Shown: positions 1 through 64,000 of the stretch, piece by piece | How positions within the stretch are numbered: the stretch's first letter is position 1 | Layout of the letters: every line of letters starts with the position of its first letter | Source of the DNA: a virus | Taxonomy: Duplodnaviria > Heunggongvirae > Uroviricota > Caudoviricetes | DNA length: 64,000 bases | Virus record (IMG/VR): IMGVR_UViG_3300037042_007115 | Direction: 5' to 3' (one strand) | Notes under the pieces: generated by a model | Databases searched by the model: none | What the model was told of the DNA's origin: nothing | What the model saw: only the letters and a program-made list of their open reading frames with translations | Made by a program: the position numbers and the translations under genes

Positions 1-201
1 TCAGTACCTGACTGTGATGTTCATATTGCTACAGGATATGCTTTTTCTTCTGGGTTGTGGTTTAGGCACACCTGGGTGGTAAATCCTGCAGATAAGACTT
101 TGTTAGAATGTACACCTACAAAGTTTGACGAGTATTATGGGGTTTGTCTCTCCCATAAAGAGTGTGGTGAATTCATAGAAATACTTGGGGAGGCATAAAC
201 T

Positions 202-468
202 ATGGTTGAGCGAGCTGGGTGTGTTACAGGACCCCGGGGTTTTGGGCCCCGTAAATTTAAGGGGATTATGTATGATCCCTATAAAGTCTACCTATCTAAA
301 CAATGCGACTCTTTCAATCATGAAATACAAAAGCAATATGATTTGGAGAGTCTTGCACAAGCAGAACAAGACCGAGCTACTTTGGTATCAGCAGGAAAGA
401 TAGCCAAACTTGTTAAGAAGAACTTAGGTTCTATCTTAGTTCTTTATATAAGGAGAGTTGAAGTATGA
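202..468 (+). CDS. hypothetical small protein
   Basis: 88-aa ORF from the six-frame track, leading a chain of co-directional, tightly abutting or overlapping ORFs; no recognisable motif. Confidence 0.3.
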   Translation: MVERAGCVTGPRGFGPRKFKGIMYDPYKVYLSKQCDSFNHEIQKQYDLESLAQAEQDRATLVSAGKIAKLVKKNLGSILVLYIRRVEV

Positions 469-875
469 TAGACTATGAAAAAGAACTTAAAAAACTGCCG
501 GAATATCAGGAGCAATATAAGGAACTTCAGAAAGAAATGAAGAAGCTAATAGGGCGGGCTACTAAACTTGAGGAAAAGATTATCGAACTTGAACGGATTT
601 CAGAAGTGTATCTTAAAGTGCCCTTGCATATTTCCTTCTCAAGTGATTATGCCCTTGATGTCGCCGACCTCAGCTACATCAGACATGCACATATCTATCA
701 TAATGCGACTGTACACTCTACCGTTGACAACTGGGGCCTTGAGATCGGAGCCAGAGAGGGGCTAGGACCTTTGGGAACGCACTGGTTGGGTACTGGTCAT
801 ACCAAAGTAGCAGCTATTAATATAGCTAAAGACTGGATTGCCCTGGGCACCTATCCTAAAGAACTTGATGATTAG
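465..875 (+). CDS. hypothetical protein with coiled-coil N-terminus
   Basis: 136-aa ORF; ATGA stop-start overlap with the upstream ORF; N-terminal KELKKLPEYQEQYKELQKEMKK heptad-like pattern. Confidence 0.4.
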   Translation: MIDYEKELKKLPEYQEQYKELQKEMKKLIGRATKLEEKIIELERISEVYLKVPLHISFSSDYALDVADLSYIRHAHIYHNATVHSTVDNWGLEIGAREGLGPLGTHWLGTGHTKVAAINIAKDWIALGTYPKELDD

Positions 876-923
876 CTAGCTTTATATGGTTTTACGCCAT
901 ATTTCTATGTATATAAAGGTGTC
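875..923 (+). promoter_or_regulatory. promoter-family copy A (TAGCTTTATATGG...TATGTATATAAAGGTG)
   Basis: One of five related ~40-50-bp elements immediately upstream of a start codon. TATA-like box plus AAGGTG Shine-Dalgarno. Confidence 0.5.
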
Positions 924-927
924 AAAA

Positions 928-1407
928 ATGGAGAATACAACCAACCCCTGCCCATATATCCCAGTTGATGGGATTGCGGCAGATAAAAACCACCCTGGTT
1001 TAGGAAGCTGCCGGACTTGTATAGGAATTTATGACTGCCCAACTCGCCTCCAGGAAACCTTCTATCCGAGGCCTAACCATACCTGGGAAGCCAAAGCTAC
1101 CTTTGAGTACGCTACCCTACTCTGGGTTAAAGAAATTCCGCCCATGAAAACACAGAGGGCCCGCTGGTGGCTCACTGTCTGGATAGGGGGCAGCGAGTTT
1201 GTAACAGACTGTGCAGAGAAAGAGGATGATTACAAGTGCGATGCTTCTGGCCGGTTTGCTGAGGAAGCAGCCAAGAAGCGGGCTCTTATGGATATGATAG
1301 AGGAATTATCCAGCTCGCTTATTGCTGCAGTATCTGTACCACACGGAATTAACTCGCTCACCTTGACAATTCTCAGGACAAAAGATGGTTCGGGAGCCTG
1401 GGGTTAA
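928..1407 (+). CDS. hypothetical Cys-rich protein (first gene behind promoter-family copy A)
   Basis: Track ORF is 886..1407. Start is placed at the ATG that follows the conserved AAAGGTGTCAAAAATG Shine-Dalgarno-like element shared with copy B. The protein has many Cys/His (CRTCIGIYDCP). Confidence 0.45.
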   Translation: MENTTNPCPYIPVDGIAADKNHPGLGSCRTCIGIYDCPTRLQETFYPRPNHTWEAKATFEYATLLWVKEIPPMKTQRARWWLTVWIGGSEFVTDCAEKEDDYKCDASGRFAEEAAKKRALMDMIEELSSSLIAAVSVPHGINSLTLTILRTKDGSGAWG

Positions 1408-1595
1408 TGTCAAACTCTGACAGCCCCAACTCTTGCCCCCAGTGTGGGAAAGCAGACCACATCAACTGGGTTGCCCCACTGGGCGACCTTTGGAGTGAGG
1501 TTCACAATCGCCGGGTCAACGCCCAGCTCTACCAGTGTGCCGACTGTAAATCCGTCTTCCCCTTCCCAGCTCTAGAGCCCTACGGGAGGTCTTAA
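1407..1595 (+). CDS. zinc-ribbon protein
   Basis: 62 aa with CPQCGK...CADCKS (two CxxC pairs); ATGA-type stop/start overlap. Confidence 0.4.
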   Translation: MSNSDSPNSCPQCGKADHINWVAPLGDLWSEVHNRRVNAQLYQCADCKSVFPFPALEPYGRS

Positions 1596-1597
1596 TC

Positions 1598-1837
1598 ATG
1601 GCTAAGAATTTTAGCCTAATGTTAAATGGGGAATCAATCCCAAGAATTTCTTATCTCCCAGTGGATGGTGTAGAGAAGATAGAGGCACTGATGGACAAGA
1701 TGGCTGAATTACTCCAGCAGGGAAAAATATTCCAGTTTACCCTTGTTCCACTCGACTACGGGAACCGCTCAACCCTTAAGATCCCCGGAGACTTCAATAG
1801 TACTCATGTTTGTATTACAGCAAGGGATGGTTATTAA
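1598..1837 (+). CDS. hypothetical protein
   Basis: 79-aa ORF with a GGAGG-like sequence upstream. Confidence 0.4.
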   Translation: MAKNFSLMLNGESIPRISYLPVDGVEKIEALMDKMAELLQQGKIFQFTLVPLDYGNRSTLKIPGDFNSTHVCITARDGY

Positions 1838-1839
1838 AT

Positions 1840-2115
1840 ATGGATATCTATAGGGAACTTGGTATACCTGCTCATCCGACCCAGAGGTATTTAACTGTGG
1901 TGGTTGAGCTAGGCTATTATGCCGTGATGGACATCCTTCAGCAACATGTTGCTCTGGATCATGGGATTAAAAAGAAGCAGGTTGAGGTTAATTCGATGGA
2001 TGGGAATGGCGGGAAAAGAACCCAGGTTCGTATCCCCCTATATTTGGCCGACTTTTCCGGGATAGGTAAAGTTCTCTATGACCTTGATGACAAGGAGGCT
2101 AATGACCCCCGTTGA
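1840..2115 (+). CDS. hypothetical protein
   Basis: Track ORF is 1810..2115. Internal ATG at 1840 (MDIYRELGIP...) is chosen because it lies just after the upstream stop. Confidence 0.35.
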   Translation: MDIYRELGIPAHPTQRYLTVVVELGYYAVMDILQQHVALDHGIKKKQVEVNSMDGNGGKRTQVRIPLYLADFSGIGKVLYDLDDKEANDPR

Positions 2116-2248
2116 AGAGACTAGAGCAGCTGCTTTGCAGGCAGCTTGCATTTGGTCTCAGGGTAAGCAAATTCCAGTAGAACTGGTTGTTGGTATTGCA
2201 GCAAAATATTTTTGGCCCTATATCAAGAATGGGAGTGTACAATAGATT

Positions 2249-2587
2249 ATGGTCCGTGACTTAGGCAGAATTACGCTAGGTGTATACCCCCGCAAGGTTG
2301 TGGGTAAAGATACATCTTTTGAATATGACTATGAAAATAAAGCCATTCTTCGTGGGCCCAAAAAGGGACGAATCTATCAGGAGAGAAAAAGGAATGGTAA
2401 GAAAACCATTTATCTTTATTTTGATGAGATTATTCCGGTTCTTCCCATAGGCAACCAAGATTATATTGCCCTTGACTCAGATGAGTATGAGTGCGAATTA
2501 ATTCACATCAAGAAAGGGACTACAATATTAGTTGGTATTGGTGAAACCCCAGGGGGACACCCGATAGTTGTTCATATAGGAGTATGA
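2249..2587 (+). CDS. hypothetical protein
   Basis: 112-aa ORF. Confidence 0.4.
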   Translation: MVRDLGRITLGVYPRKVVGKDTSFEYDYENKAILRGPKKGRIYQERKRNGKKTIYLYFDEIIPVLPIGNQDYIALDSDEYECELIHIKKGTTILVGIGETPGGHPIVVHIGV

Positions 2588-2664
2588 TCAATTACCCTGG
2601 GTTCTCCTTCATATAGTCTGACATCAATATTTTTTTAATTACCACCAATTGAGGTTTTCTTTAA

Positions 2665-3438
2665 ATGCAACCTTTTATCAATATGACCACACAAGATGGC
2701 CGCTGTATCCTAGGGGGTACTACTCGGGCTTGTATTGCAGATTGCATTGAGTGCAGTACTTACCAGCGGCATCTTAAAAAACTAGAGAAAACTCTAGTTT
2801 CTGAACAGCAAGATACAACTACTGTTGGAGATAAGATCTCTGGGGAACTTGTCTTTCGCTTTGATGCAATAGATATTACAGACTTTTTAAAATATCGTAG
2901 ATTAATCCGGGAGATTACTGGGTTCAAAGATAGAGTTAAGATGGCTTATTTTATGGTAGAAGAGCAAGCTCTTTTGAATTCTATACACCCAGAAAAGACT
3001 ATGCCTGCTCAAGGCTTAACCTTAGAAGAAAAGGAGGAAAAATTCCGGAAGCTTGTTCATCCAAACCCTAGTGGTAGTACGGGTAAGAAAATCAGTGTAG
3101 ATGTAACCTTCAGAAAAGACCGTTGTGATGATGGTAGGAGACTCCTTAGAGGCCAGCACCAAGAGCCTACCCTGGGAATTTATGGTGGACCAAAAGGTAA
3201 AGCTAGGACTTTCTGTATGACCTTCCCAGGCCCAGAGGAAGAAGTTATCAATGCTTATTTGAGAGCTTTTAAGTTGACCCGGGTTCCGCATCATGTTATC
3301 TTAGCAGGCTGGAAATTTTATCATCCATCCGTAATTATGCCTGGACAGATTGTCACGAAAGAGCCCGGGCAACAAGGGGGGATGGTAACTACCCCGGACC
3401 AGACTAATACCTCAACTAGAAAAGAATTTAAGGGATAA
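2665..3438 (+). CDS. hypothetical protein (257 aa)
   Basis: Long ORF preceded by an AT-rich region and GAGG; no recognisable domain. Confidence 0.5.
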   Translation: MQPFINMTTQDGRCILGGTTRACIADCIECSTYQRHLKKLEKTLVSEQQDTTTVGDKISGELVFRFDAIDITDFLKYRRLIREITGFKDRVKMAYFMVEEQALLNSIHPEKTMPAQGLTLEEKEEKFRKLVHPNPSGSTGKKISVDVTFRKDRCDDGRRLLRGQHQEPTLGIYGGPKGKARTFCMTFPGPEEEVINAYLRAFKLTRVPHHVILAGWKFYHPSVIMPGQIVTKEPGQQGGMVTTPDQTNTSTRKEFKG

Positions 3439-3458
3439 CTCCTCATTTTCTTTATATC

Positions 3459-3698
3459 ATGTCTGGCACACGCCGTATCTACAACCGGGCCAAGCAGTGG
3501 TTCAAAGTCCAGATCACTAGCTGGGCTGATGGGTATGAAGATGGAATGTTCAGCCTAAGGCACTGGGGTCTCCACCCATACAAGCAGTATGATACCTTTC
3601 ACTGCCATTGCAGTTGGTGCAGGCCTAAATCATATGAACACGGTTCACTGAGGGTACAGCACAAGGCTGAGATCCGCAGGGAATTGGCAAACCTCTAA
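3459..3698 (+). CDS. hypothetical protein with His/Cys cluster (HCHCSWC)
   Basis: 79-aa ORF. Confidence 0.4.
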   Translation: MSGTRRIYNRAKQWFKVQITSWADGYEDGMFSLRHWGLHPYKQYDTFHCHCSWCRPKSYEHGSLRVQHKAEIRRELANL

Positions 3699-3715
3699 TT
3701 TCTGCTTTTTTGGTT

Positions 3716-3753
3716 AGATATATATGTTTTAGCGTAGCATAGCTATGTATACA
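3716..3753 (+). promoter_or_regulatory. promoter-family copy B (ATATATGTTTTAGCGTAGCATAGCTATGTATACA)
   Basis: Shares GTTTWRCG...AGCATAG.TATGTATA...AAGGTG with copies A and C-E. Confidence 0.5.
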
Positions 3754-3764
3754 AAGGTGTCAAA

Positions 3765-3971
3765 ATGGAAAACTCACTCAACGTAAATAATAGCCGGGTC
3801 TTTGTCCCCTGTGTCTTACCCGGGTTCACTCCCTGTGACCACCGCTGTGTTGCTACTGGTAGGCCTTCAGAAAATGTAATGCGGGTTGAAGTCTGGTGTA
3901 TGTGCTGGCGAGAAAACCACTCAAAGGATAAGGTATTCCACCACTGCGAGAAGGAGTTTAAGGTTGGTTAA
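3765..3971 (+). CDS. hypothetical Cys-rich protein (behind promoter-family copy B)
   Basis: 68 aa. Starts right after the conserved CAAAGGTGTCAAAATG element. N-terminus MEN... resembles the copy-A gene. Confidence 0.45.
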   Translation: MENSLNVNNSRVFVPCVLPGFTPCDHRCVATGRPSENVMRVEVWCMCWRENHSKDKVFHHCEKEFKVG

Positions 3972-3974
3972 ACT

Positions 3975-4175
3975 ATGCGGAAAATAGTTCCCATGAGAAT
4001 AATCGCAACTCTCTACCCAGACAGGACAGAAGATTGTTCACGGGCTTGTTATCGGTATGACACTTGTAAGTGTTGTGATGCACCTACTTGTAAGTGCAGT
4101 GACCCCTCAACAAATCATTGTTATCATTGTGGGAAAGTATGTGGAACGTGTCCAATACGGACTAGAAGATGCTAG
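3975..4175 (+). CDS. Cys-rich small protein (about 12 Cys in 66 aa)
   Basis: CxxC, CKCC and CKCS clusters; metal-binding-like. Confidence 0.4.
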   Translation: MRKIVPMRIIATLYPDRTEDCSRACYRYDTCKCCDAPTCKCSDPSTNHCYHCGKVCGTCPIRTRRC

Positions 4176-4435
4176 GTGGAACTATAATGGATGAACGAGT
4201 ACAGGAATGGCTTAATACTCTTGAGGATGATGATAGGCTTCACCACCTGGGAGAGTTTTATACCCATTTAACAAAGAAAGCTTGGAGGACACCTCGGGGT
4301 AAGAAAACAAAAGCCTTTATGGTGTGGTATCACCGGGAGTTTCCTCAGCTCATAGATTACCCGCTTGTTCTTCCCGGGTTTATGATCATCCAAGACTGGG
4401 ACAGTACAGATTTTATCCAGAGAGTGAAATCATGA
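4169..4435 (+). CDS. hypothetical protein
   Basis: 88-aa ORF; overlapping start. Confidence 0.4.
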   Translation: MLGGTIMDERVQEWLNTLEDDDRLHHLGEFYTHLTKKAWRTPRGKKTKAFMVWYHREFPQLIDYPLVLPGFMIIQDWDSTDFIQRVKS

Positions 4436-4764
4436 ACAACCAAACTTTGAGAAAAGAGTGTCCCATTGCTTGGACAAAAGAAGATGGCCCATACCCTTGT
4501 GCCTTCTTCCAGGGGGGTAGGATATGCATCTGGCCCGCAGATGTAGTTAAGGGCCCATGTGTTCCGATGCACCTCCCTAAGTATCGCCATGCACAGACTA
4601 CTACCACTGTTCCCTGCTGTGAGTGCGGCGGACCAGCAGAGATACAGACAGGCCTCCTTGAAAGGTACCAAGCTACAGGCGGCTTAAAGGTTTGGTGCCG
4701 TGGATGTAGCAAGGTAGTTCTTGACGGTGAAGCTTTAGCTGCCCATATTAGAGGTGATTACTGA
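4432..4764 (+). CDS. hypothetical Cys-containing protein
   Basis: Track ORF is 4324..4764. Internal ATG at 4432 gives an ATGA overlap with the upstream stop. CCECGG motif present. Confidence 0.4.
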   Translation: MNNQTLRKECPIAWTKEDGPYPCAFFQGGRICIWPADVVKGPCVPMHLPKYRHAQTTTTVPCCECGGPAEIQTGLLERYQATGGLKVWCRGCSKVVLDGEALAAHIRGDY

Positions 4765-5165
4765 TGGTACGTGTTGAAAGATGGGAAATGTGCCCCGATA
4801 CTGTTCTGGTTTACCCAGAGTGCCCTTATGCAGGAAAATTTAGGCCTGCTTGGGGAGGAGAAACTGGCGGTGAATGCCCCTGTCACCATATAGATGCAGT
4901 TTGGCCTCATTGCGGCTTGAACTACGCCGAGGGTTGTCCCTTTGACCTTAAAGCAGAACTATCAAGTATGGTGCCACAGGGGTTTGCTGAAATAATAGTA
5001 ACCCGTAGGGAGAGAGATTTCCATGCTTGCTTGAAAGACCACCCAGGAATCTGGGGTTGTGGAAGATCTCACTATGAAGCGGTAGGAAATGTAATCTCCG
5101 CTCACTGGGAAATATTCAAAGTAAGGGTGAATCATCAGTGGGGTGTAGATGACTGTAAAGCATAA
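4764..5165 (+). CDS. hypothetical Cys/His-rich protein
   Basis: 133 aa with CPxC and CPCHH motifs. Confidence 0.4.
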   Translation: MVRVERWEMCPDTVLVYPECPYAGKFRPAWGGETGGECPCHHIDAVWPHCGLNYAEGCPFDLKAELSSMVPQGFAEIIVTRRERDFHACLKDHPGIWGCGRSHYEAVGNVISAHWEIFKVRVNHQWGVDDCKA

Positions 5166-5670
5166 GGCCCAAACTACCCAGTCTGGCTATGGGCTTAGGC
5201 ATATTAAGTATGGTAGGTTACTTACTTTTTCATGCCGGCCCACAGAGCGTGGGTGCGATGGTCCATCTGAGATTTATGAGCTCTCCTACTGTAGCGGGGG
5301 TTCCGAACCCATTTGGGTAGTCGAAGATAAATTATCCGCCTCCTTGGCCAGAGTTCATACTCCGGTGTGGTATGCTTGCTCATATGATGCCCCTATGAAT
5401 CCGTATAGTCCAGAAGAACTTGAGGTTGTTAAGGTAGAAATCCAAACTAATCTGGAAGAGCCCTCAGATATTCCAACAGAGCTTGAGTATTTAGCTCAGA
5501 GATATAATGACCCGCGACTCAGATCCTACCAGCCCCAACACTATGAGTATGTCTTATCAGAGATGGCAAAGTGGCCCCATAGGTATGAGAAGACCCACTA
5601 TTCCATAGGTGAACTCAAGATGCTGCGCTGGGACCAGGAAGCAGCAGATAAGGTGGACTATGACAAATAG
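5149..5670 (+). CDS. hypothetical protein
   Basis: 173-aa ORF. Confidence 0.4.
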   Translation: MTVKHKAQTTQSGYGLRHIKYGRLLTFSCRPTERGCDGPSEIYELSYCSGGSEPIWVVEDKLSASLARVHTPVWYACSYDAPMNPYSPEELEVVKVEIQTNLEEPSDIPTELEYLAQRYNDPRLRSYQPQHYEYVLSEMAKWPHRYEKTHYSIGELKMLRWDQEAADKVDYDK

Positions 5671-6178
5671 AATCCCACTAATCCGAGTTATTTCTGGGGG
5701 TCAGACCGGTGCTGATCAAGGCGGGCTTCAAGCAGCTTATGAGCTTAGCATTCCCACCGGGGGTTGGACAATTAAAAACTATGGTACAGAAGTAGGCCCA
5801 ATGCCTGAACTAGCCAAATACGGCTTACATTGTCTTGATACTAATAACTATGTGGCAAGAACTGCTCTTAATGCTCAGCAAGGTCACCTAACTATCTGGT
5901 TCGGCTCTATGGACTCAAGGGGATTTCAAGCTACTCGGAGGGAGTGTCAATTAGCTCATAAGCCTTTTGAGGTTATGACCAATAAAGCTAGGAGTATCAT
6001 AGAGACTAGAATCTTTTTATATTATAGGAATTGCAAAGACCCTGAGTTTATTTTGAATGTAGCCGGGAACCGTGAATCAAGCAGCCCGGGAATCCACCAG
6101 GAGGTTTATCAGTCTCTTCTGGCTGTTCTATCTTCTTTAGTTTTATTGCGGGATCAGGGCTGGGACACCATTAAGTAG
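5660..6178 (+). CDS. SLOG-superfamily protein (YpsA / molybdenum-cofactor-carrier-like Rossmann fold)
   Basis: N-terminal VISGGQTGADQGGLQAA matches the SGGQTG(A/V)D signature of the YpsA/MoCo-carrier SLOG family. Start is moved to the ATG at 5660, which overlaps the upstream stop. Confidence 0.5.
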   Translation: MTNRIPLIRVISGGQTGADQGGLQAAYELSIPTGGWTIKNYGTEVGPMPELAKYGLHCLDTNNYVARTALNAQQGHLTIWFGSMDSRGFQATRRECQLAHKPFEVMTNKARSIIETRIFLYYRNCKDPEFILNVAGNRESSSPGIHQEVYQSLLAVLSSLVLLRDQGWDTIK

Positions 6179-6237
6179 CATAACATGATATTTAGTTATA
6201 CCAACCGATTGATAAATAGGGCTGGTATGGAATAAGT

Positions 6238-6441
6238 ATGACAAAAACGACAACTAAAGTAAATAGGGCAGAATGCCGGATTGGCGATAATGTTTTCTGC
6301 TTAATTAGTACCGTGTATAACCAGATGTGCCGGGATGGCTTTGAGAAGGAGGCAAATGAGATGCAGAAGAAGATAGATTCTGATGCTGAATCCCCCGCTG
6401 ATGTACTCAAAATTTGTAAAGAGTATGTTACTTTCATCTAA
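6238..6441 (+). CDS. hypothetical small protein
   Basis: 67-aa ORF. Confidence 0.35.
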   Translation: MTKTTTKVNRAECRIGDNVFCLISTVYNQMCRDGFEKEANEMQKKIDSDAESPADVLKICKEYVTFI

Positions 6442-6450
6442 GGTGATAGA

Positions 6451-6801
6451 ATGCCAGCCGATGGGAAATGTTATTCGGATACTTGGAAGTTTTTGTTAGA
6501 GGGGTCAAAACAATTCCCCCATGACAAACTTTCTACCATGGACTATGTACGCGTAGTGCATGGTAAAGTTCTTGGTGGGTGTGGTAAGAGGATTGACCAT
6601 GCCTGGGTTGAGTTTGGTACTGGGCCATTCAAGTGGGTTTGGGAACCGCAGCTTGACTGTGTCTTTAACGCCGAGAAGTATTACACTGAGACTAGTGCTA
6701 TTCCGGCCTATCAGTTGACCTCGGATGAGCTCTTAAAGCTTAGTTTCCGATTCAAGAACTACGGGCCATTCTCAGTTAAAGAACGGTTGGTGTTAAAATG
6801 A
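6451..6801 (+). CDS. hypothetical protein
   Basis: 116-aa ORF with GGTGATAGAATG Shine-Dalgarno-like sequence. Confidence 0.4.
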   Translation: MPADGKCYSDTWKFLLEGSKQFPHDKLSTMDYVRVVHGKVLGGCGKRIDHAWVEFGTGPFKWVWEPQLDCVFNAEKYYTETSAIPAYQLTSDELLKLSFRFKNYGPFSVKERLVLK

Positions 6802-7009
6802 CCCTTTGTACTGAATGTGAATATGGTAGCTTGTGTTTAATGGCTCGAACAGTGGAGGATTATACTGCCAAAGATGGGCGGTTGCATCATATTATTGGTT
6901 GTACCGAGACAGAGATGCTTCATGGAGCCGAGTTAACCGCGGGTGAAGCATATGCGGCAATTAGGTGCCACAGGTAGGCACTAGATTACAAGAATATGGA
7001 GGTAAATGA

Positions 7010-7360
7010 ATGGCACTTGAAGCATATCAACATGAGATTGGTATTGTAAAAGCAAAGATTATCGAACAAAAGGTACCCACCAAGTATGCGAAGGGGTTAG
7101 CAATTTTGAGTGTCTTTGCTTGTAATTATGGCGGGGGAGATGCTCTGGCCGGAATATTTCTTGATACTGCTATGAGGCAGGATATGGAACTTGTACAGAT
7201 CTTTGAGATCGAGGCTGGACTAGAGCCTGGAGTAGGACTGGGGTGGAGCAGAATACGCGGGATTTGGGGGGCCTATAAGAAGGATTACCAGATTTTTAGG
7301 GCCCTTGATCTTGGTGCTGTTCAAGGTAACTTATTAAAAAGCATAAAGGATACGGAATAG
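7010..7360 (+). CDS. hypothetical protein
   Basis: 116 aa; GGAGGTAAATGAATG ribosome-binding site. Confidence 0.45.
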   Translation: MALEAYQHEIGIVKAKIIEQKVPTKYAKGLAILSVFACNYGGGDALAGIFLDTAMRQDMELVQIFEIEAGLEPGVGLGWSRIRGIWGAYKKDYQIFRALDLGAVQGNLLKSIKDTE

Positions 7361-7366
7361 GTCTTT

Positions 7367-7561
7367 ATGGACTACTACCCGCCCTTAGTTGGGAATAGAG
7401 AAAAGAAGATGTGTGGGGCCAAGAAGCGGCATCTTACCCATAAATCTGCTTTGGATGAGAGGAGTGCTCATATGAGTCAAGATTCTACTGCAGATATTCG
7501 TATCTATGAATGCCCTTATTGCCACTATTTCCATGTAGGTAGGCACAGGGATATGCCATGA
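7367..7561 (+). CDS. zinc-ribbon protein (CPYCHYFH)
   Basis: 64-aa ORF. Confidence 0.35.
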   Translation: MDYYPPLVGNREKKMCGAKKRHLTHKSALDERSAHMSQDSTADIRIYECPYCHYFHVGRHRDMP

Positions 7562-7712
7562 CTCTGGGTTGTACATTACTTCCCCAGCTAGGGAGTCCAT
7601 GTGATATCTGTAATTTTGCCAACTCCCACTGTTCTGTGTGTCCAATAGGGTTTAACAAGATTGCAGAAGAACCCTTTAAGTCTCAGAAATCTAATAAGAA
7701 TAATACACATAG

Positions 7713-8018
7713 TTGTGTTATCTATCGGAGATAAATATGTCTACAAAAACTATTAAATGTAATTGTTCCAACGAATACCAAGATGAGGTATATGGTGTGG
7801 GGAATAGAGCCGCCAATGAGACAAGCAATGGTCAGTATCGATGTACCGTCTGTGGAGTGGTAGTAGGATCTGCCCAAACTGTTACAGTATCTAAGAAAGA
7901 GGCAACTAAAGAGAGTCCTACTAAGGCTGGGCCTAGTAAGAGTAAAAAGGCGGAGAAGAAGGGGGAGAAGTCTACAAAGCTTTCAGCAAAGAAAAGTCTG
8001 AAAGGGGGAAAGAGGTAA
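7713..8018 (+). CDS. zinc-ribbon protein with histone-H1-like Lys-rich C-terminal tail
   Basis: CNCS...CTVCG ribbon followed by KSKKAEKKGEKSTKLSAKKSLKGGKR. Confidence 0.45.
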   Translation: MCYLSEINMSTKTIKCNCSNEYQDEVYGVGNRAANETSNGQYRCTVCGVVVGSAQTVTVSKKEATKESPTKAGPSKSKKAEKKGEKSTKLSAKKSLKGGKR

Positions 8019-8150
8019 AACTATGAATGTTGTTACTCTTTGTAGGTGGGAGTTTTTTTGTCCCTTCTGTAGAGAGCCAGAGGCTAAATTTCCCGGTGCA
8101 CCGTTAGTTTATTATTGCTGCCAGAAACCCTGTGAATACCCAGGCAGAAT

Positions 8151-8576
8151 GTGTATGTTTATCCAGAAGGGTGGGCAGCGACCATGATTATATATATTAT
8201 TGCCGGTATTATCATGTCCTCAGTACTCATGATAATTCTTTGTGCTGGAATTATTTCTTTTGGGAAATTAATTGCTATTACCCCGGATGGTAGAGAGTTG
8301 CGCGGTGAAGTTAGAGATATAGAAGCAAAGAAGCTATGGAGTTCACCTGAGCAAATGCCAAAATACTTTGCAGGGGGCCTGGGGATTATTTTTGTCTGTG
8401 GATGCGGGATATTGCTATCTGGGGGTTCGATAATACATTATATTTTTGGGGGCATGACAATTTTTACTTCCCTCTTTTTTGCAGGGGGTCTTATGGCTCA
8501 TGAATTGTTAATGTATAACCAGATGATATCTAACATTAAGAGTCAAAGGGATTATGCGGAGGCGATTAGGTCATGA
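8151..8576 (+). CDS. membrane protein (multiple TM helices)
   Basis: 141 aa, hydrophobic segments. Confidence 0.4.
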   Translation: MYVYPEGWAATMIIYIIAGIIMSSVLMIILCAGIISFGKLIAITPDGRELRGEVRDIEAKKLWSSPEQMPKYFAGGLGIIFVCGCGILLSGGSIIHYIFGGMTIFTSLFFAGGLMAHELLMYNQMISNIKSQRDYAEAIRS

Positions 8577-8755
8577 AGGGCCACCTTTTTTTAGTTACTA
8601 GGAAAGAGCTGATACCACACCCGATGCATATCCCAGAACCCCTCGAATATTTAATAGGGGGAATTTTGATTATAATCAGTATCCCAATATGGATTGCAAT
8701 AGTGACCTATGTGGTCATAAAAGCATTGATTAACAAAGGTGATTTTTATGCATGA
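8573..8755 (+). CDS. small membrane protein
   Basis: 60 aa with TM segment IGGILIIISIPIWIAIVTYVVI. Confidence 0.35.
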   Translation: MKGHLFLVTRKELIPHPMHIPEPLEYLIGGILIIISIPIWIAIVTYVVIKALINKGDFYA

Positions 8756-8948
8756 TTGTTTTAAAACAGATACCCCTCCAAATAGGAGAATTGCAGCGTG
8801 TTGTTATTCGTGTGCGAGTGGAGTATTTAATATAAAGTGTGGGTGGTATTGTGGATGCTATTGTACAAAATATGATAGTGAGATATCAGATACTTCGATA
8901 TGCGACGAATATGTAAGACGGAATATGAATGGAGGGAAGAGAGTGTGA
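8739..8948 (+). CDS. Cys-rich small protein
   Basis: 69 aa with CCYSC and CGWYCGCYC. Confidence 0.35.
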   Translation: MIFMHDCFKTDTPPNRRIAACCYSCASGVFNIKCGWYCGCYCTKYDSEISDTSICDEYVRRNMNGGKRV

Positions 8949-9112
8949 CGGAACTTGAAGATATTGTAATTGAACTGGACAAACGAATTATTAAGACGAA
9001 TAATCTTATTGCCGCAAAACCATCTCTACTGCGAGATGGGATGAAACTTGCATATCAAGATATACGGGAGTATATTCAATACAAGCGAAAAATAAAAGGA
9101 GAGTTGCCGTGA
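8900..9112 (+). CDS. hypothetical protein
   Basis: 70-aa ORF. Confidence 0.35.
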   Translation: MRRICKTEYEWREESVTELEDIVIELDKRIIKTNNLIAAKPSLLRDGMKLAYQDIREYIQYKRKIKGELP

Positions 9113-9297
9113 CGACTACTATCACATCACTTGTGCTATCAGTGCTAGGTGCTGTGATTATGCTATTGGCAGTTAAGGACGGTGTGGTTTTCGATATGAA
9201 ATTATTGATTATGGTTGTCGTTTCATCTACAGCAATTATTTGTTCGTGGTTGGCAAGAATTGAAGCGTCGATGGAGTATCACGGAAATGAACTTTGA
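9109..9297 (+). CDS. small membrane protein
   Basis: 62 aa, two hydrophobic helices. Confidence 0.35.
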   Translation: MTTTITSLVLSVLGAVIMLLAVKDGVVFDMKLLIMVVVSSTAIICSWLARIEASMEYHGNEL

Positions 9298-9475
9298 TTA
9301 TCTTATCGGTTGTGAATCTAAAGCAAAACACCTCTCAAAAAACGCTGCTTTAGTTGCAATGAAGAAATGCGTACCCAAAGAAGAATTGCCAACATTCGAT
9401 GTGTATCAATGCAAATGTTGTAATTTCTGGCATATAGGACACAAGAAGGGAACCCGCACCAAGGAGCAACCATGA
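9287..9475 (+). CDS. zinc-binding small protein ending ...RTKEQP
   Basis: Track ORF is 9215..9475. Start is set at the ATG at 9287, which overlaps the upstream stop. CKCCNFWH motif. The 3' end lies inside the 23-bp repeat. Confidence 0.4.
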   Translation: MNFDYLIGCESKAKHLSKNAALVAMKKCVPKEELPTFDVYQCKCCNFWHIGHKKGTRTKEQP

Positions 9476-9476
9476 C
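9454..9476 (+). repeat. 23-bp direct repeat CCGCACCAAGGAGCAACCATGAC, copy 1
   Basis: Encodes the ...RTKEQP* terminus of the upstream gene, an AAGGAG ribosome-binding site, and the ATG of the downstream gene. Confidence 0.6.
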
Positions 9477-10026
9477 ACCCCCACAAAAAGAATACATTGA
9501 GATTAAAAAAGATGATCTAATTGAGTTTATTAAATCCGTTGGTTTTAAGATTGAAGAACAAATCTCTGTAAATACTGGACAGCACACTTTAGAAGTAAGT
9601 GGATATCCAAACACAGGAGATATATTTTTATTTGATTATACCCGTTCCCGTTCCCACCCCGCCACCCCCCTTGCACTACAGAAAAATGAAAAGGTAATCA
9701 AAAATGCCAAACTCCGTATTCGTCAATTATTCCTTGATGATAGCAAATGCGAACTCTGTGAAAAGGTTACGGAAGAGGATGGTTATGATGGGAATAATGA
9801 AGGGTGTGAAAAAGGACTATGCATAGAATGTGCAATCCACAAATCGTTGGTAGAGTTATCAGCCACCATCCGCAACGCCACGCTGGATTTACTTAAACCC
9901 GCACTTCTGTGTTTTTGCCCTCACAATTATGGATACACCGGTAGATGTCTCAATGATAAGTTGCATTGCGACGAGTGCATAAAATTATGGGTGGAAGAAT
10001 CCCTCCGCACCAAGGAGCAACCATGA
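9472..10026 (+). CDS. Cys-rich protein ending ...RTKEQP
   Basis: 184 aa. CELCE, CEKGLCIEC, CFCPHNYGYTGRC and CDEC clusters. The 3' end lies inside the second copy of the 23-bp repeat. Confidence 0.45.
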   Translation: MTPPQKEYIEIKKDDLIEFIKSVGFKIEEQISVNTGQHTLEVSGYPNTGDIFLFDYTRSRSHPATPLALQKNEKVIKNAKLRIRQLFLDDSKCELCEKVTEEDGYDGNNEGCEKGLCIECAIHKSLVELSATIRNATLDLLKPALLCFCPHNYGYTGRCLNDKLHCDECIKLWVEESLRTKEQP

Positions 10027-10027
10027 C
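10005..10027 (+). repeat. 23-bp direct repeat CCGCACCAAGGAGCAACCATGAC, copy 2
   Basis: Exact second copy with the same coding arrangement. Confidence 0.6.
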
Positions 10028-10153
10028 TACTAAAATACGATTTGAAGTATTAATGGCAGTTAAAGATGGTAAGGACTTTAATAAAGTGTGTACTAAAGCA
10101 GAGGAACGACTTAAGAAAGTGGTTGGTGTAAAAGAAGTCACACTACTTGTTGC

Positions 10154-10453
10154 GTGGGGGAATGTCTGATGACTGACCAGAAGCCCAACTGCTCTGATTG
10201 CACAAACGACGACTGCCCGATTCACCCAAACGGATTACCATTTCCAGAGGAAGTACGGTATGAAATCAACGTCATACAAGAACACACAAAAGAGATGGGT
10301 TGCCTCTCTAATCCCGGTGCAAGGGAATGGTTGATGAAAGATGTGATCGAGGAACTGGAACGCCGGGGGAATGGGCATCCAACATCTAGTTATATCGAAG
10401 GGTTATTTGACGGATATGACGAGGCAATTCCCTTGATAAGAGGTGAGAAATGA
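10154..10453 (+). CDS. Cys-containing small protein (CSDCTNDDCP)
   Basis: 99-aa ORF. Confidence 0.4.
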   Translation: MGECLMTDQKPNCSDCTNDDCPIHPNGLPFPEEVRYEINVIQEHTKEMGCLSNPGAREWLMKDVIEELERRGNGHPTSSYIEGLFDGYDEAIPLIRGEK

Positions 10454-10704
10454 GCGCATTTAAAAAATGGGTCTACTGGCACCGCGTTATATGGGCTGAC
10501 AATGATAGTGAAAAAGGCGCGGAATTAAAACTCAGCTCTTTACTGGGATTAAACGGGAAAACTCCATCATGTGCTCGCATGGTCACAGATGACGTGAAGA
10601 AATCTATTGAACTCAAAGACTATGTTAAACTCCAGTATCTTGGCCGGCTGCTGCGTACTGCAACCGCTGAAGAGGTTGTTGCAGCATTCCCAAAGGAGAA
10701 ATGA
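10450..10704 (+). CDS. hypothetical protein
   Basis: 84-aa ORF; ATGA overlap. Confidence 0.4.
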   Translation: MSAFKKWVYWHRVIWADNDSEKGAELKLSSLLGLNGKTPSCARMVTDDVKKSIELKDYVKLQYLGRLLRTATAEEVVAAFPKEK

Positions 10705-10740
10705 TCTTGCAGATTATCCCCTCAATAACACGAATGGTAC

Positions 10741-11011
10741 AATGCCCCGAAAAATCAGAGAGCGTGAAAAAATGACAAAACACGGAGCAGACACAGTAGA
10801 ACAAGATTTTATACCACCAACTGCAGAAGAGAATAGGCTGGCACTACGCATACCAGAATATACTATCAATGAGTTGATAACGAAACTTTCAAGCCAATAT
10901 TCTGTCCGTGTGCTCACAGTGGATAAAAACGAGCCATATGTTATTGCCAGCAAAGAAAACCACTGTATTTTCGGAGAGGGGGCAGTAAAAATATTGGTGG
11001 TGAAAGAATGA
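10741..11011 (+). CDS. hypothetical protein
   Basis: Track ORF is 10607..11011. An in-frame ATG at 10741 is chosen to avoid a ~100-nt overlap. Confidence 0.35.
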
Positions 11012-11193
11012 GACTTTTTTCTACATATCTTTGCCGATACTGTAAAAAATACCTTCAATCGAGAGGTTGCGCCTACGAACTCAAATATGAAGAAACTGGA
11101 TTATGCGAAGGGTTTGAACAGAAGTTGGTGGGTGTTAAGATGCCAAAAGAAAAACCATATGACAAATCTACATGGTTGGGTGAGAAGGAATGA
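11008..11193 (+). CDS. Cys-containing small protein
   Basis: 61-aa ORF with CRYCKK. Confidence 0.35.
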   Translation: MRLFSTYLCRYCKKYLQSRGCAYELKYEETGLCEGFEQKLVGVKMPKEKPYDKSTWLGEKE

Positions 11194-11448
11194 TAACACG
11201 ACAAGGAGTATGCCCCATTGCGGCACAAAATCTATTGGAGCAAACCACCTTGTGTCCGGTATGCTGTCTGCGAGAAGTTAAGATGGACGGGGTGAAAGAA
11301 TGAACTTTGAACCAATTTACGCTGAGTGTAAAAAGGTTAAATTAACCTGGGAAACATGCAATGAAAAATACTGCTGTGATGAAGGAGAAGAATGTTGGTT
11401 CGCCTCCAAAGATTACTATAATGACTGCGGAAAAGGGAGTGTGAAGAA

Positions 11449-11700
11449 ATGACTTATAATGCAAGTGATCCTTTAGTTTATGAAAGAATACGGGGAGATA
11501 TGCAAGAAATTCGTGAAATTGCCGATTATATAAAGGCGGCTACAATTCAGGCAGAAAATCTATTACTTTCCTCAAAGATTGACTCTTATGAGTGGGAACG
11601 GCAGATGGGTAAGATCCACACTGCACGAAAAAGAATACGGTGGATAATCTGTGATAAACGTGGAAGATTTGATGAGAACAAATGGTTGGTGTTACTATGA
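11449..11700 (+). CDS. hypothetical protein
   Basis: 83-aa ORF. Confidence 0.4.
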   Translation: MTYNASDPLVYERIRGDMQEIREIADYIKAATIQAENLLLSSKIDSYEWERQMGKIHTARKRIRWIICDKRGRFDENKWLVLL

Positions 11701-11954
11701 GTAATTGTGATAAATGTGGTAAAGAGGTGGGTAATTTGTTTTGCGGGCATTGCAGGGCAGAAATACAGAACCGACATAATTTGGTTCCATTGCTATATTA
11801 TGACAAACTATCAAAGGGGTATCGTGCAGGATGTTCTTGTATCGAGTGTCCTAGCAATGAAAATCGAGTTTGTATAGCTGTAAATATGAGTATTGAACAA
11901 ATTGCATTTCATGAATATGATGGTGACAATTGTATTCGTCAAGTGTGTGGATGA
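11697..11954 (+). CDS. zinc-ribbon protein (CDKCGK...CGHC)
   Basis: Track ORF is 11682..11954. Start is set at the ATG at 11697, which overlaps the upstream stop. Confidence 0.4.
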   Translation: MSNCDKCGKEVGNLFCGHCRAEIQNRHNLVPLLYYDKLSKGYRAGCSCIECPSNENRVCIAVNMSIEQIAFHEYDGDNCIRQVCG

Positions 11955-11989
11955 TGCACCGAAACTATCACTTTAACACTACTTTAGTG

Positions 11990-12028
11990 AGCTTTATAAG
12001 GTTTAGCGCAGCATTGTAGAGTATAACA
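11990..12028 (+). promoter_or_regulatory. promoter-family copy C (AGCTTTATAAGGTTTAGCGCAGCATTGTAGAGTATAACA)
   Basis: Near-identical to copies D and E over about 35 nt. Confidence 0.55.
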
Positions 12029-12039
12029 GGTGAAACTCT

Positions 12040-12594
12040 ATGGCGGACATAACCTTTCAAGAGCAGTCCCTATCCCGGTTGAAAAAACTTAAGGCATTGG
12101 CCGAAAGGGGAGTAGGCGGAGAGAAAGAGAATGCACAGATGCTCCTTGAGCGGCTTTGTGACAAATACCAAATCTCACCAGATCAGGTTGAATCTTCAGA
12201 TGAGAAGAAACTGCGTTGGTTCCGCTATAGGAAGGGACCAGCTCTTAGGAAGCTTCTTGCGCAATGCATATTTAAAACTCTTGGGAAGGATAGTAAAACA
12301 TTTGGACATGCACATACCAGAGCTAGGGAGTTTGCTGCAGAGTGTACAGCAGCGGAAGGAATAGAAATAGAGCTGGACTATGATTTCTATGCTGATGCTT
12401 TACAGAAAGAGATGACTAGAATGTTAGAGATGTTCATCCAGAAAAATAGCATCTTTCCACCTAACGTAGATTTAGACAGCAGTGGGAAAGAGATTTCAGA
12501 AGAGGATATGCTCCTATACCGGAGTATCAAGAAGCAGACTCGGGTATTACGGATTGGTAACTCCCCGGAGGAAGTTATAGAGGAGAGAGAATAA
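12040..12594 (+). CDS. DUF2786-like protein (behind promoter-family copy C)
   Basis: N-terminal LKKLKALAERGVGGEKENAQMLLERL resembles the DUF2786 signature (LxKLLALAExxxxExEAxxAxxKAxxL), common in phage and plasmid proteins. Confidence 0.5.
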   Translation: MADITFQEQSLSRLKKLKALAERGVGGEKENAQMLLERLCDKYQISPDQVESSDEKKLRWFRYRKGPALRKLLAQCIFKTLGKDSKTFGHAHTRAREFAAECTAAEGIEIELDYDFYADALQKEMTRMLEMFIQKNSIFPPNVDLDSSGKEISEEDMLLYRSIKKQTRVLRIGNSPEEVIEERE

Positions 12595-12783
12595 TGGGCC
12601 AGCAAGAAGCCATAGATGCATTACGTGAAAAGCGTGATGAATGCGACAGAGAAATTAGTCATGAGATGGATGAAAACTTCCAGAAAAGCTGGAAGGATAA
12701 GAAAGAAGCATATCAGTACGCTCTTAAAGTGCTAGGGGCTATTTGATACACTGGCCAAATCTTGGCCTTATTCTCTTTTAGTA

Positions 12784-12821
12784 AGCTTTATAAGGTTTAA
12801 CGCAGCATAGTTGTATGTAAC
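12784..12821 (+). promoter_or_regulatory. promoter-family copy D (AGCTTTATAAGGTTTAACGCAGCATAGTTGTATGTAAC)
   Basis: Identical to copy E over 38 nt. The ATG follows directly. Confidence 0.55.
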
Positions 12822-13133
12822 ATGACGTACTCAGAGAATGGAAGAGATCAGTGGGACCAGGCAAGCTTACTTGCTCGTAAGAATTCAGAGCAGTTAGTTT
12901 CCCTTAGGGGCCGCTGGGAAGATGAGCAGGAATATGAAAACTTTGATGAATACATCAAGGTTATTACAGCCCTGTTTCCGGGCTTTGAACTTTTTGCCTT
13001 CAAGAAGTCGAAGTTTAGCTTTAAGATCAAGATGCCAAGGCCGGTCCCGGATATGATTGTTCGGGTAGGTTTGACTCAAGTTACTTGGAAAATGGACATT
13101 ACCAAGGAACAGCGAGCTAGCATCAAGAAATAA
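12822..13133 (+). CDS. hypothetical protein (behind promoter-family copy D, near-leaderless)
   Basis: 103 aa. The ATG directly abuts the conserved ...GTATGTAAC element with no Shine-Dalgarno sequence. Confidence 0.45.
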   Translation: MTYSENGRDQWDQASLLARKNSEQLVSLRGRWEDEQEYENFDEYIKVITALFPGFELFAFKKSKFSFKIKMPRPVPDMIVRVGLTQVTWKMDITKEQRASIKK

Positions 13134-13155
13134 CTCAATCCCTCTTCTTTTAACT

Positions 13156-13194
13156 AGCTTTATAAGGTTTAACGCAGCATAGTTGTATGTAACA
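13156..13194 (+). promoter_or_regulatory. promoter-family copy E (AGCTTTATAAGGTTTAACGCAGCATAGTTGTATGTAACA)
   Basis: Identical to copy D. Followed by AGGTG and an ATG. Confidence 0.55.
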
Positions 13195-13204
13195 AGGTGT
13201 TGAA

Positions 13205-13327
13205 ATGACCGAGGACAGTATGAAAGTTTGGAACCTATGTTGGAACGAGCCCCCAGTAGGGCTGGCGATATACATAACCTGTATGGTCTTGATTGTAACG
13301 GGTTTAACTTTTTGTGGGGTCATTTAA
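13205..13327 (+). CDS. 40-aa hydrophobic peptide (behind promoter-family copy E)
   Basis: ATG 11 nt after AAGGTG. The peptide is MTEDSMKVWNLCWNEPPVGLAIYITCMVLIVTGLTFCGVI. It is not in the ORF track (under 60 aa). Confidence 0.35.
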   Translation: MTEDSMKVWNLCWNEPPVGLAIYITCMVLIVTGLTFCGVI

Positions 13328-13329
13328 TT

Positions 13330-14295
13330 ATGACTGAGGACAACCAAACCCCCGAAGTAGTTCAGGTATTAACCCCTGAGCAGCTTGAGCAGGAAAAGAA
13401 AGACTTGCTCAGCAAGTATTGCCACCTGAATTCCAGGATGACCTATCCAGATGCAGAGGATATTCTCAAGGCGCAGGGTATCGACTACATCCGGAAGCGT
13501 ATCAAGAAGTTGGAAAAACGCCAGGCAAAGCCTAAGGTGCCTAAGGACCTCTCAATCCTTATCAAGGGGATTGCCACAGCCTACTACTTGAATGACCAGC
13601 CGGATATGCTTGATTTCATTATGAAGGACCTGCAGTACCTCGGATTCACCGACATTACCTGTGCTCCCAAGAAAGAGGGCGACTATATATTCGAGCATAT
13701 CATCACCTTCTCAGGCCGGCACTCAGACCCCGACATCCAGGCTGTCTTCGCAAAGACTCCCCGGACAGATGTACTGTACCAGTACAAACTCGCCTATGGT
13801 AAACTGCTCAGCATACCTTTCGGCTCTACCGGTCAGAAAGAAGCAGACTGCAAGAATATCCAGGGGATCAGCAACCTGGCCTACAAGATCTCCGGCAATG
13901 GCTCAAAGGACCATCCAACCTATCTCCAGAAGACTCTCGGAATTACCGAGGCAAAAGACCATGTTCGGGATACCTACCACTGGACACCCATCTGGGAAGC
14001 AGAAGATGTAGCCATCCAGCAGGCACAGCGGGAGGCAGATGAGCTTAAAGAAGCAAAGCGGGTACAGCAAAGCCGGGCAACAGAGGAACTTGACCGAGCA
14101 GCAGCAGCCATTATCTCATACCTAAGCAAAGCTCAAAGGTATTATGATGAGTTCAATGAAGAGATGCCAGTACAGAAAGGTCACTCAGGCGGATATTCAG
14201 TTGGGGTACCTATGCTCACACTTACCTCCACTGGGACGGTTCTGCCAACTCTTGCCTTGACTCTCAACGGCCAAGAATGTATCCCAGAAGAATAA
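13330..14295 (+). CDS. hypothetical protein (about 321 aa)
   Basis: Track ORF is 13228..14295. Start is moved to the ATG at 13330, immediately after the stop of the 40-aa peptide. It also begins MTED. No recognisable domain. Confidence 0.45.
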   Translation: MTEDNQTPEVVQVLTPEQLEQEKKDLLSKYCHLNSRMTYPDAEDILKAQGIDYIRKRIKKLEKRQAKPKVPKDLSILIKGIATAYYLNDQPDMLDFIMKDLQYLGFTDITCAPKKEGDYIFEHIITFSGRHSDPDIQAVFAKTPRTDVLYQYKLAYGKLLSIPFGSTGQKEADCKNIQGISNLAYKISGNGSKDHPTYLQKTLGITEAKDHVRDTYHWTPIWEAEDVAIQQAQREADELKEAKRVQQSRATEELDRAAAAIISYLSKAQRYYDEFNEEMPVQKGHSGGYSVGVPMLTLTSTGTVLPTLALTLNGQECIPEE

Positions 14296-14598
14296 CTTTT
14301 TTCTTTCATTTATTTAGACTACCGTTTTTAGACCCCCTAAACTCCGCCTATGGGTTTAGGCCTTGTGTGGGTATCTTTTTCCCAATAAGGGGCATCTACG
14401 CACTTCAGCTGGTAGGTAAAGCTCAACCCAAAGATGAAACGGGACGTTTTAAAACTTTCATGGGATTTTGCTCTTGTGCCGCTAGTCTGACCTATTCAAA
14501 AACAGTGAGTTCCGGTTATAATATATAACGGAGAAATTCTCTCTCAGGATGCAAGTCTTTACTCGGAGGGTGCAAGTGTGTCCGTGGGGTATTGGTCC

Positions 14599-14647
14599 CC
14601 GTTTGGGTGGATAACAGGAACGATTGATACCGTTCTCCACCAAACGG
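14599..14647. terminator. long imperfect hairpin at the convergent junction of the + and - transcription blocks
   Basis: CCGTTTGGGTGGA...GGAACG-attgatac-CGTTC...TCCACCAAACGG, with T-rich tracts on both sides. Candidate bidirectional terminator. Confidence 0.35.
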
Positions 14648-14693
14648 AGAAAGCTCAAAAAAAGCTAAGGAAAAAGCTATCGCTCTTTCAATT

Positions 14694-14891
14694 TTAAAGG
14701 TCTGGTTTTTCTTGGGTAAATTTTTCTTCTTTGCGGGGTTTGGCTCCGCTTTTGTTTTTGGGGAAAGTAAAGCAGAGGAAAATCAGCGCCATTATAGCCC
14801 AAGGGATACTTAGCCACCAAGTCCATCTTGCGTATAGAACTGCATTAAAGACATAGAGAAATACTAAGCCAAGTATCTGATAGTCTATCAT
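14694..14891 (-). CDS. small membrane protein
   Basis: 65 aa, two hydrophobic helices. Confidence 0.3.
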   Translation of the reverse strand: MIDYQILGLVFLYVFNAVLYARWTWWLSIPWAIMALIFLCFTFPKNKSGAKPRKEEKFTQEKPDL

Positions 14892-14903
14892 ATTTTGGGT
14901 ACC

Positions 14904-15698
14904 TCAACCAAGTTGATCCCACTTTGACTTTTGGGGCGGCATTTCTTCGACTTTAACCACAGCCTCTGCGCTGGGCTCCTGATCATGGGGGATTTCAGCG
15001 ATATACTCTAAGTGGTCTTGTATAGCTGATTTGAATTGTTCTTCTTTTAGCTCTGATATTTCTATCTTCTTATTCTTAGTAGGTTTGGTTCTACGATTTG
15101 ATTCTTTTATTTCCTCGATGTTGCTATCACGGCTAAAGAAAATTATAAAGGCATTATATACAAGGATACTTGCTATTGCAAAGGTTCCCCACCCGCCCAA
15201 ACTGGGGAGCCATCCAAAGTATGCTCCTAACCAGTAGAGTAGAACTGAGAGCATTAAGGCAGTATTCATTCTTATTCCTATGGCCCAGAGCATTAAAATT
15301 AAAAATATGGGGACCATCATTGGAACCGCAGCAGAAGTTATAATGGGGGGCGATATTGGATATTCCGGAAAATGAATTATGCTAGACTCTGCTTGTAGGT
15401 GTGGTAAGGCTTCCGGTATAGTGGGTATTACTACTGCAGATTCAGTAGTATAATTATTAATTACTATTCCTTCACCGCCTCCGCCTCCGGGATAATACCC
15501 ACTAGCACCGCTACCCCCACCCCCAGCAACAAGAACTACTTGTGTAATCCTCGCAGAAGAGGTATTCCACATTACTACTGTCCTTGAATCATTAGAGGTA
15601 GTCCATTGGGTTTCTCCTAATACCGGAATAATCAGTAAGCTTAGACACAATATGATTACAGATACAACTATTTTTAGCTTCATTATAAGGACTCCCAA
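14904..15698 (-). CDS. secreted/membrane protein with Gly-rich ectodomain
   Basis: N-terminal signal or TM segment, VAGGGGSGASGYYPGGGGGEG, several TM helices, then a charged cytoplasmic tail. Confidence 0.5.
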   Translation of the reverse strand: MGVLIMKLKIVVSVIILCLSLLIIPVLGETQWTTSNDSRTVVMWNTSSARITQVVLVAGGGGSGASGYYPGGGGGEGIVINNYTTESAVVIPTIPEALPHLQAESSIIHFPEYPISPPIITSAAVPMMVPIFLILMLWAIGIRMNTALMLSVLLYWLGAYFGWLPSLGGWGTFAIASILVYNAFIIFFSRDSNIEEIKESNRRTKPTKNKKIEISELKEEQFKSAIQDHLEYIAEIPHDQEPSAEAVVKVEEMPPQKSKWDQLG

Positions 15699-16171
15699 CG
15701 ACTTTTATATTCTTTTTCTTCTGCTTTGGTAGGGTCAGATTTTTTACCCATAGCAATTTGTACATCTTCTGGGGGATTAAAAGTTTTACATTTTAATGAT
15801 TCTAGTTTTGTGTACCTAGACTTAGTTTCCGGTGGTATATTTGTATAGTGTTCGAAGCCCGACACTATATTTAACTCTCTGGTTGCAATCCGCCTCTCAT
15901 TTTTTCGTTGATTAAGTAGGGATTCTTGTTCATTAGGAATACAACTAGCAATTTTAACTAAGACTGCCATACCAGAAAGGATAAACACTGTTGGTAATAC
16001 TAGAAGCATAAGATTTACAATGGTTTGGATCAGGGGGTAACCCCCAAAAACTATTAAATTTTTTCCAAAGAAAATAGTGGTTATATAAGGTAATACTGTT
16101 ACTACTAATAATGACCAGAGTAGGCCTATTCCAAATAATAAACTATAAGCAGCTAGGCGTTCAAATCGCAT
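15683..16171 (-). CDS. membrane protein
   Basis: 162 aa with four hydrophobic helices; overlaps the downstream gene by 16 nt. Confidence 0.45.
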   Translation of the reverse strand: MRFERLAAYSLLFGIGLLWSLLVVTVLPYITTIFFGKNLIVFGGYPLIQTIVNLMLLVLPTVFILSGMAVLVKIASCIPNEQESLLNQRKNERRIATRELNIVSGFEHYTNIPPETKSRYTKLESLKCKTFNPPEDVQIAMGKKSDPTKAEEKEYKSRWESL

Positions 16172-16376
16172 AATTACTCTCCAGGGGTAATTTTAACATT
16201 ATTTGTCTTTTACAAGACTTATTCAAGTTAGGCCATAAGCAGTAAGTTTTTCTAATAGTGGGTGCCATCTATCCCTCCAATAATTTGATCTCTCAAACTC
16301 TATATCTAATTTGGGGTATTTAAGCTATTAAACCTAGCTCGAGTCACCTTTATAATATAATACGCGGTATACTTAT

Positions 16377-17027
16377 GTGATGACATCAGTTACCTACAAA
16401 AAAGCTGGTATTCACAATCTCGGGATAACCAAACTCATAAGTAATCCCGAACTCCTCTTCGTATACTTAGGGGTCCCCATGTCCCTAGTTTTTATTTATC
16501 TCCTCCCTACCAGTATAAAGACACAGTTCTTCACTCTTCACTTAGAGAGCCCCACTGCCTTCTCACTTCTGACCAGTGCTTTCAGCCATAACCTCTACTC
16601 ACACCTCTCCAATAACCTCGTTTACTATCTGATAGCTATTACTGCCATCCTTATTATGGAGACTAACATCAGGAGGTTTAGGTATGTAATGCTGTTATCA
16701 TTTACCTTAGTCCCGGTAATAACTTCAGCAGCCTCCTTTGTTTACTTCAGCGGCGGAGTATACACTCAGATGCTTGGGTTCTCATGCATAGGAACGGCGT
16801 TAATAGGTTATGTGGTTTATCTTATCGTAGAGAAAATGTACCAAGTAACACCAGTAGCACGCCCGCATGCCTTCTTACTTTGGATTAGTGCAGCAGCAAC
16901 AATCGTATTCTTTGTAGGACTCAGCTTAGGTGCAATATCCATCTATCAGGCCGGTCACCTTTCAAACGGAGTAGGGCACTTAGTAGGATACATGCTAGGT
17001 TTAATTCTAGCATATCTTTTTAGGTAA
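16377..17027 (+). CDS. rhomboid-family intramembrane serine protease
   Basis: Six or seven TM helices. FSHNLYSHLSNNL matches the GlpG H..H..N TM2 motif. LGFSCIGTALIG matches the G-x-S-G catalytic Ser motif. AGHLSNGVGHLVGYMLGL matches the TM6 catalytic His AHxxGxxxG. GTG start. A TATA-like TTTATAATATA sits ~25 nt upstream. Confidence 0.6.
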   Translation: MMTSVTYKKAGIHNLGITKLISNPELLFVYLGVPMSLVFIYLLPTSIKTQFFTLHLESPTAFSLLTSAFSHNLYSHLSNNLVYYLIAITAILIMETNIRRFRYVMLLSFTLVPVITSAASFVYFSGGVYTQMLGFSCIGTALIGYVVYLIVEKMYQVTPVARPHAFLLWISAAATIVFFVGLSLGAISIYQAGHLSNGVGHLVGYMLGLILAYLFR

Positions 17028-17037
17028 GTTAAAAAAG

Positions 17038-17283
17038 TTAACTTCTAAAGCGATGTGGCTGTAAGGCCTTTCCATCCTCATCATAGAAGTCATCATGGAT
17101 TAAGAACTCCCGGGGTGAGTGACCACTTTTTAGGAGATTCTTGTACTGCTTTTTAGTTAGGCTAAGATTTACTAACTGACCCAAGCAATTTTGACAAAGC
17201 TTGTAAGGCTTATCCGGGTTTTTGCTAGCATCACTTAATACCACCTGGTTCTCGTGATCTTTGCATGCTTGACAAAGTACCAT
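17038..17283 (-). CDS. zinc-ribbon protein (CQAC...CQNC)
   Basis: 81-aa ORF. Confidence 0.4.
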   Translation of the reverse strand: MVLCQACKDHENQVVLSDASKNPDKPYKLCQNCLGQLVNLSLTKKQYKNLLKSGHSPREFLIHDDFYDEDGKALQPHRFRS

Positions 17284-17588
17284 TAGTGCCTCATCTCTTT
17301 AGTCCAAACCATGAGTCGGTAGATAACTCCACCATTCTTACTATTTTTGTGTTTTACAATTTTAGTTTGGTAGCCTTTTCTTTCCCAGGTTAAAGCACGC
17401 TTTTCTAGTGCTGCTATAGTGATAGGCTGATGCTTACCATAGGCCTGCCAGAAGAGTTTATGTAGTTTTTTATCTTCTGCGGATACTGCGATTTCACCAG
17501 TATTTGCAAAGACCTTTTGTCCAAATTTAATGGCATATACCCCATCATCAAGAGTATCCTTCCCCATGCTTGCAGAAATATGTTCCAT
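17283..17588 (-). CDS. hypothetical protein
   Basis: 101-aa ORF. Confidence 0.4.
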   Translation of the reverse strand: MEHISASMGKDTLDDGVYAIKFGQKVFANTGEIAVSAEDKKLHKLFWQAYGKHQPITIAALEKRALTWERKGYQTKIVKHKNSKNGGVIYRLMVWTKEMRH

Positions 17589-17608
17589 GTAAACTCCAAA
17601 AAGAGAAG

Positions 17609-17800
17609 TTATTTCCGGGCCTTCTTAGGGGCACCGCGCCAGAGAACCTTGAAACCTTTTTCAGTTTTCTCTGTCTTTACTTCTTTCCAGCCTTGTTTCT
17701 TCAGCTGTGTTCTCACTGTCTCTGCTTGACCACGAGTATTAACATTCTCGTAGTAGTATTTTTCTCCGTCTTTGACGTATCTCCAAACCATTTGACTCAA
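17609..17800 (-). CDS. hypothetical basic small protein
   Basis: 63-aa ORF. Confidence 0.35.
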   Translation of the reverse strand: MSQMVWRYVKDGEKYYYENVNTRGQAETVRTQLKKQGWKEVKTEKTEKGFKVLWRGAPKKARK

Positions 17801-17853
17801 CTCCTAGCTAGGTGTCCAACAGAATTTTTTTCTGTTATCATCCACAGAGCTAT

Positions 17854-18090
17854 TTAATCCTCAATCCAAACTTCAGTGGGCCATTGCCGCGGCCATCGGG
17901 AAACCCTTACCCAGAACCCCACTGCGGTTTCCCCACTTGGGTAGTGAGCAAGGGTAATACGGTAGGCATCGGGGCCTATTCCCCATCCAGCCAAGTCCTT
18001 CTTGATATTTTCCATATTTCCCGGGGTAGAAGAAATATAGGATCTGTATGAGATCCCGCCCAACCTTTTTACATCTTTAGATACATACAT
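17854..18090 (-). CDS. hypothetical protein
   Basis: 78-aa ORF. Confidence 0.35.
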   Translation of the reverse strand: MYVSKDVKRLGGISYRSYISSTPGNMENIKKDLAGWGIGPDAYRITLAHYPSGETAVGFWVRVSRWPRQWPTEVWIED

Positions 18091-18473
18091 TAGCTTCCCT
18101 CACGGTGTTTTCTGGGTACCAGTCGCTTTGTGCCATCATCAGAACTATAATACCCTAGCTTATAGTGGGCAGCAATTTTGTTAATAGCTTTTTCCCCAGT
18201 AAAATTGCTGCCAAATCTTGAGAAGCAGGCAATCTTATCTGGGTCTCCTTTGATTACCCCAGGGACCCCTTCTTGGAAAATATGTATAATGTTTCCACGT
18301 GGAACTTTCTTCTGGCCTTTAGGGAAGTAGCCAAGGCACTTACTAGCGACGCCGTCATATTCCGGTAGGGAAACCACTCCAGGGATCTTGCCCGCTTTAA
18401 TATCACGCATTAGCCGGGCTAAACCCGGCTGTCCTCTTCCTCTAAGGTGAAAGTTCTCTACCATTTTCATCAC
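18090..18473 (-). CDS. hypothetical protein
   Basis: 127-aa ORF. Confidence 0.4.
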   Translation of the reverse strand: MMKMVENFHLRGRGQPGLARLMRDIKAGKIPGVVSLPEYDGVASKCLGYFPKGQKKVPRGNIIHIFQEGVPGVIKGDPDKIACFSRFGSNFTGEKAINKIAAHYKLGYYSSDDGTKRLVPRKHREGS

Positions 18474-18482
18474 CGTAAATAC

Positions 18483-18731
18483 TTAATCCCAATCCCCAGT
18501 AGTTTCTGCATAAGCATAGATTTGTTTTACCAAATCTTTGCCAAGCAATTTTTCATCTAAGTAGGCATCAAGTTGATCTAGATCATCTGTCATATAATTA
18601 CTTATGACATTTAGGAGTCCCTTTAAAGTTTTTGGCTTTTTAGCTGCAACAATGCTACTTCGACACTGGGAAATAATTGCTTGGCGGATTATTTCTAATT
18701 TTCTTTCTGAAATTTCTGGTGCTTTTGCCAT
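18483..18731 (-). CDS. small paralogous protein (LKGLL motif), copy 1
   Basis: 82 aa. AGGAAG Shine-Dalgarno-like sequence. Preceded by the 47-bp conserved element. Confidence 0.45.
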   Translation of the reverse strand: MAKAPEISERKLEIIRQAIISQCRSSIVAAKKPKTLKGLLNVISNYMTDDLDQLDAYLDEKLLGKDLVKQIYAYAETTGDWD

Positions 18732-18751
18732 TTTTACTTCCTGCCTACTTA

Positions 18752-18798
18752 GGCATTCCCATTTCTGGAACTTAACCAGATCTCTTAAAAAGAATGGG
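18752..18798 (-). promoter_or_regulatory. 47-bp conserved element R1 upstream of LKGLL-paralog copy 1
   Basis: Gene-strand reading is CCCATTCTTTTTAAGAGATCTGGTTAAGTTCCAGAAATGGGAATGCC. The 47 bp are identical to R2. Inverted termini CCCATT/AATGGG flank a TTTTTAAGAG TATA-like core. Confidence 0.5.
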
Positions 18799-18803
18799 AT
18801 AAT

Positions 18804-19028
18804 TTAGCGGTAATTAGCCGGGTCTTGTGTGAGCCTACCTATTTTATTGGCGATAGCTTGGCCCGCTTTAGAAGGGCCCTTATATTTCATTGAGCCCATA
18901 ATCGGGAAGGTATCAAGTTCTTTTAGGAGCCCCTTGAGCTTGGAAAGTGCAGAAGGTTTCATCCCGTCATTCTTGGCCGCTTCATATATCTCTCTAGAGG
19001 TAACTGTATCTTTAAGTGGGTTTGACAT
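18804..19028 (-). CDS. small paralogous protein (LKGLL motif), copy 2
   Basis: Track ORF is 18804..19058. Start is set at the internal ATG (MSNPLKD) with GGAG 8 nt upstream, so the 47-bp element stays upstream and is not translated. Confidence 0.45.
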   Translation of the reverse strand: MSNPLKDTVTSREIYEAAKNDGMKPSALSKLKGLLKELDTFPIMGSMKYKGPSKAGQAIANKIGRLTQDPANYR

Positions 19029-19047
19029 AATTTTCTCCGCCCTTGTG

Positions 19048-19094
19048 GGCATTCCCATTTCTGGAACTTAACCAGATCTCTTAAAAAGAATGGG
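19048..19094 (-). promoter_or_regulatory. 47-bp conserved element R2 upstream of LKGLL-paralog copy 2
   Basis: Exact copy of R1, in the same position relative to the Shine-Dalgarno and ATG. Confidence 0.5.
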
Positions 19095-19481
19095 TTATTT
19101 CTTTGATTTCTTCTTCTTGTCTGATTTTTTTACGGGCCAAAGTTTGTCTTTTACTTTTTTAGGGAGCATAGCCATACCAATGGGCCCCGGGAGATTACTT
19201 ATACCCAGGCTAGATTGAAGACCATAAATGAAATCTTTCTTCTTGGGATTATAATCCTCATCATCATCACTAGCAGCTTCACAGAAGTCGTCCCAAAGCT
19301 CCTCATCCTTTTTAGCCTTTTCAAATATCTGCCATGCTTTAGTTATAGCCTTTGAGTCTCCATCATCCACTTTATCAATGAGAATTCTGGTAACGCCATA
19401 CTTCTCTTCTAGTCCATCATCAATGGCATCTTGGCTACCATCAGACCAAAATCTTCCTTTACCCATCTTCATTTGTCCCAT
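19095..19481 (-). CDS. acidic protein with poly-Lys C-terminal tail
   Basis: 128 aa, Asp/Glu-rich, ending KKSDKKKKSKK. Confidence 0.4.
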   Translation of the reverse strand: MGQMKMGKGRFWSDGSQDAIDDGLEEKYGVTRILIDKVDDGDSKAITKAWQIFEKAKKDEELWDDFCEAASDDDEDYNPKKKDFIYGLQSSLGISNLPGPIGMAMLPKKVKDKLWPVKKSDKKKKSKK

Positions 19482-19491
19482 TTTAAGCTCC

Positions 19492-19791
19492 TTAGGCTAC
19501 AGTTTTAAGGAAACCCGGCAGGTGGCTGATATTTCCTTCCTTGTAGCTCTCGTTGTGCTCTAAATACCTCTTTAAGAAGGCATTGTGAGCATCCCGCTTA
19601 TTCCGATAGGAGTAACCACCAAAGGTTGCGCCTGATTTATCTTGCCAGCGTACTGCGAACTCATCATATTTGGTATAACCAATAACCACAAGTCGCATGG
19701 GTTTTTCTCCGCGCCCGCCTTTGGACCAGCGGGTTGCAAAGTCAATCGTATATGAACTACTCTCATTAGGGTTAGTGTGTGTTTTAGGCAT
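19492..19791 (-). CDS. hypothetical protein
   Basis: 99-aa ORF. Confidence 0.4.
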   Translation of the reverse strand: MPKTHTNPNESSSYTIDFATRWSKGGRGEKPMRLVVIGYTKYDEFAVRWQDKSGATFGGYSYRNKRDAHNAFLKRYLEHNESYKEGNISHLPGFLKTVA

Positions 19792-19797
19792 AATATC

Positions 19798-20007
19798 TCA
19801 CTTTTTCCTGGCCCAGACTTCATTGTCTACAATTCTTACCAAATAGCCAAGGGCTCTGATCATCTCTGTTTTTTCTCGATCAGGGTATCCCGGCCGGCCG
19901 ACCCTACCAATAGAGTAGAAAGTCTTCTTATCAATCTTTCTTGTATTACCAAGCTCTTTAGACCCGGCAATAACTCTGTTTACATTTTTTCTGGTAACTG
20001 TTAACAT
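19798..20007 (-). CDS. small protein, tandem paralog X' (IRALGY motif)
   Basis: 69 aa. Shares IRALGY(L/Y)VR with the upstream gene. ATGTTAA start-stop overlap. Confidence 0.4.
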   Translation of the reverse strand: MLTVTRKNVNRVIAGSKELGNTRKIDKKTFYSIGRVGRPGYPDREKTEMIRALGYLVRIVDNEVWARKK

Positions 20008-20297
20008 CGGGACCTCACTTCTTCCTGGCCCAGACCGTGTGTCTTATACATAGGGACTTCATCCGTTCTGACATAATAGCCAAGGGCTCGGATCCTATTA
20101 AGCCGGCGAGTTACTGCTGGGCTTATGCCCTGGTAGACTGTTCCTATCCAGCCAAAAATGCGACCATCAAACTTTTTGGTCATCTTAGATTTTTTGGACC
20201 ACTCGATGGTTTCATCCAGACTTTTCTTAGTAACTTTAACTCCAGAGCCTTCTAAAATATCCTTAGTCATCTTCTTCCTCCAAAAACATATGAACAC
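20001..20297 (-). CDS. small protein, tandem paralog X (IRALGY motif)
   Basis: 98-aa ORF. Confidence 0.4.
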   Translation of the reverse strand: MFICFWRKKMTKDILEGSGVKVTKKSLDETIEWSKKSKMTKKFDGRIFGWIGTVYQGISPAVTRRLNRIRALGYYVRTDEVPMYKTHGLGQEEVRSRC

Positions 20298-20587
20298 AAC
20301 TGGAATGCAGCTCCGGGAGACATTGCGCCTTTGTATGCAACTAAGAGGCTGGGATCTTCAGAATGAGTACCCAGCCATCTCCAGCCAATACTTTCTGATT
20401 TAACCCGCCTCTTGGCCCAGAAACCCACAAAAGTCTTTGTTGCTGCCTTAGGGTATGTAAGACCCAGGATAGGCTTGATGTCTATAAGAGTAAATCCCTT
20501 ATAAAGCCCGTCTTGTTTGAGCCTTTCAATCATTGCTTGGGCAGCTACTGTAGGCCCAACCTGCACCATCTGTGTCACATAGATCAA
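20267..20587 (-). CDS. hypothetical protein
   Basis: 106-aa ORF. Confidence 0.35.
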   Translation of the reverse strand: MIYVTQMVQVGPTVAAQAMIERLKQDGLYKGFTLIDIKPILGLTYPKAATKTFVGFWAKRRVKSESIGWRWLGTHSEDPSLLVAYKGAMSPGAAFQLCSYVFGGRR

Positions 20588-20725
20588 ATAATATTACAGG
20601 TAGAAGTTATTAAAAGTTTCTATTTTAGTATTTAATGCATCTCAACCTGTTTCTAAGGAAATACTCTTAAGAAAACCTGATATAAATTAGTGGGTAGTTG
20701 AAAATAAAAATAGATTATTCTGGGG

Positions 20726-21877
20726 TCAGAATTTAATGCCTTTTTGCTTTCCTATCAATTTTGTAATCTTACCCGTAAGATCCTCGAGTGTTTGTTTTGT
20801 CTTTTGGCTACTCCGGGTTAAATTTATCATTTTTGGGCCTTGCATAGCTTTATTTAGGGCTTTTTGGAAATCATAGGGTTTTAGCAATTGCGTCTTTTTT
20901 TCTACTTGTTTCCCTTTATTCATCTTTTGTACGTCAGCTTTTACTGCTCCAAACTGCCCAAGCACCATGCCAGACATACTCCTCCCAACCGGCAGGCGTT
21001 GTGCCTCAGGGGGCATCTGACTCATTTGAGCCAAAGGTGTAAGAAGGGTAGTCTGCGAGATGGGTACGGGGTCTCTAGTAGGTCCTCTGGGCATCAGTGT
21101 TTCATACATACTAATATTTCTTGCATTTGGATTAAAAGTTGCCATTCCTACAGAAACTGTTCGGTCTAGTGTTGATTTAGAATTAAAATCATCGGGGCGT
21201 CTTGAGATATTTTGGTTGGATCTTTCTCCACTAATAACTGGGTTTATTGACATGGGTCCATTAGGAAGGTATCTGGGGTTTTCCTTAATAATAGGACTAA
21301 CAGGTGATATCATATTGGTAGAGGTTTTAGGCCGATATGGTATTTTACCTTCAACATTTGCTATATTAAGGTTGATTCTAAGCGCTTGTGTGGGTTTTAC
21401 AATATCTGGGGCCCGGGCCTTTATAGTGCTCACCTCGAGGGGTAGGGGCATTTTATTACCATATATTTCACCTCGGGGTCCATTGTAGGGCTGTTCTGTT
21501 TGCGCAGCATATTCTGATCTAATATCATATCCAAGCCCGCCGGGCTCTTGGTTTATCCAGTAAGCATAATCTAGTGTTTTTCTGGCATTTTCCCAGGCCT
21601 CCATTCTTGCGCGGTAGTCTTTCATGGCCGGAGTACCCTCTAGGTGTGAGATATCACCATAAATATCCACCCCCTTAATTCCTGGGGCAAAAACCTTATT
21701 CCCGCCATTGTCTAGGTAATATAGTCCAACATTGAGACCAGTCTTTCTGCTTTTTTCATGCAAGTCATTAAATTTTGATGGGTCACTATAATAATCTGTG
21801 TAATGTACGCTCCCAGGAATAATTGGTGCACTAATTTTCTTTCGATATAGCTTTATAATTTCGTCTTTTGTTACCAT
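20726..21877 (-). CDS. hypothetical protein (383 aa, Pro/Ser/Asn-rich low-complexity C-terminal half)
   Basis: Long ORF; no recognisable catalytic motif. Confidence 0.5.
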   Translation of the reverse strand: MVTKDEIIKLYRKKISAPIIPGSVHYTDYYSDPSKFNDLHEKSRKTGLNVGLYYLDNGGNKVFAPGIKGVDIYGDISHLEGTPAMKDYRARMEAWENARKTLDYAYWINQEPGGLGYDIRSEYAAQTEQPYNGPRGEIYGNKMPLPLEVSTIKARAPDIVKPTQALRINLNIANVEGKIPYRPKTSTNMISPVSPIIKENPRYLPNGPMSINPVISGERSNQNISRRPDDFNSKSTLDRTVSVGMATFNPNARNISMYETLMPRGPTRDPVPISQTTLLTPLAQMSQMPPEAQRLPVGRSMSGMVLGQFGAVKADVQKMNKGKQVEKKTQLLKPYDFQKALNKAMQGPKMINLTRSSQKTKQTLEDLTGKITKLIGKQKGIKF

Positions 21878-22237
21878 TTATCTGTCCCCCTGATAGGCTT
21901 CTGCGCAACCTAGCATCCAAGCCACTACTCTAAAGCCAGAGTCATGCTCTCCCGGTTGAACAATATGTGCTAACTCATGAGAAATAATGTTTTTTATTAC
22001 ATAGGCATTGTGCTTGTGTTTATTATAAAACTTAGCAGAGAAGAGTACAGCATAGGACCGGGGATATTTAATAAGTTCTGCATATGACTTTATATCTCTA
22101 TCTTCTATTTTAAGCAACACCCTTGCATAGGTAACCATTCTTGCTTTAGTTTTGGTATATTGTTCATATTCTTTGAGTAATGAATCTTGCTTAGCTTTTA
22201 TACTCATTTTTCCTCCGGAGGCCCGCCATTCTACCAA
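21878..22237 (-). CDS. YgjP/DUF45-like (SprT/WLM-type) zinc metallohydrolase
   Basis: IISHELAHIVQPGEHDSGF matches HExxH followed by a third metal-ligand region. Confidence 0.5.
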   Translation of the reverse strand: MVEWRASGGKMSIKAKQDSLLKEYEQYTKTKARMVTYARVLLKIEDRDIKSYAELIKYPRSYAVLFSAKFYNKHKHNAYVIKNIISHELAHIVQPGEHDSGFRVVAWMLGCAEAYQGDR

Positions 22238-22680
22238 GGTTTAATCTGTTTTATGGGCTTTCGAATTATCCCTGTTATTTTTTCAGTCATATTTTTTAGT
22301 TTAATCCGAGTTTGGGGATTATGGCTGAAAAATCCCTTAAGGTTGGGTCCTTTAGTTACCCGTTTAATTGAATATTTAAAATTGTACATTACAGGGGAGT
22401 TTTGGGGTCTTGCCAATACTGGGCTGGGTTTAGTCTTCCTATTTCCTAGAAATGTCTGGTCCATATTATGTCTGTCTTGTTGTTGAGTTTCAACCTGTAA
22501 CTGATTAAGTAGAGCTTGTGGTTGTAAAATACTTGTTTGAGTTGGGGGTACTGAGACCCACTTTGAACGACCAGGAACCAAGGCTGCATATACTGCTGCA
22601 GTCTTCTTATCAGGATTTTCTACCAATAAAAACCTATTTCTTGCTCGAATTTGGTCTTGTGTGTCCACTACTATCACCAC
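22231..22680 (-). CDS. hypothetical protein
   Basis: 149-aa ORF. Confidence 0.4.
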   Translation of the reverse strand: MVIVVDTQDQIRARNRFLLVENPDKKTAAVYAALVPGRSKWVSVPPTQTSILQPQALLNQLQVETQQQDRHNMDQTFLGNRKTKPSPVLARPQNSPVMYNFKYSIKRVTKGPNLKGFFSHNPQTRIKLKNMTEKITGIIRKPIKQIKPW

Positions 22681-22992
22681 TATAAAATTCCTCTAGGAAA
22701 ATTTTTAGATATATTATCTATGGGCCAGAAGATATTAAAGTTTGCTGTCATTATATTTATAGGTTTTCTAACTTAGAAAAGACTAAACCCGTGGTGAGGG
22801 GTGACTACCCCACCGTGCCCCTTTCTGTTAAACCCGGCAATTGAGAAGTCTGTATCAATCAGATTGATTCTAGTTTTTACTTGTCCGGGACAGCTTGGGA
22901 ATTTGGGTTATAATTTTATGTGGGGGATACCTGCTTAAATAAATTTCTATCACAGCAACCCATTTACTGAGAGGGGTTTCCCCACCGGAACC

Positions 22993-23256
22993 TTGATAAG
23001 TTTTAACCCCCTATATTCTTATATGTCTATCGGAGAGGGAATTAAGAGGAAAGCCGCGGGGCTCGCCGCTCGGGCAGTGGCTAAGGCTGAAGCAGCAAAG
23101 GGGGCTAATAAGGCAACTGATAATGATAAAATCATTGATATAGATAAAAAGATTGCTGCTCTTCAGGCACAGGGTGGGTTTGAGAGTACTATCAAGAGGC
23201 TTGAGGCACAAAAAGCGCAGATTAAAAACAAGCTTCGTAATGAAATGAGGAAATAG
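22993..23256 (+). CDS. coiled-coil Ala/Lys-rich protein
   Basis: 87-aa ORF. Confidence 0.35.
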   Translation: MISFNPLYSYMSIGEGIKRKAAGLAARAVAKAEAAKGANKATDNDKIIDIDKKIAALQAQGGFESTIKRLEAQKAQIKNKLRNEMRK

Positions 23257-23262
23257 ATCAAT

Positions 23263-23859
23263 ATGGACTGGTCCGTCTTAAAGCCAGAAAAGAGTACCTT
23301 AAAGTCTTTATCTTGTATGGTTAGGGTTACCAGAGACTTAATCTGGGAAGAGTTCGGACCGGAACTAGCACAACATACTCAAATTTCTTTTAGTAGGCGG
23401 ATGTATTTTACTCTTGGTCGCTGTTGGCCTGAAGAGAAGCGTATTTCCTTCAATCTGGCCTGGGTCGTACTAAACCGTAAGAACCCGGGATGCTTAAAGT
23501 CTTTGTTAGTACATGAGGTGGCACATCTACAGGACCCCACACACGGGATTATCTTTGAGTCTTTCTGTCTAAAGTATGGGGTGAATCCTATAGATATTCC
23601 CGGGTCAATAAGCCTTCCACCGGTAGCTTGGCTTTTATGTGTTACTTGCGGGGATGATCAGGGATTTCAATTTAGTACTCGTTTAACTTCTGAGGAAGTA
23701 CAGAAGAAATTTAGTGGTACTCTTTGTAGGACTTGTGGGAGTGAGGTCGAATACCGAGAACTATCCGATACCGGTCTTAGGCGAGTCTCTAGTAAAATTC
23801 GGAAACTCCGGCTTTCAGAGACGCGCACTTGGGAAAGTTTAAAGAGGAGTACATGCTAA
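23263..23859 (+). CDS. SprT/DUF45-like zinc metallohydrolase (paralog of 21878..22237)
   Basis: LLVHEVAHLQDPTHGIIFESF (HExxH...H), with C-terminal CxxC...CxxC zinc ribbons. Confidence 0.55.
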   Translation: MDWSVLKPEKSTLKSLSCMVRVTRDLIWEEFGPELAQHTQISFSRRMYFTLGRCWPEEKRISFNLAWVVLNRKNPGCLKSLLVHEVAHLQDPTHGIIFESFCLKYGVNPIDIPGSISLPPVAWLLCVTCGDDQGFQFSTRLTSEEVQKKFSGTLCRTCGSEVEYRELSDTGLRRVSSKIRKLRLSETRTWESLKRSTC

Positions 23860-23865
23860 TACTTA

Positions 23866-24249
23866 GTGAGGGAGATCTTCATGCGACTATTAGTTACTGC
23901 CCCGCTCAACTTAGACCCGAAAGTAATTGCTGAGAAGATTAAGGAATTTATGCCCCCGGCCCAGCATTTAATTATGACAGAGGAATTCCAGAAAGTTTAT
24001 GGTATTGAACTTCTTCCCCTTGTTGCTCCGGGTAACTGTCATGCTTTACCCCTTGAACTAAGAGATTTCGATTCCCGAGCAATTTCTATTCGGCAAATAG
24101 AGATGATTCACCTTTCAACCGCTATTTTGGTCATCTCCCCCACAGTTTCTCAAGATCGATTTGCTCCCCCGGAGCCTAATGTTAATCTCCCCGGACTAAT
24201 AAACCTGGCTAGCAAAAATCATCTTCATGCTCAGGTCATAGAAGTTTAA
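23866..24249 (+). CDS. hypothetical protein
   Basis: 127-aa ORF. Confidence 0.35.
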   Translation: MREIFMRLLVTAPLNLDPKVIAEKIKEFMPPAQHLIMTEEFQKVYGIELLPLVAPGNCHALPLELRDFDSRAISIRQIEMIHLSTAILVISPTVSQDRFAPPEPNVNLPGLINLASKNHLHAQVIEV

Positions 24250-24275
24250 TCAGAGCCCCCTCTTTTACTAAAAGG

Positions 24276-24509
24276 ATGACTGTTGCAACTTTTAAATATA
24301 CATCACAGGAATGTTTCCGGTGTGGCACCCGTGTGCCTAAGACCTTAAAGGAGCGGACACACAACTGTCCGGTCTGCGGATACATCGAAAACAGGGATTT
24401 GAATGCCGCCTTCAACATTAGAAAAAGAGCTTTCAACGTAGGGTGGGGTACACCCGAATTTACGCTTACGGAAACTTGCGCCTCTATTCCTCTCAACGTA
24501 TTGGAATAA
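24276..24509 (+). pseudogene. tnpB: TnpB (IS200/IS605 OrfB-like) C-terminal fragment: RuvC-III segment plus zinc finger only
   Basis: 77 aa: QECFRCGTRVPKTLKERTHNCPVCGYIENRDLNAAFNIRKRA matches the TnpB/Cas12 C-terminal CxxC...CxxC...RDxNAAxNI block. The N-terminal ~300 aa of a full TnpB are absent. Confidence 0.55.
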
Positions 24510-24589
24510 GCATAGGTCTATGAAGTAAGAATTTTCTTCACATAGAAAACTATCAAATATATATACTCCCCATAGAGATAAGATTTTTT

Positions 24590-25039
24590 ATGGTACTCTG
24601 GAATGATGCACAACTAGGGATTATTCAGGCGGTAAAGGAGAACCGTCTTGCCTCGCTGAATTTAGCTAAGCGATATAAATGCCATGTCTGTTACCACGTC
24701 AGGTATGAGGATGAGGTAGAACAATCTCCTACAGGTAAGCTTCTTTGTATAGTTTGCAAGTCGCCTGTTTTTGAGATGTGCCCACTAGATCATACCCACT
24801 GTTCTCATTCTATAGAATCCGGCTTAGCGTATTGTCCCATTTGTGGCGTCGCTGTGTGTCCCTCTTGTGGTAGTCATGACGTAGAGCAAGTTTCTCGTGT
24901 AACGGGGTACCTTGCTTCCGTAAACGGCTGGAATAATGCCAAAGCTCAGGAACTTAAAGATAGAGTCCGAAGTAATGTCGTAAACTCAGAGCCAGTCCTT
25001 GTGTCTGCCCTCAAAGGTTCTTATTATCCTCTAGGATAA
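24590..25039 (+). CDS. multi-zinc-finger protein
   Basis: 149 aa with CHVC, CIVC, CPIC and CPSCG pairs. Confidence 0.4.
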   Translation: MVLWNDAQLGIIQAVKENRLASLNLAKRYKCHVCYHVRYEDEVEQSPTGKLLCIVCKSPVFEMCPLDHTHCSHSIESGLAYCPICGVAVCPSCGSHDVEQVSRVTGYLASVNGWNNAKAQELKDRVRSNVVNSEPVLVSALKGSYYPLG

Positions 25040-25041
25040 TT

Positions 25042-25359
25042 ATGAAAGAATCTGCTTTAACTAAGAAGATTCGTCTTAAGCTTACAGAGAAGTTTGGTGG
25101 AGTCTGGGTGAAAGTACCCGGCGGGCCCTATTTAATAACCGGGTTTCCAGATTTAATCGGGGTTGTTGGGGGTTATATGATAGCGATAGAGGTTAAACTC
25201 CCGGGGAAGGAGAAGAATCTTACTGAAAGACAAGCATTAGTTTTAAAAACTTTAACAGAGAGGGGTAAATGCCTAGCCTTTATGACAACTTCCGCCGAAG
25301 ATGCTATAGATAGGGTCGGAGCCTATCTCAAACTTAAAACTGTACCTACCCGGGACTAA
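25042..25359 (+). CDS. VRR-NUC domain nuclease
   Basis: GFPDLIGVVGGYMIAIEVKLPGKEKNLTERQ matches the VRR-NUC PD-(D/E)xK core (GxPDL...IEVK...Q). Confidence 0.6.
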   Translation: MKESALTKKIRLKLTEKFGGVWVKVPGGPYLITGFPDLIGVVGGYMIAIEVKLPGKEKNLTERQALVLKTLTERGKCLAFMTTSAEDAIDRVGAYLKLKTVPTRD

Positions 25360-25371
25360 GCATTAAAAAAG

Positions 25372-25674
25372 TTATGCAGTATTGGCGGAGGCGGGTGATG
25401 GAGCTGTTTCCAGTTCAGTCGGCTCGGCCAATTTTTTCCTTGCTTTTCTCTCTCGATGTTCCTTGACTTCTTTAGCCATACGCCCCTGTACCAAGGTGAA
25501 GACAATTTGTGCTTCCCTCTTCAGCTTGTCAGTCCGGACACTGGCATGGAACTTGATCTTACCTGCAATACCAAGTGAAGCCACCTCATCTGGGTGTTGG
25601 CCCACATACTCCTTGACCTGTTGGATCAAGGGATCAATCGCAGTCTTCATCCTGCGTTCCTTTCGGGTTGACAT
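25372..25674 (-). CDS. basic small protein, possible DNA-binding
   Basis: 100 aa with KERRMK and RERKARKK patches. Confidence 0.4.
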   Translation of the reverse strand: MSTRKERRMKTAIDPLIQQVKEYVGQHPDEVASLGIAGKIKFHASVRTDKLKREAQIVFTLVQGRMAKEVKEHRERKARKKLAEPTELETAPSPASANTA

Positions 25675-26015
25675 CTGGTTCGTCTCCTTTATCTATGGCA
25701 AGCATAGTGGTCATATGCATTGCTCTCTTGGTTGATTCCAAGAGTAATATAATCTTTCGAGTATTTCTATAAAAGAGTTTTTATTTCACACACTACCAGG
25801 AATAACCCTAGTGCGGTAACAAATTTAAAAGAGAAACAACAAAATAAAGATATCCGGGAATGAGGCTACCCGGTTTTGGTTGGTGGATAAAACTTAGTGG
25901 GGATGTGCAAGTTAGGAGTTCATATTGTGCTAGTTTAGTTTCACCTCCAGTTGTTACATATAGCTATGGGCTGCTTCCGCTATTAAACATTGTGGTTTGA
26001 AAGAATTAAAAAAAG

Positions 26016-26045
26016 ATTTGGGTCTGGTTAAGACCTGTTTCACGA
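26016..26045 (-). terminator. hairpin plus T-run downstream of the 26076..26516 gene
   Basis: GGTCT-GGTTA-AGACC hairpin, followed on the - strand by CAAATCTTTTTTT. Confidence 0.4.
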
Positions 26046-26075
26046 GGGTATTGAAGTGAGCGCTCTTGAAAGAAG

Positions 26076-26516
26076 TTACGCCGGGGGGGCTGCAACTGCT
26101 GCTTTCTTCTCGGCTGCCGGTTTCTTCTCGGCTGCCGGTTTCTTCTCAGCTGCCGGTTTCTTCTCTGCACCCTCTACTGCGGGTTTCTTTGCTTTCTTCT
26201 TACGTGGGGCGCCTTCTCCAGGAACTGCGATTCCGAAGAATGTCATGATGTTAGTGACACGCACTGAGATGTTGTCTTTGCTGTAGTCAGCGAGGTGCTC
26301 ACAAATGTCCTTGAGGTCATTGAGTGCTGCCATCTCTTCTTGTGCCCGGCCGAGTTCAACGAGTTTAAGGTCGATGATCTTCGAGGTTTCAGTAATACGC
26401 TTCTGCGCAAGTGCTTCAACCTTTGCAAGTTTGTTCCCACGCTTTGCAGTCCGGAATTTCTTGCTGCTCAGTACTCTGAGGAGCATACCGATTTTCTTGA
26501 GAGTTTTGCGTTCCAT
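26076..26516 (-). CDS. histone-H1-like protein with (KKPAAE)n Lys/Ala/Pro-rich C-terminal tail
   Basis: 146 aa with a globular N-terminal part, then RKKKAKKPAVEGAEKKPAAEKKPAAEKKPAAEKKAAVAAPPA. The tail is encoded by about 3.3 tandem 18-bp repeats. Confidence 0.5.
   Translation of the reverse strand: MERKTLKKIGMLLRVLSSKKFRTAKRGNKLAKVEALAQKRITETSKIIDLKLVELGRAQEEMAALNDLKDICEHLADYSKDNISVRVTNIMTFFGIAVPGEGAPRKKKAKKPAVEGAEKKPAAEKKPAAEKKPAAEKKAAVAAPPA
26093..26166. repeat. tandem 18-bp repeat (CGGCTGCCGGTTTCTTCT, about 3.3 copies) inside the H1-like CDS
   Basis: Direct reading of the sequence. Copies differ by a single C/A substitution. Confidence 0.7.
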
Positions 26517-26894
26517 GATATGATTTCTCCAAATTGTTTTGTCACCCTTTTGCTTTGGGTATAATTAGTATGGATCACTTAAGTATATAATGCTTCCTGA
26601 GTTTGTAATGCCTTTCTCTCATAAATGTTTAAATTTAATTTAAAGTTGGGGCTAAAACACTTGAGATTGGTGACGATTATATTAAAAGATCCGTTTAATG
26701 TTTCCCTACCTAACAGGGATTGGCTTATTACGCCGAGTTTTTGTCTAGACTAATAATTGTTTGGTGGGTCTCATGGTTGTACTGGGGGGTATTCCCAGAA
26801 AATTTTTCCATAAATACAGAGAAGAAGAAGAGTAGTGTTTTAAGTTCAAAAACCTTTATGAGCCTATGCGCCCCACTCTATTATTGGTATAATT

Positions 26895-27088
26895 ACCCCT
26901 GTAGTGTAGCGGTCAATCATCTCGGACTTTGGGCGATGAAAAAATCTGTAACTCAAGATTAAGACTTGAAATCTAATCTTGTTACTGCCGTGGGCGTCAA
27001 CCCATCACAGTTATCGGACCTGTTTTCTTGACGGTCAGCAGGCATCGGAAGACATCCGGGGACGGCAGTTCAAATCTGTCCAGGGGGA
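26895..27088 (+). tRNA. tRNA-Gln(UUG)-like gene with a candidate ~121-nt intron at the canonical 37/38 position
   Basis: 5' half ACCCCTG-TA-GTGT-AGCGGTCAA-TCAT-C-TCGGA-CTTTGG gives acceptor, U8-A9, D arm with G18-G19, and anticodon stem-loop with C32-U33 and anticodon TTG. 3' half A-TCCGG-GGAC-GGCAG-TTCAAAT-CTGTC-CAGGGGG-A gives anticodon stem 3' strand, T arm with canonical TTCAAAT loop, and acceptor 3' strand. The two halves are separated by 121 nt (26933..27053). Position 1-72 is an A:G mismatch. Confidence 0.4.
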
Positions 27089-27387
27089 TTGCACGGACAG
27101 CTTCCATTTGGTATAGGGGAGTGGACCTCTACCCAGGCCGGTGTTTGGTAGGGTTATGTTCTTACGTGCGGTGCATAAGATGCCTAGAGGGCGCTGCAAC
27201 CCTCCAACATGCAGTAGGTTCTGTGGGAGCAAGACCCACCTTATGTATGAATTCTATGTTTAAGCCTAAAGAGTCTCGGGCCATCTCCAGACAACCTACG
27301 AGCAAGTATCCCGGCTCACCGAGGGTTCCTAGTTTATGGGAGAGATTTAAGTATTGGCTACACGGTCTTCTTTCATAAGGTGATTTT
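27089..27387 (+). ncRNA. candidate structured noncoding RNA or leader downstream of the tRNA
   Basis: About 300 nt that is GC-rich relative to its surroundings with no protein-like ORF. Several local and long-range complementarities: GGTATAGG...CCTCTACC, TTGGTAGGGTT...AACCCTCCAA, GTGGG...CCCAC. Confidence 0.3.
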
Positions 27388-28059
27388 ATGCGTTATATCT
27401 TTTTGTTTCTTTTGTTTATATCTGTTCTTTTTCCCCTAGCCTCTGCAAGTATTTATGTAATGCAGGGAGATACTCTTTACTGGGGCGATAATGCTGATTT
27501 AACCGGAGTCTATGGTTGGGAATGTACAGTTGCTTGGTGGAAAGGTGGAATTACAACTGCACAATGGCCAGATAGAACTGAAGAGGTTTGTTATCAGGCA
27601 CACAATATTGCTATTACACCAGAAAGATTCCCAGCAGGTACCTGGTATAAATGGAATGGTAAAGTAGAGGGGGCTGGAAATGATATAGCTTTCCATGTTG
27701 TGGGGGTATTACGCCCTATAGTCATTACACCTACCCCCAATACTACAGTAAATGTTACTAGTAATACAACTTTAGTCACCCGAGTACCCACAACTATAAT
27801 TACTAAGGCCCTAATAGCGCCTATTGCTCCCACACTTACAGCCCTACCCACAAGAATAGCTACACCTGTGCCTACTACCCAGGCTTCTTTTATACCGCAG
27901 ATTCCAACTCTTGCGCGTGTCCCCGTTGCTACTCCTACAGAAGAGGTTCCAGCAGAAGGAATTATTCCTCCAACTAAGTACCCGCCAATTCCAGTACTGA
28001 TTGTTGGCTTCTTTGGCATAGGATTAGTTGCATATTGGTGGGTACGCGGCAATTTTTAG
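27388..28059 (+). CDS. secreted Thr/Pro-rich glycoprotein-like protein with C-terminal TM anchor (PGF-CTERM-like)
   Basis: Signal peptide MRYIFLFLLFISVLFPLASA. Globular domain. Long Thr/Pro/Val-rich stalk. C-terminal hydrophobic helix PVLIVGFFGIGLVAYWWVRGNF. Confidence 0.55.
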   Translation: MRYIFLFLLFISVLFPLASASIYVMQGDTLYWGDNADLTGVYGWECTVAWWKGGITTAQWPDRTEEVCYQAHNIAITPERFPAGTWYKWNGKVEGAGNDIAFHVVGVLRPIVITPTPNTTVNVTSNTTLVTRVPTTIITKALIAPIAPTLTALPTRIATPVPTTQASFIPQIPTLARVPVATPTEEVPAEGIIPPTKYPPIPVLIVGFFGIGLVAYWWVRGNF

Positions 28060-28377
28060 GTGTTTACAGTGAGTCAGCTTGGTTTCATCACATATGACCC
28101 TCTGTCAATGGAACCTCGCGGCCCAGTTGTTAGGCTAGTTTTCTGGCTTGGGGGGCCACTACAACTTTTAGCTACTATTTTAACTGCTGTTGGTACATTT
28201 CTAGTAGCTCAGACTGATGCAAACTTAAGGTTTATAGGTTTTGGTGTTTGGTTCTGCAGCAATTTGCTTTGGATGGCTTGGGCAGCACGCACTAAAAATG
28301 CCGGGGGCATCCTAGTTACCTACTGCCTCAACTTCAGTTTGAATCTCCTGGGCATCTACAATAATTGGCCTTGGTGA
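28060..28377 (+). CDS. membrane protein
   Basis: 105 aa with three or four hydrophobic helices. Confidence 0.4.
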   Translation: MFTVSQLGFITYDPLSMEPRGPVVRLVFWLGGPLQLLATILTAVGTFLVAQTDANLRFIGFGVWFCSNLLWMAWAARTKNAGGILVTYCLNFSLNLLGIYNNWPW

Positions 28378-28415
28378 ATAGGTTAATTAGGTCCCACGAC
28401 CCATATTTAAATATC

Positions 28416-28498
28416 GGGAAGATTGTCGAACGGCTAAAGACATGTGGCCCAAGATCACATCTCGCAGGAGTTTGGGAGTTCAAATCTCCCTCTTCCCA
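28416..28498 (+). tRNA. tRNA-Leu(CAA)-like, class II with long variable arm
   Basis: Acceptor GGGAAGA/TCTTCCC pairs 7/7. D arm contains GG. Anticodon stem TGTGG/TCACA with loop CCCAAGA (anticodon CAA; position 33 is C, not U). Variable arm is 14 nt with a CTC/GAG stem. T arm is GGGAG-TTCAAAT-CTCCC. Discriminator is A. Confidence 0.55.
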
Positions 28499-28514
28499 TC
28501 CATTAAGGTGATTT

Positions 28515-28874
28515 ATGGTTATTTGTCCTAGGTGTACAAAAGAGACTCCAGATTTGGAGAAGTCCTGCCAGTGGTGCGGACATGTATTGACAGGTGTTCC
28601 TTCAGTTTCGTCTGAGGTAGACCCAAGAACTGGGGTTCCGTTATACCCAGAGTCCATTTTACAGCAACCTATGGCTGGCCCAAAAAGGCTTGTAGGTGGT
28701 ATCCCTATTAGAGTAGCCATGGCCGGAATTATCTTCACTGTCTTGCTGCCTGTATTAGGCTTCCTGATAGGCTATTTCCTCTACAATGGCTTAGTAGATG
28801 GACTCATCTGGCTTGGTTGGACCTTCATAGTCAGTTTCTTTACCGGAAGAGTAATTGGTTGGATGGTTAAATAA
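28515..28874 (+). CDS. zinc-ribbon membrane protein
   Basis: CPRC...CQWCG at the N-terminus, then two TM helices. Confidence 0.45.
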   Translation: MVICPRCTKETPDLEKSCQWCGHVLTGVPSVSSEVDPRTGVPLYPESILQQPMAGPKRLVGGIPIRVAMAGIIFTVLLPVLGFLIGYFLYNGLVDGLIWLGWTFIVSFFTGRVIGWMVK

Positions 28875-28893
28875 TCTCTTTTTAAAAAAGTTT

Positions 28894-29466
28894 TTATTTT
28901 TCTGGTAGAATCCAGTGGAGTTCTGGTGTACCAGTAAAGCCTTTCTCCCATAGGTACCATGAAAATGCCATTATGCTCACACCCTCTGCGGAGCAAGTTA
29001 CTCGCTTAGAGAATATATACACACGCTTGGGGGGAAATTTACTCCACAGAGCGTTATAGCGTTCCTGAGACTCAAGTAATTGTATCCTAGCAAACATCGC
29101 AATCTTTTCTACACTGGGTTCCTCCAGGGCGCGCAGAATAAACGGTAGTGCTAATTTGAATGGCGGGTTGGTAATAATGGATTTAGGATAGAAAGCGGGT
29201 ATACTATTCTGAAGGAAATCTACTCCAGGGTATTTTCCATAGGTATCTTCCCGAATATCCGAGCTTACTACTTCATACCCGTATTTCTCTAGGATTTTAG
29301 AGATAGCACCAGCACCACTGGCAGGTTCCCAGATTGGCCCAGGAAATTTCTCCCTTTTCAAGAGTTCTTCTATGGCTAAAGCTGGGGTTTCATAAAAGTC
29401 ATCTTTTTGCCTATTCTCTGGCTGAGAATACCCAACAGCCCTCTGAGCCCCTGTGCCTATTGGCAT
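28894..29466 (-). CDS. DNA methyltransferase (N6-adenine or N4-cytosine type, NPPF motif)
   Basis: DFYETP...WEPASGAGAI (motif I) and IITNPPF (motif IV). 190 aa with no obvious separate target-recognition domain. Confidence 0.65.
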   Translation of the reverse strand: MPIGTGAQRAVGYSQPENRQKDDFYETPALAIEELLKREKFPGPIWEPASGAGAISKILEKYGYEVVSSDIREDTYGKYPGVDFLQNSIPAFYPKSIITNPPFKLALPFILRALEEPSVEKIAMFARIQLLESQERYNALWSKFPPKRVYIFSKRVTCSAEGVSIMAFSWYLWEKGFTGTPELHWILPEK

Positions 29467-29468
29467 AT

Positions 29469-29903
29469 TTAATCCACCATTATATTGCGGGTTTTATTAC
29501 TAGCTAAGAACATTACAAAATTAGCCACATCCCCAGCTTCCATCCAGACCTCTTCTGAGGACTTTCCTTCTTTTATTACCTCAATGAATTCGCAGAGCTC
29601 ATTATTAAGCCTACGTATAGCATCTTCAGTAGAAAGGTATTTCCAAGTATCACCACGTGCTTTATCCTGGGTAGTGAGTTTCATCTCCATAGCAATAGCA
29701 AGCTGTAAAACTTCAGGTCTAATATAAGAGGCAAGTAACTCCAGAGACTGTTGGTGAAACTCAGACTTCAGTAATTGACCCGGCTTCATATTCATTATGG
29801 CATCCATTTCTTGGGCTAATGAGAAAGCTCTTGCAGAAATTTTTATGGGTGGCGAGCAGTGTATCCCATCAGCATCAGTGATATAAATGAATTTTTCCAG
29901 CAT
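29469..29903 (-). CDS. MazG-like NTP pyrophosphohydrolase (small all-alpha type)
   Basis: EEVWMEAGDVANFVMFLA matches the MazG EExxExxDxxxxxxxLA metal-binding helix. Confidence 0.5.
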   Translation of the reverse strand: MLEKFIYITDADGIHCSPPIKISARAFSLAQEMDAIMNMKPGQLLKSEFHQQSLELLASYIRPEVLQLAIAMEMKLTTQDKARGDTWKYLSTEDAIRRLNNELCEFIEVIKEGKSSEEVWMEAGDVANFVMFLASNKTRNIMVD

Positions 29904-30079
29904 GGTTCTTCATCTCAACAAATATAAATATATTTGGGGTTTCTGGGCATAAAAGGATATTTATTTTCGGAGTTTTTGCTCAGCCAGACGATCTCTTTCT
30001 CTCTTAAGAAAAGGCAGACAAAGGTTAGGCTGGCAAAGTTTAACCCGACAAGTTTCACACTCGGGTATTGGTTTAAGAA

Positions 30080-30367
30080 TCATAGTTCTTCCCTCACATC
30101 ATAAGTTTTCATATCTAGTTCTGCCCTCTTCCAAGTTATCCGGCAGTTTTTATATCTGTCACATTTGGATCCCACACACTTTCTACTAGTGGCTCTTGCC
30201 ATGCTTCTGTGGCAGATTTTTTCAAGGGGCGAAGGTGACTGAGCTCTTTCCATAATATGGTCTCTAAGCAGAGCAAGATCAAATACAACTACCCCAAGGT
30301 GTTGATACCGGTCAATAAGTTTTTCTATCTCAAGAATAATAGGGTCTTGTGGGTCCATGCTATTCAC
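30080..30367 (-). CDS. hypothetical protein
   Basis: 95-aa ORF. Confidence 0.35.
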   Translation of the reverse strand: MNSMDPQDPIILEIEKLIDRYQHLGVVVFDLALLRDHIMERAQSPSPLEKICHRSMARATSRKCVGSKCDRYKNCRITWKRAELDMKTYDVREEL

Positions 30368-31017
30368 CCACCTTTATGCTTCTTCATTACACTATGGAGA
30401 TCTTTCATCTCTTGGCGGATTTCCAAGATGTTTCCATTCATTGCTGAGATATTTGTATTTAGGTTTTTAACTCCGATAGAGATTTCTTTCAGTATTTTAA
30501 GCATCTCTTCAAATAGTTCATTTTTACTCGGGCCAGGAGATGGGACCCTTGATTCATTAGCTAGAATTACTGGAACTTCCTCAATGGGTTTAAGTGAATT
30601 CTTCCCGTAATATTCATCACTCACCTCTAGGAAAGATTTTCCTCTCTTTCTACACAGGTAGTAGGCCCGCGAGTAGCCAGGTGTACCTGCTTCAAAAGGT
30701 ATTTTTAATTTACTTTTTACTCCGGTCTTGGGGGAAAGGTCTGGTTCAGCAACTTTTTTCTTTTTAACTAGCTCAGCAGCCATCTGTGGGGTTATGGTCT
30801 CTGCATGGCCTGGGAAAATAACTGTGGGTAGTTCTTGTTTATGTGTTTCTACCTTGTTCTTTACTTCTTGTGAAGAAAGCATTGCTACTTGGCACCTTAC
30901 TTGATCTAGGCAGACTCTACAGAATAGTCCACCCTCCTTGTAGTTTCTTCCAAAATCCATACAAAGTTCTGTTGACCTATGGGAGTTTCTGTGTAAGAGG
31001 TTTTCCATCTCGTTCAC
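30364..31017 (-). CDS. hypothetical protein with N-terminal zinc ribbon
   Basis: 217 aa with CRVCLDQVRC; lies immediately upstream of the SPFH gene. Confidence 0.4.
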   Translation of the reverse strand: MNEMENLLHRNSHRSTELCMDFGRNYKEGGLFCRVCLDQVRCQVAMLSSQEVKNKVETHKQELPTVIFPGHAETITPQMAAELVKKKKVAEPDLSPKTGVKSKLKIPFEAGTPGYSRAYYLCRKRGKSFLEVSDEYYGKNSLKPIEEVPVILANESRVPSPGPSKNELFEEMLKILKEISIGVKNLNTNISAMNGNILEIRQEMKDLHSVMKKHKGG

Positions 31018-31082
31018 CTGAATTTTTACATTCAGATGTTAGGTGTTTAGGAATAATAAGCTTGCTAAAAAAGATTGTGAAT

Positions 31083-32873
31083 TTATTTTACCTGGGCTTC
31101 AGGTTTATTGCCCGGCATTTCTGCTAGAGTTTTTGCCATGAAGGCGTTGAACAGGTTGGCACTCTGTCCTTCTCCGTTACCCCCCTGGACGAGGAAGTTG
31201 GGAGTAATCTGAACATGGCCATCTGCTACCTTCTTCATCACTTCAATCATAGTGATAGAAGAGGAACCCAGGACCTGCTTTTGTGCCTCATAAGCCGCCG
31301 CTGCACCTTCACCTACTTTCTGGGCGGCATATGCATCACCATCTGCTTTAGCGATTGTTGCATCACGGATACCGGCTGCTTCTTTCCTAGCTGCTTCGGC
31401 TTTGTCAAAGGCAATGTCGATTGACAACTTTGCAGCAATGATATCTGTCTGTTTGTCTGCCCTTGCTGTTTTTTCTGCTACTTCAATACGGCTCTCTTGG
31501 GCTTTGGCTTCTTCACCATACTGCTGTTGCTGCTGGACCGCAATCTCTTTCTTGGTCTGGGTTTCGAGTAGAGCTGCTGGAGTCTGGATATATGCAATTA
31601 ACAGGCCCTGAACTTCTACATGGTACCGGCTGAATTCTTTACGGGCTGCTGCAAGTGCCTGTTCCTGAAGAAGTGTCCTACTCCTGACGAATTCAATTGC
31701 CTGCTTTTCACCTGCTGCATTCCTGAATGAGGAATCAATCAATGGATGAGCAACCTGTTCAATCAAGTTAGCCACTGTACCAAACCTAGCGATGACTGCT
31801 GATGCATTAGCCGGGGGAATACGAATGATAAGCCGGACATCAACTTCTAGACCAAAACCATCCTGAGAGGTAACTTTTAACTGGCTGAACTTATAGAACT
31901 CAGTAGATTTCTCTCCGGATGCTTTTCCTGTTTGGCTTTGGGTTGCAATATCAGTTTCCTTATTACCTGAGCTTGCTGCCCAATCAATAGTTACTGCACT
32001 GGTTGGTACAAGTACCGCTTTATAGCCCCTGGTATTCAAGTTATATTTACCTGCGGTTACCGGAGACTTCAAAATACCCCGCTGGGTTTCATCAGTGATA
32101 AGAACTACTTCCACATCCTCTACATTAGGCTGTTGTAGGCTTGGGGCCAGACTGATTCCTGGTGGAATAGCTCTCTTCTCTAGCTCTTTCCCGACACTAG
32201 AAATGATGACTGCTACATAACCCGGCGGAACTTGGGCGACATTCTCTGATTGTACCTCAAACAGTAATGGGTTAATGTAATATTCCCCGGGCTGCAGAGT
32301 TTCCAGTTGAATACCCCTATGTCCTCCTGAGACAATAAAAGCATTCCCATCTGCAAAGTGCTGAGTATTTGCAGCAGGAGCAGGAGCAATCATATATTCA
32401 GCAGACAGAGGAATACCATCCTGAGCCGTAAGAATTCCTATCTTGTCACCGGGGATAACTACCGCGGGTGAAACTTTCACTGTAAACATAGCCCGGTTGA
32501 TCCTATGCGTTCCTGGGAGCAATATCCCAACTTGTGGGCCCTTGCATCCCCCGGCCTGTACAAAGGCTTTCGCATCCTGGAACCCATTGCACTCTACCAC
32601 GTCTCCCAGCAACCTGCCTGCCGGAATAGGCTTTCCTTCAATAGACCCCACGACACCTACTTGCCCGGGTGGAATCTCAACTACCGATGCCTTACGCACG
32701 GAAAAGACAATCGGCATCCTCCAGTAGAGCCCAGGCACAAGTGTGTCAGCCTGGACGCCGACTTCACCGTGTAATGCAATAATTTGCCCGGGAGACATTG
32801 TAGCACCAAACATATTCTTGGTGACAAGGCCAACTTCGTTATCTCGTATGAGATTAAATCCAAAGAATGACAT
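31083..32873 (-). CDS. SPFH/band-7 (flotillin-like) protein
   Basis: 596 aa. N-terminal hydrophobic segment. SPFH core. Long Ala/Glu/Lys/Gln coiled-coil flotillin-type region. Confidence 0.7.
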   Translation of the reverse strand: MSFFGFNLIRDNEVGLVTKNMFGATMSPGQIIALHGEVGVQADTLVPGLYWRMPIVFSVRKASVVEIPPGQVGVVGSIEGKPIPAGRLLGDVVECNGFQDAKAFVQAGGCKGPQVGILLPGTHRINRAMFTVKVSPAVVIPGDKIGILTAQDGIPLSAEYMIAPAPAANTQHFADGNAFIVSGGHRGIQLETLQPGEYYINPLLFEVQSENVAQVPPGYVAVIISSVGKELEKRAIPPGISLAPSLQQPNVEDVEVVLITDETQRGILKSPVTAGKYNLNTRGYKAVLVPTSAVTIDWAASSGNKETDIATQSQTGKASGEKSTEFYKFSQLKVTSQDGFGLEVDVRLIIRIPPANASAVIARFGTVANLIEQVAHPLIDSSFRNAAGEKQAIEFVRSRTLLQEQALAAARKEFSRYHVEVQGLLIAYIQTPAALLETQTKKEIAVQQQQQYGEEAKAQESRIEVAEKTARADKQTDIIAAKLSIDIAFDKAEAARKEAAGIRDATIAKADGDAYAAQKVGEGAAAAYEAQKQVLGSSSITMIEVMKKVADGHVQITPNFLVQGGNGEGQSANLFNAFMAKTLAEMPGNKPEAQVK

Positions 32874-32958
32874 ATTTTCTCCGCCAGTATGAACTGGTAC
32901 CTTACAAGATGGGTTTTACTACCATTTAAAGGTTCTAGAAAAGGTTTGGGGTTTTGGG

Positions 32959-33582
32959 TTAGGTTTGGTGCAGGATTAAGTCGAGATCTTGTAGGACTTT
33001 ATCAAATACTTGAACGTGAGTAGAATTTTCGGTGCTAATTTGGATTACTATGTTAGTGAAAGCACATTCCCGGTAGAACTTTTGGTAGTTAGCTTCTACT
33101 TTTGCTAAGAAATTAGCCTTCTCATAATTATCAATTGTAGTCCTAGAGGCTGCTCGGATACGGGCTTCTGATGTTTCTGGCTTAGCTGTGAGGTGGATAA
33201 CTACATCAGGAGGCAGGATCCATGAGCCATTATAGATATTCCAGAGCCAGATATCCGGGTGCTCCATGTATCCTTCAAGCGTAGCAGTCTGATAGGCAAG
33301 ATGTGAGTGTAGATACCTATCAGTGATAACTATTTTTCCTTTAGCTAAGGCTGGTTTTACTACATTCTCAATATGGTGCCTATGGTCAGCTGCGAATAGC
33401 AAAGCAGAAAGAACCTCATCATTCTGGTTAATGCACTGTTTAATGAGGTTTCTGTACCCGGTATCTGAAGGCTCCCTGCTAAAGACTGCTTGGTTACCCC
33501 TTAAAGCATCTCTCAATAGCTCTACTAAGCCGGATTTGCCTGTTCCATCTACTCCTTCAATTGCAATAATTATTGAACTCAT
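32959..33582 (-). CDS. tmk: thymidylate (dNMP) kinase
   Basis: IAIEGVDGTGKSGL P-loop and overall dTMP-kinase layout, including an R-rich lid region. Confidence 0.7.
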   Translation of the reverse strand: MSSIIIAIEGVDGTGKSGLVELLRDALRGNQAVFSREPSDTGYRNLIKQCINQNDEVLSALLFAADHRHHIENVVKPALAKGKIVITDRYLHSHLAYQTATLEGYMEHPDIWLWNIYNGSWILPPDVVIHLTAKPETSEARIRAASRTTIDNYEKANFLAKVEANYQKFYRECAFTNIVIQISTENSTHVQVFDKVLQDLDLILHQT

Positions 33583-33737
33583 AAGTTTTCTCCTATCTTA
33601 AAGTAATTTTCTGCCCATTTGGAAGACGGATTGATTTTGGCAATCTTGAAATTTTCTTTTTGTGCTCATCTTCCTCTCTACTAGTAAGCATATTGATGGG
33701 CATCTCAGTTGTATATGTCATGGAGAAAGTTAACAGT

Positions 33738-34268
33738 TTAGGTAATGTCATTTTTATCACCTTTTAAGAGTCTTTCTTGCTCTTTTATGAGTGCATCATC
33801 ATATGCCGCATGAATTAGCTGATGGACAGCACGAGCAGTACTATCTGAAAACTTGATCATCTTCCGGTCTTTGCCAATGATTATTCTTTTTTCTAGCAAA
33901 GATAATACTTTAGACACTCGGGTTTGAGACATGCCTGTAGCAGTTATAATTTCTGCTTCAGAAACTGTATGGTTCAATGCATAAGGCACTAGTACTGACC
34001 AGACTTTTATCTCATCAGTATTTCCAAACAGTTCAGCAAGCGGTGATTTCAGTTTCTCTTCATCATTACACAGCCACTCCAGTACGGTATGAGAACGAAC
34101 ATCTTTGCATATCAATGCTGGGTAGTCATCTTGTTCAATTCCTCTGAGTTCTTTCTCAGTAATAACATAAGGTCCTTGGGGTTTTTTCATTTTTTCTTCT
34201 CCTGGATTGGGCATTCTCGGCATTTTTCTGTTGCTGGGGCAATACACCAGAACCCTTCTTTTATACAA
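33738..34268 (-). CDS. winged-helix (MarR/PadR-like) transcription regulator
   Basis: Helix-turn-helix GMSQTRVSKVLSLLEKRIIIG. Confidence 0.45.
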   Translation of the reverse strand: MYKRRVLVYCPSNRKMPRMPNPGEEKMKKPQGPYVITEKELRGIEQDDYPALICKDVRSHTVLEWLCNDEEKLKSPLAELFGNTDEIKVWSVLVPYALNHTVSEAEIITATGMSQTRVSKVLSLLEKRIIIGKDRKMIKFSDSTARAVHQLIHAAYDDALIKEQERLLKGDKNDIT

Positions 34269-34696
34269 GATACTTTACGGCAGGCACAACAGTCACTATG
34301 GATACCACTAAATGACATATCTTTAGCTGGGAACTCTTTAATATGCTTAATTTCCCCGCAGATCTTACATTTGCTAGTCTGTTGCTTAAGATCGGGTGAT
34401 CTATCCTCTATCCAAGGAAGGTGAAGGTTAGACTCCCTAAGGTATTCCATAATCTGTTTTGCAGTTACTGGATGTGCAGCTCTGAACTCAGCGACGGTTT
34501 GATAAATCTTAACACTGACTCCCTGACCTACTCTTTCCCTACTTACTCCTTGCCGCTTATAGGTCTCCTGTCTTACAAAGACTTTGCCATCTTGGTAGAT
34601 ATCCACAACGTCATATGTATGGTCTCCAAAATAAGAAGAGTAGCCGCGTGGTACTATAAGCCGTGTAGCTGATACAACAATTAAATCTTCTTCCAT
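34187..34696 (-). CDS. hypothetical protein with Cys-rich C-terminus
   Basis: 169 aa with CKICG...CCACRKVSC...CRECP. Confidence 0.4.
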   Translation of the reverse strand: MEEDLIVVSATRLIVPRGYSSYFGDHTYDVVDIYQDGKVFVRQETYKRQGVSRERVGQGVSVKIYQTVAEFRAAHPVTAKQIMEYLRESNLHLPWIEDRSPDLKQQTSKCKICGEIKHIKEFPAKDMSFSGIHSDCCACRKVSCIKEGFWCIAPATEKCRECPIQEKKK

Positions 34697-34697
34697 A

Positions 34698-35201
34698 TTA
34701 CGCCTCCACTGATTGTGATACTTGCTTTATGAGAATAGGGCACTGTAGGTAATCCTCTTCAAACAAAGCTCTAGCTAAATCATCCCGGTTTAATCTGCCA
34801 GATATACTTAAACTCCGGTATTTTGTGATAAACTCAAAACCCTCGGGGGAATGAGAAATCAAACCAGCCCGTGTGTCTAGGTCCCCTAAGATATCTACTG
34901 GGGGTATTAATTCGCGCTTCTTAGCCAGAGCCGAGAATTTAATCATAGGTACCCGGTAGATTGCAACAAAGTCCCTATATGTATGGTCAGTTGGAATGAG
35001 AGACCATTTACCGTAACAAGTAATCTGCAAAAATTCTTTATCTTTAATAGAGATTTTTTCAATAGTAGCAGAGCTTTCATATCCATCAGTATAGGTTGGT
35101 ATTGGGAGAATAGGAAGAATTTCACCTTTTCTGGCTCGCTTAAGGCGCCTACGCTCTTTTCGTCTCATATTTTCATTTACCGCCAGAGTTAGCATAAACA
35201 C
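34698..35201 (-). CDS. hypothetical protein
   Basis: 167 aa; basic N-terminus. Confidence 0.4.
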   Translation of the reverse strand: MFMLTLAVNENMRRKERRRLKRARKGEILPILPIPTYTDGYESSATIEKISIKDKEFLQITCYGKWSLIPTDHTYRDFVAIYRVPMIKFSALAKKRELIPPVDILGDLDTRAGLISHSPEGFEFITKYRSLSISGRLNRDDLARALFEEDYLQCPILIKQVSQSVEA

Positions 35202-35270
35202 TATGGGGTGTATGGGTATTTAAGGATGCTTAAAAATATAAAAGAGGGTTTTTTGATAGGTTAATACCTA

Positions 35271-35699
35271 CTATTTGCATTTTTTGATAACCACTACAGT
35301 AGTTGGGGTAAATGTTGCCTCAACCGTATATTCTCCATCTCCCCCCATCTTGTCCAGGACAAGAATACCTGTAGGGGGCTTGCGGAGGAAATCAGTTTCT
35401 TTGAGGATGCGATCCCATTCGCTATAATTTCGTATTACATAACAGGGGTCGCATACCAATACTTCACCAGAGGTAACATAAAGCTTACCTCTGCCACTTA
35501 CATTACCCCTCCAAGTATTAGCTATGCTCCAATCAACATTATACTTCCCAATGGGTAGGGTAATTTTCTTACCCAATTTGGAATAGTCTTCTGATACTCT
35601 ACCCTTGTATTCCCGATAGAAGTCTCTATCTGCAATAGCAATGATTCCGGCATCTACACCGATATGTGTAAAGGTTTTTTCAATACTTTTTGCTACCAT
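35271..35699 (-). CDS. hypothetical protein
   Basis: 142-aa ORF. Confidence 0.4.
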   Translation of the reverse strand: MVAKSIEKTFTHIGVDAGIIAIADRDFYREYKGRVSEDYSKLGKKITLPIGKYNVDWSIANTWRGNVSGRGKLYVTSGEVLVCDPCYVIRNYSEWDRILKETDFLRKPPTGILVLDKMGGDGEYTVEATFTPTTVVVIKKCK

Positions 35700-35715
35700 T
35701 TTTTACTCCATAACC

Positions 35716-36009
35716 TTAGATATGGCCCCGCCTTTTAAGTTCTGTGGTTAAAGTTGCTTGGTATTTTTTAAGTTGTGATGTTTGAAGTTCAAACTCTGAC
35801 CAACCCAGTAATGGGATGTATATTGGGGTTAACTTTGCTAGGTCTCCAAGACTGAGCGCATATAACATTAAGTATTTTGTTCCTACCTTTAGGAAAGTTG
35901 AATTCATACTGTTGAGAGGGGACACTCTTTTCAACTGTAGTTCCTTCTCGGCTTTCTCCCTGGGGGTAAGAAGGGTAAGTTTTACCCCATTTATAGTTAT
36001 TTTTTTCAT
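35716..36009 (-). CDS. hypothetical protein
   Basis: 97-aa ORF. Confidence 0.35.
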   Translation of the reverse strand: MKKITINGVKLTLLTPREKAEKELQLKRVSPLNSMNSTFLKVGTKYLMLYALSLGDLAKLTPIYIPLLGWSEFELQTSQLKKYQATLTTELKRRGHI

Positions 36010-36011
36010 GT

Positions 36012-36341
36012 TTATCTTCTGGGTTTTAATCCGCCCATAAATCCTCGCTGGAAAGCACTGTTGACGGTGTACTTTTTCTCATTCAGGTATTGTTTAATAC
36101 CCAAGAAAAGGCCAACTTGATACTTTTCCATAACGCTTGCGGGCATCATGAGGTAGTCTCTATCTTCTCTCAAGGCTAGTGTGTAGCATTTCCCAATGAA
36201 ATTGTCAACACTTACTGCTGCAGCAACAGATCTTCCTGAAATTAATTTGTTGGACTTGTGCTGGTCTTTTGCAACTAGGTACCCAAGTTTCTGGCCCTGT
36301 TCTTTTGCTAGTATTTCTTTAGTAGTTACCATGATTATCAC
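36012..36341 (-). CDS. hypothetical protein
   Basis: 109-aa ORF. Confidence 0.4.
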   Translation of the reverse strand: MIIMVTTKEILAKEQGQKLGYLVAKDQHKSNKLISGRSVAAAVSVDNFIGKCYTLALREDRDYLMMPASVMEKYQVGLFLGIKQYLNEKKYTVNSAFQRGFMGGLKPRR

Positions 36342-36637
36342 CCGCAGGGAGGGATATCCCGCATTTCATCACATCGTGCACGGCGCATTGGGCTACATTT
36401 CTTTTGAGCATTGCATTCTTTGCACTCTTCTTCGCGGTGAGCTTTTTCCATCCGCAGGCAATGTACATGATATTTGCGGATTTCAATAATCTTGTCGCGA
36501 GCCCACTGGGGTAATGTATTGAGTGACCCAAGACGCGGTTCTTTTCCTTCAATACCACCAGTAATAATAAATAGCCTTGCCCACTTTGGCAGGGTATTTT
36601 CATTATGGTGTGTTCTTTTTGTGCCGTAGTTTACCAT
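36338..36637 (-). CDS. hypothetical His/Cys-containing protein
   Basis: 99 aa with HCLRMEKAHREEECKECN; could be HNH-like. Confidence 0.3.
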   Translation of the reverse strand: MVNYGTKRTHHNENTLPKWARLFIITGGIEGKEPRLGSLNTLPQWARDKIIEIRKYHVHCLRMEKAHREEECKECNAQKKCSPMRRARCDEMRDIPPCG

Positions 36638-36640
36638 AAT

Positions 36641-37036
36641 CTAGTCCTCATACTTAATAATTTTTGGCTTGTAGTCGAAATCCTTTACTCCACCCTTTAG
36701 GATCCTTCTAAATGCTGCTGTAGCAGTCTTCTTTTTAGTAAGATCATAGCCTGCGTATGGATACCACCGCCAGGATTTTCTAAAGTCTTCTTCTTTCGAA
36801 GCTGGAGCTGACCAGGAGCCATAGATGATAGTGAGTCTACCCTCAGCTTCTGCTAAGATCAAGTAGCCCCAGCCCTGATTCCACGGTGTTCCATGATAAT
36901 TAAAGGTAGGCTTTAATACAGTTGCTTCAGCCGTCATTAGAATTTTCTTAGGGCTAAATCGGCCACCAGAGCCAGCTTTTAGATCTTTAATAACTGTTTT
37001 TAATTCGCTTTTTAAACTTGAGATAGAATAACCCAT
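36641..37036 (-). CDS. hypothetical protein
   Basis: 131-aa ORF. Confidence 0.4.
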   Translation of the reverse strand: MGYSISSLKSELKTVIKDLKAGSGGRFSPKKILMTAEATVLKPTFNYHGTPWNQGWGYLILAEAEGRLTIIYGSWSAPASKEEDFRKSWRWYPYAGYDLTKKKTATAAFRRILKGGVKDFDYKPKIIKYED

Positions 37037-37039
37037 AAC

Positions 37040-37327
37040 TTACCATCCAATTTGTAATAACTTCTCAAGTTGAATACTTTTACCCTTCCAGTTGATCCAT
37101 ATGGGTGAGAAGTTTCCCATCATTCTTATGTCTCCAACCCTTTTCATTATTTTACCTTGGGGTACTTGAGTAAACTGCGTGGGATGAGCTCGTTCTCTAA
37201 TGAGTACGGTGCATGTAGCCCGGCTCTGTTCCTGGTTAAGATACTTAATATCATTCTTAACCACAACCTCATATATACCACCCCTAGTTTCCCAAGGAAG
37301 ATTAGCATATTTGTCAATTTCTTTCAT
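37040..37327 (-). CDS. hypothetical protein
   Basis: 95-aa ORF. Confidence 0.35.
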   Translation of the reverse strand: MKEIDKYANLPWETRGGIYEVVVKNDIKYLNQEQSRATCTVLIRERAHPTQFTQVPQGKIMKRVGDIRMMGNFSPIWINWKGKSIQLEKLLQIGW

Positions 37328-37335
37328 CAGTTACC

Positions 37336-37608
37336 TCACTTTTTCTTAACCCAGATCTCAGCTAGGCATCTACCCCTATCATCTGCTCTAATCTCTACCA
37401 GATAAGGAAAATGGTTAGAAATATAGTTGCCCCTTTCCTCCGCATTTTTCCAGGTGAGGTTTGATGTCTCACCCTGGGTATGGGTAAAAAGGAAATACTT
37501 CTTTCCACCTATCATTCTGGTCTTGCTAAATCGGTTATGAGTAGTTGCCTCTTTGAGGTGTTCAGCGATTTCGTCTCTGTATTGTCGAGCTTGTGCGAGT
37601 TTTTGCAA
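37336..37608 (-). CDS. hypothetical protein
   Basis: 90-aa ORF. Confidence 0.35.
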   Translation of the reverse strand: MQKLAQARQYRDEIAEHLKEATTHNRFSKTRMIGGKKYFLFTHTQGETSNLTWKNAEERGNYISNHFPYLVEIRADDRGRCLAEIWVKKK

Positions 37609-37611
37609 GTT

Positions 37612-37899
37612 TCACTTCCTGGAAGTCTTTTTAACCTGGGCTGCTGGGTGATAGCCATAGACTACATTCACCTCTAGAGCCCCCAGCCGCTTGTATGCCG
37701 TAAGCCTGTGTCTGCCATCTTGTAAGTAACCCGATGGGCTTACTAGAATCGGTGGCATCTTTTCTCCCCGCTCTATTGCTGCCTGTATTTCTCGAACGTC
37801 CTTGTGGCCCTGGGCACCAAAGTCCATATCTTGGAATTCTACATTAATATCTTTAACTTTCATTTTGCCAAGGGTACCAATTTTGGGCAGTCTTATCAT
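37612..37899 (-). CDS. ParB-like nuclease domain protein
   Basis: ILVSPSGYLQDGRHRLTAYKRLG matches the ParB/Srx GxxRxxA box. Confidence 0.55.
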   Translation of the reverse strand: MIRLPKIGTLGKMKVKDINVEFQDMDFGAQGHKDVREIQAAIERGEKMPPILVSPSGYLQDGRHRLTAYKRLGALEVNVVYGYHPAAQVKKTSRK

Positions 37900-37911
37900 A
37901 CGGATTTCTCC

Positions 37912-38172
37912 TTAAAATAACTGCTCTATAGTAGAATCAAACTTGTCCCACACCAAGGATTTGTTGGGCCGGGCCCAGATAGAGTAGTTATTTGGGAGCC
38001 CCACTACCTTATAAGAGTGTTTTACTATATGGACTTTGATTGTTCCAACCTTTTCCAGGCGGATTTTTAATGCTTCTGCTTTTTCTTCTGATGATCGGAA
38101 TGCTATACACTTGTACTTTTTACCATAAAAAGTATAAAATTTTCCAATTGAGACTTCTTTATTATCTTTCAT
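37912..38172 (-). CDS. hypothetical protein
   Basis: 86-aa ORF. Confidence 0.35.
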   Translation of the reverse strand: MKDNKEVSIGKFYTFYGKKYKCIAFRSSEEKAEALKIRLEKVGTIKVHIVKHSYKVVGLPNNYSIWARPNKSLVWDKFDSTIEQLF

Positions 38173-38181
38173 AGTTTTACT

Positions 38182-38373
38182 TCACTTCCGGCTCTTTATT
38201 TTTTCATAAATAATATTGGGGGAAGCTTTGTACTTGTTGGTAGTAATAATTTGGGATTCCCCGGTAGATCCACATACTGCATAAGCTTTTCCTTCTGTAC
38301 TTCGATCCTTACTTCCCATCTCTACGATTTCATAGAAAAGGCCCTTGATAATTACAGCATCCCCTTCTTTCAT
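38182..38373 (-). CDS. hypothetical small protein
   Basis: 63-aa ORF. Confidence 0.3.
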   Translation of the reverse strand: MKEGDAVIIKGLFYEIVEMGSKDRSTEGKAYAVCGSTGESQIITTNKYKASPNIIYEKIKSRK

Positions 38374-38876
38374 AAGTACCTCACTACAGTATATTTTTCT
38401 GTATTTTCAGGATTAATAACTTCATCCCAGTTAGAGATATTCTTTGGCAAATAATCACTGGGGAACTGATTCTTGGTCTTTTTATTTGCTCCTCTCTTGA
38501 CCACCCGGATTACGGTATAGTCTTCTCCGTAGAGACGAGCTTTATCCCCAATTTTTGCCGATTTTTCTAATATAAGGCCTAGTTCTTCTTCGCCTACTTG
38601 TGCTTTGGTGAGCCTTTTAACTGTAAGGTCTAGGGCATTTACTTGTGCAGCGGTGAGTGCATGTTCCCCATAACTTCTCCGGTAATCAGTAAATAGACGC
38701 TTTGCTTGTTTTAATGCACTTTCCTGGTCTTGGGCTGGAACAAAGAATCCAATATTTCTACTTTCTCCATAAAACCCGGGAATTGTACCAGGTATAACTC
38801 CGGCTATATATTTCTTCGGGCGTTTATACGTTATTCCATACCATACAGTTTTTGTTGACTCCCCTATAAGGCTCAT
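38370..38876 (-). CDS. hypothetical protein
   Basis: 168-aa ORF. Confidence 0.4.
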   Translation of the reverse strand: MSLIGESTKTVWYGITYKRPKKYIAGVIPGTIPGFYGESRNIGFFVPAQDQESALKQAKRLFTDYRRSYGEHALTAAQVNALDLTVKRLTKAQVGEEELGLILEKSAKIGDKARLYGEDYTVIRVVKRGANKKTKNQFPSDYLPKNISNWDEVINPENTEKYTVVRYL

Positions 38877-39217
38877 TCTGCAGTCTCCTTAAGATTATAC
38901 TTTTTTGTAAAGGTTAAGAGGTCTTTTCTGTCATGGAAGTAGAGTGTCTCACCTTTTACAGTTTTTGTTTTTGCATCCCGGGGGTGGCCTAATAGTACCC
39001 AATGTCCGGGACTGCAATTACAGTGTCCCATTCCACAGCCCCCATGGGGTGCAGACATCGTAATAGCGGCTTTTACTCTAACTGCTCCAAGCTCTTTGTA
39101 GAAAGTTCCATCGGGTTTTACTCCGCGGTTAGTGAAGCGTTCAATATTCAGTACCTTGTCTTCAGGGGTTACTTTGATATTCTTGTTTCCCCACTTTAAA
39201 GTTGCATTGTGTATCAT
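38873..39217 (-). CDS. hypothetical zinc-binding protein
   Basis: 114 aa with HGGCGMGHCNCSPGH. Confidence 0.4.
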   Translation of the reverse strand: MIHNATLKWGNKNIKVTPEDKVLNIERFTNRGVKPDGTFYKELGAVRVKAAITMSAPHGGCGMGHCNCSPGHWVLLGHPRDAKTKTVKGETLYFHDRKDLLTFTKKYNLKETAE

Positions 39218-39225
39218 TTTTTCAC

Positions 39226-39495
39226 CTATCTAGAACAGAATTTTCTTAGGCTGTTTTTAGATGTTCCCCAGACTACATATCTTGGGCCAAATCCAGGACC
39301 CTCACCATAATTCTCTGTACTTACATTTGTGGGCCAAGGTAAGATTCTATAAGAACCTTTTGGTGAGCCAGCTTTAAATCTGTCTGCCTGTTCTTGTGCA
39401 ATTGTCTTGTTCTGTGCTATGGCCCACCAGGTGTATGTTTTACCATCAATAACCTTGGTTGCCGGTAATTTTTTTAAAAACTTTGCCATATTCAC
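39226..39495 (-). CDS. hypothetical protein
   Basis: 89-aa ORF. Confidence 0.35.
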   Translation of the reverse strand: MNMAKFLKKLPATKVIDGKTYTWWAIAQNKTIAQEQADRFKAGSPKGSYRILPWPTNVSTENYGEGPGFGPRYVVWGTSKNSLRKFCSR

Positions 39496-39770
39496 TTCCT
39501 CCGTTTTCCATTATGTACTTCTTTCTTCGGGATTGATTCTGGAGCGTCTAAAGTTACGGTGTCCATATTCACATGTGTAATTTCACCCTTTTCATACAGA
39601 CCACGCTTTACAGGGATCCTAAACTCTTCCGGGCGTGTCTTCCAGAACTGGATCCTGCCACTCTGCTTATAATTCATCGGACTTCCATCTGCATTGTAAT
39701 GATTAATCACATAGATAGTCTCTCGACCAGTCATTTTTTTTACTTGTGCCACTGTTAATGCTTTTACCAT
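39492..39770 (-). CDS. hypothetical protein
   Basis: 92-aa ORF. Confidence 0.35.
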   Translation of the reverse strand: MVKALTVAQVKKMTGRETIYVINHYNADGSPMNYKQSGRIQFWKTRPEEFRIPVKRGLYEKGEITHVNMDTVTLDAPESIPKKEVHNGKRRK

Positions 39771-39843
39771 GTTACTTCACCTCTTTGATATTTACAACTC
39801 TTTTTTCAATGCTGCTTCACTGGGTTATTTTTACTCATTTTAC

Positions 39844-40311
39844 TCACTCCGAGATTAGGTGGTTACCTTTAGGTTTATTTCGCTTAGCTGACATGAAGGA
39901 GGTATAGGTAATACCCGTTTTAGTAGCAGACCAGGATGCAATAGGTTCTATTCTATTTGTTCTGGCAGACTTCGGCATCATAAGGATCTCAATTCTGCCC
40001 CAAGTCTCCCACCTAGTGTCTCTGGTATCTGGCCTTATTGTGATATCCACCCGGAGGATAGCTTCCTTTAAATCTTTAGCTAAGATACCCAAGTGGTTTG
40101 CAATGGGTCCAGTTGAAAAAGAGCCAGAAAGTACTCCTGGTTTGTCATCATCGTAGGCCCTAGTTTGATAATTGTATCCACGTTGATATGATAATTTTGT
40201 TTGGTTCAGTTTCAACCCACTAATACCAAAGAAGCGAATGATTTCTTTCTCAAGTTCCTTCCTATTTTGCTCAGCCCAGGCTCTTAATTGCTTTTCACTA
40301 AGTAGTTCCAT
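39844..40311 (-). CDS. hypothetical protein
   Basis: 155-aa ORF. Confidence 0.4.
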   Translation of the reverse strand: MELLSEKQLRAWAEQNRKELEKEIIRFFGISGLKLNQTKLSYQRGYNYQTRAYDDDKPGVLSGSFSTGPIANHLGILAKDLKEAILRVDITIRPDTRDTRWETWGRIEILMMPKSARTNRIEPIASWSATKTGITYTSFMSAKRNKPKGNHLISE

Positions 40312-40313
40312 AA

Positions 40314-40523
40314 TTATACCCTCTTGAAGATTGGTGGAATGTCATCACCAACAACTTTCAGTGCGACTTTCAGCATGTCTTTTACTCCTCGGATTGCTCC
40401 GCCCCAGTAAGCCATGCCCTCTTTATCCTTGTTCCGCTTTGCATCATTGTACTGCTCTTTAAGATGCTGAATAAGTGGTTGAGCATCTCCCTTTAAAATC
40501 GGTTTGTATTCAAATACTGCCAT
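40314..40523 (-). CDS. hypothetical small protein
   Basis: 69-aa ORF. Confidence 0.35.
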   Translation of the reverse strand: MAVFEYKPILKGDAQPLIQHLKEQYNDAKRNKDKEGMAYWGGAIRGVKDMLKVALKVVGDDIPPIFKRV

Positions 40524-40525
40524 AG

Positions 40526-41254
40526 TTACATCTCCTTCTTCAGATTAATTTCACTTGCTGGCTTAATAGCTGTTCCATTAGCTTTGAAGGCATTGTGAAA
40601 GGTAGTGGGGAACTGCCAGAAGCGTTTTCCTTTGGGTGACATCTTCCAGACTATCTGAGTCTTCATCAGGAATTTAGACCCATCTTCAAGAACAAAATCA
40701 AAAGTTCCCTCTAAGTTAGCATAGACCCGGCTCTTAACATGTACTTTACGGCCTTTTAAGATGCCGTTTACTTTTTCTGTTTGCTTCAGGATAAAACTTT
40801 CGAACATACTTCTAAGGTCATCTTCTACGACCTGCCCAATTATTCTCTTGATTTCCGCTGCGGGCTTTAAACTTGTTATCCCAGACATAAAACTATCATT
40901 AGAAAAGTTGAGCAATCGGTACTGAAACCGGGTAACATCATTACTATAGTATCCACCACCCCACCTAAGTCCATAAGTCTTATCGAGTAAGTATGTGGCT
41001 TTATCATGCGTGAGGCCTTCTACTATCTTAGCTCCTTCTGCTAGTTTAGTATAGTGATGAGTAAGGTTAGTCTCTGCTTCCTTTCTCATGCCGGCTAGGA
41101 CCTCTTCAAAGACCTTTCTCACCGACGCCCCCTCTTTACCCTTAAGGCCTAGGGCATCGGGCCTCTGTGCCTCCTTACGCGCCTGGCGACGAGTACGCTT
41201 TGCTTCCCACTGGGCGAGTAAAGTTGGGTTTCCAATTATATCAGCTTTCCGCAT
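40526..41254 (-). CDS. hypothetical protein (242 aa)
   Basis: Long ORF; basic N-terminus. Confidence 0.45.
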   Translation of the reverse strand: MRKADIIGNPTLLAQWEAKRTRRQARKEAQRPDALGLKGKEGASVRKVFEEVLAGMRKEAETNLTHHYTKLAEGAKIVEGLTHDKATYLLDKTYGLRWGGGYYSNDVTRFQYRLLNFSNDSFMSGITSLKPAAEIKRIIGQVVEDDLRSMFESFILKQTEKVNGILKGRKVHVKSRVYANLEGTFDFVLEDGSKFLMKTQIVWKMSPKGKRFWQFPTTFHNAFKANGTAIKPASEINLKKEM

Positions 41255-41420
41255 GAGTCTAATCTACCTCTTTTCCTTTTTTATTCACAATTCTTACTGA
41301 CCCACAGTCACAAAGATACTCAAAATGAGTAGTGATTTTCTTTCCGGTATCAAAAGGATAAGATGCTACACATTCCATACGTTTCCCGCACTTACATTTC
41401 TGCATGTTGGTTCCTCACAT

Positions 41421-41774
41421 TTACTCGTTCCAATTAGTTCCTCGGAAATATGCAACGCGGATTTCCAATCTATGGAGGGTAACAGTGGGATTAGTATACT
41501 TAAGAGGCTGGTATTTTAGTTTGAATCCCGCCGATTTTAGTGTTTTAGCTATTTTGGTAGCATTGGTCTTGTCTTTACAAAGAAGGTATACATATGATTC
41601 ATCACCATAGGTTTCTTCATCGAATCCATACTCCTTTACGATCGGGAGTCGCAATCCAGACTGTATATCTCCAACACCAAACTCTTCTGTTGCAATCCCT
41701 AGTTTTACCAGTTCTTTGGACAGGGACCTTACTGTTTTAATTTTTTGTATCATTTTAGCTCCTTTTCTGTTCAA
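41421..41774 (-). CDS. hypothetical protein
   Basis: 117-aa ORF. Confidence 0.4.
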   Translation of the reverse strand: MNRKGAKMIQKIKTVRSLSKELVKLGIATEEFGVGDIQSGLRLPIVKEYGFDEETYGDESYVYLLCKDKTNATKIAKTLKSAGFKLKYQPLKYTNPTVTLHRLEIRVAYFRGTNWNE

Positions 41775-41937
41775 TTAGTTCTCCGCCACACTTTCGGCAG
41801 GTTTTAGGGATGCGTCCATAATGCCCCTCTAGGGTATTTTTACACTTAGGGTTAGTGCATTTGAGCTTTACAAAGGTTGACACATCACAGCCAGTCATAT
41901 AATGCTTGCCGTAGTTTTTTCCCCCACTTCTGCTCAT
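41755..41937 (-). CDS. zinc-ribbon small protein
   Basis: 60 aa with CTNPKC...CRKCGG. Confidence 0.35.
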   Translation of the reverse strand: MSRSGGKNYGKHYMTGCDVSTFVKLKCTNPKCKNTLEGHYGRIPKTCRKCGGELIEQKRS

Positions 41938-41940
41938 ATT

Positions 41941-42180
41941 TTACTCCTTATTGTACGGTTGCTTCTTGGACTTCTGGGCTTCTATATACCAGGCGGTTCC
42001 AACCCTATCTTCCTTGATCCGGGTAGCACAGCCGAAGTTTTTATTTATCCAGTGGGCTTTTCGCTTGGCTACAAGTTGTATAGGTGACCCGCCTACTACA
42101 GCCCACTCTCCAGGTTTTGCTACCTGCAGTTGTTCCGCCAGTATAACCGCAAAAGTTTGAACTTTTTCCCTGTCTTCCAT
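41941..42180 (-). CDS. hypothetical protein
   Basis: 79-aa ORF. Confidence 0.35.
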   Translation of the reverse strand: MEDREKVQTFAVILAEQLQVAKPGEWAVVGGSPIQLVAKRKAHWINKNFGCATRIKEDRVGTAWYIEAQKSKKQPYNKE

Positions 42181-42288
42181 AAGTCACTACCTCACAATTA
42201 ATAATATCATTTATATCCCCAGAGTATATAAATTTTTCTAGCTGTGATTTTTAGAGAAAACTTGAGATCAAGAAAAAAGAAAAAGTGA

Positions 42289-42576
42289 TTAGTTTGCTTT
42301 ACCGAAGTCCGGGTCTGTCATCCACTTCTTGTGGTCATCCCAGTGGTGAAGGTGCGGAATTACCAATTCTCTTGCACGCTTCTTCGTGGTTGCTCTTTCC
42401 ATCTTTTGTGGAATGACAATACCATTGTACCCGGGGTGGGTATGATAAATAAAGTATGAGGCATTCACAGGATCATGCGACTTCAATATTTTAACAACCA
42501 TATTAGGGTTGAACTTATGTGCATAAGTTGTCTCCTTCTTGTTGGCTGTCCAGTTCTTTTTCCAGAATTCTGACAT
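42289..42576 (-). CDS. hypothetical protein
   Basis: 95-aa ORF. Confidence 0.35.
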   Translation of the reverse strand: MSEFWKKNWTANKKETTYAHKFNPNMVVKILKSHDPVNASYFIYHTHPGYNGIVIPQKMERATTKKRARELVIPHLHHWDDHKKWMTDPDFGKAN

Positions 42577-42660
42577 AGCTGTTCTCCCATTTAATATTAT
42601 TTTATTATTGCACGGGCAAATAAAGGTTTTTAATGGAGAGAAAAAAGAGAGTGATGAAAG

Positions 42661-44859
42661 TTAGAAGAGGGAGTTATTCTTTAAAGTGTCAACAAGAAGT
42701 GTCGCCACATCTTTCTTATCTTTGAGCGCCTTTAAAACAACCTCGTCAATTGTGCCAGCAGCCAAAATGTGGATGTAGTTAACTTTGTTAACCTGGCCAA
42801 TGCGGTGGGCACGGGCTCTTACCTGATCATACCCAGCAAAGGAGTAGTCTAAGGAGAAAAAAACCATCGTAGAGGCCCTGTGTAGAGTAATACCTGTGCC
42901 CCCCGTTGCTATCTGCAAAATTAATACATTGGGGTTGTCTTCCTCTTGGAATTTCCTAACCAACTCACCGCGATTCTGCGTTGCTCCGTAAAATGTTGCT
43001 GCTGTGCGTCCTGCTTCTTCACATACCTTTTTAATTGCTAACAATTCGGGAACAAAGCGGGCTACGATAATTAATTTCTTGTCTTTTGGGAAATCTTCTA
43101 CGAGTTCCTTGAGTACCTTAAGTTTTTCACTTCCTACTTCTACCGGGTTGCCGGTTTCCTGAGGTAAAAAGCCCCCTGTAATTTGACTCAACCTCAGTAA
43201 TTGTGTTAAAACAATAGGTGCTGTTACTGAGTCGCCACCTTTGATGGTAGCTACCATGTTTTTTTCCATTTCATCATATATCTTCTGTGATTCATCAAGG
43301 TAGGCATAGAGGTTTTGGTCAGTTGTCTCGGGTAAGTCAAGTGCTTCCGCTTTGGTCATTCGATAAGACACAGAATGAGCTTTGGCTGTAAGTGTTTCTA
43401 AGTTTTTGAACCCTACTACAGAGTGATTCATGTACCCGCCCATAATTGCATACTGGTCGCGGTATTTCGGAAAGCTTTTCCCAAAAATTCGGCTATCTAA
43501 AAATCGAAATTGGCTAAAAAAGTCCATCGGGCCTTGTGAGATAGGAGTTCCTGTAAGGATAAGTCTGTATTTGGCTACTGCACCAATAGCTGTGCATCCC
43601 CTGGACTGGTTAGCCTGCCCATTTTTAAGGTTCTGGCTTTCATCGGCTAGCATAAGGTCCGGGGCCCAGTGGATTAACTCAGGTTGAAGTCTCCAAGCTG
43701 ATGCATAGTTAATGATCATAACAATTAATGCCCCATCTGGTGAACTTGCTTCGAGGATAGCTTCTTTTTTCAGAGACATTTTCCGCTGGTCCATAGTAAT
43801 AGTCCTGAAGGGGAAGTCTGCAAATTTTTCAAACTCCGCTTTCCAGACTGGGAGAACACTCTTGGGGCAGACTATGAGTACTTTTTTAACCTGGCCATCT
43901 AAATATCTCTTTCCTATCACAGCAATACTTGCTGCAGTTTTCCCGCAGCCCATTTCAAGTAAGAGGGCGGAGTGGTCTAAGGTGGTGCTTAGTGCAAATG
44001 CTTTGCGCTGGTGGTCAAATAACTTAATCTTGAGTGGTACCGGGATGTCAGGTACTGCGCCTTCTTTGATGGCTTTGGCCTGGCGTTTCTGGTCCTGTTG
44101 AGCAAGGGCGTCTTTAGCCATCTTGTTGAAGAAGGTCCTTGCTGCTGGAGTGAGCTGGACATCATTGTTGTCCATCACTTTATTCCAGGCATCTACAACT
44201 TCTGCCACAGGTAAATATTTCCATTGCTTTGTTTCTGGCACCCAGCGCCTGTTGGGGATTGATTTTGCCTGCTCTTTGAATTCGAACGGAGAGGTGAGGA
44301 GTAAGTGCTCACCGTTGTAGTCTAACTCTACGGTGTTGTTCCTGACCTGGGGGGTGGGGAGAACTGTGTCGATGTTTATTGCATTGAGTACTTCTGCTGC
44401 TTTTGGCTCGATGTCTACAACGTTTGCTTCCTGAAGTCCTTTGATGGCTGCTACTGCAGCTATTGTCGGCTGTACTTCCCACTGCTTGATTTGCCCATTG
44501 AATCTTGCTGTAGGTATTGCCCTGAGATTTTCCCTATGGTCATAATGCGCGCGTATTTGGAACAGCTTGACTGTTGGGTTCCAGTCTACTAAGGGCTTTC
44601 CAGTTGATTCTACCGGTTTGGGTGGCTCCTGTATTGAGTCATAGTCAATGCCGAAGTTTGTAAGCTGCCTCTTGTACTTGCGAATCATAATATAAGCAGC
44701 CGATAGTTGGGCATCTGTCCAAGCTGGTTGACAGTGTAAAGTTCTTGCCCAACCAGTATCTCTACCATTAAAGCCCTGCCCATCCTCTGTTACTGCCCCA
44801 TCACATACCGAAAGGAGTGAAGAGATTGCTTCCCTAACTTGGTCTTCAGTTTTTGACAC
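42661..44859 (-). CDS. SNF2-family (DEAD/DEAH-like) helicase with N-terminal extension
   Basis: Motif I LLEMGCGKTAASIA. Motif II LMLADESQNLKN. C-terminal helicase domain with LHRASTMVFFSLDYSFAGYDQVRARAHRIGQ. Likely start is a GTG (VSKTEDQ...) with GGGGAG 8 nt upstream. The track's first ATG would extend the gene to 44919. Confidence 0.75.
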   Translation of the reverse strand: MSKTEDQVREAISSLLSVCDGAVTEDGQGFNGRDTGWARTLHCQPAWTDAQLSAAYIMIRKYKRQLTNFGIDYDSIQEPPKPVESTGKPLVDWNPTVKLFQIRAHYDHRENLRAIPTARFNGQIKQWEVQPTIAAVAAIKGLQEANVVDIEPKAAEVLNAINIDTVLPTPQVRNNTVELDYNGEHLLLTSPFEFKEQAKSIPNRRWVPETKQWKYLPVAEVVDAWNKVMDNNDVQLTPAARTFFNKMAKDALAQQDQKRQAKAIKEGAVPDIPVPLKIKLFDHQRKAFALSTTLDHSALLLEMGCGKTAASIAVIGKRYLDGQVKKVLIVCPKSVLPVWKAEFEKFADFPFRTITMDQRKMSLKKEAILEASSPDGALIVMIINYASAWRLQPELIHWAPDLMLADESQNLKNGQANQSRGCTAIGAVAKYRLILTGTPISQGPMDFFSQFRFLDSRIFGKSFPKYRDQYAIMGGYMNHSVVGFKNLETLTAKAHSVSYRMTKAEALDLPETTDQNLYAYLDESQKIYDEMEKNMVATIKGGDSVTAPIVLTQLLRLSQITGGFLPQETGNPVEVGSEKLKVLKELVEDFPKDKKLIIVARFVPELLAIKKVCEEAGRTAATFYGATQNRGELVRKFQEEDNPNVLILQIATGGTGITLHRASTMVFFSLDYSFAGYDQVRARAHRIGQVNKVNYIHILAAGTIDEVVLKALKDKKDVATLLVDTLKNNSLF

Positions 44860-44970
44860 GATAAGTTCTCCCCTGTAAATTTGTACTAGGTTATAGTGAT
44901 ATTTGCTGTGGATGCACATATACTTAGCCCCTTAGTGAGGCTTATTTGGTTTGGGGGTATATATACATTA

Positions 44971-45438
44971 ATGACAACTGAGGAGAAGACTGAGAGTTAT
45001 TTACCCGGGGTATTTGTCGCTATAGTTCTGATAGTTCCCACCATGCTAATCCTGGCCATTGTTGCTTGGGGCATATATTCTCCTATTCCCTTTATGGCTG
45101 AGTTTAACAAATTAACATATGTAAATACCACAGCCCTTGTGCCAGACACCCAGATTACTTATAGTATATCAGAGGATTATCCTAGCGGATTTTTTTCTAA
45201 GGTTTTAGCTATCTCGGACTCTAATCGCCATGAGTATTATTCAGTGCGAGTTGTTGAGGGCCCAGATTTTGGGAGTATGCTCCCTATTCCGCCAAAAGAA
45301 GTAGTTAATCAATCTGGGGGTTCAGAATCTATTGTTTTACATCATCATTTGAACCCATGTACTTTTACTCGCCTTGTTATTACTACAGAAGCTAGTTATT
45401 TTATCAAGGATTTTCCACAAACTGCTGTGTGTGGGTAA
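44971..45438 (+). CDS. membrane protein (short + strand island)
   Basis: Track ORF is 44896..45438. Start is moved to the ATG at 44971 (MTTEEK...) to avoid overlap with the SNF2 start. One TM helix. Confidence 0.3.
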   Translation: MTTEEKTESYLPGVFVAIVLIVPTMLILAIVAWGIYSPIPFMAEFNKLTYVNTTALVPDTQITYSISEDYPSGFFSKVLAISDSNRHEYYSVRVVEGPDFGSMLPIPPKEVVNQSGGSESIVLHHHLNPCTFTRLVITTEASYFIKDFPQTAVCG

Positions 45439-45441
45439 GTA

Positions 45442-45993
45442 TCAATTCTTGAGCTTGGTCATTTCTGCTGACTTGCTGACCCTGGTGTGGATTTCATTCA
45501 GCTCATTAAGCTCTTTGGTAAGACCTTCAATAATGCCTATCCGGCTCTGGGAAGTATCATTCAGCATTTCAATGATCTGTTCCTGCTTGTGTTCAATACT
45601 AGCCATAATAAGGCAAGCTTCATGGTGGTTCACAGCAATGAGTGGTAGCCGAATAAGCTCAACAAGTTCATCTGCCCACCACTTAACTTCATGGAGACCA
45701 GAACTGTGGCCATTTTCCCAGGCAATCCGGTATAAGATATCCCGCATTGGGTGGTTCTCAATATTTAACTCTTTGAACAACTGTTCTTTGAAGCGTTTTT
45801 CTTCCTCAGCTTCAAGTTTGCGGGCTTCAATAAGAGCGGCCCTTTCTTCTTCAGTAAGTTTTCTCATAATTTCACCTGTTATACCTAACAGTGTGCTGTG
45901 AAACCAATTAAATATAGTTAAAACAGAGAAAAAGAGATTAGATGTCGGTTTCTGGGTCTTGTGGATCAACTGCTGCAGGGGTAGGTGCCCCAT
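45442..45993 (-). CDS. hypothetical coiled-coil protein
   Basis: 183-aa ORF. Confidence 0.4.
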   Translation of the reverse strand: MGHLPLQQLIHKTQKPTSNLFFSVLTIFNWFHSTLLGITGEIMRKLTEEERAALIEARKLEAEEEKRFKEQLFKELNIENHPMRDILYRIAWENGHSSGLHEVKWWADELVELIRLPLIAVNHHEACLIMASIEHKQEQIIEMLNDTSQSRIGIIEGLTKELNELNEIHTRVSKSAEMTKLKN

Positions 45994-46444
45994 CTACCTC
46001 AGCTGCACCCTCCGGTGATTCATCATAGTGAATCGGTGCCTGGTCTACAACTTTAGCTTTGATAGTGCCGTTGTACTCCTCATGGTCTACTTCAACATTC
46101 ATCTGGGCCCCAGCCAGCTTTTTGAGGTCTACCTGCATTGAACTTGTTGGAACCTTGACGCCTAGTGCTTCCAATGACTTTCTAAATCCGAAGAGAGCGT
46201 GTGGCTGCAGGGAATTGTTCAAGTAGAGACGCCGGCCCATGAATTCACCGTTGAGAATTTCAAAGGTAAAGACAACCATCGGCTGATTTGCAGCACTCAT
46301 CTTTGCTACGGCTGACACAACCTTGACCTGGTAGATACCTTTCTCTACAAGACCTGAGTTGCTAGTCTGGCCGAAATCAACCTTGACTACACTTCCAGAA
46401 ATGGTTGATGGGGCCGGTTCTGCCCCTTTCTGTGTTGGGCTCAT
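45938..46444 (-). CDS. putative ssDNA-binding protein (DUF669-like), partner of the Sak4-like ATPase
   Basis: 168 aa, beta-rich with an acidic C-terminal tail. Lies directly downstream of the Sak4-like gene, as in phage DUF669-Sak4-Cas4 modules. Confidence 0.4.
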   Translation of the reverse strand: MSPTQKGAEPAPSTISGSVVKVDFGQTSNSGLVEKGIYQVKVVSAVAKMSAANQPMVVFTFEILNGEFMGRRLYLNNSLQPHALFGFRKSLEALGVKVPTSSMQVDLKKLAGAQMNVEVDHEEYNGTIKAKVVDQAPIHYDESPEGAAEVDGAPTPAAVDPQDPETDI

Positions 46445-46755
46445 TCTAGTTTCTCCCCGGGGGCCTCATCTACATCTGTCCAGAGAGTGAAGTGCATTGC
46501 AATACCCACGATGAATACCATCCACATTACGGCAATCTGGGTAAGATACATATTACGAGTTACAAGATCCGTGATACTGGGGAGAGTATTTAAGTAGATA
46601 GTCGTCATTCCAGTAGCGATAAGACCTACTCCAATTAGGAGTACAGTTGGGGTCAGGATATTGAAGAGTTTTCTTGCAAGACCCTTAACCGTCTTAGTAG
46701 TTTTCTTGATCATGGTTTCCTCCAAAGAAGCTCTGTTGTGCCATGGGCACCCCAT
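46441..46755 (-). CDS. membrane protein
   Basis: 104 aa, two TM helices. Confidence 0.4.
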   Translation of the reverse strand: MGCPWHNRASLEETMIKKTTKTVKGLARKLFNILTPTVLLIGVGLIATGMTTIYLNTLPSITDLVTRNMYLTQIAVMWMVFIVGIAMHFTLWTDVDEAPGEKLE

Positions 46756-46796
46756 TCTTCATAACAATATGGTTCCCCGAACCTAATAAAGGTTCT

Positions 46797-47672
46797 TTAA
46801 TTAGTTGGGGGGTTATTCACATGCGGTTCTTCTAATACCGGGATAGGAGCTTTAGGCGATATGGCCTTCATCAGCTTGTCATAGGTTGGGTCATTGATAG
46901 AGTTCGGTAAAATTATGCTTTTTGCCTTTCTAACTTTAGTTAAATACAGCGCATGAGGACCGATTCTGAGTCTAAAGCTGTAAATCTTCTCAGTTTTACC
47001 ATCAGAAGTTACTTTTACAAACTCTTTGATATAGGTGTTGCCTATGATTTTGACCGCGGCAGTGAGAGATGCTGCGACACTAGGGCTTAGCCTGGGGCCA
47101 ACTTCCTGAATTACCTGGTCTTCATTTGCATTTTCCTCTTCATCAGTGCTTCTATCTTGAGCTGTGAAGACAGTGTGCATGGGTAAGTCTCGATAATTAA
47201 TGAGCCAGGCACTTAAGAGGTGAGCAACCTGACCCCAGAGGCTTCGGTTCATTACTCCATTTTTTTCCTTACCATTCTGCTCTAGGATATACTCCCGGGC
47301 AAACTTCTGCAGCATGGTTACGGTATCCACAACCACTGTTTTATACGGGTGATTGCCGGCACGCAGGAACCAGTACATAGTTTCAAAGTCTTCCCAGTTC
47401 TCTACCCGGAAACCCTTCCCTCCTACAACATCTGAGACAGAGGAGGTCCCCTTCTCTGCTATATCTAGGAAGATTACCGGTCCCGGGAAGGTACCAGCAA
47501 TTGTAGTTTTACCCGTACCAGACCGGCCATAAAGGAGGACAGATTGAGGTCCATCCATGTCAGCTAGTGACTGGATCCGAGATTCTATATCTTTCATTCT
47601 CTCAGGATTACTGAGCGAGAGTATTGGATCTTCAACTTTGGTCTTCATCATCTGAACCTTCCTGGATTTCAA
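46797..47672 (-). CDS. RecA-fold ATPase, Sak4-like
   Basis: Walker A VLLYGRSGTGKTT. Walker B-like hhhhD at VVVDTV. Confidence 0.65.
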   Translation of the reverse strand: MKSRKVQMMKTKVEDPILSLSNPERMKDIESRIQSLADMDGPQSVLLYGRSGTGKTTIAGTFPGPVIFLDIAEKGTSSVSDVVGGKGFRVENWEDFETMYWFLRAGNHPYKTVVVDTVTMLQKFAREYILEQNGKEKNGVMNRSLWGQVAHLLSAWLINYRDLPMHTVFTAQDRSTDEEENANEDQVIQEVGPRLSPSVAASLTAAVKIIGNTYIKEFVKVTSDGKTEKIYSFRLRIGPHALYLTKVRKAKSIILPNSINDPTYDKLMKAISPKAPIPVLEEPHVNNPPTN

Positions 47673-48720
47673 CTAGCTCTTCTTTAGCACCCTTGAGTTT
47701 ATAATCTCTGCTGATGATAAATTCAGCATCTAAGTCAAAGAGCTCTGCCCGGCAAAGAGATGCAAATGAGCAACCCTTACAGGTGAAGGGAGATAGGGCC
47801 CTTGTCTTCTTTGTTCTACCTTGCTCCACAATTTCATGGGCAGATTCTAGGAAGTCACTCACCACTTCATTAATAACATGCTGTGATGGTGCTGGGAAAT
47901 ATACCCGCTTATAGAAGTTATCTTGCTTTACCCTAAGGCTATTTAAGATATCTTGGTAGTCTTCTTGCTGTAAGCCCAGCCGGTTAATCTCTCCTAGGTA
48001 AACATGGTAGGTAGAGTCAATGTTCTTTCTCTTTGTTAAACCGCCGTTCTTAAGTTGCTCAGGTACCGTCGGTGCTTTGGTCCTTAAATAGTCCCAACAG
48101 ATGCCAGCAGGCTTAGGGTAGCCAGCTTTGGGTAAGGCCCAAACGTATAAGATGGCCTGGAGGGCCGAGAGTCTTACCTCATCATCTGGTATTTTCTTAG
48201 CGGTCTTATGCTCAACAACCCAGATGTTTCCTTGGGTGTCTTCTGCTGGAGCATCCATAAAACCCTTGAACTTCGCTCCTGGAAATAGCTCGAACTCGAG
48301 AGGTAACTCACTGTGTCTAAGAACATCAATCGTGGTACCATCTTCCTGTTTCTCTTTAACAGTGAATGGAAGATATTTGATTCTGTCGTTTTCATACTTT
48401 CTACAGTATCCATCAAAGATTTTCCTGATATCACCGGGGATATCACCGAATTCTTCTTGCTCTTCACTGAAGAGTTTTGCATACTCTTTTTCATACTTGA
48501 GTATTATGGGCTCTGTAGGCTGCTTTTCAATCCTAGCTTCCATAAGTTCATGTATGATTTTACCTCTTACCAGGGGTATAGGCTGGGATTTTTTCTCCAG
48601 CTTCATAACCCATTTGTAAAAGTGTTCCCGGGGGCAACGTCTCCAGACTTTTACTCGACTATAGGAGATGTTCTCAACGTGGATATCTCCTTCTTTTCGC
48701 ACGGGCGCTACTAATTCCAT
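47632..48720 (-). CDS. Cas4-like PD-(D/E)xK exonuclease with Fe-S cysteines
   Basis: N-terminal Cys (WRRCPREH), C-terminal CKGCSFASLC four-Cys pattern, and a central D...EhK core (WVVEHKTAKK). Confidence 0.65.
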   Translation of the reverse strand: MELVAPVRKEGDIHVENISYSRVKVWRRCPREHFYKWVMKLEKKSQPIPLVRGKIIHELMEARIEKQPTEPIILKYEKEYAKLFSEEQEEFGDIPGDIRKIFDGYCRKYENDRIKYLPFTVKEKQEDGTTIDVLRHSELPLEFELFPGAKFKGFMDAPAEDTQGNIWVVEHKTAKKIPDDEVRLSALQAILYVWALPKAGYPKPAGICWDYLRTKAPTVPEQLKNGGLTKRKNIDSTYHVYLGEINRLGLQQEDYQDILNSLRVKQDNFYKRVYFPAPSQHVINEVVSDFLESAHEIVEQGRTKKTRALSPFTCKGCSFASLCRAELFDLDAEFIISRDYKLKGAKEELVEIQEGSDDEDQS

Positions 48721-48767
48721 AAAGGGTCTCCCCTATAAATACAAAATGAAATGGGCAGTATTAAATA

Positions 48768-49427
48768 TTAAAGGTCACTTCTGACTGAATTTTTCCCGAA
48801 GAAAGATTGTATGTAGACCTCCCCCGGCCCAGTGAGGTGTGTGGTGAATAAACCTCTTCCGCTGAAGAGGATATTGTTAACTGTTTTTACGAATTTAACA
48901 TCTAGTGTGATAGTGGTACTGAAAGCTAGTAAGCGACTGCTAGTTACTTCCAACTCTTCCCCGGGGCCTAATATTTTCTTATGAAGTTCCCCCCAGCCGT
49001 GGAGCACTACTTTACCGTTTCCAGATAGTCTCTCTAGGACCAAACCTTCACCACTGAATACTGCCATCCTAATTCGCTTCATAAAAGCTATGTCAAGGTC
49101 AACCCCGGGTTCAGCACATAGGTAAGCCGCCCTGTCACATAGGTAGTTGTGGTCCTTGTCTATTTCAAGAATCAGCATATTACCACAGACCCTATCAGCA
49201 AGGGAGATTACTTGCCCATCTTCTAATGCCGTGAAGGTGGTCATATATAGCGAATCACCTCCGGCAAGCCTTCTTACTGCTTTAAGCATTCCCCCATAGA
49301 TTTCAGTTTCCATCTCTACCTCTTTGGTCATAGAGAGGAGAGCATTGGTTTGCGCTATTAGTTGTTCACCCTTGTTTAGCTCAATTGAAACAATGGGGTA
49401 TAAGTTTCCATCAATAATATACTTCAT
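48768..49427 (-). CDS. AIM24/TIGR00266-family protein
   Basis: 219 aa, Gly-rich beta-strand repeats typical of the family (GEGLVLERLSGNGKVVLHGWGEL...LLAF). Confidence 0.45.
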   Translation of the reverse strand: MKYIIDGNLYPIVSIELNKGEQLIAQTNALLSMTKEVEMETEIYGGMLKAVRRLAGGDSLYMTTFTALEDGQVISLADRVCGNMLILEIDKDHNYLCDRAAYLCAEPGVDLDIAFMKRIRMAVFSGEGLVLERLSGNGKVVLHGWGELHKKILGPGEELEVTSSRLLAFSTTITLDVKFVKTVNNILFSGRGLFTTHLTGPGEVYIQSFFGKNSVRSDL

Positions 49428-49428
49428 G

Positions 49429-50073
49429 TTACACCGCGTAATTTAATATACTTAGATCTAGAGAGGCATTTCCTATAGTTATTGGGTCTACTGTTGTGGT
49501 ATTCATTTTAAAGAATGTGGCCATAGCTAAATTGGGCCCAATTATAAGGCATATGGATAGAATGATAACTACTATGATTAAGATATACATCCATATTTTT
49601 CCCTTAGCTTCATCCGAGGTGATTAACATCATGGAATTCTCTTCCAGGCCCCTCAGCTTATAGTACCCCCACAGCATTACTATTAAAATGTCACCAAAAA
49701 CCCGCCTAAAATGTACCCAAGAGACTTTTACCAGTTTATACAGCTTAGTTACAATAACACACCCTAGGAAAAATAGGACCACATCTGCTGGTGATATCGG
49801 GCGGCTTAATATATCCACTTGTGGGGAGAAAAACCAAGTATAAATCCAGAAATCTTCATTGATTAGTTTATGTATCAGCGTACTCACCAGGAGTCCTGCA
49901 TTAAAATCATAGAGGTATAACCCTACAAGGATTATGGCTCCTGACCAGAACATCGTTGCATTATCTAAGATAAATAGCCAAAATGGGATAATAAAGGTCT
50001 TAAATGGGTAGATGATAAGTATAAACACAGCTAATGATATGAAATATTTTAGTTCTTCAATGTAGTTTACCAT
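49429..50073 (-). CDS. membrane protein (five or six TM helices)
   Basis: 214 aa, hydrophobic. Confidence 0.45.
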   Translation of the reverse strand: MVNYIEELKYFISLAVFILIIYPFKTFIIPFWLFILDNATMFWSGAIILVGLYLYDFNAGLLVSTLIHKLINEDFWIYTWFFSPQVDILSRPISPADVVLFFLGCVIVTKLYKLVKVSWVHFRRVFGDILIVMLWGYYKLRGLEENSMMLITSDEAKGKIWMYILIIVVIILSICLIIGPNLAMATFFKMNTTTVDPITIGNASLDLSILNYAV

Positions 50074-50177
50074 ATTTCTCCTAAAAATTAAAGCTTAAGA
50101 CTCCTGGGAAATAAACCATAACTAAATAGAGAGCACTGATGATGATGATAGCAATAATCACTAGTAATTTTTCATCC

Positions 50178-50393
50178 TCAGGGTGCATGTGTGTCAGCTT
50201 CCGCGGTGGTTCGATAAGTGTCATTCTTATACCAGGCGCGAAGTTTGGTAGAATAGACTGCACCTTCTTCAATTTTTTTCTTGCTCATATTAATTCCATG
50301 GTGACAGCCACAGTTTGGGCACCACGCGTCTTTTCTACTTTTTGTATACTGGTGCCCACATAAAAGGCATTCAGTTTTGTGTTTGGGCTCCAT
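50178..50393 (-). CDS. zinc-ribbon small protein
   Basis: 71 aa with CLLCGH...CPNCGCHHG. Confidence 0.35.
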   Translation of the reverse strand: MEPKHKTECLLCGHQYTKSRKDAWCPNCGCHHGINMSKKKIEEGAVYSTKLRAWYKNDTYRTTAEADTHAP

Positions 50394-50700
50394 CCTTCAC
50401 CCCTTTAAGCTGTTCAATCTTCTTTGCTAAGTAGTCACCATGACACCGTTCGGGAGAGCACCAACATCCAAGTCTTTTAGCATTAAGTAGGTCACTGATA
50501 TTTACTTCCCCCATATCTATTCGTTGTTCTATGTAGATTTCATACTTATCAAGTACTGTATCTCTACTTTCTCGACTAGAAATATGGAAGGGGTTAGCCC
50601 AAGCACTTCCTGGGAAGTTTCTAAACTCTCTTCCAATGTAAATATCACCAATTCTCTTTCCAAAATCTTTGCAGCGTGAAATGTTTATTACTTCTATCAT
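50371..50700 (-). CDS. DUF4326-family protein
   Basis: ANPFHI...GCWCSPERCHGDYL matches the conserved CWC.P..CH.D block of DUF4326. Confidence 0.5.
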   Translation of the reverse strand: MIEVINISRCKDFGKRIGDIYIGREFRNFPGSAWANPFHISSRESRDTVLDKYEIYIEQRIDMGEVNISDLLNAKRLGCWCSPERCHGDYLAKKIEQLKGVKDGAQTQN

Positions 50701-50859
50701 AATTTATCCCCAAAATTGCTAGTATCACCAAGAAAATCCCCAACGATAAAAACTATACTTAGTACAAAAAGCCCTAAAGTTATAGGGACTACCGATATCG
50801 GATAGAGTAAATGTAACAGTATAGAGCTTATCAACAAAATAACGCCTATTACGGCTGTT

Positions 50860-51132
50860 TTATGTTCCATCATTCACCAGTTTTTTAGTTTCAAATAGCT
50901 TTGTGTGGTAGTGCTTAATTAAAATTTTTAGAGTATCTTCTTCTAGGTCACCAAAAATAGCCAAAGTGGTTAGAAATCCATTAATAATTAATAGTTTTGC
51001 ACCAGCTTCTAGTTTGTAATTCTTGGGAAATAAGTCTTTTGGAAGTAAGGAGTCTTCTAGGACAGTATCTGCTACCAGTCCACACCTTTCCATAATTTCA
51101 TCCATGGTGAGAGTCATTTTATTAGTCCCCAA
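50860..51132 (-). CDS. hypothetical protein
   Basis: 90-aa ORF. Confidence 0.35.
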   Translation of the reverse strand: MGTNKMTLTMDEIMERCGLVADTVLEDSLLPKDLFPKNYKLEAGAKLLIINGFLTTLAIFGDLEEDTLKILIKHYHTKLFETKKLVNDGT

Positions 51133-51428
51133 AATATAAAAACCATACCAAGTATTACAAAACTTACTGCTGGGCCGCCGAAACCTCTAGTTATCGGGTA
51201 GAGCTTCATTAAGAGACCGAGTATTAATCCTAAAGATAATAGTGCAATACCCAAGCTTATTTGTTTATTAATGGTGGGTATAAGTTTCTTCCAAGTAGTT
51301 TCTTGTTTATGATCTAAATATATGACACACTCTGAACAGTTTCCAGCCGGGGGTGAGCAGGCTTTGCTATCTATTAGGCAAGAGCCATCAGAGTTATACA
51401 TTTTAATAGTTGCATTTGGGTCCATCAT
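51114..51428 (-). CDS. small membrane protein
   Basis: 104 aa, two TM helices. Confidence 0.4.
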   Translation of the reverse strand: MMDPNATIKMYNSDGSCLIDSKACSPPAGNCSECVIYLDHKQETTWKKLIPTINKQISLGIALLSLGLILGLLMKLYPITRGFGGPAVSFVILGMVFIFWGLIK

Positions 51429-51546
51429 TTTGCCTCATTTATTATCTTTCGTAGATCATTGCATACACAGGCGAGTGTAGCAGCTGTACCAATTAATTCT
51501 CCAAGCAGAAAAAGCATAAATAGTAGAGTGAAAGAAGGCCAGTCCA

Positions 51547-54500
51547 TCATTCACTCCCCCAATCCCCGAAGTGTGTATCTGTTACAATGGGTACTGTAAG
51601 ATTCACCCCCAACTTGGCCAATAGTGGCGGACACTCTATGAGCTTCTTTATCTCGGGTAGAAGTTTATCTGCTATATCATCACGTATTTCCATAAGGATA
51701 GCATCATGAATAGTTCCTACGATGTTTAATACATCCTTTCCATAGGTCGTACTTAGTGCAACCACAGCCATCATCGTCATATCACTTGCAAATCCCTGAA
51801 CAGGCGCGTTTATTGAGTTGCGTTCTGCCTGTGCACGTACTCCCTCATCGGGTGACATAATCTCCGGCAGGTGTCTAATACGCCCATCAAGGCATTTTAC
51901 CTGTCCATACTGCCTTACCATCACTTTTTGCCGCTGGTGCCACTTTGGAAGCTCAGAATAGGTTTCAAAGAACCTCTGTCTAAATGCGGTAGCTTCCTCT
52001 ATTGTGAGGTCCGTTTCATATTTATCCCGGGCGTATTCCTGGAACTTCTTCTCCCGCATGCCGTAAAGGAACCCAAAATTACAGTTTCCCTGTATTCCCA
52101 CTTTATTGTCTCTTCTTATAACGATATTTTCTGCCTGGACTTGTACACAATATGCCATATGACTGCCGGGTATCTTTTGGAAGCTTAGGTGTGTTCTCGA
52201 GTCGAGTCGTCCGCCGGGCCTATAGGTAATTTTGTACCCCTCAGTTCTTTTCTTATCTCTAGGGGGCATAACATATAGTACTGCTCGTGTCCCAGAAGTA
52301 CAGGCCATAGCTTGCATTATATCCGCACTTTGTCGAACATGTGTAGTAAATTTTGTATATTTTTGAGCAAATTTTTCACTTGACCAAGAGTCCCAGTAAG
52401 CTGCTTCATCGAGATAAACTATTGCCGGGATGTCTGTTAGGCAGGACCAGGAGAGATTTTTATTATCATCAAGATACGGCTTTATCATCCCCATAATTTT
52501 CGGTGAGTTCATTTCAAAGATAGTTGCTCCATCAGCCCTTGTTCTACGGGTATAACTTACCCCATAGGCATCTAGAAGTTGTTTACATCTGTCTATTTTG
52601 TGCTGCTTTTTAAACCCAAATCTAAGGCGGGTGTGGTCTTTAAATGACCCATCAGCTGCGATCATAGCTAAGATTCGAGTTTCAGTTTCTGTTAGTTTAT
52701 ACTCCGTTCTTTTAAGGAGCCCAGCAGAGAATAGATAAGTATTTTGAGGAACTGAATCTGCGCGCCTCTTCTCTACACGTTCCGTGTTCCTATTGAAATA
52801 CAAAATTTCGTGATCTGCTGTTACTAATAGATCATTATTTCTATCTATGAAACTATACAGCTCTCTATTATTTTGGGATTGAAAAGCTATAGGCTTAGTA
52901 AACGATATTTCTTGCGTTTCTTGGAAATACTGCGCTACTTCATCTGTGCCATTATATTTATCAAATCTTACCCAACCGGCTTTTGTGAGTATTTCAGTAT
53001 CCCCTGAGAAGCATGCCTTGGCTTTCTTTCGCTCATCCTTAGTAATTAGCTCAGGGGGTTTTCCAGTGATAAGGGAAGCTGTCTTCCGGTGTATGTCGCC
53101 CTTCGGGTCATTGAAGATACCTATCATTGTTGGGTCCCCGCTTACCATAGCTGCTATCCTAAGCTCAACTTGGGAGTAATCACACTCTAATAGTCTCCAT
53201 CCTGGTGGGGCGCCTATAAGAGTTCTAATCTTTTTGTCACGTGGAACCTGCTGGAGGTTAGGGTCACTACATGAATTATGAACACAGAGCTCATTTGCTA
53301 TAAAATTATGCGTATCTTCTACCTCTATATCATACACAGGGAAGATTCCCGGTAGTTTCTCCACATAAGTAATCATATGATTCTGGGGCTTGGGCTTGGC
53401 GTTATCTGGTAGTTTGGCCAGTGTTCGGGTCCTACCATAAACTACTCTAGCTTCCTTAGTTTTACTTACAGTTTCCCCAGTAAAATGTAAATAGTTATAA
53501 TCACCGCGTGACCTATGCAGGGCCATAACATGCTCCCCATGATGATATCGTTTTCTCCATTTGATATATTTTCCCCCCGCTAGATCTTCTACTTTGATAT
53601 AACTTCCGGAGGTTAACCGAATTGGGTGGTTCCCTGTAGCATCCAGAAAACCCTCAGTATGCCCCCCTTGCCCCACCCAATGCACTCTATAACAGGGCTT
53701 GCTGCCCGTAAGCCCAGAACTCTTGACTTTTTTCAAAGTTAACTTTAATTCATCATCAAACGAATATACTAAGTCTCCCGTCTTTATATCTTGGATGGGC
53801 CTAGTTCCACCCGGTATCATGACTTCTGTACCTTCTCTTAAGCAGAGTCTGCCAGTAACGGTCCCGTGCAGCTTAAAGTTAGGATGTAGTCTTTCGTGCG
53901 GACCTAAGAATTTCTTCCACCCCTCAATAAAGCTCGATACCTGCTTAGCCAGCTCCCTATGTTTGAGTAATAAATCAATTCCTTCGTGTTGACCTTTCAG
54001 TCGTTGAAGAATACCTTCTGCAGTAGAGGGTGCACCAGACTTAGTAAGTTCTAATGGTACCAACTTCCAATCCTCGAATAAGATCTTACCAACCTGCTTA
54101 GGACTGTTCCAGTTTACCCCAGGAGCCATAGCCTCTAGTTTATCATGTACCTCAGCGAGTTCAGCTTTAAGGACAATTTCCAGTGCGGCTAGACGCTCTT
54201 TATGGACGAATACGCCATGACACTCAATATCTTCAAAGGCTTCAAACGCCGGCATAATAAGGAACTTAAAAAGCTTAAGGAGATCAGCATTCTTCATTAA
54301 CTGACCACGCTGCATTTTATATAACCTGAGAGTGTACAAAACATCATAGCCACAATACTCATACATCTTCTCTAGGTCTGGGCCTTGTCCTCTTTTATCT
54401 TCAGATGAGATATCATAAGCTGGAGCATTAAGATGAACCTTAGCCAGATACTTTAGGCCACATGGCTCATTCTCATTCAAGATATGGGCTGCCATCATGG

Positions 54501-55419
54501 TATCAAAAGTAATTGGGAACCTAATATCATAGTGTACCCGGAGCCACCTATTATCAAACTTCCCATTCTGAGTGACAATCTTCTTGCCTTTCATCATAAG
54601 TAAGATTTCTTGGAGGCCTTCCTTCATGCCACCTTTAGTCTTGAAGATAAGATTCTCACCAGACATAGGCAGCACCCACTGTCTCTCCTGTGTCAGCTCA
54701 TTATCCGCATATCTGGAGATGCCCAAACAGTTAATATCTGCGCCTTCTTCTCTCGGGTCTAAACAAGTGGTTTCTAAGTCAAAGCCAATTACTGGGCAGT
54801 CTTTGAGGTCATGCAGCATTTCTTTGAACTGCTCTACATTTCTTATGATAGTAAGGTTTAAGCCGGTACTAGGCTTCCAGGTACCATTGATTATTTCAAA
54901 GAACTTTTTCATATCTGATTTAAGCGGGGCTTCTTTCTTTGGATCCCGGAGTGCTGCAGCTGGATGAAATGCAGGTAAGTATGTTATACCCTCTTTTTCA
55001 ATAGGAACCCCATGAATATCCATAATCCCGCTGGCTCCTTTGCCTAAGACGCCTTTTAAGGCTACCGCACCCATAACAATGATGAATTTAGGTTTAACCT
55101 CATCTATTTCTCTTTGAAGATGCACCTTACATGCTTTAATTTCAGCTTGTGTAGGAGATTCATTTTCAGGTGCAGAACAGTGAATTAAATGAGTCAAATA
55201 AAGGGTATCTCTACTTACTCCATTCTCCATCAAAATTCGGTCTAGGAGTCGCCCGGCATTTCCGGGGAAGGGTTTTGTAAGCTCTGATTTATAATTAGTG
55301 GGTGCCTCCCCTATTATCATAACATTACAGGGGGTAGGGCCCTGGCCCATAACGCATACTAACGGGGAACTTGCATACCGGGTGCAAAGTTTGCAACTTG
55401 AATCTCCAAAAACAGGCAT
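51547..55419 (-). CDS. family-A DNA polymerase with N-terminal family-4 UDG-like domain and 3'-5' exonuclease domain, interrupted by two inteins
   Basis: UDG-like region: CKLC Fe-S Cys pair, GEAPT (GE[AG]PG-like motif A), F.GNAGRLL, HPAAALR (HPSxxLR-like motif B). Exonuclease motif I IGFDLETT. PolA pre-motif A TGRL//SCSDPNLQQVP. Motif A CDYSQVELRIAA. Motif B RKKAKA//CNFGFLYG. Motif C IHDAIL (HDA rather than HDE). Confidence 0.9.
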   Translation of the reverse strand: MPVFGDSSCKLCTRYASSPLVCVMGQGPTPCNVMIIGEAPTNYKSELTKPFPGNAGRLLDRILMENGVSRDTLYLTHLIHCSAPENESPTQAEIKACKVHLQREIDEVKPKFIIVMGAVALKGVLGKGASGIMDIHGVPIEKEGITYLPAFHPAAALRDPKKEAPLKSDMKKFFEIINGTWKPSTGLNLTIIRNVEQFKEMLHDLKDCPVIGFDLETTCLDPREEGADINCLGISRYADNELTQERQWVLPMSGENLIFKTKGGMKEGLQEILLMMKGKKIVTQNGKFDNRWLRVHYDIRFPITFDTMMAAHILNENEPCGLKYLAKVHLNAPAYDISSEDKRGQGPDLEKMYEYCGYDVLYTLRLYKMQRGQLMKNADLLKLFKFLIMPAFEAFEDIECHGVFVHKERLAALEIVLKAELAEVHDKLEAMAPGVNWNSPKQVGKILFEDWKLVPLELTKSGAPSTAEGILQRLKGQHEGIDLLLKHRELAKQVSSFIEGWKKFLGPHERLHPNFKLHGTVTGRLCLREGTEVMIPGGTRPIQDIKTGDLVYSFDDELKLTLKKVKSSGLTGSKPCYRVHWVGQGGHTEGFLDATGNHPIRLTSGSYIKVEDLAGGKYIKWRKRYHHGEHVMALHRSRGDYNYLHFTGETVSKTKEARVVYGRTRTLAKLPDNAKPKPQNHMITYVEKLPGIFPVYDIEVEDTHNFIANELCVHNSCSDPNLQQVPRDKKIRTLIGAPPGWRLLECDYSQVELRIAAMVSGDPTMIGIFNDPKGDIHRKTASLITGKPPELITKDERKKAKACFSGDTEILTKAGWVRFDKYNGTDEVAQYFQETQEISFTKPIAFQSQNNRELYSFIDRNNDLLVTADHEILYFNRNTERVEKRRADSVPQNTYLFSAGLLKRTEYKLTETETRILAMIAADGSFKDHTRLRFGFKKQHKIDRCKQLLDAYGVSYTRRTRADGATIFEMNSPKIMGMIKPYLDDNKNLSWSCLTDIPAIVYLDEAAYWDSWSSEKFAQKYTKFTTHVRQSADIMQAMACTSGTRAVLYVMPPRDKKRTEGYKITYRPGGRLDSRTHLSFQKIPGSHMAYCVQVQAENIVIRRDNKVGIQGNCNFGFLYGMREKKFQEYARDKYETDLTIEEATAFRQRFFETYSELPKWHQRQKVMVRQYGQVKCLDGRIRHLPEIMSPDEGVRAQAERNSINAPVQGFASDMTMMAVVALSTTYGKDVLNIVGTIHDAILMEIRDDIADKLLPEIKKLIECPPLLAKLGVNLTVPIVTDTHFGDWGSE
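52084..53013 (-). mobile_element. intein 2 (310 aa) with LAGLIDADG-type homing-endonuclease domain, inserted in PolA motif B
   Basis: Residues 803-1112: N-terminal CFSGDTEILTKAG (block A), ILAMIAADGSF (LAGLIDADG), C-terminal ...VGIQGN, with +1 Cys. Removing it restores RKKAKACNFGFLYG. Codon-level check: the Cys-1 codon TGC lies at 53011..53013 on the - strand. Confidence 0.7.
53275..53844 (-). mobile_element. mini-intein 1 (190 aa) inserted within the PolA TGRL|SS motif
   Basis: Residues 526-715: N-terminal CLREGTEVMIPGG (block A), GFLDATGNHPI (block B, T..H), C-terminal VYDIEVEDTHNFIANELCVHN, with +1 Ser. No endonuclease domain. Removing it restores TGRLSCSDPNLQQVP. Confidence 0.75.
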
Positions 55420-55547
55420 AAATTATCCTATTAATGTTCGGATTACGGGATAATAAAGGTCACTAAATTTTTAGTGAGAGAAGGAGTAGGACAGTATATG
55501 GGAGTAAAAATCTATGGGGGTAGTCATGACTATCCCCATCTGTTGCT

Positions 55548-55832
55548 TTATTCAGGCTCTTCACCAGAGGTATCAACTATTTTGACAACCAAGCAAGAAC
55601 TATTAGCTTTAACTACTTCTACGGAAATACATAATTTATTTCCTCTGAAGCATACATTTCCTTCCTCAATATGGGCAGTATGTGCCCCGAAATAGGCCAG
55701 TATCACCCCGATATCTTCATACTCTTTAGAGTGGTGAGTTTCACCATCCATATCAACCGGAGTAATAAAGGCTTTCCCATTTAATCGGCTGATTAAAACT
55801 TCTTTCATTGTTCTTGGCCAAGTTTTTAACAT
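55548..55832 (-). CDS. hypothetical protein
   Basis: 94-aa ORF. Confidence 0.35.
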   Translation of the reverse strand: MLKTWPRTMKEVLISRLNGKAFITPVDMDGETHHSKEYEDIGVILAYFGAHTAHIEEGNVCFRGNKLCISVEVVKANSSCLVVKIVDTSGEEPE

Positions 55833-55841
55833 TTTAATTCC

Positions 55842-56102
55842 TCATCTGTAACTATTCATCATAGTTTCAATTAGTAAACAGCCTTTTTTGTTTAATATAA
55901 TATGTTGATGGATGACTGCAACTAATCCAATTTCCAGAAGATCTGTTACTAGTGAGGGTAATACCCCCGTACAGTCATCACCCAGATACAAGTCTTCTCT
56001 AAGTTCTTTGTAGGTACAGGTACCCGAATAAAAAAGAAGAAGTAGTACCTCTATAGCACATGTTTTGTTTACTAAGTATTGAGAAGTTTCATAGTTGTCC
56101 AT
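55842..56102 (-). CDS. possible winged-helix small protein
   Basis: 86-aa ORF. Confidence 0.3.
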   Translation of the reverse strand: MDNYETSQYLVNKTCAIEVLLLLFYSGTCTYKELREDLYLGDDCTGVLPSLVTDLLEIGLVAVIHQHIILNKKGCLLIETMMNSYR

Positions 56103-56118
56103 AGTTAAGTACCTATAT

Positions 56119-56391
56119 TTAGTCTCCTACTGCCTCTATTACTAAATTTCCGTCTAGTTTTCCTTTCGGAAATATAGTATTTGATTCATAGAAAAAGATT
56201 TTATCTCCATCTACAATCTGTAGCACGGGAGCTTCTACAGCAAAACAGCCCTCTACTCGAAGATCAGTGATAGCTGCCGGTTCTTCCATGTTAGCCTCTG
56301 TGAAGGCCATTTCAGCACCACCTAAGAAGCTCTTCAGTTCATCACACCTTGGGCAGCAGGGCAAGGAATAAACAGTAATTTTTCTTATCAT
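56119..56391 (-). CDS. glutaredoxin/NrdH-like thioredoxin-fold protein
   Basis: ITVYSLPCCPRCDELKSFL carries a CPxC redox motif in thioredoxin-fold context. Confidence 0.5.
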   Translation of the reverse strand: MIRKITVYSLPCCPRCDELKSFLGGAEMAFTEANMEEPAAITDLRVEGCFAVEAPVLQIVDGDKIFFYESNTIFPKGKLDGNLVIEAVGD

Positions 56392-57575
56392 GATCCACCT
56401 GAACCGTTGATTTCTCCACTAGGGATTAAAAATCCCCCCGTTTGGATAGTGGGGTAGGGGTCAAGCAGGAGTTTCCACTTATCAGTCTTATACCCTAAGG
56501 TACTGGCGATAAGTGTCCCGGGAAAATAAGCTGTAGCTCCCATATATTCACGAACAGCTAAATTATACTCTGCCCGTATATAGGGGTTTTCAGGATCTTG
56601 GGCAAGCTGACTTGCTACCTTAAGTACTTCCGCATCTTTAGCATAGATAGTATCATAGGTATAGATGAAACTCATACCTATAACAAGCAGTAGTGCTGCA
56701 ATTATTACCATTGCTAAATATGATCGGTTACTAGCACTAATGTTTACCATGATCCTACCCATACCGGGGAATTCACAGTTTTCAATTTCAGAGGCAGCAT
56801 CAGACAGATCTTGGGCTAGTTGCTCAAGCTCATCAGCAAAGCTATTGAGGTCTTTCCCATCATATTCCGGGAATGAGAGGTTATCCAGGGTGCTCACGGC
56901 ATTCTCAAGTGTGTCTGCTGTCTCACTTACCGTCTGCATTTTGTCGGTGTTCTCAAGGTTGGTGCCCTGAACATTGTCACTCCAGCTTCTCATCTCATCC
57001 GCAAGGTCCTGGACCTCACTGGTAGAGAAGGCTTCATCGAAGAGTGTGCTGATTCGTGAGATTTCCTCATCAATATCCTCAGCAAGTTGTTCAAAGTCTG
57101 CTCCGTCCTCTTCATCTTGAGAGTCAGCTTCCGGCTCAGTTGCTGGCACAGTTTCAGGTTTTACTTCTGGTTCTGGTTCCTCTTCTGTTTCTTCATCTTC
57201 AAGTTGCTTTGCAAGTTCTCGAAGCGTAGAAACTGCTCCATCTAGTTCTTCCCCAAGCATTGTGAGGGCGCCTGCTGCATCTGCTGCGCGTGAAGCACGG
57301 CTGTGGCTTTTCTTTTTCCGTCGCTTCCTCTTCTTTTTCTCCTCAGATACTGGAGCTTCTTGGGTTATTAGTTCCGGGGTAGCTTCTGGCCTCGGGGGTT
57401 TGACATATCCTAAAGCATCTAGCTTATCCCGTACTGTGTTTAGTTCATCCAAGATTGCCTCTTCATTTTCCTGCATCTGGGGCGTTCCGGCATTCTGGTT
57501 CACATTAAGTTTAAAGGCGGCGACTAGTTCGGCCTCTAACTTTAAGAGTTCTTCAATTGTGTTTGGTAGTTCCAT
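56388..57575 (-). CDS. acidic coiled-coil protein with polybasic patch and one TM helix
   Basis: 395 aa. EEKKKRKRRKKKSHSR patch, long Asp/Glu-rich region, TM helix YLAMVIIAALLLVIGMSFIY. Confidence 0.45.
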   Translation of the reverse strand: MELPNTIEELLKLEAELVAAFKLNVNQNAGTPQMQENEEAILDELNTVRDKLDALGYVKPPRPEATPELITQEAPVSEEKKKRKRRKKKSHSRASRAADAAGALTMLGEELDGAVSTLRELAKQLEDEETEEEPEPEVKPETVPATEPEADSQDEEDGADFEQLAEDIDEEISRISTLFDEAFSTSEVQDLADEMRSWSDNVQGTNLENTDKMQTVSETADTLENAVSTLDNLSFPEYDGKDLNSFADELEQLAQDLSDAASEIENCEFPGMGRIMVNISASNRSYLAMVIIAALLLVIGMSFIYTYDTIYAKDAEVLKVASQLAQDPENPYIRAEYNLAVREYMGATAYFPGTLIASTLGYKTDKWKLLLDPYPTIQTGGFLIPSGEINGSGGS

Positions 57576-57658
57576 AATTATTCCTCAAATTTGAATTCAA
57601 TACCTAGTTCCCTTTCTTAAACTCTTTCAAGATGATGTTTCTCATCGGGGTTTCTAGG

Positions 57659-57880
57659 TCATTTCTTAGTCTCTTGCACCTCATAGGTCGCAATTGTATC
57701 CGGATCTTCAATCAGAAAGTAAACCATATCATTTTCAGCCTTGAGTCCAGCAACATCCATGGCTTTTACTTCCTCGAGTGTTTTGCAGTTTTCATATGCT
57801 TCCCCGAGATCATCCAGATCCACTTCATAGGGCTTACCCAGGAGTGTTACTTTAGCCTGAAGCATTACCTTGTGGGTCAT
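57659..57880 (-). CDS. hypothetical small protein
   Basis: 73-aa ORF. Confidence 0.3.
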   Translation of the reverse strand: MTHKVMLQAKVTLLGKPYEVDLDDLGEAYENCKTLEEVKAMDVAGLKAENDMVYFLIEDPDTIATYEVQETKK

Positions 57881-58102
57881 CTATTACTCCTAAGATGCTG
57901 GACATATTCATTGAATGGCTCACAAGGACCGGGCTCGGGTCCAAGACTTGCAGGATTGCGGCTTTTAGCCAAAATATTCCGGCTTCCCCGGCAAAGGGTA
58001 GGTGTTTTACATTCTAAACAGGGGTGCTCCATAATGTTCCTCGTTATACTTTAATATGGAGGACGATTCTATTTAAGTATTCCTGATCCTGAGAAAAGAT
58101 AG

Positions 58103-58327
58103 TTATGGCCAGAGCCGGGGTTCTGAAATAGGTATTAAGCCGAAGGTTTTACTGGGAGTTTTAGAGTCTGGCTTGTTGATTTCTAGGAGTTTTATTCCTA
58201 TGACCCTGAGTACACAACCACCGGGGATATTTACCCATACTGTATATTCACCTTTGTCATTTCTGGTACTGATTTCAACCTGTACAGCTTCTGCTGTTAT
58301 ATCTCTTAGGAGTCCTTTGTCTGCCAT
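58103..58327 (-). CDS. hypothetical small protein
   Basis: 74-aa ORF. Confidence 0.3.
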   Translation of the reverse strand: MADKGLLRDITAEAVQVEISTRNDKGEYTVWVNIPGGCVLRVIGIKLLEINKPDSKTPSKTFGLIPISEPRLWP

Positions 58328-58328
58328 A

Positions 58329-58790
58329 CTACTCCACCGCTATCAGGGCTAATTCTTTAAGCATAAGAATATGCTCTTCATATGTTTTAATTACCCAGTG
58401 AGATTCAGAGATCTTTTCTTCAAGGTCTTTTTTGCCTGTTATTTTGAGCTGCAGTTGACCTAGAGTAACTAGCAGATTCCTAGTAGGAACAACAAGTTTA
58501 ACTTTATTCCCATCACCCGGGAGGAGGCGGGAACCATACTCTACCGGGTAGTTTTCCCAGATATGAAGATTCTTTACAACCTCGGGGAAAGCCCGGGTAG
58601 ACTCAAACATAATAGAGTCTTGGTGGGGCATAGCCAGTACAAGCTGCCAACTACCCTTTTTCCAGAACTTTGACTCAATGATATTTTGTAACTTGCGTCT
58701 TTTAAGCGCCTCTTCCCGCTTTTCCAACTCCAGTGCACACTGGTGTACAAGTTTTTCAATTTCTTCTTGGGTTTTATTTTTAAGTTCCAT
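58329..58790 (-). CDS. hypothetical protein
   Basis: 153-aa ORF. Confidence 0.4.
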   Translation of the reverse strand: MELKNKTQEEIEKLVHQCALELEKREEALKRRKLQNIIESKFWKKGSWQLVLAMPHQDSIMFESTRAFPEVVKNLHIWENYPVEYGSRLLPGDGNKVKLVVPTRNLLVTLGQLQLKITGKKDLEEKISESHWVIKTYEEHILMLKELALIAVE

Positions 58791-58816
58791 GATTTGCTCC
58801 TCTTGTTGCTAGTAAG

Positions 58817-59101
58817 TTACCAGTCCGTAAATGTGCCTTGAAAGCGTTTCACATCATATTCAAGTGCCAACTCGACCCAATCTTTTTCTGGTACCTCAAT
58901 GAGTACCAGCTCAACTGGGCTTCCAGGCTTAAGATTCCACCAGATATATAATTCTCCAGCATAGAAATGATAATACCTGTGGATGTTTCCAAAGCAGTCA
59001 TGCACCGATAGGCGGTCATCCCTCACCTGGTGTGTCTTCTTCCCCACGTATCCAGTTTCGGGGATTTCGAATCCAGGTATTTCTAGCATCCCTTTTACCA
59101 T
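58817..59101 (-). CDS. hypothetical protein
   Basis: 94-aa ORF. Confidence 0.35.
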   Translation of the reverse strand: MVKGMLEIPGFEIPETGYVGKKTHQVRDDRLSVHDCFGNIHRYYHFYAGELYIWWNLKPGSPVELVLIEVPEKDWVELALEYDVKRFQGTFTDW

Positions 59102-59103
59102 TT

Positions 59104-59742
59104 TTAATCATCTCCTTTTTTGATTTCAATAACGGGTCCCGTCTCAATCACCGGTACATACCCCCGTTCTCTAACCTTAGCTAGGAATTTTTCATCAGAA
59201 GCTTGGGCGGCAGTTAATACCTGCTGGATTTCTTGTACCATAAATGCATAGACAATACGTTCTGGGTGGTCAATATCAAACTCATTTGCATTTGGATGGG
59301 CTAAGAATACCCAAGATCCCGGAGCAATTCCCTTAGGCACAGATGGAATACGTTTTGATACTCCTGTTTGTATAGCTTCCCTGATGAAGTCTTTGGGTGT
59401 TGGATAGAACCTTTCTCCTATCCACATTAAACCCGCTGAATTAGGCGGGTAACATACTGGACAACTTGTATCACACTCACAGGTTTGTTCTGGAAGAACC
59501 GGAATATCCGCTTCCTCGGCTTCTTCAGCAAGGTGGATTCCAAACATCTTCATTGGGTCAAAGATACGGACACTTCTAAGAGACCGTATTGTTTCCCCAC
59601 AGCAAGGACAGACTGGTATTTTCATAGGGAGCCTGTCGCACTTAGTAGATACCCCCATACCGAAAAGGTACAGTCCTGGGTATCTAAATCCGCATCCCCT
59701 CTTGACTCGGGGAATTTCTTTTACTTCGGCTTCAGTATTCAT
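59104..59742 (-). CDS. zinc-finger protein
   Basis: 212 aa with CPCCGE and CECDTSCPVC. Confidence 0.4.
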   Translation of the reverse strand: MNTEAEVKEIPRVKRGCGFRYPGLYLFGMGVSTKCDRLPMKIPVCPCCGETIRSLRSVRIFDPMKMFGIHLAEEAEEADIPVLPEQTCECDTSCPVCYPPNSAGLMWIGERFYPTPKDFIREAIQTGVSKRIPSVPKGIAPGSWVFLAHPNANEFDIDHPERIVYAFMVQEIQQVLTAAQASDEKFLAKVRERGYVPVIETGPVIEIKKGDD

Positions 59743-60074
59743 TCATGCCTCCATGATTACATCATAATGGCATGCAGGACCATATTAAGGTTACTCTAAA
59801 AAGGCTAGAGATCTAGCAAAAACCGAGAAAATTAAGCGTATTTGGATAGTGGGGTAAGGGTCAACGTACCCAAGCTTCTAAAGTTCTTTGATCAAAAGGG
59901 CGGATCTGCAGTTTGCAGGCTGAGGGTTTCTTCTTTTTCTGTTCACCTAAAAATTTAGGGGTAATTTCTATGAGTTTAGGTTTAGCGTCTGTCATAAAAT
60001 CATCACCAAAGGATAAAATTATATGGGGAGTTTAAATACTTAAAGGTTTTTGGCCCCCGGGGCCGGCCGGAGAG

Positions 60075-60509
60075 TTATTCCGGTAAAGGTGCCTTTTTAG
60101 TTCTTTTAATAAATTCTACAAGTTTAGGATGAAGTTTTCTAAGGACTACTAAAAACTGTGCGTCAGACTTATAGTAATGTACAGGTTTATAGGAGAGCGT
60201 AGTGTACTCGGGTCTCATCTTAAAATACTCCAGGGCCCCCATAGGTAGTCCTTTCTGGGTCGGAGGTATATAGTCCCAAATAAGGGTAGCATATTCCCCG
60301 GAGCTTCCTGGAGTGGGCTCAGCAAAGAACCTGATCTCATAGACGCTGCGACCAAACTCAGCATAAAAATCTCTTGATGGGTAGAAGCCTAAGAGGTCGC
60401 CCTCCAAGTGTGTCTGTCGAGAGTCTAGGAATTTTTGGAACCTATCCCAGATAACTTGAGATTTATGGTTTAGGTTCAAAAATAGTAAATTATTGTCTAT
60501 TTCGAGCAT
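60075..60509 (-). CDS. hypothetical protein
   Basis: 144-aa ORF. Confidence 0.4.
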   Translation of the reverse strand: MLEIDNNLLFLNLNHKSQVIWDRFQKFLDSRQTHLEGDLLGFYPSRDFYAEFGRSVYEIRFFAEPTPGSSGEYATLIWDYIPPTQKGLPMGALEYFKMRPEYTTLSYKPVHYYKSDAQFLVVLRKLHPKLVEFIKRTKKAPLPE

Positions 60510-61066
60510 GAGATAATACGATTCGGTGTGTAAAGATATACTTTGATACCCGCTTCTATTAGTAACTCTATGCCATCAGTTTTTCGGTACTTTTCCAAGA
60601 AGTATACTGACGAGATACCAGAATTAATTAGTAATTTTGCACAATCGAGGCATGGGGATAGACTACACCACAACTCTGCTCCTTCTACAGAGATACCATG
60701 TCGGGATGAAAAAGCTATTGCATTGCTTTCTGCATGTATTGTTCTGATACATCCACCATTTTCTCCAATTTTACACCCCACATCTATGCAGTGAGGTAAT
60801 CCACTAGGAGATCCACCATAGCCCATAGAGATGATTCGATTTTCTCTTACTATTAAAGCAGAGACTTGGGCTCTTGTGCAAGTAGACCTCTTTTTTACTA
60901 CTTCAAGGATCCCTACAAACATTTCTGCTCGAGATAGGCGAGTTTTTCTTGTAAGGTCAGTTTCAGGTTCATTATTGTGGTTGCATGGGGTTGTTATAGA
61001 GCATGAGCAAAGGTCCCGTTTAAACACTGGTGGATGACGGGCTGCTGCTTTTTTAGCCATAACCAT
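60497..61066 (-). CDS. dCMP deaminase (cytidine/deoxycytidylate deaminase family)
   Basis: HAESNAI (zinc-binding H/CAE) and SPCLDCAKLL (PCxxC). Confidence 0.7.
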   Translation of the reverse strand: MVMAKKAAARHPPVFKRDLCSCSITTPCNHNNEPETDLTRKTRLSRAEMFVGILEVVKKRSTCTRAQVSALIVRENRIISMGYGGSPSGLPHCIDVGCKIGENGGCIRTIHAESNAIAFSSRHGISVEGAELWCSLSPCLDCAKLLINSGISSVYFLEKYRKTDGIELLIEAGIKVYLYTPNRIISCSK

Positions 61067-61545
61067 TATTCATCATCCTCTGGGTCTACCCCTTCATTTT
61101 CAAAATCTTCTGCCTCTGTTTCGGGTTCTGATAATTTTCCTGGACTTGTAGTGGGCCGAGGAGCAGCCGCTTCAGCTTGAGCTTTTTTAGCCTTTCGTAC
61201 CAATCTCCTTTCCTTCCTGCGGCGTTTCTTCTCTTGTTCCTTGTCTTCATCTAATTCTTGTGTTTCTGCTACAGCTTTTGGAATTGGCTCACTTAATACT
61301 TGTGGTACTGCGGGAGTTACTGGAGCAGGTATAGATATATTTGCTTCTTCTGGAATTTCTTCACCTTCATCTGGTTTTACATTAAGAGGTAGTGTTCCTG
61401 TTACATGGGGCTTTCCAGACCGAGTTTGTTTAATTCGGGCTAGGGCAGTATCCCAACTGCCCACTACCGTATGGCTACTTCTGGGGAATGGATAATGGAG
61501 GGAAATATTTTCTGTCTGCTGGAAGACCTCTTGGGGTTGTTCCAT
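61066..61545 (-). CDS. low-complexity acidic/basic protein
   Basis: 159 aa with KKRRRKERRLVRKAKKAQAE patch and acidic termini. Confidence 0.35.
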   Translation of the reverse strand: MEQPQEVFQQTENISLHYPFPRSSHTVVGSWDTALARIKQTRSGKPHVTGTLPLNVKPDEGEEIPEEANISIPAPVTPAVPQVLSEPIPKAVAETQELDEDKEQEKKRRRKERRLVRKAKKAQAEAAAPRPTTSPGKLSEPETEAEDFENEGVDPEDDE

Positions 61546-62228
61546 TAGAATACACCTTTCCCATCCTTCTTGAAAAGGTGCAGACTCATTACGAAATGAG
61601 TAAAGCGGCCAACTCTATAACCTGTCTTTTCTGCGATGTATCTTTGCATCATCACCGCCAGATAAACATCATTGTTGTAGTGGGTTGCAAAGTCACAAGA
61701 CCTTTGAATATAGGTCAAGTGAAGTAGTCCGCTACGAATCTGGATTTGATAGCCAATGGTACAGGGTATACGAGACACTCCGCCCATATACTGAATGTCA
61801 CTGGGTTGATACACTGCTAAAAAGAGCTGCCTGGAGTCTGGATCTACTTTAATTCTTTTGATGATACGTTCAATCTGGTCATACTGTGCAAATCTTTCCG
61901 GGTAGTTATAACCAAACTTCCCATCAGCACATCTAAATTCAGTCCAGACTTCCTTCCTGAGTTCCCAGGCCTCTCCGGGGTTTACCGGGGGTCTAGTAAT
62001 TCTTTCCCTGAATTCCGCATCGGCCCAAGGCTGTGTCGGAGTGAGATCCTCTGTACGCGGGTTTATAACCGTATAGGTATAATTCTGGATCTCAAGAGTG
62101 TCAAACGCCGGGTCATGCTCGACTATTTTGTCCTGATAAGATTTGGGGTGGATTTTTATCCCCATCTCAACCAGGTCTCTTTTGATTTCGCCAAGTGCTT
62201 CCTTTTTGAAATCAACATAAATTCGCAT
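61545..62228 (-). CDS. thymidylate-synthase-family (ThyA fold) pyrimidine-dNMP C5-methylase or hydroxymethylase
   Basis: IPCTIGYQIQIRSGLLHLTYIQRSCDF aligns residue-for-residue with ThyA [26 protein letters not shown] (catalytic Cys, RSxD phosphate-binding). Downstream HYNNDVYLAVMMQRY aligns with ThyA PFNIASYALLVHMM. No ThyX RHRxxS motif. Confidence 0.65.
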   Translation of the reverse strand: MRIYVDFKKEALGEIKRDLVEMGIKIHPKSYQDKIVEHDPAFDTLEIQNYTYTVINPRTEDLTPTQPWADAEFRERITRPPVNPGEAWELRKEVWTEFRCADGKFGYNYPERFAQYDQIERIIKRIKVDPDSRQLFLAVYQPSDIQYMGGVSRIPCTIGYQIQIRSGLLHLTYIQRSCDFATHYNNDVYLAVMMQRYIAEKTGYRVGRFTHFVMSLHLFKKDGKGVF

Positions 62229-62232
62229 TAAA

Positions 62233-62640
62233 TTACTCCCCCTTGGGGATTATGGGTTTTTTCTTTTTATTCATTACACCCCGGCTTAGATTTTCTACTG
62301 ATAAAATATGTCTTATCATTTGATCCGGGTCACTTTTTGATACAGATCGGAATGTATTAGAAGTATCATCTTCTTTAATTTTAGAATAGGAAATAATTAC
62401 TTGGTCTCCTACCATAAACATACTTATAATTCCAGAAGAAGCAAAAAATCTTTTTCCATTCTCTAGATAGACTAGGCCACCCTTGGTATCAACTAGGTAT
62501 TTTTCTATTACTACGCCTATAGTAATTCCATATTTCTTTTTGGTGCTTGGTCGGAGGATGTAAAATAAGCACGTTCCAGCTAATATAGATCCACATATTA
62601 GAAAGGCGAGTGCTACCGGGCTAATTAACAGTTCTTGCAT
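62233..62640 (-). CDS. membrane-anchored hypothetical protein
   Basis: 135 aa with an N-terminal TM helix. Confidence 0.4.
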   Translation of the reverse strand: MQELLISPVALAFLICGSILAGTCLFYILRPSTKKKYGITIGVVIEKYLVDTKGGLVYLENGKRFFASSGIISMFMVGDQVIISYSKIKEDDTSNTFRSVSKSDPDQMIRHILSVENLSRGVMNKKKKPIIPKGE

Positions 62641-62647
62641 ACTTACC

Positions 62648-63418
62648 TCAGTAATTACTTGTTTGTCTGAATTGATTTACTTTGTTCTTACGGAAATACA
62701 GGTCATCCAGGCGGGCCGCATCAATATCATAGGCAATACAAAGAATGAAAAAGTTCTCCCAAGTATAGTAGAGATGCTGTTTGAAAAGATTTTCATCTGT
62801 AACCATGTGGGTATTTTTCCATACCTTATTCTTTAAGGTGTTACACATAAGACCTAAAGAAGTAATTGTTCTTGACATTGCCTCATGCAAATCTCTCCGG
62901 GGCTTTCGGGCATGTACCCGTTCATGTGTGAGTAAATAAAAGATAGTTCCAAGAGGATCTTCCTGTTTCTCAGTACTAGACCCGCTCATAATACCATTAT
63001 ACACCTGTTCTGGAGTAACTCCGGCAAGAATAGTCAGTTCTGTTAAGAAGTGTAATGCATCTGCTACTTCTTCATGGACGTGGTCTAGTAATTCTGGGTG
63101 GATATCATATGCTTCCCGGGCCTCTGCAAGTTCTTCAGTTATACGCCATGCAAAGTCTTTTAATCTAGCTTGCCCAAAGCGGCAATGTAGACTAACAGGT
63201 ATATCTTTAGTTTGGAGGAGTCCATTTTTTTCCTCGATTTCTTCATACTTTTCCATAAGAAGTCTTTGCTTAGTGAATATTTCACGTAGTCGGTCTTCTG
63301 ATGCCGTGGTTTTTGAATCAAAATCTTGGACGTTCATGCTATCAGCTCCACAACTTTTTGCGGGTGTATATAACATGAGGTTTCCATCTATATATGTTTC
63401 ACTTTTTTCCCCGGCCAA
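62648..63418 (-). CDS. MazG-like / dimeric-dUTPase-like all-alpha NTP pyrophosphohydrolase
   Basis: EELAEAREAY and HEEVADALHFLTEL acidic helix motifs. Confidence 0.5.
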   Translation of the reverse strand: MAGEKSETYIDGNLMLYTPAKSCGADSMNVQDFDSKTTASEDRLREIFTKQRLLMEKYEEIEEKNGLLQTKDIPVSLHCRFGQARLKDFAWRITEELAEAREAYDIHPELLDHVHEEVADALHFLTELTILAGVTPEQVYNGIMSGSSTEKQEDPLGTIFYLLTHERVHARKPRRDLHEAMSRTITSLGLMCNTLKNKVWKNTHMVTDENLFKQHLYYTWENFFILCIAYDIDAARLDDLYFRKNKVNQFRQTSNY

Positions 63419-63537
63419 TTTTTACTCCGAGATCCCATGATATATTAATGCGTTTTATGGTCAGGCCCCAGAGAGCTATCTTTATTAGGTTAGGGAGTAT
63501 TATTAGTATATATAATTTTATAATTGGAGTTTGAACC

Positions 63538-63693
63538 ATGGCGAAGAGAAAAGAACAAACCTATGGCGGAATGTCAATTAAACAGGATGCCGGACGCATT
63601 CAGTTTCCAGTAGGGCCAGATGGAAGAGTAAGTATCTGTGGGAAGAAGAAACGGCTTTCCATGAACGATGATGTAAAGAAATTTAGGCAGTAA
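63538..63693 (+). CDS. small basic protein (51 aa)
   Basis: GGAGTTTGAACCATG ribosome-binding site. First gene after the divergent region at 63419..63537. Not in the ORF track (under 60 aa). Confidence 0.3.
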   Translation: MAKRKEQTYGGMSIKQDAGRIQFPVGPDGRVSICGKKKRLSMNDDVKKFRQ

Positions 63694-63724
63694 GTCTGCC
63701 CTTTTACTTATAAGAGGTGATAAC

Positions 63725-64000
63725 TATGTCAAAAAATAGGATGAAAAAGCCCTTGGGGCCCACTAAAGTATGTCCTTATTGTAGCTACGGCGCAGGTATT
63801 GTAGGAGACATTGATCATGGAGTTTGGAATACCCGGGTCCCAGACCCCAAAGAGTGTCCCCGATGCAAAAGGTATTTGAGGAAGAAAGCTCTTACAGTTA
63901 TTTTGCCTCCGCGGATTGAACCAGTAGATGTCATGAGATACTCTGGTCCTCCTGGACCTATTATCGCGGCATTGCTGAATAATGATGCACGGGAAATTCT
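63725..64000 (+). CDS. zinc-ribbon protein, runs past the window end (partial)
   Basis: AGAGGTGATAACTATG ribosome-binding site; CPYCSYG...CPRCK. Confidence 0.35.

Follow-up and report, generated by a model that had tools for sequence, protein, structure and literature searches.

A tRNA-Gln(UUG) gene with a bulge-helix-bulge intron in a virus-like element that probably replicates in a methanogenic archaeon

We describe a tRNA-Gln(UUG) gene of archaeal type that is carried by a virus-like element and is interrupted, between tRNA positions 37 and 38, by an intron of 121 nt. The whole stretch of DNA analysed, 64 kb in length, is referred to as the window. Five related elements share, with compensatory changes, the structure of the gene, the boundaries of its exons and the bulge-helix-bulge (BHB) fold of the intron ends. 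We consider it very likely that this is a working or very recently working tRNA gene of an element replicating in a methanogen, most likely a member of the Methanoregulaceae or related Methanomicrobiales. The gene and the parts of its BHB motif are:

26895-27088, plus strand: tRNA-Gln(UUG) gene, consisting of 5' exon, 121-nt intron and 3' exon
26895-26932, plus strand: 5' exon, tRNA positions 1-37 (profile match E = 1.6e-9, ARAGORN, stem covariation)
26927-26930, plus strand: 5' strand of the central BHB helix, CUUU (positions 32-35), pairing 4/4 with GAAG
26931-26933, plus strand: 5' bulge, G36 G37/G, predicted cleavage between 26932 and 26933
26933-27053, plus strand: 121-nt intron between tRNA positions 37 and 38, the gap between two profile matches
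26934-26938, plus strand: 5' strand of the outer BHB helix h, CGAUG (intron bases 2-6), pairing with CAUCG
27043-27047, plus strand: 3' strand of the outer BHB helix h, CAUCG, pairing with CGAUG
27048-27051, plus strand: 3' strand of the central BHB helix, GAAG, pairing with CUUU
27052-27054, plus strand: 3' bulge, A C/A38, predicted cleavage between 27053 and 27054
27054-27088, plus strand: 3' exon, tRNA positions 38-73 (match of a 3'-halves-only profile, E = 8.6e-6)

Positions 26600-27400 were read base by base, and all the tRNA elements named in the original prediction, from the acceptor pairs to the T loop, are in place. In brief, the acceptor stem reads as an A1·G72 mismatch and the six pairs CCCCUG/CAGGGG; its 3' strand in the 3' exon is CAGGGGG, and G72 at 27087 is the source of the mismatch. 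U8 and A9 both lie in the 5' exon, as does the D arm, GUG(U)/(U)CAU, with the loop AGCGGUCAA and GG inside the loop. The anticodon stem is formed by UCGGA (26922-26926) and UCCGG (27055-27059), 5 bp, and the anticodon loop runs C32 U33 U34 U35 G36 G37 (26927-26932), then A38 (27054). The 3' exon further holds a 4-nt variable region, the T arm GGCAG UUCAAAU CUGUC and the discriminator A73 at 27088. CCA is absent from the encoded 3' end. The predicted spliced junction joins GGACUUUGG to AUCCGGGG and gives the k-mer CTCGGACTTTGGATCCGGGGACGG.

A profile HMM built from 81 unique cellular archaeal tRNA-Gln sequences places the boundaries of the exons. The full profile splits over the window, model positions 1-38 matching 26895-26932 and positions 39-70 matching 27054-27085, so that the break at model 38/39 corresponds to window 26932/27054 and agrees with the numbering by hand. 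A profile of the 3' halves only is independent evidence, as these halves played no part in choosing the 81 genes; it gives a single significant match in 64 kb, at 27054-27085 (E = 8.6e-6), whose start coincides exactly with the base predicted to open the 3' exon. When the intron is deleted from the window, the full profile gives one match of 63.6 bits (E = 7e-19). The predicted tRNA-Gln(UUG) identity is thus borne out by this score, by the ARAGORN call on the spliced sequence and by the covarying stems, and the predicted intron of about 121 nt at the canonical position proves to be exactly 121 nt long, with the profile breaking at the predicted splice sites.

In archaea, a BHB intron at 37/38 is the standard type. 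The original prediction proposed a 3-4-3 arrangement of bulges and central helix, and this is what we find: the bulges are GG/G and AC/A, the central helix pairs in 4 of 4 positions and the outer helix covaries in 5 of 5. The complete hBHBh' layout consists of the 5-bp anticodon stem, a 3-nt bulge, a 4-bp helix, a second 3-nt bulge and a 5-bp outer helix. The outer helix, CGAUG/CAUCG, did not figure in the original prediction; it completes the full hBHBh' motif. The 5' cleavage position is predicted from the known behaviour of the archaeal splicing endonuclease together with the profile break.

Folding of the region, which the original prediction had proposed as a check, gives BHB geometry at the junctions. 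For the anticodon arm plus intron the constrained BHB fold has -35.3 kcal/mol vs a minimum of -37.2 kcal/mol (1.9 kcal/mol above the minimum), and the unconstrained minimum-energy fold already holds the outer helix and the anticodon stem. For the whole precursor the cloverleaf-plus-BHB fold has -54.0 vs -58.2 kcal/mol (4.2 above). In these models the cloverleaf-plus-BHB fold is accessible, though not the computed optimum. The precursor is not unusually stable (z = -1.0), and the precursor and both non-coding flanks are thermodynamically unremarkable (z from -1.4 to +0.9).

Relatives were reached via homologues of two neighbouring proteins, a DUF3821 protein (27388-28059) and an SPFH protein (31083-32873), which led to syntenic contigs from other sequencing projects. 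The elements and the lengths of their tRNA-Gln(UUG) introns are:

Window: Lake Zurich metagenome, also Logan SRR11849211; intron 121 nt
L132 and L133: SRR29243429 and SRR29243430; intron 95 nt
L134 and L135: SRR22184543 and SRR22184541; intron 122 nt
L179: ERZ15185613, a 101.6-kb contig; intron 103 nt
L183: SRR8925719; intron 55 nt

L133 and L135 are duplicate contigs, and the covariation set thus consists of five distinct genes (window, L132, L134, L179 and L183). The introns of the four unique relatives, 55-122 nt, are all located at the same position as in the window, and the neighbouring proteins of the five elements are only about 50-75% identical. In an alignment of the exons and intron ends of the five genes, 97.9% of cells hold standard pairs and 15 of the 29 base pairs show compensatory changes. 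None of 500 shuffles reached any of the covariation measures, and sliding the partners lowers the pairing to 36-50%. The outer helix has compensatory changes in all of its five pairs, with the variants CGAUG/CAUCG, CAGCG/CGCUG, UCACG/CGUGA, UGGUU/AAUCA and UACAG/CUGAA. The central helix, which is fixed by the anticodon loop, is formed in each of the five viral genes. The window copy forms 28 of the 29 pairs, the exception being A1·G72, where the four relatives have A1-U72.

Other searches for relatives were negative. IMG/VR was scanned for the 5' exon, for the D arm, for the 3' junction GAAGACATCCGGGRAC and for a version lacking the intron; these scans gave only unrelated tRNA-Gln/Glu genes or chance matches, and scans of IMG/VR with the neighbouring proteins gave no usable relative. 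The exon-intron junction pattern CTCGGACTTTGGGCGATGA had six matches in metagenome contigs, all of which are chance matches in bacterial coding sequences for LGLWAM. An exact 22-mer of the 5' exon had no match in GTDB genomes.

The tRNA itself is of archaeal type. A degenerate pattern for the 5' half retrieves almost only archaeal genomes, and the nearest genes, to which the spliced tRNA is identical in 65 of 73 positions (89%), are intronless tRNA-Gln genes in Methanoregulaceae/Methanomicrobiales MAGs. The local G+C content of these MAG loci is 45% vs 42% for the window. The closest homologues of the SPFH protein have 60-66% identity to it, those with names coming from Methanoregula, Methanospirillum and Bathyarchaeota, and a partial Methanocella protein has 67%. 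The window also contains an ORF with a weak match to MC1 and TATA-like promoter blocks, one of which is conserved upstream of the tRNA-Gln gene. Based on the BHB intron, the 5'-half pattern, the identity to MAG tRNAs, the DUF3821 protein, the MC1-like ORF, the SPFH protein and the TATA-like promoters, we infer that the host is a methanogenic archaeon, most likely belonging to Methanoregulaceae or related Methanomicrobiales. The archaeal host implied by the original prediction is thus supported, by the intron and the tRNA type as well as by DUF3821, SPFH and the promoter blocks.

The element is probably a virus. The window holds about 120 mostly small, densely packed ORFs. Its phage-type module comprises a family A polymerase (PolA) that is fused to UDG and contains an intein, a PD-(D/E)XK nuclease, AAA_24, DUF669 and an SNF2 helicase, and the order of the core replication genes matches that of a complete 44-kb myovirus genome (MW202455). 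Nucleotide metabolism is represented by ThyA, Tmk, dCMP deaminase, dUTPase and MazG. It should be noted that we recognised no gene for a capsid, portal, terminase or tail protein in these 64 kb, and that two ORFs of 383 and 395 aa have no homologues in the phage database. The claim that the tRNA is virus-encoded thus stands as far as the phage-type module and its synteny with a tailed-virus genome go; virus status is probable only, because it rests on this replication module and no capsid, portal or terminase gene was recognised.

The element could instead be a large plasmid, another extrachromosomal element or an archaeal chromosomal island. This would fit with the lack of recognised structural genes, and also with a 178,173-bp contig that carries proteins identical to those of the window; the window is apparently part of a contig of up to 178 kb, and its contig is also found in the Lake Zurich metagenome. 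We nevertheless think such an origin unlikely, as the replication and nucleotide genes form a module typical of tailed phages in the order of the myovirus genome, the some 120 small ORFs are densely packed and no cellular housekeeping genes were seen in the window.

The tRNA-Gln gene heads a small cassette, which is present in the window, L132, L134 and L179 and in which it is followed by a DUF3821-type gene, a small membrane ORF and a tRNA-Leu(CAA) gene. The upstream elements and the downstream genes in the window are:

26851-26862, plus strand: putative archaeal BRE/TATA-type promoter AACCTTTATGAG for the tRNA-Gln gene, part of a conserved block
26873-26887, plus strand: block CCACTCTATTATTGG, probable region of transcription start, some 20-25 nt beyond the TATA element, kept in all four aligned relatives
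27388-28059, plus strand: gene for a secreted/membrane protein with a DUF3821 domain (Pfam DUF3821, 28.5 bits, cutoff 23)
28060-28377, plus strand: small membrane-protein ORF (a similar-sized ORF is found at the same position in L132, L134 and L179, a likeness in size and position only)
28416-28498, plus strand: intronless tRNA-Leu(CAA) gene (ARAGORN; Rfam tRNA, 45.3 bits)

DUF3821 homologues come after the intron-bearing tRNA-Gln gene in L132 and L134, and a tRNA-Leu(CAA) gene lies beside tRNA-Gln in L132, L133, L134 and L179 as well. The block AAWAACCTTTATGAG upstream of the tRNA-Gln gene is kept in the window, L132 and L134. The 9-mer AACCTTTAT occurs in three copies in the window, each of them intergenic and upstream of a correctly oriented gene; this count is not a significant enrichment (3 observed vs 1.25 expected). 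The leader between CCACTCTATTATTGG and the 5' end of the tRNA varies in length among the aligned relatives. Judged from these motifs and their conservation, AACCTTTATGAG is likely to act as the promoter, and transcription would start at CCACTCTATTATTGG.

We suggest the following route to a mature tRNA, the steps of which are taken from the archaeal tRNA processing pathway (reviewed in PMC4090602). The gene would be transcribed from the archaeal TATA-type promoter about 40 nt upstream, with a start about 15 nt upstream of the tRNA, and the precursor would be trimmed by the RNase P and RNase Z of the host. The host EndA would recognise the hBHBh' motif and cut both 3-nt bulges, after G37 and before A38, and the host RtcB ligase would join the exons. 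The CCA-adding enzyme of the host would then complete the molecule, giving a 73-nt tRNA plus CCA, and charging would follow the archaeal indirect route, by a non-discriminating GluRS and then GatDE. Archaeal introns are generally circularised; the released 121-nt intron probably is too, with the predicted circular junction CATCGGAAGACGCGATGAAAAA. Splicing of this precursor, to which the sequence features point, would depend wholly on the host, because no endonuclease or ligase gene turned up on the element and no processing gene in the window. What the element would gain is probably extra capacity to read CAA. The CAA share of glutamine codons is 48% in the window vs 25% and 13% in candidate host loci. 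A role in codon supply is plausible for tRNA-Gln, and the case for tRNA-Leu(CAA) is weaker.

The A1:G72 mismatch noted in the original prediction is present and is peculiar to the window copy; in the four related elements, as in the nearest cellular genes, the pair is A1-U72. This pair is reported to be recognised by GatDE (PMC2943598), and the A1·G72 allele may for this reason be amidated less well and perhaps be weakened. One could go further and regard the window gene as a decaying pseudogene within a functional family, its function lost via a T-to-G change at position 72. The restriction of the mismatch to this one gene and the reported preference of GatDE would both agree with such decay. 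Against this reading, the change is a single one, the remaining stems are intact, as are the BHB motif and the conserved loops, and the promoter block is conserved. An unpaired 1:72 position may also be tolerated, because A-U is itself a weak pair. We therefore find a pseudogene quite improbable and retain a working, or very recently working, gene as our reading.

Standard searches do not find the gene. Default ARAGORN reports only the tRNA-Leu(CAA) at 28416-28498 in the window and misses tRNA-Gln, and the Rfam tRNA model, run on the unspliced DNA, reports neither half, because neither method accommodates a 121-nt insertion. Covariance models scoring both halves below threshold had been named in advance as something that would refute the prediction; the profile HMM of cellular tRNA-Gln matches both exons. 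ARAGORN with intron detection, another check proposed with the original prediction, makes two calls in the window, the tRNA-Gln locus (26896-27087) and the intronless tRNA-Leu(CAA), compared with a single false call over 40 windows shuffled with dinucleotides preserved; after deletion of the 121 nt the locus is called as tRNA-Gln(ttg). In a blastn search of the spliced tRNA against 50,697 phage genomes, the nine best matches are annotated tRNA-Gln genes, including those of Haloarcula tailed viruses, with alignments that extend across the splice junction; three weaker matches are short chance matches in protein genes of Erwinia phages. The whole non-coding region gave nothing relevant in blastn against the phage genomes. 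The tRNA-Gln signal is well above chance.

The parse that ARAGORN itself prints for the window in intron mode (-i) is that of a tRNA-Pro(UGG) whose intron measures 99 nt and whose variable arm is long. We give this parse almost no credence, since its anticodon stem would contain a mismatch and its long extra arm would be unusual, the tRNA-Gln profile homology breaks at 37/38, the Gln parse has a perfect covarying BHB, and on the relatives and the duplicates L133 and L135 ARAGORN calls intron tRNAs with UUG loops, five of six as Gln(ttg) and that of L183 as Stop(tta). Hardly more credible is a bacterial phage tRNA carrying a self-splicing group I intron, a chance insertion or an attachment-site remnant: group I introns can occur in the anticodon loop of bacterial and phage tRNA genes and the window polymerase resembles bacterial phage polymerases, but a group I core does not fit into 121 nt, Rfam gives no intron match even with E allowed up to 10, both exons are complete (and the locus is thus not an att fragment), no integrase was seen in the window, and the type of the tRNA is archaeal, as are the promoters and several of the proteins.

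Returning to the BHB intron, we compared its interior among the five elements. The introns of the window and L134 align end to end with 66% identity (z = 5.2 vs shuffles) and share 34 pairs, 13 of them compensatory, in a fold with two helices, one of them closing, and three hairpins; in one hairpin the loop, CUUGAAA, is invariant. For all other pairs among the five elements the similarity of the interior is near shuffle level. An intron RNA conserved throughout the family is not supported, because interior homology is significant for window/L134 only. As judged from the alignments, what is conserved across the group is the presence of the intron, its position and its BHB frame and not its content, since the remaining introns are not significantly similar inside.

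Two possible functions of the interior were considered and rejected. A box C/D guide, which would call for a box C (RUGAUGA) and a box D (CUGA) that together make a k-turn and for a guide sequence, is not supported, the sole C-like motif, GCGAUGA, being inside the Watson-Crick outer helix and a CUGA being absent near the 3' end; no Rfam model for snoRNA, sRNA or other RNA matched in the intron. A pairing of the intron loop with the T loop (UUGAA-UUCAA) works in the window and not in L134, where the T loop is UUCGAAU.

The gene may be compared with several known systems. An intron is found in only about 10 of 120 retrieved cellular archaeal tRNA-Gln genes. Intron-bearing tRNA-Gln(UUG) genes occur in MAG loci of Thermoplasmatales, Methanosarcinales, Woesearchaeota and Nanohalarchaeota (L022, L072, L095, L057, L048, L029 and L100). 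As in the window, their introns are located at 37/38, with bulges GG/N and NN/A, and exon CUUU pairs with GAAG, AAAG or GAGG before the last two intron bases. Unlike the viral gene these are chromosomal, their introns are mostly 14-53 nt, and the viral intron has no sequence similarity to them. The tRNA-Gln genes of Methanoregulaceae/Methanomicrobiales (L107, L062 and L014) share with the window the acceptor ACCCCUG/CAGGGG, the D arm and the loop CUUUGGA, but have no intron, A1-U72 and the T loop UUCGAAU, whereas the window has the intron, A1·G72 and UUCAAAU.

Group I introns of bacterial, cyanobacterial and phage tRNA genes also interrupt the anticodon loop; as self-splicing ribozymes they exceed 200 nt, have a core of helices P1-P9 and lack a bulge-helix-bulge, in contrast to the 121-nt insert with its BHB in the window. 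The tRNA-Trp intron of Haloferax volcanii is long, about 100 nt. This intron, in tRNA-Trp(CCA), is like that of the window euryarchaeal, at the canonical position and removed via a BHB (PMC4090602). With its box C/D elements it directs the methylation of C34 and U39 (PMC4090602); the window intron, in contrast, is without a C and D box pair.

The closest viral precedent is halovirus HGTV-1, an archaeal tailed virus annotated with "tRNA Ala (tgc) + Intron" (NC_021328, 49226-49328, minus strand), an annotation that is repeated in a 2026 re-analysis. This intron, too, is at 37/38, but the isotype is another one, the intron is about 30 nt and the host is a haloarchaeon. HGTV-1 carries about 34-36 tRNA genes together with RtcB and Rnl2 ligases and a CCA-adding enzyme, whereas the window has two tRNAs and no recognisable processing gene. 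It is therefore fair to call an intron-bearing viral tRNA rare, as the original prediction did, but with HGTV-1 as precedent the present case is not the first. New compared with HGTV-1 are the isotype, the length of the intron, the putative methanogen host, the conservation throughout a group of elements and the difference from the presumed host lineage, whose genes are intronless.

We have also considered whether the intron is kept by selection in the viral lineage and not merely tolerated. The evidence allows this and does not require it, and we regard it as doubtful, if a real possibility. It is suggested by the presence of the intron in 5 of 5 sampled elements, in spite of neighbour identities of about 50-75%, while the closest cellular genes are intronless, and by the multi-helix fold that two of the introns share, with its 13 compensatory pairs and invariant CUUGAAA loop. 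An intron could shield the viral gene or its precursor from an anticodon-loop nuclease, block recombination with the host gene or give rise to a stable circular regulatory RNA.

The gene ties an uncultured virus-like element to an archaeal host via an intron whose processing requires archaeal (or eukaryotic) splicing machinery, and the tRNA sequence narrows this host to Methanomicrobiales of freshwater lakes. To our knowledge, very few viruses of Methanomicrobiales are known. Since default ARAGORN and the Rfam tRNA model miss such genes, tRNA inventories of archaeal viruses are probably incomplete. The intron-bearing viral copies and the intronless host copies allow a test of whether tRNA introns are of advantage in virus-host conflict, a matter so far discussed mainly from the side of the host (PMC4090602). 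The gene further indicates that a viral tRNA can depend on the tRNA splicing of its host, in which case the expression of a viral translation factor would pass through EndA and RtcB.

The non-coding DNA on either side of the intron-bearing tRNA-Gln(UUG) gene and the ORFs preceding it were compared with the related virus-like contigs that carry the same type of gene. Upstream, the following ORFs were found:

24590-25039, plus strand: 149-aa ORF whose match to NrdD, the anaerobic ribonucleotide reductase, is confined to the C-terminal glycyl-radical end.
26076-26516, minus strand: 146-aa ORF with a C-terminal tandem (KKPAAE)n repeat.
L132 9050-9496, L134 9117-9563 and L179 21037-21495: extra ORF of 148-152 aa in these relatives, directly upstream of the putative tRNA-Gln promoter.

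The window lacks the extra ORF, and its interval 26517-26850 is non-coding. The 146-aa ORF gave no family match; its repeat is encoded by an 18-nt DNA repeat (26096-26167), and its place next to the tRNA gene is kept in L132 and L134. The 149-aa ORF, also conserved in these two contigs, covers positions 505-560 of 562 in the NrdD profile, and looks like a free-standing glycyl-radical protein of the "spare part" type.

The spacer following the tRNA gene in the window is non-coding and 299 nt long. It contains a block of approximately 95 nt (27160-27255, plus strand) common to L132 (about 9790-9890), with no counterpart in L134 or L179. The fold shared by the window and L132 has 23 pairs, 6 of them compensatory, and includes the hairpins GAGGG..CCCUC and GUGGG..CCCAC. 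The block may be a small RNA that is co-transcribed with tRNA-Gln.

A repeat family, TTTAGTNAGCTTTATAAGGTTTAACGCAGCATAG, is present in five plus-strand copies:

868-916, plus strand: first copy.
3706-3754, plus strand: second copy.
11980-12028, plus strand: third copy.
12774-12822, plus strand: fourth copy.
13146-13194, plus strand: fifth copy.

Each lies just 5' of plus-strand ORFs, and the copies resemble archaeal BRE/TATA promoters that would together serve one temporal gene class.

Three further genes are as follows:

31083-32873, minus strand: SPFH/Band_7 protein, 596 aa, closest homologues 60-66% identical.
37912-38172, minus strand: 86-aa ORF weakly matching the archaeal chromatin protein MC1.
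51547-55419, minus strand: family A DNA polymerase, 1290 aa, with an N-terminal uracil-DNA glycosylase domain and an intein.

Those of the closest SPFH/Band_7 homologues that are named come from Methanoregula, Methanospirillum and Bathyarchaeota. Among the contigs read, a TRM methyltransferase gene adjoins the homologue in the two closest ones with a cellular-looking context. The SPFH/Band_7 gene is found in all four unique relative contigs, and is apparently host-derived and retained across them. The MC1 match falls below the cutoff (Pfam, 20.3 against 23 bits; PDB 1t23, E = 0.012), and L183 encodes an archaeal histone-fold protein in place of this ORF. The polymerase intein is recognized by Intein_splicing and Hint matches at residues 526-715, approximately; the L179 homologue (1077 aa) gave no intein match.

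A relative is located on a 101.6-kb contig, and a JGI contig 178,173 bp long has recorded proteins that are identical to ones encoded in the window. According to a 2026 paper, the largest known archaeal virus genome is that of halovirus HGTV-1 (143,855 bp). If the element is viral, its genome would be larger than this.

Follow-up and report, generated by a model that had tools for sequence, protein, structure and literature searches.

The window analyzed here, 64,000 nucleotides of viral DNA, encodes a 1290-aa protein in which a uracil-DNA glycosylase (UDG)-like domain is followed by a 3'-5' exonuclease and a family-A DNA polymerase (PolA), and in which polymerase motif C reads His-Asp-Ala (HDA). 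Does this motif mark an enzyme with altered catalysis, and does the UDG-like domain still act on uracil? We found that the gene codes for the DNA polymerase that replicates a phage genome, a divergent member of a kind already described. The explanation that we prefer as a whole, at a probability of roughly 75%, is a spliced three-module replicase with a harmless HDA and a UDG domain that scans the template.

Precursor, inteins and predicted spliced product

The gene is a single complete open reading frame, and Pfam matches to UDG, DNA_pol_A_exo1 and DNA_pol_A bear out the tripartite order described in the initial annotation. Homology to hundreds of proteins at E = 0 places this observation far beyond chance, and exactly the same protein is also present on Logan contig SRR11849211_88257. 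The features of the gene are as follows.

51547..55419, minus strand: precursor, UDG–exonuclease–PolA with two inteins, 1290 aa, complete, ATG start (ORF listing and Pfam)
54880..55419, minus strand: family-4 (Fe-S) UDG domain, aa 1–180 (Pfam, TIGR00758, alignment to 1ui0, 4zbx and 1l9g, column statistics)
54295..54855, minus strand: DEDDy 3'-5' proofreading exonuclease domain, aa ~189–375 (Pfam, invariant alignment columns)
53845..54294, minus strand: polymerase extein part 1, thumb and start of palm, aa ~376–525, ending ...HGTVTGRL (Pfam, Klenow alignment)
53275..53844, minus strand: intein 1, aa 526–715, 190 aa, in the TGR motif; Cys1, block B TGNH, end ...ELCVHN, +1 Ser (Pfam, NCBIfam, homolog comparison)
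53014..53274, minus strand: polymerase extein part 2, aa 716–802, with SCSDPNLQQVP, motif A LLECDYSQVELR and the first half of motif B (...RKKAKA) (Klenow alignment)
52084..53013, minus strand: intein 2, aa 803–1112, 310 aa; Cys1, block B TADH, LAGLIDADG-like ILAMIAADGSF, end ...IQGN, +1 Cys (profiles, homolog comparison)
51550..52083, minus strand: polymerase extein part 3, aa 1113–1290, with the remainder of motif B (CNFGFLYGM), the fingers and palm, motif C and the C-terminal end (Pfam, Klenow alignment)

About 500 of the 1290 residues belong to the two inteins; the initial annotation rightly spoke of a spliced extein but left this share unsaid. DNA_pol_A matched in three stretches (E = 7.4e-75), with Intein_splicing also found, and an intein-free homolog (P0002, 81% identity) confirms both intein boundaries. 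Among close relatives, each of the two insertions is present or absent independently. Compared with the 298–306-aa alleles at the same site in three homologs (P0008, P0024 and P0030), intein 1 has a clean deletion of ~116 aa that removes the HNH endonuclease domain; judged from these sequences, it is a natural mini-intein derived by deletion from HNH-containing alleles. Intein 2, which splits motif B, matches profiles weakly, and its penultimate residue is Gly rather than His. The same intein occurs in P0003 at 61% identity with the same ending conserved, from which we infer that it splices efficiently.

Self-excision of both inteins from the 1290-aa translation product would join TVTGRL to SCSDPNLQ (intein 1) and, inside motif B, KAKA to CNFGFLYG (intein 2), yielding a 790-aa enzyme with three active-site modules. 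An AF2 model of this extein showed a confident fold (pLDDT 92.1, pTM 0.88, no segment below 50), and in Foldseek comparisons it resembled Klenow and Bst at TM 0.85–0.89; its C-terminus coincides with the end of Bst Pol I. The phmmer alignment with the Klenow fragment covered the exonuclease and polymerase domains and lined up motifs A, B and C, including the catalytic Asp of motif C, and Phe occupies the ddNTP-discrimination position of motif B as in Klenow and the Bst large fragment; unlike the window protein, these enzymes lack a UDG domain and inteins, and their motif C reads HDE. The product would thus combine a Klenow-like polymerase whose motif A (D557, E562), motif B (R607, K611, F615, Y619) and motif C Asp (D739) are intact, a DEDDy proofreading exonuclease, and the N-terminal Fe-S UDG domain packed against both. 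The exonuclease (Pfam DNA_pol_A_exo1, aa 191–368, E = 2.5e-18) carries Exo I FDLET (D214, E216), Exo II D289 and Exo III Y355-x3-D359, all invariant in the family alignment, and 14 catalytic columns are invariant across 91 sequences (D214, E216, D289, Y355, D359, D557, E562, R607, K611, N614, F615, G616, H738 and D739), consistent with both activities being retained.

Motif C

51700..51708, minus strand: motif C His-Asp-Ala (CAT GAT GCT), aa 1238–1240, extein H738-D739-A740 (Klenow alignment, homolog counts)

IHDAIL (aa 1237–1242) falls exactly on Klenow VHDELV, with the Asp equivalent to D882 and Ala at the E883 position, and the phmmer alignment contains no nearby HDE to which the motif could be realigned. 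The HDA reading was therefore correct, but the accompanying claim of an invariant HDE among family-A enzymes is not supported: all 119 full-length homologs carry HD[A/S/C] and none carries HDE. SPO1 gp31 reads HDS and N4 gp39 HDA, and further carriers of HD[A/S/C] include Twortvirinae, a T5-like phage, Arthrobacter phage Riovina and Microbacterium phage Gershwin; HDS is the form found in T5-like and Twort-like PolAs and in several phage PolAs that have no UDG domain. The Thermus phage Tt72 enzyme, of a distant lineage without a UDG domain, likewise does without the third carboxylate in its natural form (D615-S616), and mutagenesis found the position dispensable, the S616A mutant keeping 76% of activity (PMC9324360). 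The view of HDA as exceptional is thus not supported, nor, without an invariant HDE, is the suggestion of altered catalysis. Many phage PolA lineages normally have Ala at the E883 position, which, with both metal-binding aspartates present, would not impair synthesis.

It could still be argued that this change affects metal usage, lesion bypass or tolerance of modified dNTPs, given that the clade keeps HD[A/S] without exception (0 of 119 revert to Glu) and that lineages carrying it include SPO1 (5-hydroxymethyluracil), SP15-like relatives (abasic-site bypass) and Riovina (adjoining a PurZ-like gene). We regard this as very improbable, as T5-like and Twort-like replicases with ordinary DNA share the motif, the Tt72 substitution costs only 24% of activity, and no covarying compensatory change was identified while all other catalytic columns are canonical.

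UDG domain

Profile searches placed aa 25–166 in UDG (Pfam, E = 5.5e-24), supporting the proposed family-4 assignment, and the NCBIfam UDG_fam4 model (TIGR00758) scored 123.9 bits, 1.4 bits short of its cut-off of 125.3. The strings cited initially (CxxC, GEAPT, HPAAALR and IHDAIL) are all present; in this domain they are CKLC (C9/C12), GEAPT (aa 37–41) and HPAAALR (aa 152–158). Alignment to solved family-4 UDGs (1ui0, 4zbx, 1l9g) showed conservation of the Fe-S cysteines, GE.P, the Phe, the catalytic Asn and the motif-B His, corresponding to Cys9/12/81/97, E38, Phe51, Asn86 and His152. One position departs from this pattern.

55189..55191, minus strand: codon of His77, at the position of the uracil-recognizing Asn (Tth UDGA N80, UdgX N91) (structure–sequence alignment, column statistics)

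In family-4 UDGs and UdgX, this Asn and the motif-B His form hydrogen bonds with uracil (PMC10359453), and the Asn is kept in 103 of the 120 homologs. Motif A, in addition, ends in Thr rather than Gly (GEAPT, not GEAPG). With both substitutions, glycosylase activity is not assured, and the activity or specificity of the N77H pocket is uncertain. Hence the domain may be catalytically dead or weakened, with a role in structure or processivity or in sensing uracil or modified bases without excising them, as proposed for N4-like UDG-PolAs, from which the catalytic residues are gone. Cultured relatives show varied decay (Asn to Pro in Lebethron and Serbin, loss of motif A in CP3, a truncated domain in SteamedHams), and together with the N4-like enzymes they indicate that the UDG fold is kept clade-wide even where catalysis clearly is not. 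Conversely, all other determinants are intact in the window protein, 79 of the 120 homologs retain the full canonical set, His (or Gln, as in P0007) can still donate or accept hydrogen bonds to the pyrimidine, and GEAPT is common to close relatives that keep the Asn. We consider loss of excision a less probable reading than a working glycosylase.

The template-scanning role that we favor is transferred by analogy from the SP15-like UDG-PolAs, a different subfamily. Those of YerA41 and phiLo are experimentally active glycosylases with cryo-EM structures (9QHS and others), excise template dU 5 nt in front of the polymerase site, bypass abasic sites and use 5hm-dUTP (Missoury et al. 2025, bioRxiv 10.1101/2025.03.26.645540). 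They share the N-terminal family-4-type UDG fused to exonuclease and PolA, and the UDG domain of the window protein matches chain 9qhs_A at E = 1.2e-8; they differ in their length of 1100–1300 aa, with Insert 1, Insert 2 and a ~80-aa C-terminal domain that are missing from the 790-aa extein. By this analogy, the UDG domain would most likely remove uracil while scanning the single-stranded 5' template a few nucleotides in front of the polymerase site, and the resulting abasic site would be bypassed and repaired. Unlike in SP15-like phages, no PolX was seen near the gene, and neither PolX nor an AP endonuclease was recognized within the window.

Genomic neighborhood

The polymerase gene lies between two modules on the same strand.

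60497..63418, minus strand: pyrimidine-nucleotide module, upstream of the polymerase
62648..63418, minus strand: dUTPase_2/NTP pyrophosphohydrolase
61545..62228, minus strand: divergent thymidylate-synthase (TS) homolog
60497..61066, minus strand: dCMP deaminase
42661..48720, minus strand: replication/recombination module, downstream of the polymerase
47632..48720, minus strand: PD-(D/E)XK nuclease
46797..47672, minus strand: AAA_24/Sak4-like ATPase
45938..46444, minus strand: DUF669
42661..44919, minus strand: SNF2 helicase

The upstream module is syntenic with those adjoining UDG-PolA in phages Serbin, Lebethron and SteamedHams, and the downstream gene order is the same as in cultured relatives. 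Together with a dTMP-kinase homolog encoded elsewhere, the three upstream genes would control the pyrimidine dNTP pool feeding the polymerase. The same enzymes are used by SPO1-type phages for hm-dUTP synthesis, which raises the idea that thymine is replaced by 5-hydroxymethyluracil or a hypermodified derivative, with the UDG-PolA incorporating hm-dUTP and policing unmodified dU or dT, as in the known UDG-PolA phages with modified T (SPO1, SP-10, SP-15 and YerA41). The TS homolog is indeed very divergent (68 bits against ThyA equivalog cut-offs of 108–427). However, ordinary dTTP is a product of these enzymes as well, the TS homolog has retained its catalytic Cys and fits thymidylate synthases no worse than it fits CMP hydroxymethylase, and no 5-HMUDK, aGPT-Pplase or glycosyltransferase was recognized within the window. 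Moreover, many phages with this pyrimidine module (e.g., Gordonia and Serratia phages) are routinely sequenced and, to our knowledge, none has been reported to carry a modification. Thymine replacement is therefore improbable.

Relationship to known UDG-PolAs

The UDG-PolA architecture and HD[A/S] are already known, and the window protein is a divergent member with His77 as a local peculiarity. Calling the fusion a minority architecture was an understatement, since at least 831 phage records cover at least 80% of the extein. The extein is 37–45% identical to any deposited phage and at most 39% to the nearest cultured one, and the source is a very novel, probably large, tailed phage.

UDG-PolA fusions with the UDG wedged between exonuclease and polymerase have been described, and the closest kind are the "unclassified" UDG-PolAs, in which the family-4 UDG is intact; the enzyme of a Caldanaerobius polysaccharolyticus prophage is one example (Czernecki et al. 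2023, NAR, PMC10201439). We found cultured examples in Pseudomonas phages Lebethron and PMBT14, Serratia phage Serbin and Clostridium phage CP3. They agree with the window protein in N-to-C order (UDG, DEDDy exonuclease, PolA), length (~790 aa), HD[A/S] in motif C, nucleotide-metabolism genes directly upstream, and PD-(D/E)XK and AAA_24 genes downstream, whereas the two inteins set the window protein apart. In the cultured relatives examined, UDG motifs are more degenerate, whereas the window protein loses the uracil-contacting Asn alone. N4-like PolAs (cluster 17 of Czernecki et al.) share the domain order and HDA, but the UDG domain of N4 no longer has motif A, motif B or the Fe-S cysteines, and the BLASTP alignment is limited to ~190 residues around the thumb, TGR motif and motif A.

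Bacillus phage SPO1 gp31 likewise combines a UDG-like N-terminus with exonuclease and PolA and has HDS in motif C, but identity is only 25–30% and its UDG-like domain is without the Fe-S cysteines and the uracil Asn. This protein is the founding "phage SPO1 DNA polymerase-related" UDG homology. Genes of the dUMP hydroxymethylase and dCMP deaminase types adjoin it, and its gene, too, hosts a selfish element. The SPO1 element is a group I intron that comes with a homing endonuclease and interrupts at the RNA level, whereas the interruptions of the window protein are at the protein level.

Polymerase gene and catalytic core

The observation of an HDA motif in this polymerase is accurate, and the motif is ordinary for phage PolAs; likewise, the tripartite architecture is of an already known kind. 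The overall picture that we favor, with a probability of roughly 0.75, is that a precursor predicted from its sequence to splice twice would yield a 790-aa replicase with predicted active polymerase and proofreading sites, in which the motif C alanine would be the normal state of the lineage and an Fe-S UDG domain, rigidly docked on the exonuclease–polymerase core, may, by analogy with SP15-like enzymes, check the template for uracil as it enters.

Polymerase gene and predicted inteins (window coordinates)
51547-55419, minus strand: UDG, 3'-5' exonuclease and PolA precursor, 1290 aa, ATG start
53275-53844, minus strand: intein 1, aa 526-715, between TVTGRL and SCSDPNLQQVP
52084-53013, minus strand: intein 2, aa 803-1112, inside motif B, between RKKAKA and CNFGFLYGM

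The ORF was recovered at the coordinates given in the initial annotation, on the minus strand, and the Fe-S CxxC (as CKLC) and the strings GEAPT, HPAAALR, and IHDAIL named there were each found in its product. Profile searches agreed with the exonuclease and family-A polymerase domains that had been proposed: Pfam DNA_pol_A_exo1 covered aa 191-368 (PF01612, 66.9 bits against a cut-off of 23.6), PF00476 scored 252.7 bits (cut-off 34.3; E = 7.4e-75), and the whole protein was assigned to phrog_17, DNA polymerase, in PHROGs. The DNA_pol_A match fell into three separate stretches because two inteins interrupt the polymerase, and Pfam also matched an Intein_splicing domain in the 1290-aa product.

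The catalytic residues of both activities are in place (polymerase residues in extein numbering). Exo I (FDLET; D214 and E216), Exo II (D289), and Exo III (Y355 and D359) occupy invariant columns. In polymerase motif A (DYSQ.ELR type), the phmmer alignment places LLECDYSQVELR on Klenow SADYSQIELR, and the metal-binding Asp (D557) and steric-gate Glu (E562) are invariant in 91 sequences. Motif B (R...K...NFG..YG, the O-helix) is intact only with intein 2 removed, when RKKAKA joins CNFGFLYGM, and its residues R607, K611, N614, F615, and G616 are invariant in the 91-sequence alignment, as are H738 and the second metal-binding Asp, D739, which fall on Klenow H881 and D882. The structure prediction that had been suggested for the spliced extein was run with AlphaFold2 on the 790-aa sequence and an alignment of 90 intein-free homologs; it gave a mean pLDDT of 92.1 and a pTM of 0.88, with no low-confidence segments, and the modeled exonuclease–polymerase core matched Klenow and the Bst large fragment with Foldseek TM-scores of 0.85-0.89 (normalized to Klenow or Bst).

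Motif C

A phmmer search against the PDB, in which the Klenow alignment spans the exonuclease domain to the C-terminus, puts IVGTIHDAILMEI on MIMQVHDELVFEV. Ala740 thus falls on E883, so the residue reported at this position is truly an alanine, and an alternative HDE is absent. Realignment of motif C to a neighboring HDE is ruled out, as the Klenow alignment is unambiguous and the H738 and D739 columns are invariant.

The invariance of HDE in family A is a textbook generalization from Pol I, Taq, and T7. As a premise of the initial annotation, it did not hold: among the best 120 homologs, all 119 that are full length carry HD(A/S/C) and none carries HDE, with HDC occurring once only and HDA or HDS in the rest. 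An oddity of one gene or a sequencing error is therefore ruled out, as the state is clade-wide and is shared by P0001, a 98%-identical homolog from an independent assembly. Motif C reads VHDSIV in SPO1 gp31 (the founding member, whose role as replicase is defined genetically), HIHDAQY in N4 gp39, and HDA or HDS in the cultured relatives Lebethron, Serbin, CP3, and SteamedHams. When phage PolAs were sampled down the similarity ranking, HDS was found in T5-like Slocum (a Serratia phage), Twortvirinae JS1, Microbacterium phage Gershwin, and Arthrobacter phage Riovina, HDA in RcTiptonus, and HDE in mycobacteriophages LeoAvram and Chandler and autographivirus CRP-227. The Riovina polymerase adjoins a PurA-like (PurZ-type) gene. 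A strict tie between HD(A/S) and the UDG fusion is ruled out, since HDS also occurs in the Gershwin polymerase, a UDG-less protein of 621 aa, and in that of Thermus phage Tt72.

The Tt72 polymerase naturally carries D615-S616, and mutants D384A and D615A fall to 4% activity, whereas S616A ("DA") retains 76% (PMC9324360). HDA had raised the question of altered catalysis; this question loses its ground, as HD(A/S) is normal in phage lineages, the position is dispensable in Tt72, and the invariant-HDE premise is wrong for phage family-A enzymes, so that HDA is no reason to suspect impaired catalysis. Although the Glu after the motif C Asp is often counted among the conserved residues, it is no defining feature of phage lineages, and many phage PolA lineages seem to have lost the third carboxylate or to have inherited its loss. 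The main value of these results is corrective: HD(A/S) in phage replicases should not be flagged as inactivation.

UDG domain

A profile check had been proposed for the N-terminal domain, and its place in the UDG superfamily was secured by the Pfam UDG model at aa 25-166 (E = 5.5e-24; 85.3 bits against a cut-off of 24.3). Assignment to family 4 was favored as well: the best PDB matches were the family-4 UDGs 4zbx and 1ui0 (E = 2.5e-26), and the archaeal type-4 UDG model of NCBIfam matched with E = 6.4e-35, while TIGR00758 (UDG_fam4, NCBIfam) scored 123.9 bits, slightly under its cut-off of 125.3. The domain aligned end-to-end with the structures from S. tokodaii (4zbx), T. thermophilus (1ui0), and T. 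maritima (1l9g), with E values of about 1e-26 to 1e-23, and aligned less well with UdgX. The 4Fe-4S ligands C9, C12, C81, and C97 match the cysteines of all three structures, and these four residues, together with E38 (motif A), F51 (stacking), N86, and H152, are aligned to the references and conserved in the clade. Motif B, HP(A/S)...R, reads HPAAALR (aa 152-158). N86, within SAPENESP, falls on PPQN of 1ui0 (the catalytic Asn, Tth N89) and is Asn in 97 of the 120 best homologs. Motif A is GEAPT rather than GE(A/G)PG, keeping the Glu and replacing the final Gly with Thr; this last position is Gly in 84/120 and Thr in 10/120 of the best homologs, and Thr is common to the closest relatives. The complete canonical residue set is kept in 79 of the 120, and UDG motifs have decayed to varying degrees in more distant cultured relatives. 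A UdgX-type covalent binder is ruled out, as the R-loop (KRRIH, with the cross-linking His) is a gap here and motif A is GEAPT, not GEQPG; the UdgX profile TIGR03914 (95.7 against a cut-off of 189.95) also speaks against this identity.

A second position deviates as well. The uracil-contacting Asn of the T-N motif (Tth N80, UdgX N91) is replaced by His77 (LTHLIHC) in a column that is Asn in 103/120 best homologs and in 3/3 reference structures. In UdgX and family-4 enzymes, this Asn hydrogen-bonds uracil jointly with the motif B His (PMC10359453). Within the nearest subclade, the column holds Asn in the homologs P0002-P0006, P0008, and P0009, Gln in P0007, and His both here and in the 98%-identical P0001. 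Because of N77H, we rate the odds of an active uracil glycosylase as near even. A structural or sensor role instead, for which the dead UDG of the N4-like cluster (see below) offers a parallel and against which the largely intact motifs stand, appears less probable. We regard it as improbable that N77H, in an otherwise intact Fe-S family-4 pocket, re-tunes base recognition such that the tethered glycosylase polices a target other than plain uracil. If this were true, the targets might be, e.g., thymine, or dU versus a modified pyrimidine from the divergent thymidylate synthase (TS)-like enzyme encoded upstream, and the domain would serve to proofread the template in an uncultured large phage whose genome chemistry is non-canonical. 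The natural His, beside the Asn and Gln of the closest relatives, makes up a ready-made specificity series.

Relation to known UDG-PolAs

Described UDG-PolAs include an N4-like cluster in which the UDG is dead, the enzymes of SPO1, SP-10, and SP-15, phages in which modified uracil replaces thymine, and "unclassified" members that keep all UDG catalytic residues; in AlphaFold models, the UDG domain lies between the exonuclease and polymerase domains, and nucleotide-modification and dUTP-processing genes are found directly upstream of one UDG-PolA gene (Czernecki et al. 2023, PMC10201439). Cryo-EM structures are available for the SP15-like enzymes of YerA41 and phiLo, whose UDG removes dU on the 5' template strand, five nt ahead of the polymerase site, whose polymerase bypasses the abasic site and accepts 5hm-dUTP, and whose repair is finished by the phage PolX and ligase (Missoury et al. 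2025, bioRxiv 10.1101/2025.03.26.645540).

The SP15-like PDB entry 9QHS matches the UDG domain studied here (E = 1.2e-8). Membership in the SP15-like subfamily is nevertheless ruled out, as the extein has 790 aa against 1100-1300 aa, and Inserts 1 and 2 and the C-terminal domain of about 80 aa, features of the SP15-like enzymes, are absent; the Bst Pol I alignment reaches extein residue 786 (chain residue 574/580), which leaves no extra C-terminal domain. The N4-like group (cluster 17) is ruled out because the UDG motifs, lost in N4, are largely preserved in this protein, and the BLASTP alignment with N4 gp39 is limited to 186 residues at 33% identity. The SPO1-like subfamily is ruled out in that a defining feature fails: SPO1 gp31 is only 25-30% identical, and its UDG-like domain is without the Fe-S cysteines. 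The protein thus falls outside all three named subfamilies and fits the large "unclassified" UDG-PolA group. UDG-PolA fusions had been called a minority architecture, but this group is not rare, with matches covering at least 80% of the extein in at least 831 deposited phage genomes; the metagenomic protein database holds matches beyond those listed for the protein, and our homolog figures refer to the best 120. The protein is a well-preserved, highly divergent member of an unclassified, populous clade of complete-Fe-S UDG-PolAs that has no characterized member, and it could be used to ask whether dU excision by template scanning, as in SP15-like enzymes, is general. The N77H pocket variant, the double-intein organization, and this populous, uncharacterized clade are the mildly interesting remainder.

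Genome context

The exact protein is also encoded on a 58-kb Logan contig, and P0001 on a 178-kb JGI contig. Megablast of the polymerase gene against deposited phages gave no nucleotide-level match, and the closest phage record at the protein level is 44.5% identical.

Genes around the polymerase and in the left part of the window
Upstream of the polymerase, same strand: dUTPase_2-type NTP pyrophosphohydrolase, divergent TS homolog, and dCMP deaminase
61545-62228, minus strand: the TS homolog, 227 aa, catalytic Cys kept
56388-57575, minus strand: 395-aa protein just upstream of the polymerase
Downstream of the polymerase: PD-(D/E)XK nuclease, AAA_24/Sak4-like ATPase, DUF669 protein, and SNF2 helicase
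32959-33582: dTMP-kinase homolog
31083-32873: Band_7 protein, 596 aa
About 24590-25039: NrdD-like fragment, 149 aa
About 23263-23859: SprT/YgjP-like protein
Contig L001, 1-353, about 1.1-1.4 kb past the right end of the window, upstream of the nucleotide-metabolism cluster: ATP-dependent DNA ligase (DNA_ligase_A_M/C)

Co-occurrence of a ligase with UDG-PolA has been noted for SP15-like and SPO1-like phages. We compared window 42661-63418 (minus strand) with the corresponding loci of Serratia phage Serbin, Pseudomonas phage Lebethron, and Gordonia phage SteamedHams (L005, L006, and L008), and the order kinase, dUTPase, TS, deaminase, UDG-PolA, nuclease, ATPase was also present in these phages. 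This common order indicates a conserved replication module, padded here with many ORFans, about 15 small ones of which are added between the deaminase and the polymerase. The long middle part of the 395-aa protein is highly acidic and of low complexity; the protein also has a patch of lysine and arginine and a hydrophobic segment at its C-terminus, and no family match was found for it.

The TS homolog scored far under all ThyA equivalog cut-offs of NCBIfam (68 bits at best), and in the PDB it matched thymidylate synthases and CMP hydroxymethylase about equally, so dTTP and hm-dUTP synthesis are not distinguishable by NCBIfam, PHROGs, and PDB sequence searches. The protein may act as a dUMP hydroxymethylase instead of a dTMP synthase. 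No PolX, AP endonuclease, or thymidine-hypermodification gene was recognized within the window. An altered UDG specificity tied to a non-canonical pyrimidine is unlikely in our view.

In window 1-41000, almost all ORFs are without a Pfam or PHROG match, the Band_7 protein, the dTMP kinase, the NrdD-like fragment, and the SprT/YgjP-like protein being the exceptions. Ten left-hand ORFs scanned against PHROGs yielded essentially no match, and an exact-protein look-up of one gene from this part returned no record. The source is, by these comparisons, a very novel phage, and possibly a large one, because the contig that encodes the 98%-identical polymerase is 178 kb long.

Inteins

Both insertions show the features expected of inteins at position 1, block B, the C-terminus, and the +1 residue, lie in frame at conserved host sites, and have intein-free alleles, and we interpret them as such. 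Intein 1 has Cys1, a TGNH block B, and the canonical ending ELCVHN before Ser. Intein 2 has Cys1, a TADH block B, a LAGLIDADG-like ILAMIAADGSF, and the ending IQGN before Cys, with Gly in place of the usual His as penultimate residue; the allele of the homolog P0003, 61% identical to intein 2, likewise ends in QGN. Profile matches comprised Intein_splicing, intein_Cterm, and intein_Nterm, and the AceL NrdHF intein was also matched. The boundaries were confirmed by the intein-free homolog P0002 (81% identical, 789 aa), in which TVTGRL-SCSDPNLQ and KKAKA-VNFGFLYG are uninterrupted. Among close relatives, the two sites are occupied or empty independently. As the +1 Cys of intein 2 is Val in intein-free alleles (KAKA-V-NFG), splicing would mark motif B with a Val-to-Cys scar.

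The homologs P0008, P0024, and P0030 carry alleles of 298-306 aa at the TGR-motif site of intein 1, which by comparison shows a clean deletion of about 116 aa that takes out the HNH endonuclease domain and makes it a natural mini-intein. Its splicing blocks are nearly identical to those of the three alleles. P0007 carries a third intein (362 aa, LAGLIDADG-type) exactly at the Fe-S ligand Cys81 of its UDG domain, a codon whose equivalent in the window lies at about 55177-55179. The polymerase family therefore has at least three homing sites, each at conserved functional residues: the Fe-S cysteine of the UDG domain, the TGR motif, and motif B. For intein biology and engineering, these sites and the mini-intein with its natural HNH deletion are of minor interest.

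What the first reader, a model, noticed from the sequence alone, without database searches (positions are those of the whole stretch)
52084..53844. Two inteins interrupt the polymerase at its most conserved catalytic motifs
A 190-aa mini-intein (Cys-1, VHN C-terminus, +1 Ser) sits exactly inside TGRL|SS-DPNLQ. A 310-aa intein with an ILAMIAADGSF LAGLIDADG motif sits inside motif B (RKKAKA|C-NFGFLYG). Together the inteins account for about 500 of the 1290 residues. The second intein ends GN rather than HN, so it has lost the penultimate His. This suggests an atypical splicing mechanism. The exonuclease and UDG-like region is intein-free.
Basis: seen in the sequence. Interest (0 to 1): 0.7.

Follow-up and report, generated by a model that had tools for sequence, protein, structure and literature searches.

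The report
Two inteins in phage DNA polymerase
A phage DNA polymerase gene is interrupted by two real self-splicing protein elements (inteins), but both belong to intein types already described, including the "unusual" Gly-Asn ending, so this is a clean but fairly ordinary example.

Summary
ORF 51547..55419 (-) encodes a 1290-aa UDG4 / 3'-5' exonuclease / family A polymerase precursor. It carries a 190-aa intein (53275..53844) at TGRL|SCSDPNLQ and a 310-aa intein (52084..53013) at KAKA|CNFGFLYG. Removing both gives 790 aa, the length of intein-free alleles found in metagenomes. The spliced product aligns to Klenow without gaps across both junctions.

Intein 1 is a canonical class 1 intein. Its relatives at the same site carry an in-frame HNH nuclease, and this copy has lost it through a clean 116-aa deletion.

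Intein 2 has an apparently intact two-motif LAGLIDADG endonuclease. It belongs to a very large phage intein family in which Cys1, a block F Cys (F:4) and a Gly-Asn C-terminus are nearly invariant. The "lost" penultimate His is therefore a family trait. Two characterised relatives lack it and still splice: the mycobacteriophage Bethlehem RDF intein and the AceL NrdHF class 3 split intein. In both, putting His back impairs splicing.

What remains open is whether the conserved F:4 Cys acts as a nucleophile here, as it does in AceL NrdHF. Verdict: real, a new member of known kinds, moderate-to-low interest.

The parts
51547..55419 (-). Precursor ORF, 1290 aa: family 4 UDG + 3'-5' exonuclease + family A DNA polymerase, interrupted by two inteins (stop codon 51547-51549)
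54922..55347 (-). UDG family 4 domain (aa 25-166), uninterrupted
   Evidence: PF03167 E=5.5e-24; TIGR00758 123.9 bits against a cutoff of 125.3
54316..54849 (-). 3'-5' exonuclease domain (aa 191-368), uninterrupted
   Evidence: PF01612 E=2.5e-18
53845..54198 (-). Polymerase extein segment 1 (aa 408-525), ending ...HGTVTGRL (Klenow R668-L669 equivalent)
53275..53844 (-). Intein 1, 190 aa. Canonical class 1 mini-intein with Cys1 (53842-53844), block B DATGNHP, block F VYDIEVEDTHNF and a C-terminal VHN. The +1 Ser (53272-53274) is the native extein residue
53434..53439 (-). Deletion scar inside intein 1, between intein aa 136 (Y) and 137 (G). Relatives have 116 aa here carrying the HNH nuclease motif and a helical domain
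   Evidence: Alignment with the inteins of P0003/P0009/P0010/P0011; HMM match split at aa 661|662
53014..53274 (-). Polymerase extein segment 2 (aa 716-802): SCSDPNLQQVP ... motif A DYSQVELR ... DERKKAKA (first half of the O-helix)
52084..53013 (-). Intein 2, 310 aa. HINT domain split by a LAGLIDADG endonuclease. Key residues: Cys1 (53011-53013), block B T65/H68, block F Cys289 (52147-52149), C-terminal Gly309-Asn310 (52084-52089). The +1 Cys (52081-52083) replaces the Val/Ile of intein-free alleles
52219..52701 (-). LAGLIDADG homing endonuclease domain of intein 2 (intein aa ~105-265). The motif helices end at D121 (ILAMIAADG) and D208 (YLDEAAYWD)
   Evidence: AF2 helices 109-121 and 197-208; Foldseek match to I-DmoI and to PI-SceI/PI-PfuI/TliVMA; family conservation D121 148/152, D208 147/152, K185 143/152, Q234 135/152
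51550..52083 (-). Polymerase extein segment 3 (aa 1113-1290): CNFGFLYG (second half of the O-helix; Klenow F762 and Y766 equivalents) through motif C (IHDAIL) to the C-terminus

Best explanation
The gene encodes a phage replicative family A DNA polymerase precursor that must remove two independent inteins to become active.

Intein 1 sits between the equivalents of Klenow L669 and S670. It is a canonical class 1 intein. Cys1 makes the thioester, the native Ser+1 takes over the N-extein, and His-Asn drives succinimide formation. It descends from an in-frame HNH homing-endonuclease intein and has lost the nuclease by a 116-aa in-frame deletion. It can still splice but can no longer home on its own.

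Intein 2 sits in the O-helix between the A759 and I760 equivalents. It is a full-length LAGLIDADG intein of the large phage family that also contains the Bethlehem RDF intein and the AceL NrdHF intein. The most likely mechanism is as follows. Cys1 starts splicing, because it is invariant in the family. The invariant block F Cys289 is an essential active-site partner and possibly an acyl relay. Cys+1 receives the N-extein. Asn310 cyclises without a penultimate His, as in the tested relatives. The LAGLIDADG domain cuts intein-free polymerase alleles at the KAKA|VNFG coding site and spreads the element by homing.

Shown here: the anatomy, the homology, the restoration of the extein, the existence of intein-free and single-intein alleles, and purifying selection. 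Inferred: actual splicing, endonuclease activity, and the order in which the nucleophiles act.
For: Excision restores one continuous DNA_pol_A match and a 790-aa product equal in length to intein-free alleles. It also restores a gap-free alignment to Klenow over both junctions.

Intein 1: TIGR01443 is above its cutoff, PF14890 is above its cutoff for the whole protein, and there are PDB mini-intein hits. Inteins at the same site in P0003/P0009/P0010/P0011 are 67-77% identical and carry PF13392 HNH_3. The window copy lacks exactly the 116 aa that contain the HH..N..H motif.

Intein 2: there are 3738 homologous representatives. In 152 family inteins the conservation is Cys1 152/152, T65 148, H68 152, Cys289 150, Gly309 142, Asn310 133 (Gln 17), and +1 Cys/Ser/Thr 151. 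The AF2 model has pLDDT 89.4 and matches intein-plus-LAGLIDADG structures. The Bethlehem RDF intein scores 142.5 bits against the family HMM; it splices completely and its endonuclease is toxic in E. coli (PMC5050341). The family HINT profile matches AceL NrdHF (6zgq) at E=1.1e-15 over its full length.

Selection: pN is far below pS in both inteins. Intein 1 HINT 0.068 vs 0.71; intein 2 HINT 0.20 vs 0.83; intein 2 endonuclease 0.29 vs 0.72.

Homing-cycle traces: P0002 carries only intein 2. P0003 carries only intein 1, plus a Cys at the empty intein 2 site, which is unique among 114 intein-free motif B sites.

Context: a phage replication module with helicase, exonuclease and Sak4-like protein.
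Against: No experiment exists on this protein. Intein 2 is weak against curated intein profiles (PF14890 E=0.007, TIGR01445 E=0.084, LAGLIDADG_3 E=0.052).

The AF2 model of intein 1 is poor (pLDDT 48.8, residues 89-156 unstructured). Correct folding after the HNH deletion is therefore not shown.

Intein 2 has Glu at block B:11, where AceL NrdHF uses Arg69 to compensate for the missing penultimate His (PMC7891396). The residue that assists Asn cyclisation here is unknown.

Synonymous sites are saturated, so the selection estimate is only qualitative.
Confidence: 0.85

Rival explanations
1. Intein 2 splices by a class 3-like or relay route. Block F Cys289, not only Cys1, forms a covalent thioester branch with the N-extein before transfer to Cys+1. 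On this reading, the Cys1-bearing family represents the class 1-like stock from which the AceL NrdHF class 3 intein arose.
For: Cys289 is conserved in 150/152 family members. It aligns with Cys124 of AceL NrdHF, which is the proven branch-point nucleophile (PMC7891396). The family shares that intein's VP.G kink motif and (T/Q/S)-G-N ending. Block G:5 is Thr in 61/152 members. [quoted passage not shown]
Against: Cys1 is invariant (152/152), which is not expected if it were dispensable. The class 3 signature Trp at B:12 is not among the six commonest residues at that position; C/M/I/V/L/Q account for at least 147 of 152, and the window has Ile. The window has Gln, not Thr, at G:5. Kelley et al. 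treat the Bethlehem RDF relative as class 1. Cys is the second most common F:4 residue among inteins overall (PMC4031507). Solved WCT class 3 inteins were not among the PDB hits of the family profile at E<=0.01.
Confidence: 0.3
2. One or both inteins are splicing-dead relics. The polymerase gene would then be a pseudogene, or the phage would rely on another polymerase.
For: Intein 1 has suffered a large internal deletion and its structure model is poor. Intein 2 lacks the penultimate His.
Against: The 3873-nt frame is open throughout. All splicing residues of both inteins are intact. pN is far below pS in both. The HINT part of intein 1 is more conserved than the extein (pN 0.068 vs 0.177). 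Relatives with Gly-Asn splice well.
Confidence: 0.05
3. The insertions are not inteins but lineage-specific polymerase insertions or other Hint-type domains (for example bacterial intein-like domains) that stay in the mature enzyme or only cleave.
For: Nothing specific. Curated-profile scores for intein 2 alone are below the cutoffs.
Against: Both have a Cys1, a terminal Asn and a +1 nucleophile. They are placed precisely inside invariant motifs. Close alleles lack them precisely. The same intein families occur in unrelated host proteins: RNR alpha and beta, phosphoesterase, GTP cyclohydrolase and peptidase M15. An O-helix broken by 310 residues could not bind dNTP (inference from the Klenow alignment).
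Confidence: 0.01

Closest known systems
Mycobacteriophage Bethlehem RDF (phosphoesterase, gp51/gp52) intein (Kelley et al. 2016, PMC5050341)
   Same: Same intein family as intein 2 (family HMM 142.5 bits, E=1e-45). Shared features: Cys1, block B T..H, block F (V)WC(L)xVP.G, a ...TGN C-terminus with penultimate Gly, and a LAGLIDADG endonuclease of about 315 aa. Shown to splice completely; Gly->His slows splicing.
   Different: The host protein is a metallophosphoesterase rather than PolA. The +1 residue is Ser rather than Cys. Block B:11 is Arg rather than Glu, and G:5 is Thr rather than Gln.
AceL NrdHF naturally split class 3 intein (PDB 6ZGQ; Hoffmann et al. 2020, PMC7891396)
   Same: Best solved-structure match of the family's HINT domain (E=1.1e-15, full length), with co-linear numbering (S65/H68/M70 vs T65/H68/I70). 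Also shares the Cys at F:4, the VP.G kink, the Gly-Asn ending and the absence of both C-terminal catalytic His residues.
   Different: It has Ala1 instead of Cys1. It is split into two genes with a GIY-YIG endonuclease gene between them rather than carrying an in-frame LAGLIDADG domain. It lies in an RNR beta subunit, and it has a proven class 3 mechanism.
In-frame HNH-endonuclease inteins of phages (Dalgaard et al. 1997; actinobacteriophage survey, bioRxiv 10.1101/2025.01.02.630785)
   Same: The relatives of intein 1 at the same PolA site (P0003, P0009-P0011) have this rare architecture: a HINT domain with an HNH_3 insert.
   Different: The window copy has lost the HNH core and the following helical domain (116 aa). 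It is now a mini-intein with a remnant linker of about 68 aa.
Canonical class 1 mini-inteins (e.g. Spl DnaX, Ssp/Npu DnaB mini-inteins)
   Same: Intein 1 has the same catalytic set (Cys1, T..H, block F Asp, His-Asn). Its block F/G region matches Spl DnaX (E=3.9e-5).
   Different: It is about 50 aa longer because of the endonuclease remnant. It lies in PolA, and its +1 residue is Ser.
Multi-intein replication proteins (archaeal PolB with pol-a/b/c inteins; M. smegmatis DnaB with two inteins, PMC6195587; PMC4760082)
   Same: Several inteins of different type sit in the conserved motifs of one replication enzyme. Novikova et al. list DNA polymerase I among intein hosts.
   Different: Here the host is a phage UDG-exo-PolA fusion. 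Among the 120 best homologs only this protein carries two inteins.

Membership tests
Intein (both elements) | In-frame insertion whose removal restores a contiguous conserved host protein; intein-free alleles exist | tested here: met
Intein (both elements) | N-terminal Cys/Ser, block B T..H, C-terminal Asn, and Cys/Ser/Thr at +1 | tested here: met
   Intein 1: C1, T70..H73, N190, S+1. Intein 2: C1, T65..H68, N310, C+1
Intein (both elements) | HINT fold | tested here: inconclusive
   Met for intein 2 (AF2 pLDDT 89.4; Foldseek hits to PI-SceI, PI-PfuI, TliVMA and 6zgq). The intein 1 model is too poor to judge (pLDDT 48.8); only sequence-profile evidence is available
Intein (both elements) | Protein splicing actually occurs | not testable with these tools
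   Needs expression and mass spectrometry. The only support is from relatives (PMC5050341, PMC7891396)
Class 1 intein | Nucleophile at position 1 that starts splicing | tested here: met
   Cys1 is present in both inteins and invariant in intein 2's family (152/152). Whether it is the first nucleophile in intein 2 is not testable here
Class 1 intein (canonical form) | Penultimate His (G:6) | tested here: not met
   Intein 1 has His189. Intein 2 has Gly309, as do 142/152 family members. This residue is common but not strictly defining (PMC4031507, PMC7664689)
Class 3 intein | No Cys/Ser/Thr at position 1 | tested here: not met
   Intein 2 starts with Cys
Class 3 intein | WCT triplet: Trp B:12, Cys F:4, Thr G:5 | tested here: not met
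   Intein 2 has Ile70, Cys289 and Gln308, so only the Cys is present. AceL NrdHF, a proven class 3 intein, has MCT
Bethlehem RDF / AceL NrdHF-like intein family (C...T..H...YC.VP.G...R.nGK..(T/Q/S)GN) | Significant full-length sequence homology plus the shared motif set | tested here: met
LAGLIDADG homing endonuclease (intein 2 insert) | Two LAGLIDADG helices each ending in an acidic residue, in an alpha-beta-beta-alpha-beta-beta-alpha pseudo-dimer fold | tested here: met
   Helices 109-121 (D121) and 197-208 (D208); Foldseek match to I-DmoI E~5e-6; residues conserved across the family. The Pfam LAGLIDADG_3 hit alone is only E=0.052
LAGLIDADG homing endonuclease (intein 2 insert) | Cleaves the intein-free allele | not testable with these tools
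   A candidate target is available: the P0004 allele, L002
HNH homing endonuclease (intein 1 insert) | HNH catalytic motif | tested here: not met
   The motif is present in P0003/P0009-P0011 and deleted in the window copy. No other copy was found in the window
Family A DNA polymerase (extein) | Continuous match to the DNA_pol_A profile with motifs A and B and the motif C Asp | tested here: met
   296.8 bits after excision. DYSQVELR, RKKAKACNFGFLYG and IHDAIL are present. Klenow E=8.5e-56. Note that motif C reads HDA, not HDE

The most novel reading that the evidence does not exclude
Intein 2 represents a very large, mostly phage-borne intein family that keeps both the class 1 nucleophile (Cys1) and the class 3 nucleophile (block F Cys) under near-absolute conservation. 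In this reading the family uses an obligatory two-thiol relay: Cys1 thioester, then Cys F:4 branch, then Cys+1. It would be the living intermediate from which class 3-type splicing (AceL NrdHF) evolved by loss of Cys1. That would make a class 3-type mechanism polyphyletic and derived from class 1, not from a protease lineage.
Probability: 0.25. Interest if true: 0.6.

Novelty: new member of a known kind. Interest (0 to 1): 0.35.

Why it matters
For genome annotation, the polymerase of this roughly 178-kb phage contig is a 790-aa enzyme, not a 1290-aa one, and a metagenome source labels it only as "uracil-DNA glycosylase family 4".

For intein biology, the locus and its relatives show several homing-cycle stages in one gene family. 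These are empty sites, a site with a Cys "footprint", a full HNH intein, an HNH-deleted mini-intein, and a LAGLIDADG intein that looks active.

The wider point is that the Gly-Asn ending and the block F Cys define a very large phage intein family. That family links a "class 1" intein (Bethlehem RDF) with a proven class 3 intein (AceL NrdHF). This makes the class 1 to class 3 transition testable with simple point mutants.

Fast-splicing relatives of this family are also candidates for protein-ligation tools.

Tried and rejected
(1) A near-identity DNA search of the gene against 50,697 phage records found nothing, so there is no close cultured relative.

(2) The search for homologous proteins with intein 1 alone returned no hits. 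Its relatives came only from the full-length search.

(3) The AlphaFold model of intein 1, built on a 5-sequence alignment, was too poor to use (pLDDT 48.8). No fold search was run on it.

(4) I considered that intein 2 might be a degenerate copy that had lost its His. I rejected this because Gly is the family consensus and because His impairs two tested relatives.

(5) I considered filing intein 2 as class 3. I rejected this because Cys1 is present and invariant, and because two of the three WCT positions are not met.

(6) I looked for a salt-bridge swap between block B:11 (Arg/Glu) and Arg300. There is none, since Arg300 is almost invariant whatever the B:11 residue.

(7) I looked for microhomology at the HNH deletion junction and found nothing convincing.

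(8) I scanned all six frames of the window with HMMs of both intein families and found no further copies and no free-standing HNH.

(9) The paper by Tori & Perler 2011 on class 3 inteins with Ser1/Cys1 is not held in the library. Its content is used only as cited by other papers.

(10) Literature searches for inteins at these PolA sites found only a general statement that DNA polymerase I hosts inteins.
Full report
OBSERVATION. The region lies inside one long ORF on the minus strand, 51547..55419, of 1290 aa. Pfam and NCBIfam find a family 4 uracil-DNA glycosylase domain (aa 25-166), a 3'-5' exonuclease domain (aa 191-368) and a family A polymerase domain. The polymerase domain is matched in three separate stretches. 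Intein 1 is aa 526-715 (190 aa, window 53275..53844), reading ...HGTVTGRL|CLREGTEV...NELCVHN|SCSDPNLQQVP. Intein 2 is aa 803-1112 (310 aa, window 52084..53013), reading ...DERKKAKA|CFSGDTEILT...NKVGIQGN|CNFGFLYG. Together they make 500 of the 1290 residues.

Removing both inserts in silico gives a 790-aa protein. Its DNA_pol_A match becomes a single stretch over profile positions 2-377 of 381, and the score rises from 252.7 to 296.8 bits. The spliced polymerase domain aligns to the Klenow fragment (E=8.5e-56) with no gap at either junction: vtgrlscsdpnlqqvp against ATGRLSSTDPNLQNIP, and derkkakacnfgflyg against EQRRSAKAINFGLIYG. With the Klenow chain offset, intein 1 lies between L669 and S670, directly after R668. 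Intein 2 lies between A759 and I760, inside the O-helix between K758 and F762/Y766; the residue roles come from established knowledge of Pol I. Public metagenomes hold intein-free alleles of 789-790 aa (P0004-P0007, 72-81% identity) with the two motifs uninterrupted, and the DNA junctions are clean to the codon. The motifs interrupted are therefore highly conserved functional motifs, but not the carboxylate motifs A (DYSQVELR) and C (IHDAIL).

INTEIN 1. It has the full canonical class 1 set: Cys1, block B DATGNHP, block F VYDIEVEDTHNF, and a C-terminal His-Asn followed by Ser. That Ser is the native extein residue, since intein-free alleles read TGRLSC. TIGR01443 (intein C-terminal region) scores 30.3 bits against a cutoff of 15.6, and the Spl DnaX mini-intein is the best PDB sequence hit.

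Four homologous polymerases (P0003, P0009, P0010, P0011) carry an intein at the same site. These inteins are 67-77% identical to intein 1 but 298-306 aa long. The extra segment holds an HNH motif (PEHIHHKDGNKLNDAIENL...DH; Pfam HNH_3) and a helical domain. The window copy lacks exactly these 116 residues, between ...EARVVY and GRTRTL.... So the "mini-intein" is a homing intein that has lost its nuclease by a clean in-frame deletion.

Its splicing domain is under strong purifying selection. Against P0003, pN is 0.068 and pS is 0.71, so it is more conserved than the extein, whose pN is 0.177. The AlphaFold model was poor (pLDDT 48.8, shallow alignment). Correct folding is therefore inferred from conservation, not shown.

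INTEIN 2. Curated profiles barely see it, but three lines of evidence show it is a genuine intein.

First, an exhaustive profile-free search finds 3738 cluster representatives at E<=1e-3 and 1475 at E<=1e-10.

Second, the AlphaFold model built on a 14-sequence alignment is confident (pLDDT 89.4, pTM 0.88). Over its full length it matches the LAGLIDADG-bearing inteins TliVMA, PI-PfuI and PI-SceI (top hits E=9e-16 to about 1e-12). Its middle domain matches I-DmoI, and its HINT part matches PDB 6ZGQ.

Third, in 152 family inteins extracted from the best 150 hits the splicing residues are almost invariant: Cys1 152/152, Thr65 148, His68 152, Asn310 133 (Gln 17), and +1 Cys 111 / Ser 32 / Thr 8.

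A second one, VYLDEAAYWDS, is helix 197-208. The two acidic residues D121 and D208 are conserved in 148 and 147 of 152 members, as are K185 (143) and Q234 (135). The endonuclease therefore looks intact. Its pN (0.29) is well below pS (0.72) against P0002.

THE GLY-ASN ENDING. The penultimate residue is Gly in 142 of 152 family members and His in 2. It is therefore a family character and not a loss in this copy.

Two family members have been studied. The mycobacteriophage Bethlehem RDF/phosphoesterase intein scores 142.5 bits (E=1e-45) against my family HMM. It reads EGNHD|CSWTN...TANHR...VWCLRVPNG...HLTGN|S, with Gly316 penultimate. Kelley et al. showed that it splices to completion, that G316H slows splicing, and that its endonuclease is toxic in E. 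coli. They also noted that class 1 mycobacteriophage inteins often replace this His with Gly, Lys or Ser (PMC5050341).

The second is the AceL NrdHF split intein. A profile of the family's HINT domain with the endonuclease cut out matches it over the whole length at E=1.1e-15. The next hit is at 1.8e-7 and covers only the N-terminal part. In that intein G145H abolishes activity, and Arg69 (block B:11) partly replaces the missing His (PMC7891396).

Splicing without the penultimate His is long established (Chen, Benner & Perler 2000, cited in PMC4031507; PMC7664689).

WHAT IS MECHANISTICALLY OPEN. The family has a second near-invariant cysteine, Cys289 in ...AYCVQV..., present in 150/152 members. 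In the profile alignment it falls on Cys124 of AceL NrdHF (Ala in the crystallised mutant). Cys124 is the block F:4 branch-point nucleophile that defines the class 3 mechanism of that intein. The family also shares that intein's VP.G kink and its (T/Q/S)-Gly-Asn ending, and block G:5 is Thr in 61/152.

Against class 3 membership, Cys1 is invariant. In addition, block B:12 is Cys/Met/Ile/Val/Leu/Gln in at least 147 of 152 members, with Trp not among the six commonest residues, and the window intein has Ile70 and Gln308. Cys is also the second most common F:4 residue in inteins generally (PMC4031507).

My reading is that Cys1 starts the reaction (about 0.7). Cys289 is an essential partner, and it may or may not carry the acyl group (about 0.3 for a covalent role). 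The helper of Asn cyclisation is unknown here, because the window intein has Glu69 where AceL NrdHF has Arg69. The invariant Arg300 is a candidate by inference only.

HOMING-CYCLE CONTEXT. Among the 120 best polymerase homologs only seven are long enough to hold inteins, and only the window protein (= P0001, from a 178-kb JGI contig) holds two. P0002 (81% extein identity) has only intein 2, which also ends IQGN|C. P0003 has only the HNH form of intein 1, but it has Cys (TGT) at the empty intein 2 site, where 113 other intein-free homologs have Val or Ile. This is best explained as the footprint of a precise intein loss.

P0008 has a third, LAGLIDADG_2-type intein inside the UDG domain, before the invariant Cys81. 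The same intein 2 family also occupies other PolA sites: motif B shifted by one residue, DPN|xQNIP, and TGR(W/L/F)|S. It is found in many other proteins as well, including RNR subunits of Staphylococcus and Tenacibaculum phages.

Intein 2 has diverged more than its extein (61.5% vs 81.1% aa identity to P0002). Intein 1 has diverged less than its extein (76.7% vs 75.0% aa; 74.6% vs 68.0% nt against P0003). Neighbouring genes (helicase, PD-(D/E)XK exonuclease, Sak4-like protein, DUF4326) and the synteny of the related contigs indicate a phage replication module.

COMPARISON WITH THE KNOWN, AND VERDICT. Inteins in phage replication genes, DNA polymerase I as an intein host (PMC4760082), in-frame HNH inteins, mini-inteins formed by endonuclease loss, LAGLIDADG inteins, and Gly-Asn endings are all described.

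This locus is a well-documented new member of those kinds. It carries an uncommon combination: two unrelated inteins in one PolA. It also gives a useful pointer to the Cys1 + Cys F:4 + Gly-Asn family, which links a "class 1" phage intein with a proven class 3 intein. Interest is moderate to low (0.35). The most novel reading not excluded is a two-thiol relay and a class 1 to class 3 intermediate, to which I give a probability of about 0.25.

Noticed in passing
P0003 / L001 (gene 724-3879), motif B codon TGT after GCTAAAGCG: This homolog has no intein at the motif B site but has Cys at the +1 position (KAKA-CNFGFLYG). The other 113 intein-free homologs among the 120 best have Val (81) or Ile (32). 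It is probably the footprint of a precise loss of an intein 2-type element.
   Followed up: partly
P0008 (alignment A1, columns ~111-472): A close homolog (about 70% identity) carries a third intein of about 360 aa inside the UDG domain (..VMH|CLHGAT...GGIVHN|CAAPEN). It has a LAGLIDADG_2 domain and uses the invariant Cys81 as +1. The polymerase family therefore has at least three intein sites.
   Followed up: partly
window ~51700-51720 (-), protein aa 1238-1240 (IHDAIL): Polymerase motif C reads H-D-A instead of the usual H-D-E. The equivalent of Klenow E883 is Ala, and H1238/D1239 are invariant with A1240 nearly invariant in the 13 aligned homologs. This is an unusual active-site variant for a family A polymerase.
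   Followed up: no
window 51547..55419 (-), N-terminal 180 aa: The polymerase is fused to a family 4 UDG domain whose score sits just under the TIGR00758 cutoff (123.9 vs 125.3 bits). More than 400 metagenomic proteins share the UDG-exo-PolA architecture, and JGI names some of them only 'uracil-DNA glycosylase family 4'.
   Followed up: partly
Family of intein 2 (proteins P0133-P0281): 17 of 152 family inteins end in Gln instead of Asn (for example ...TGQ|C at the PolA DPN|xQNIP site). Several proteins carry two or more inteins of this family. In P0204 two family inteins abut directly (..FITGN|CYSEDTEILT).
   Followed up: no
window 50371..50700 (-) and relatives L001 3882-4331, L002 3162-3920: A conserved DUF4326 gene lies downstream of the polymerase in the window (109 aa, phrog_464) and in the related contigs L001 and L002. 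Its function is unknown.
   Followed up: no
window 56388..57575 (-): A 395-aa ORF upstream of the polymerase is very acidic and of low complexity (runs of E/D, plus a KKKRKRRKKK stretch), with a C-terminal hydrophobic segment. It has no PHROG match.
   Followed up: no
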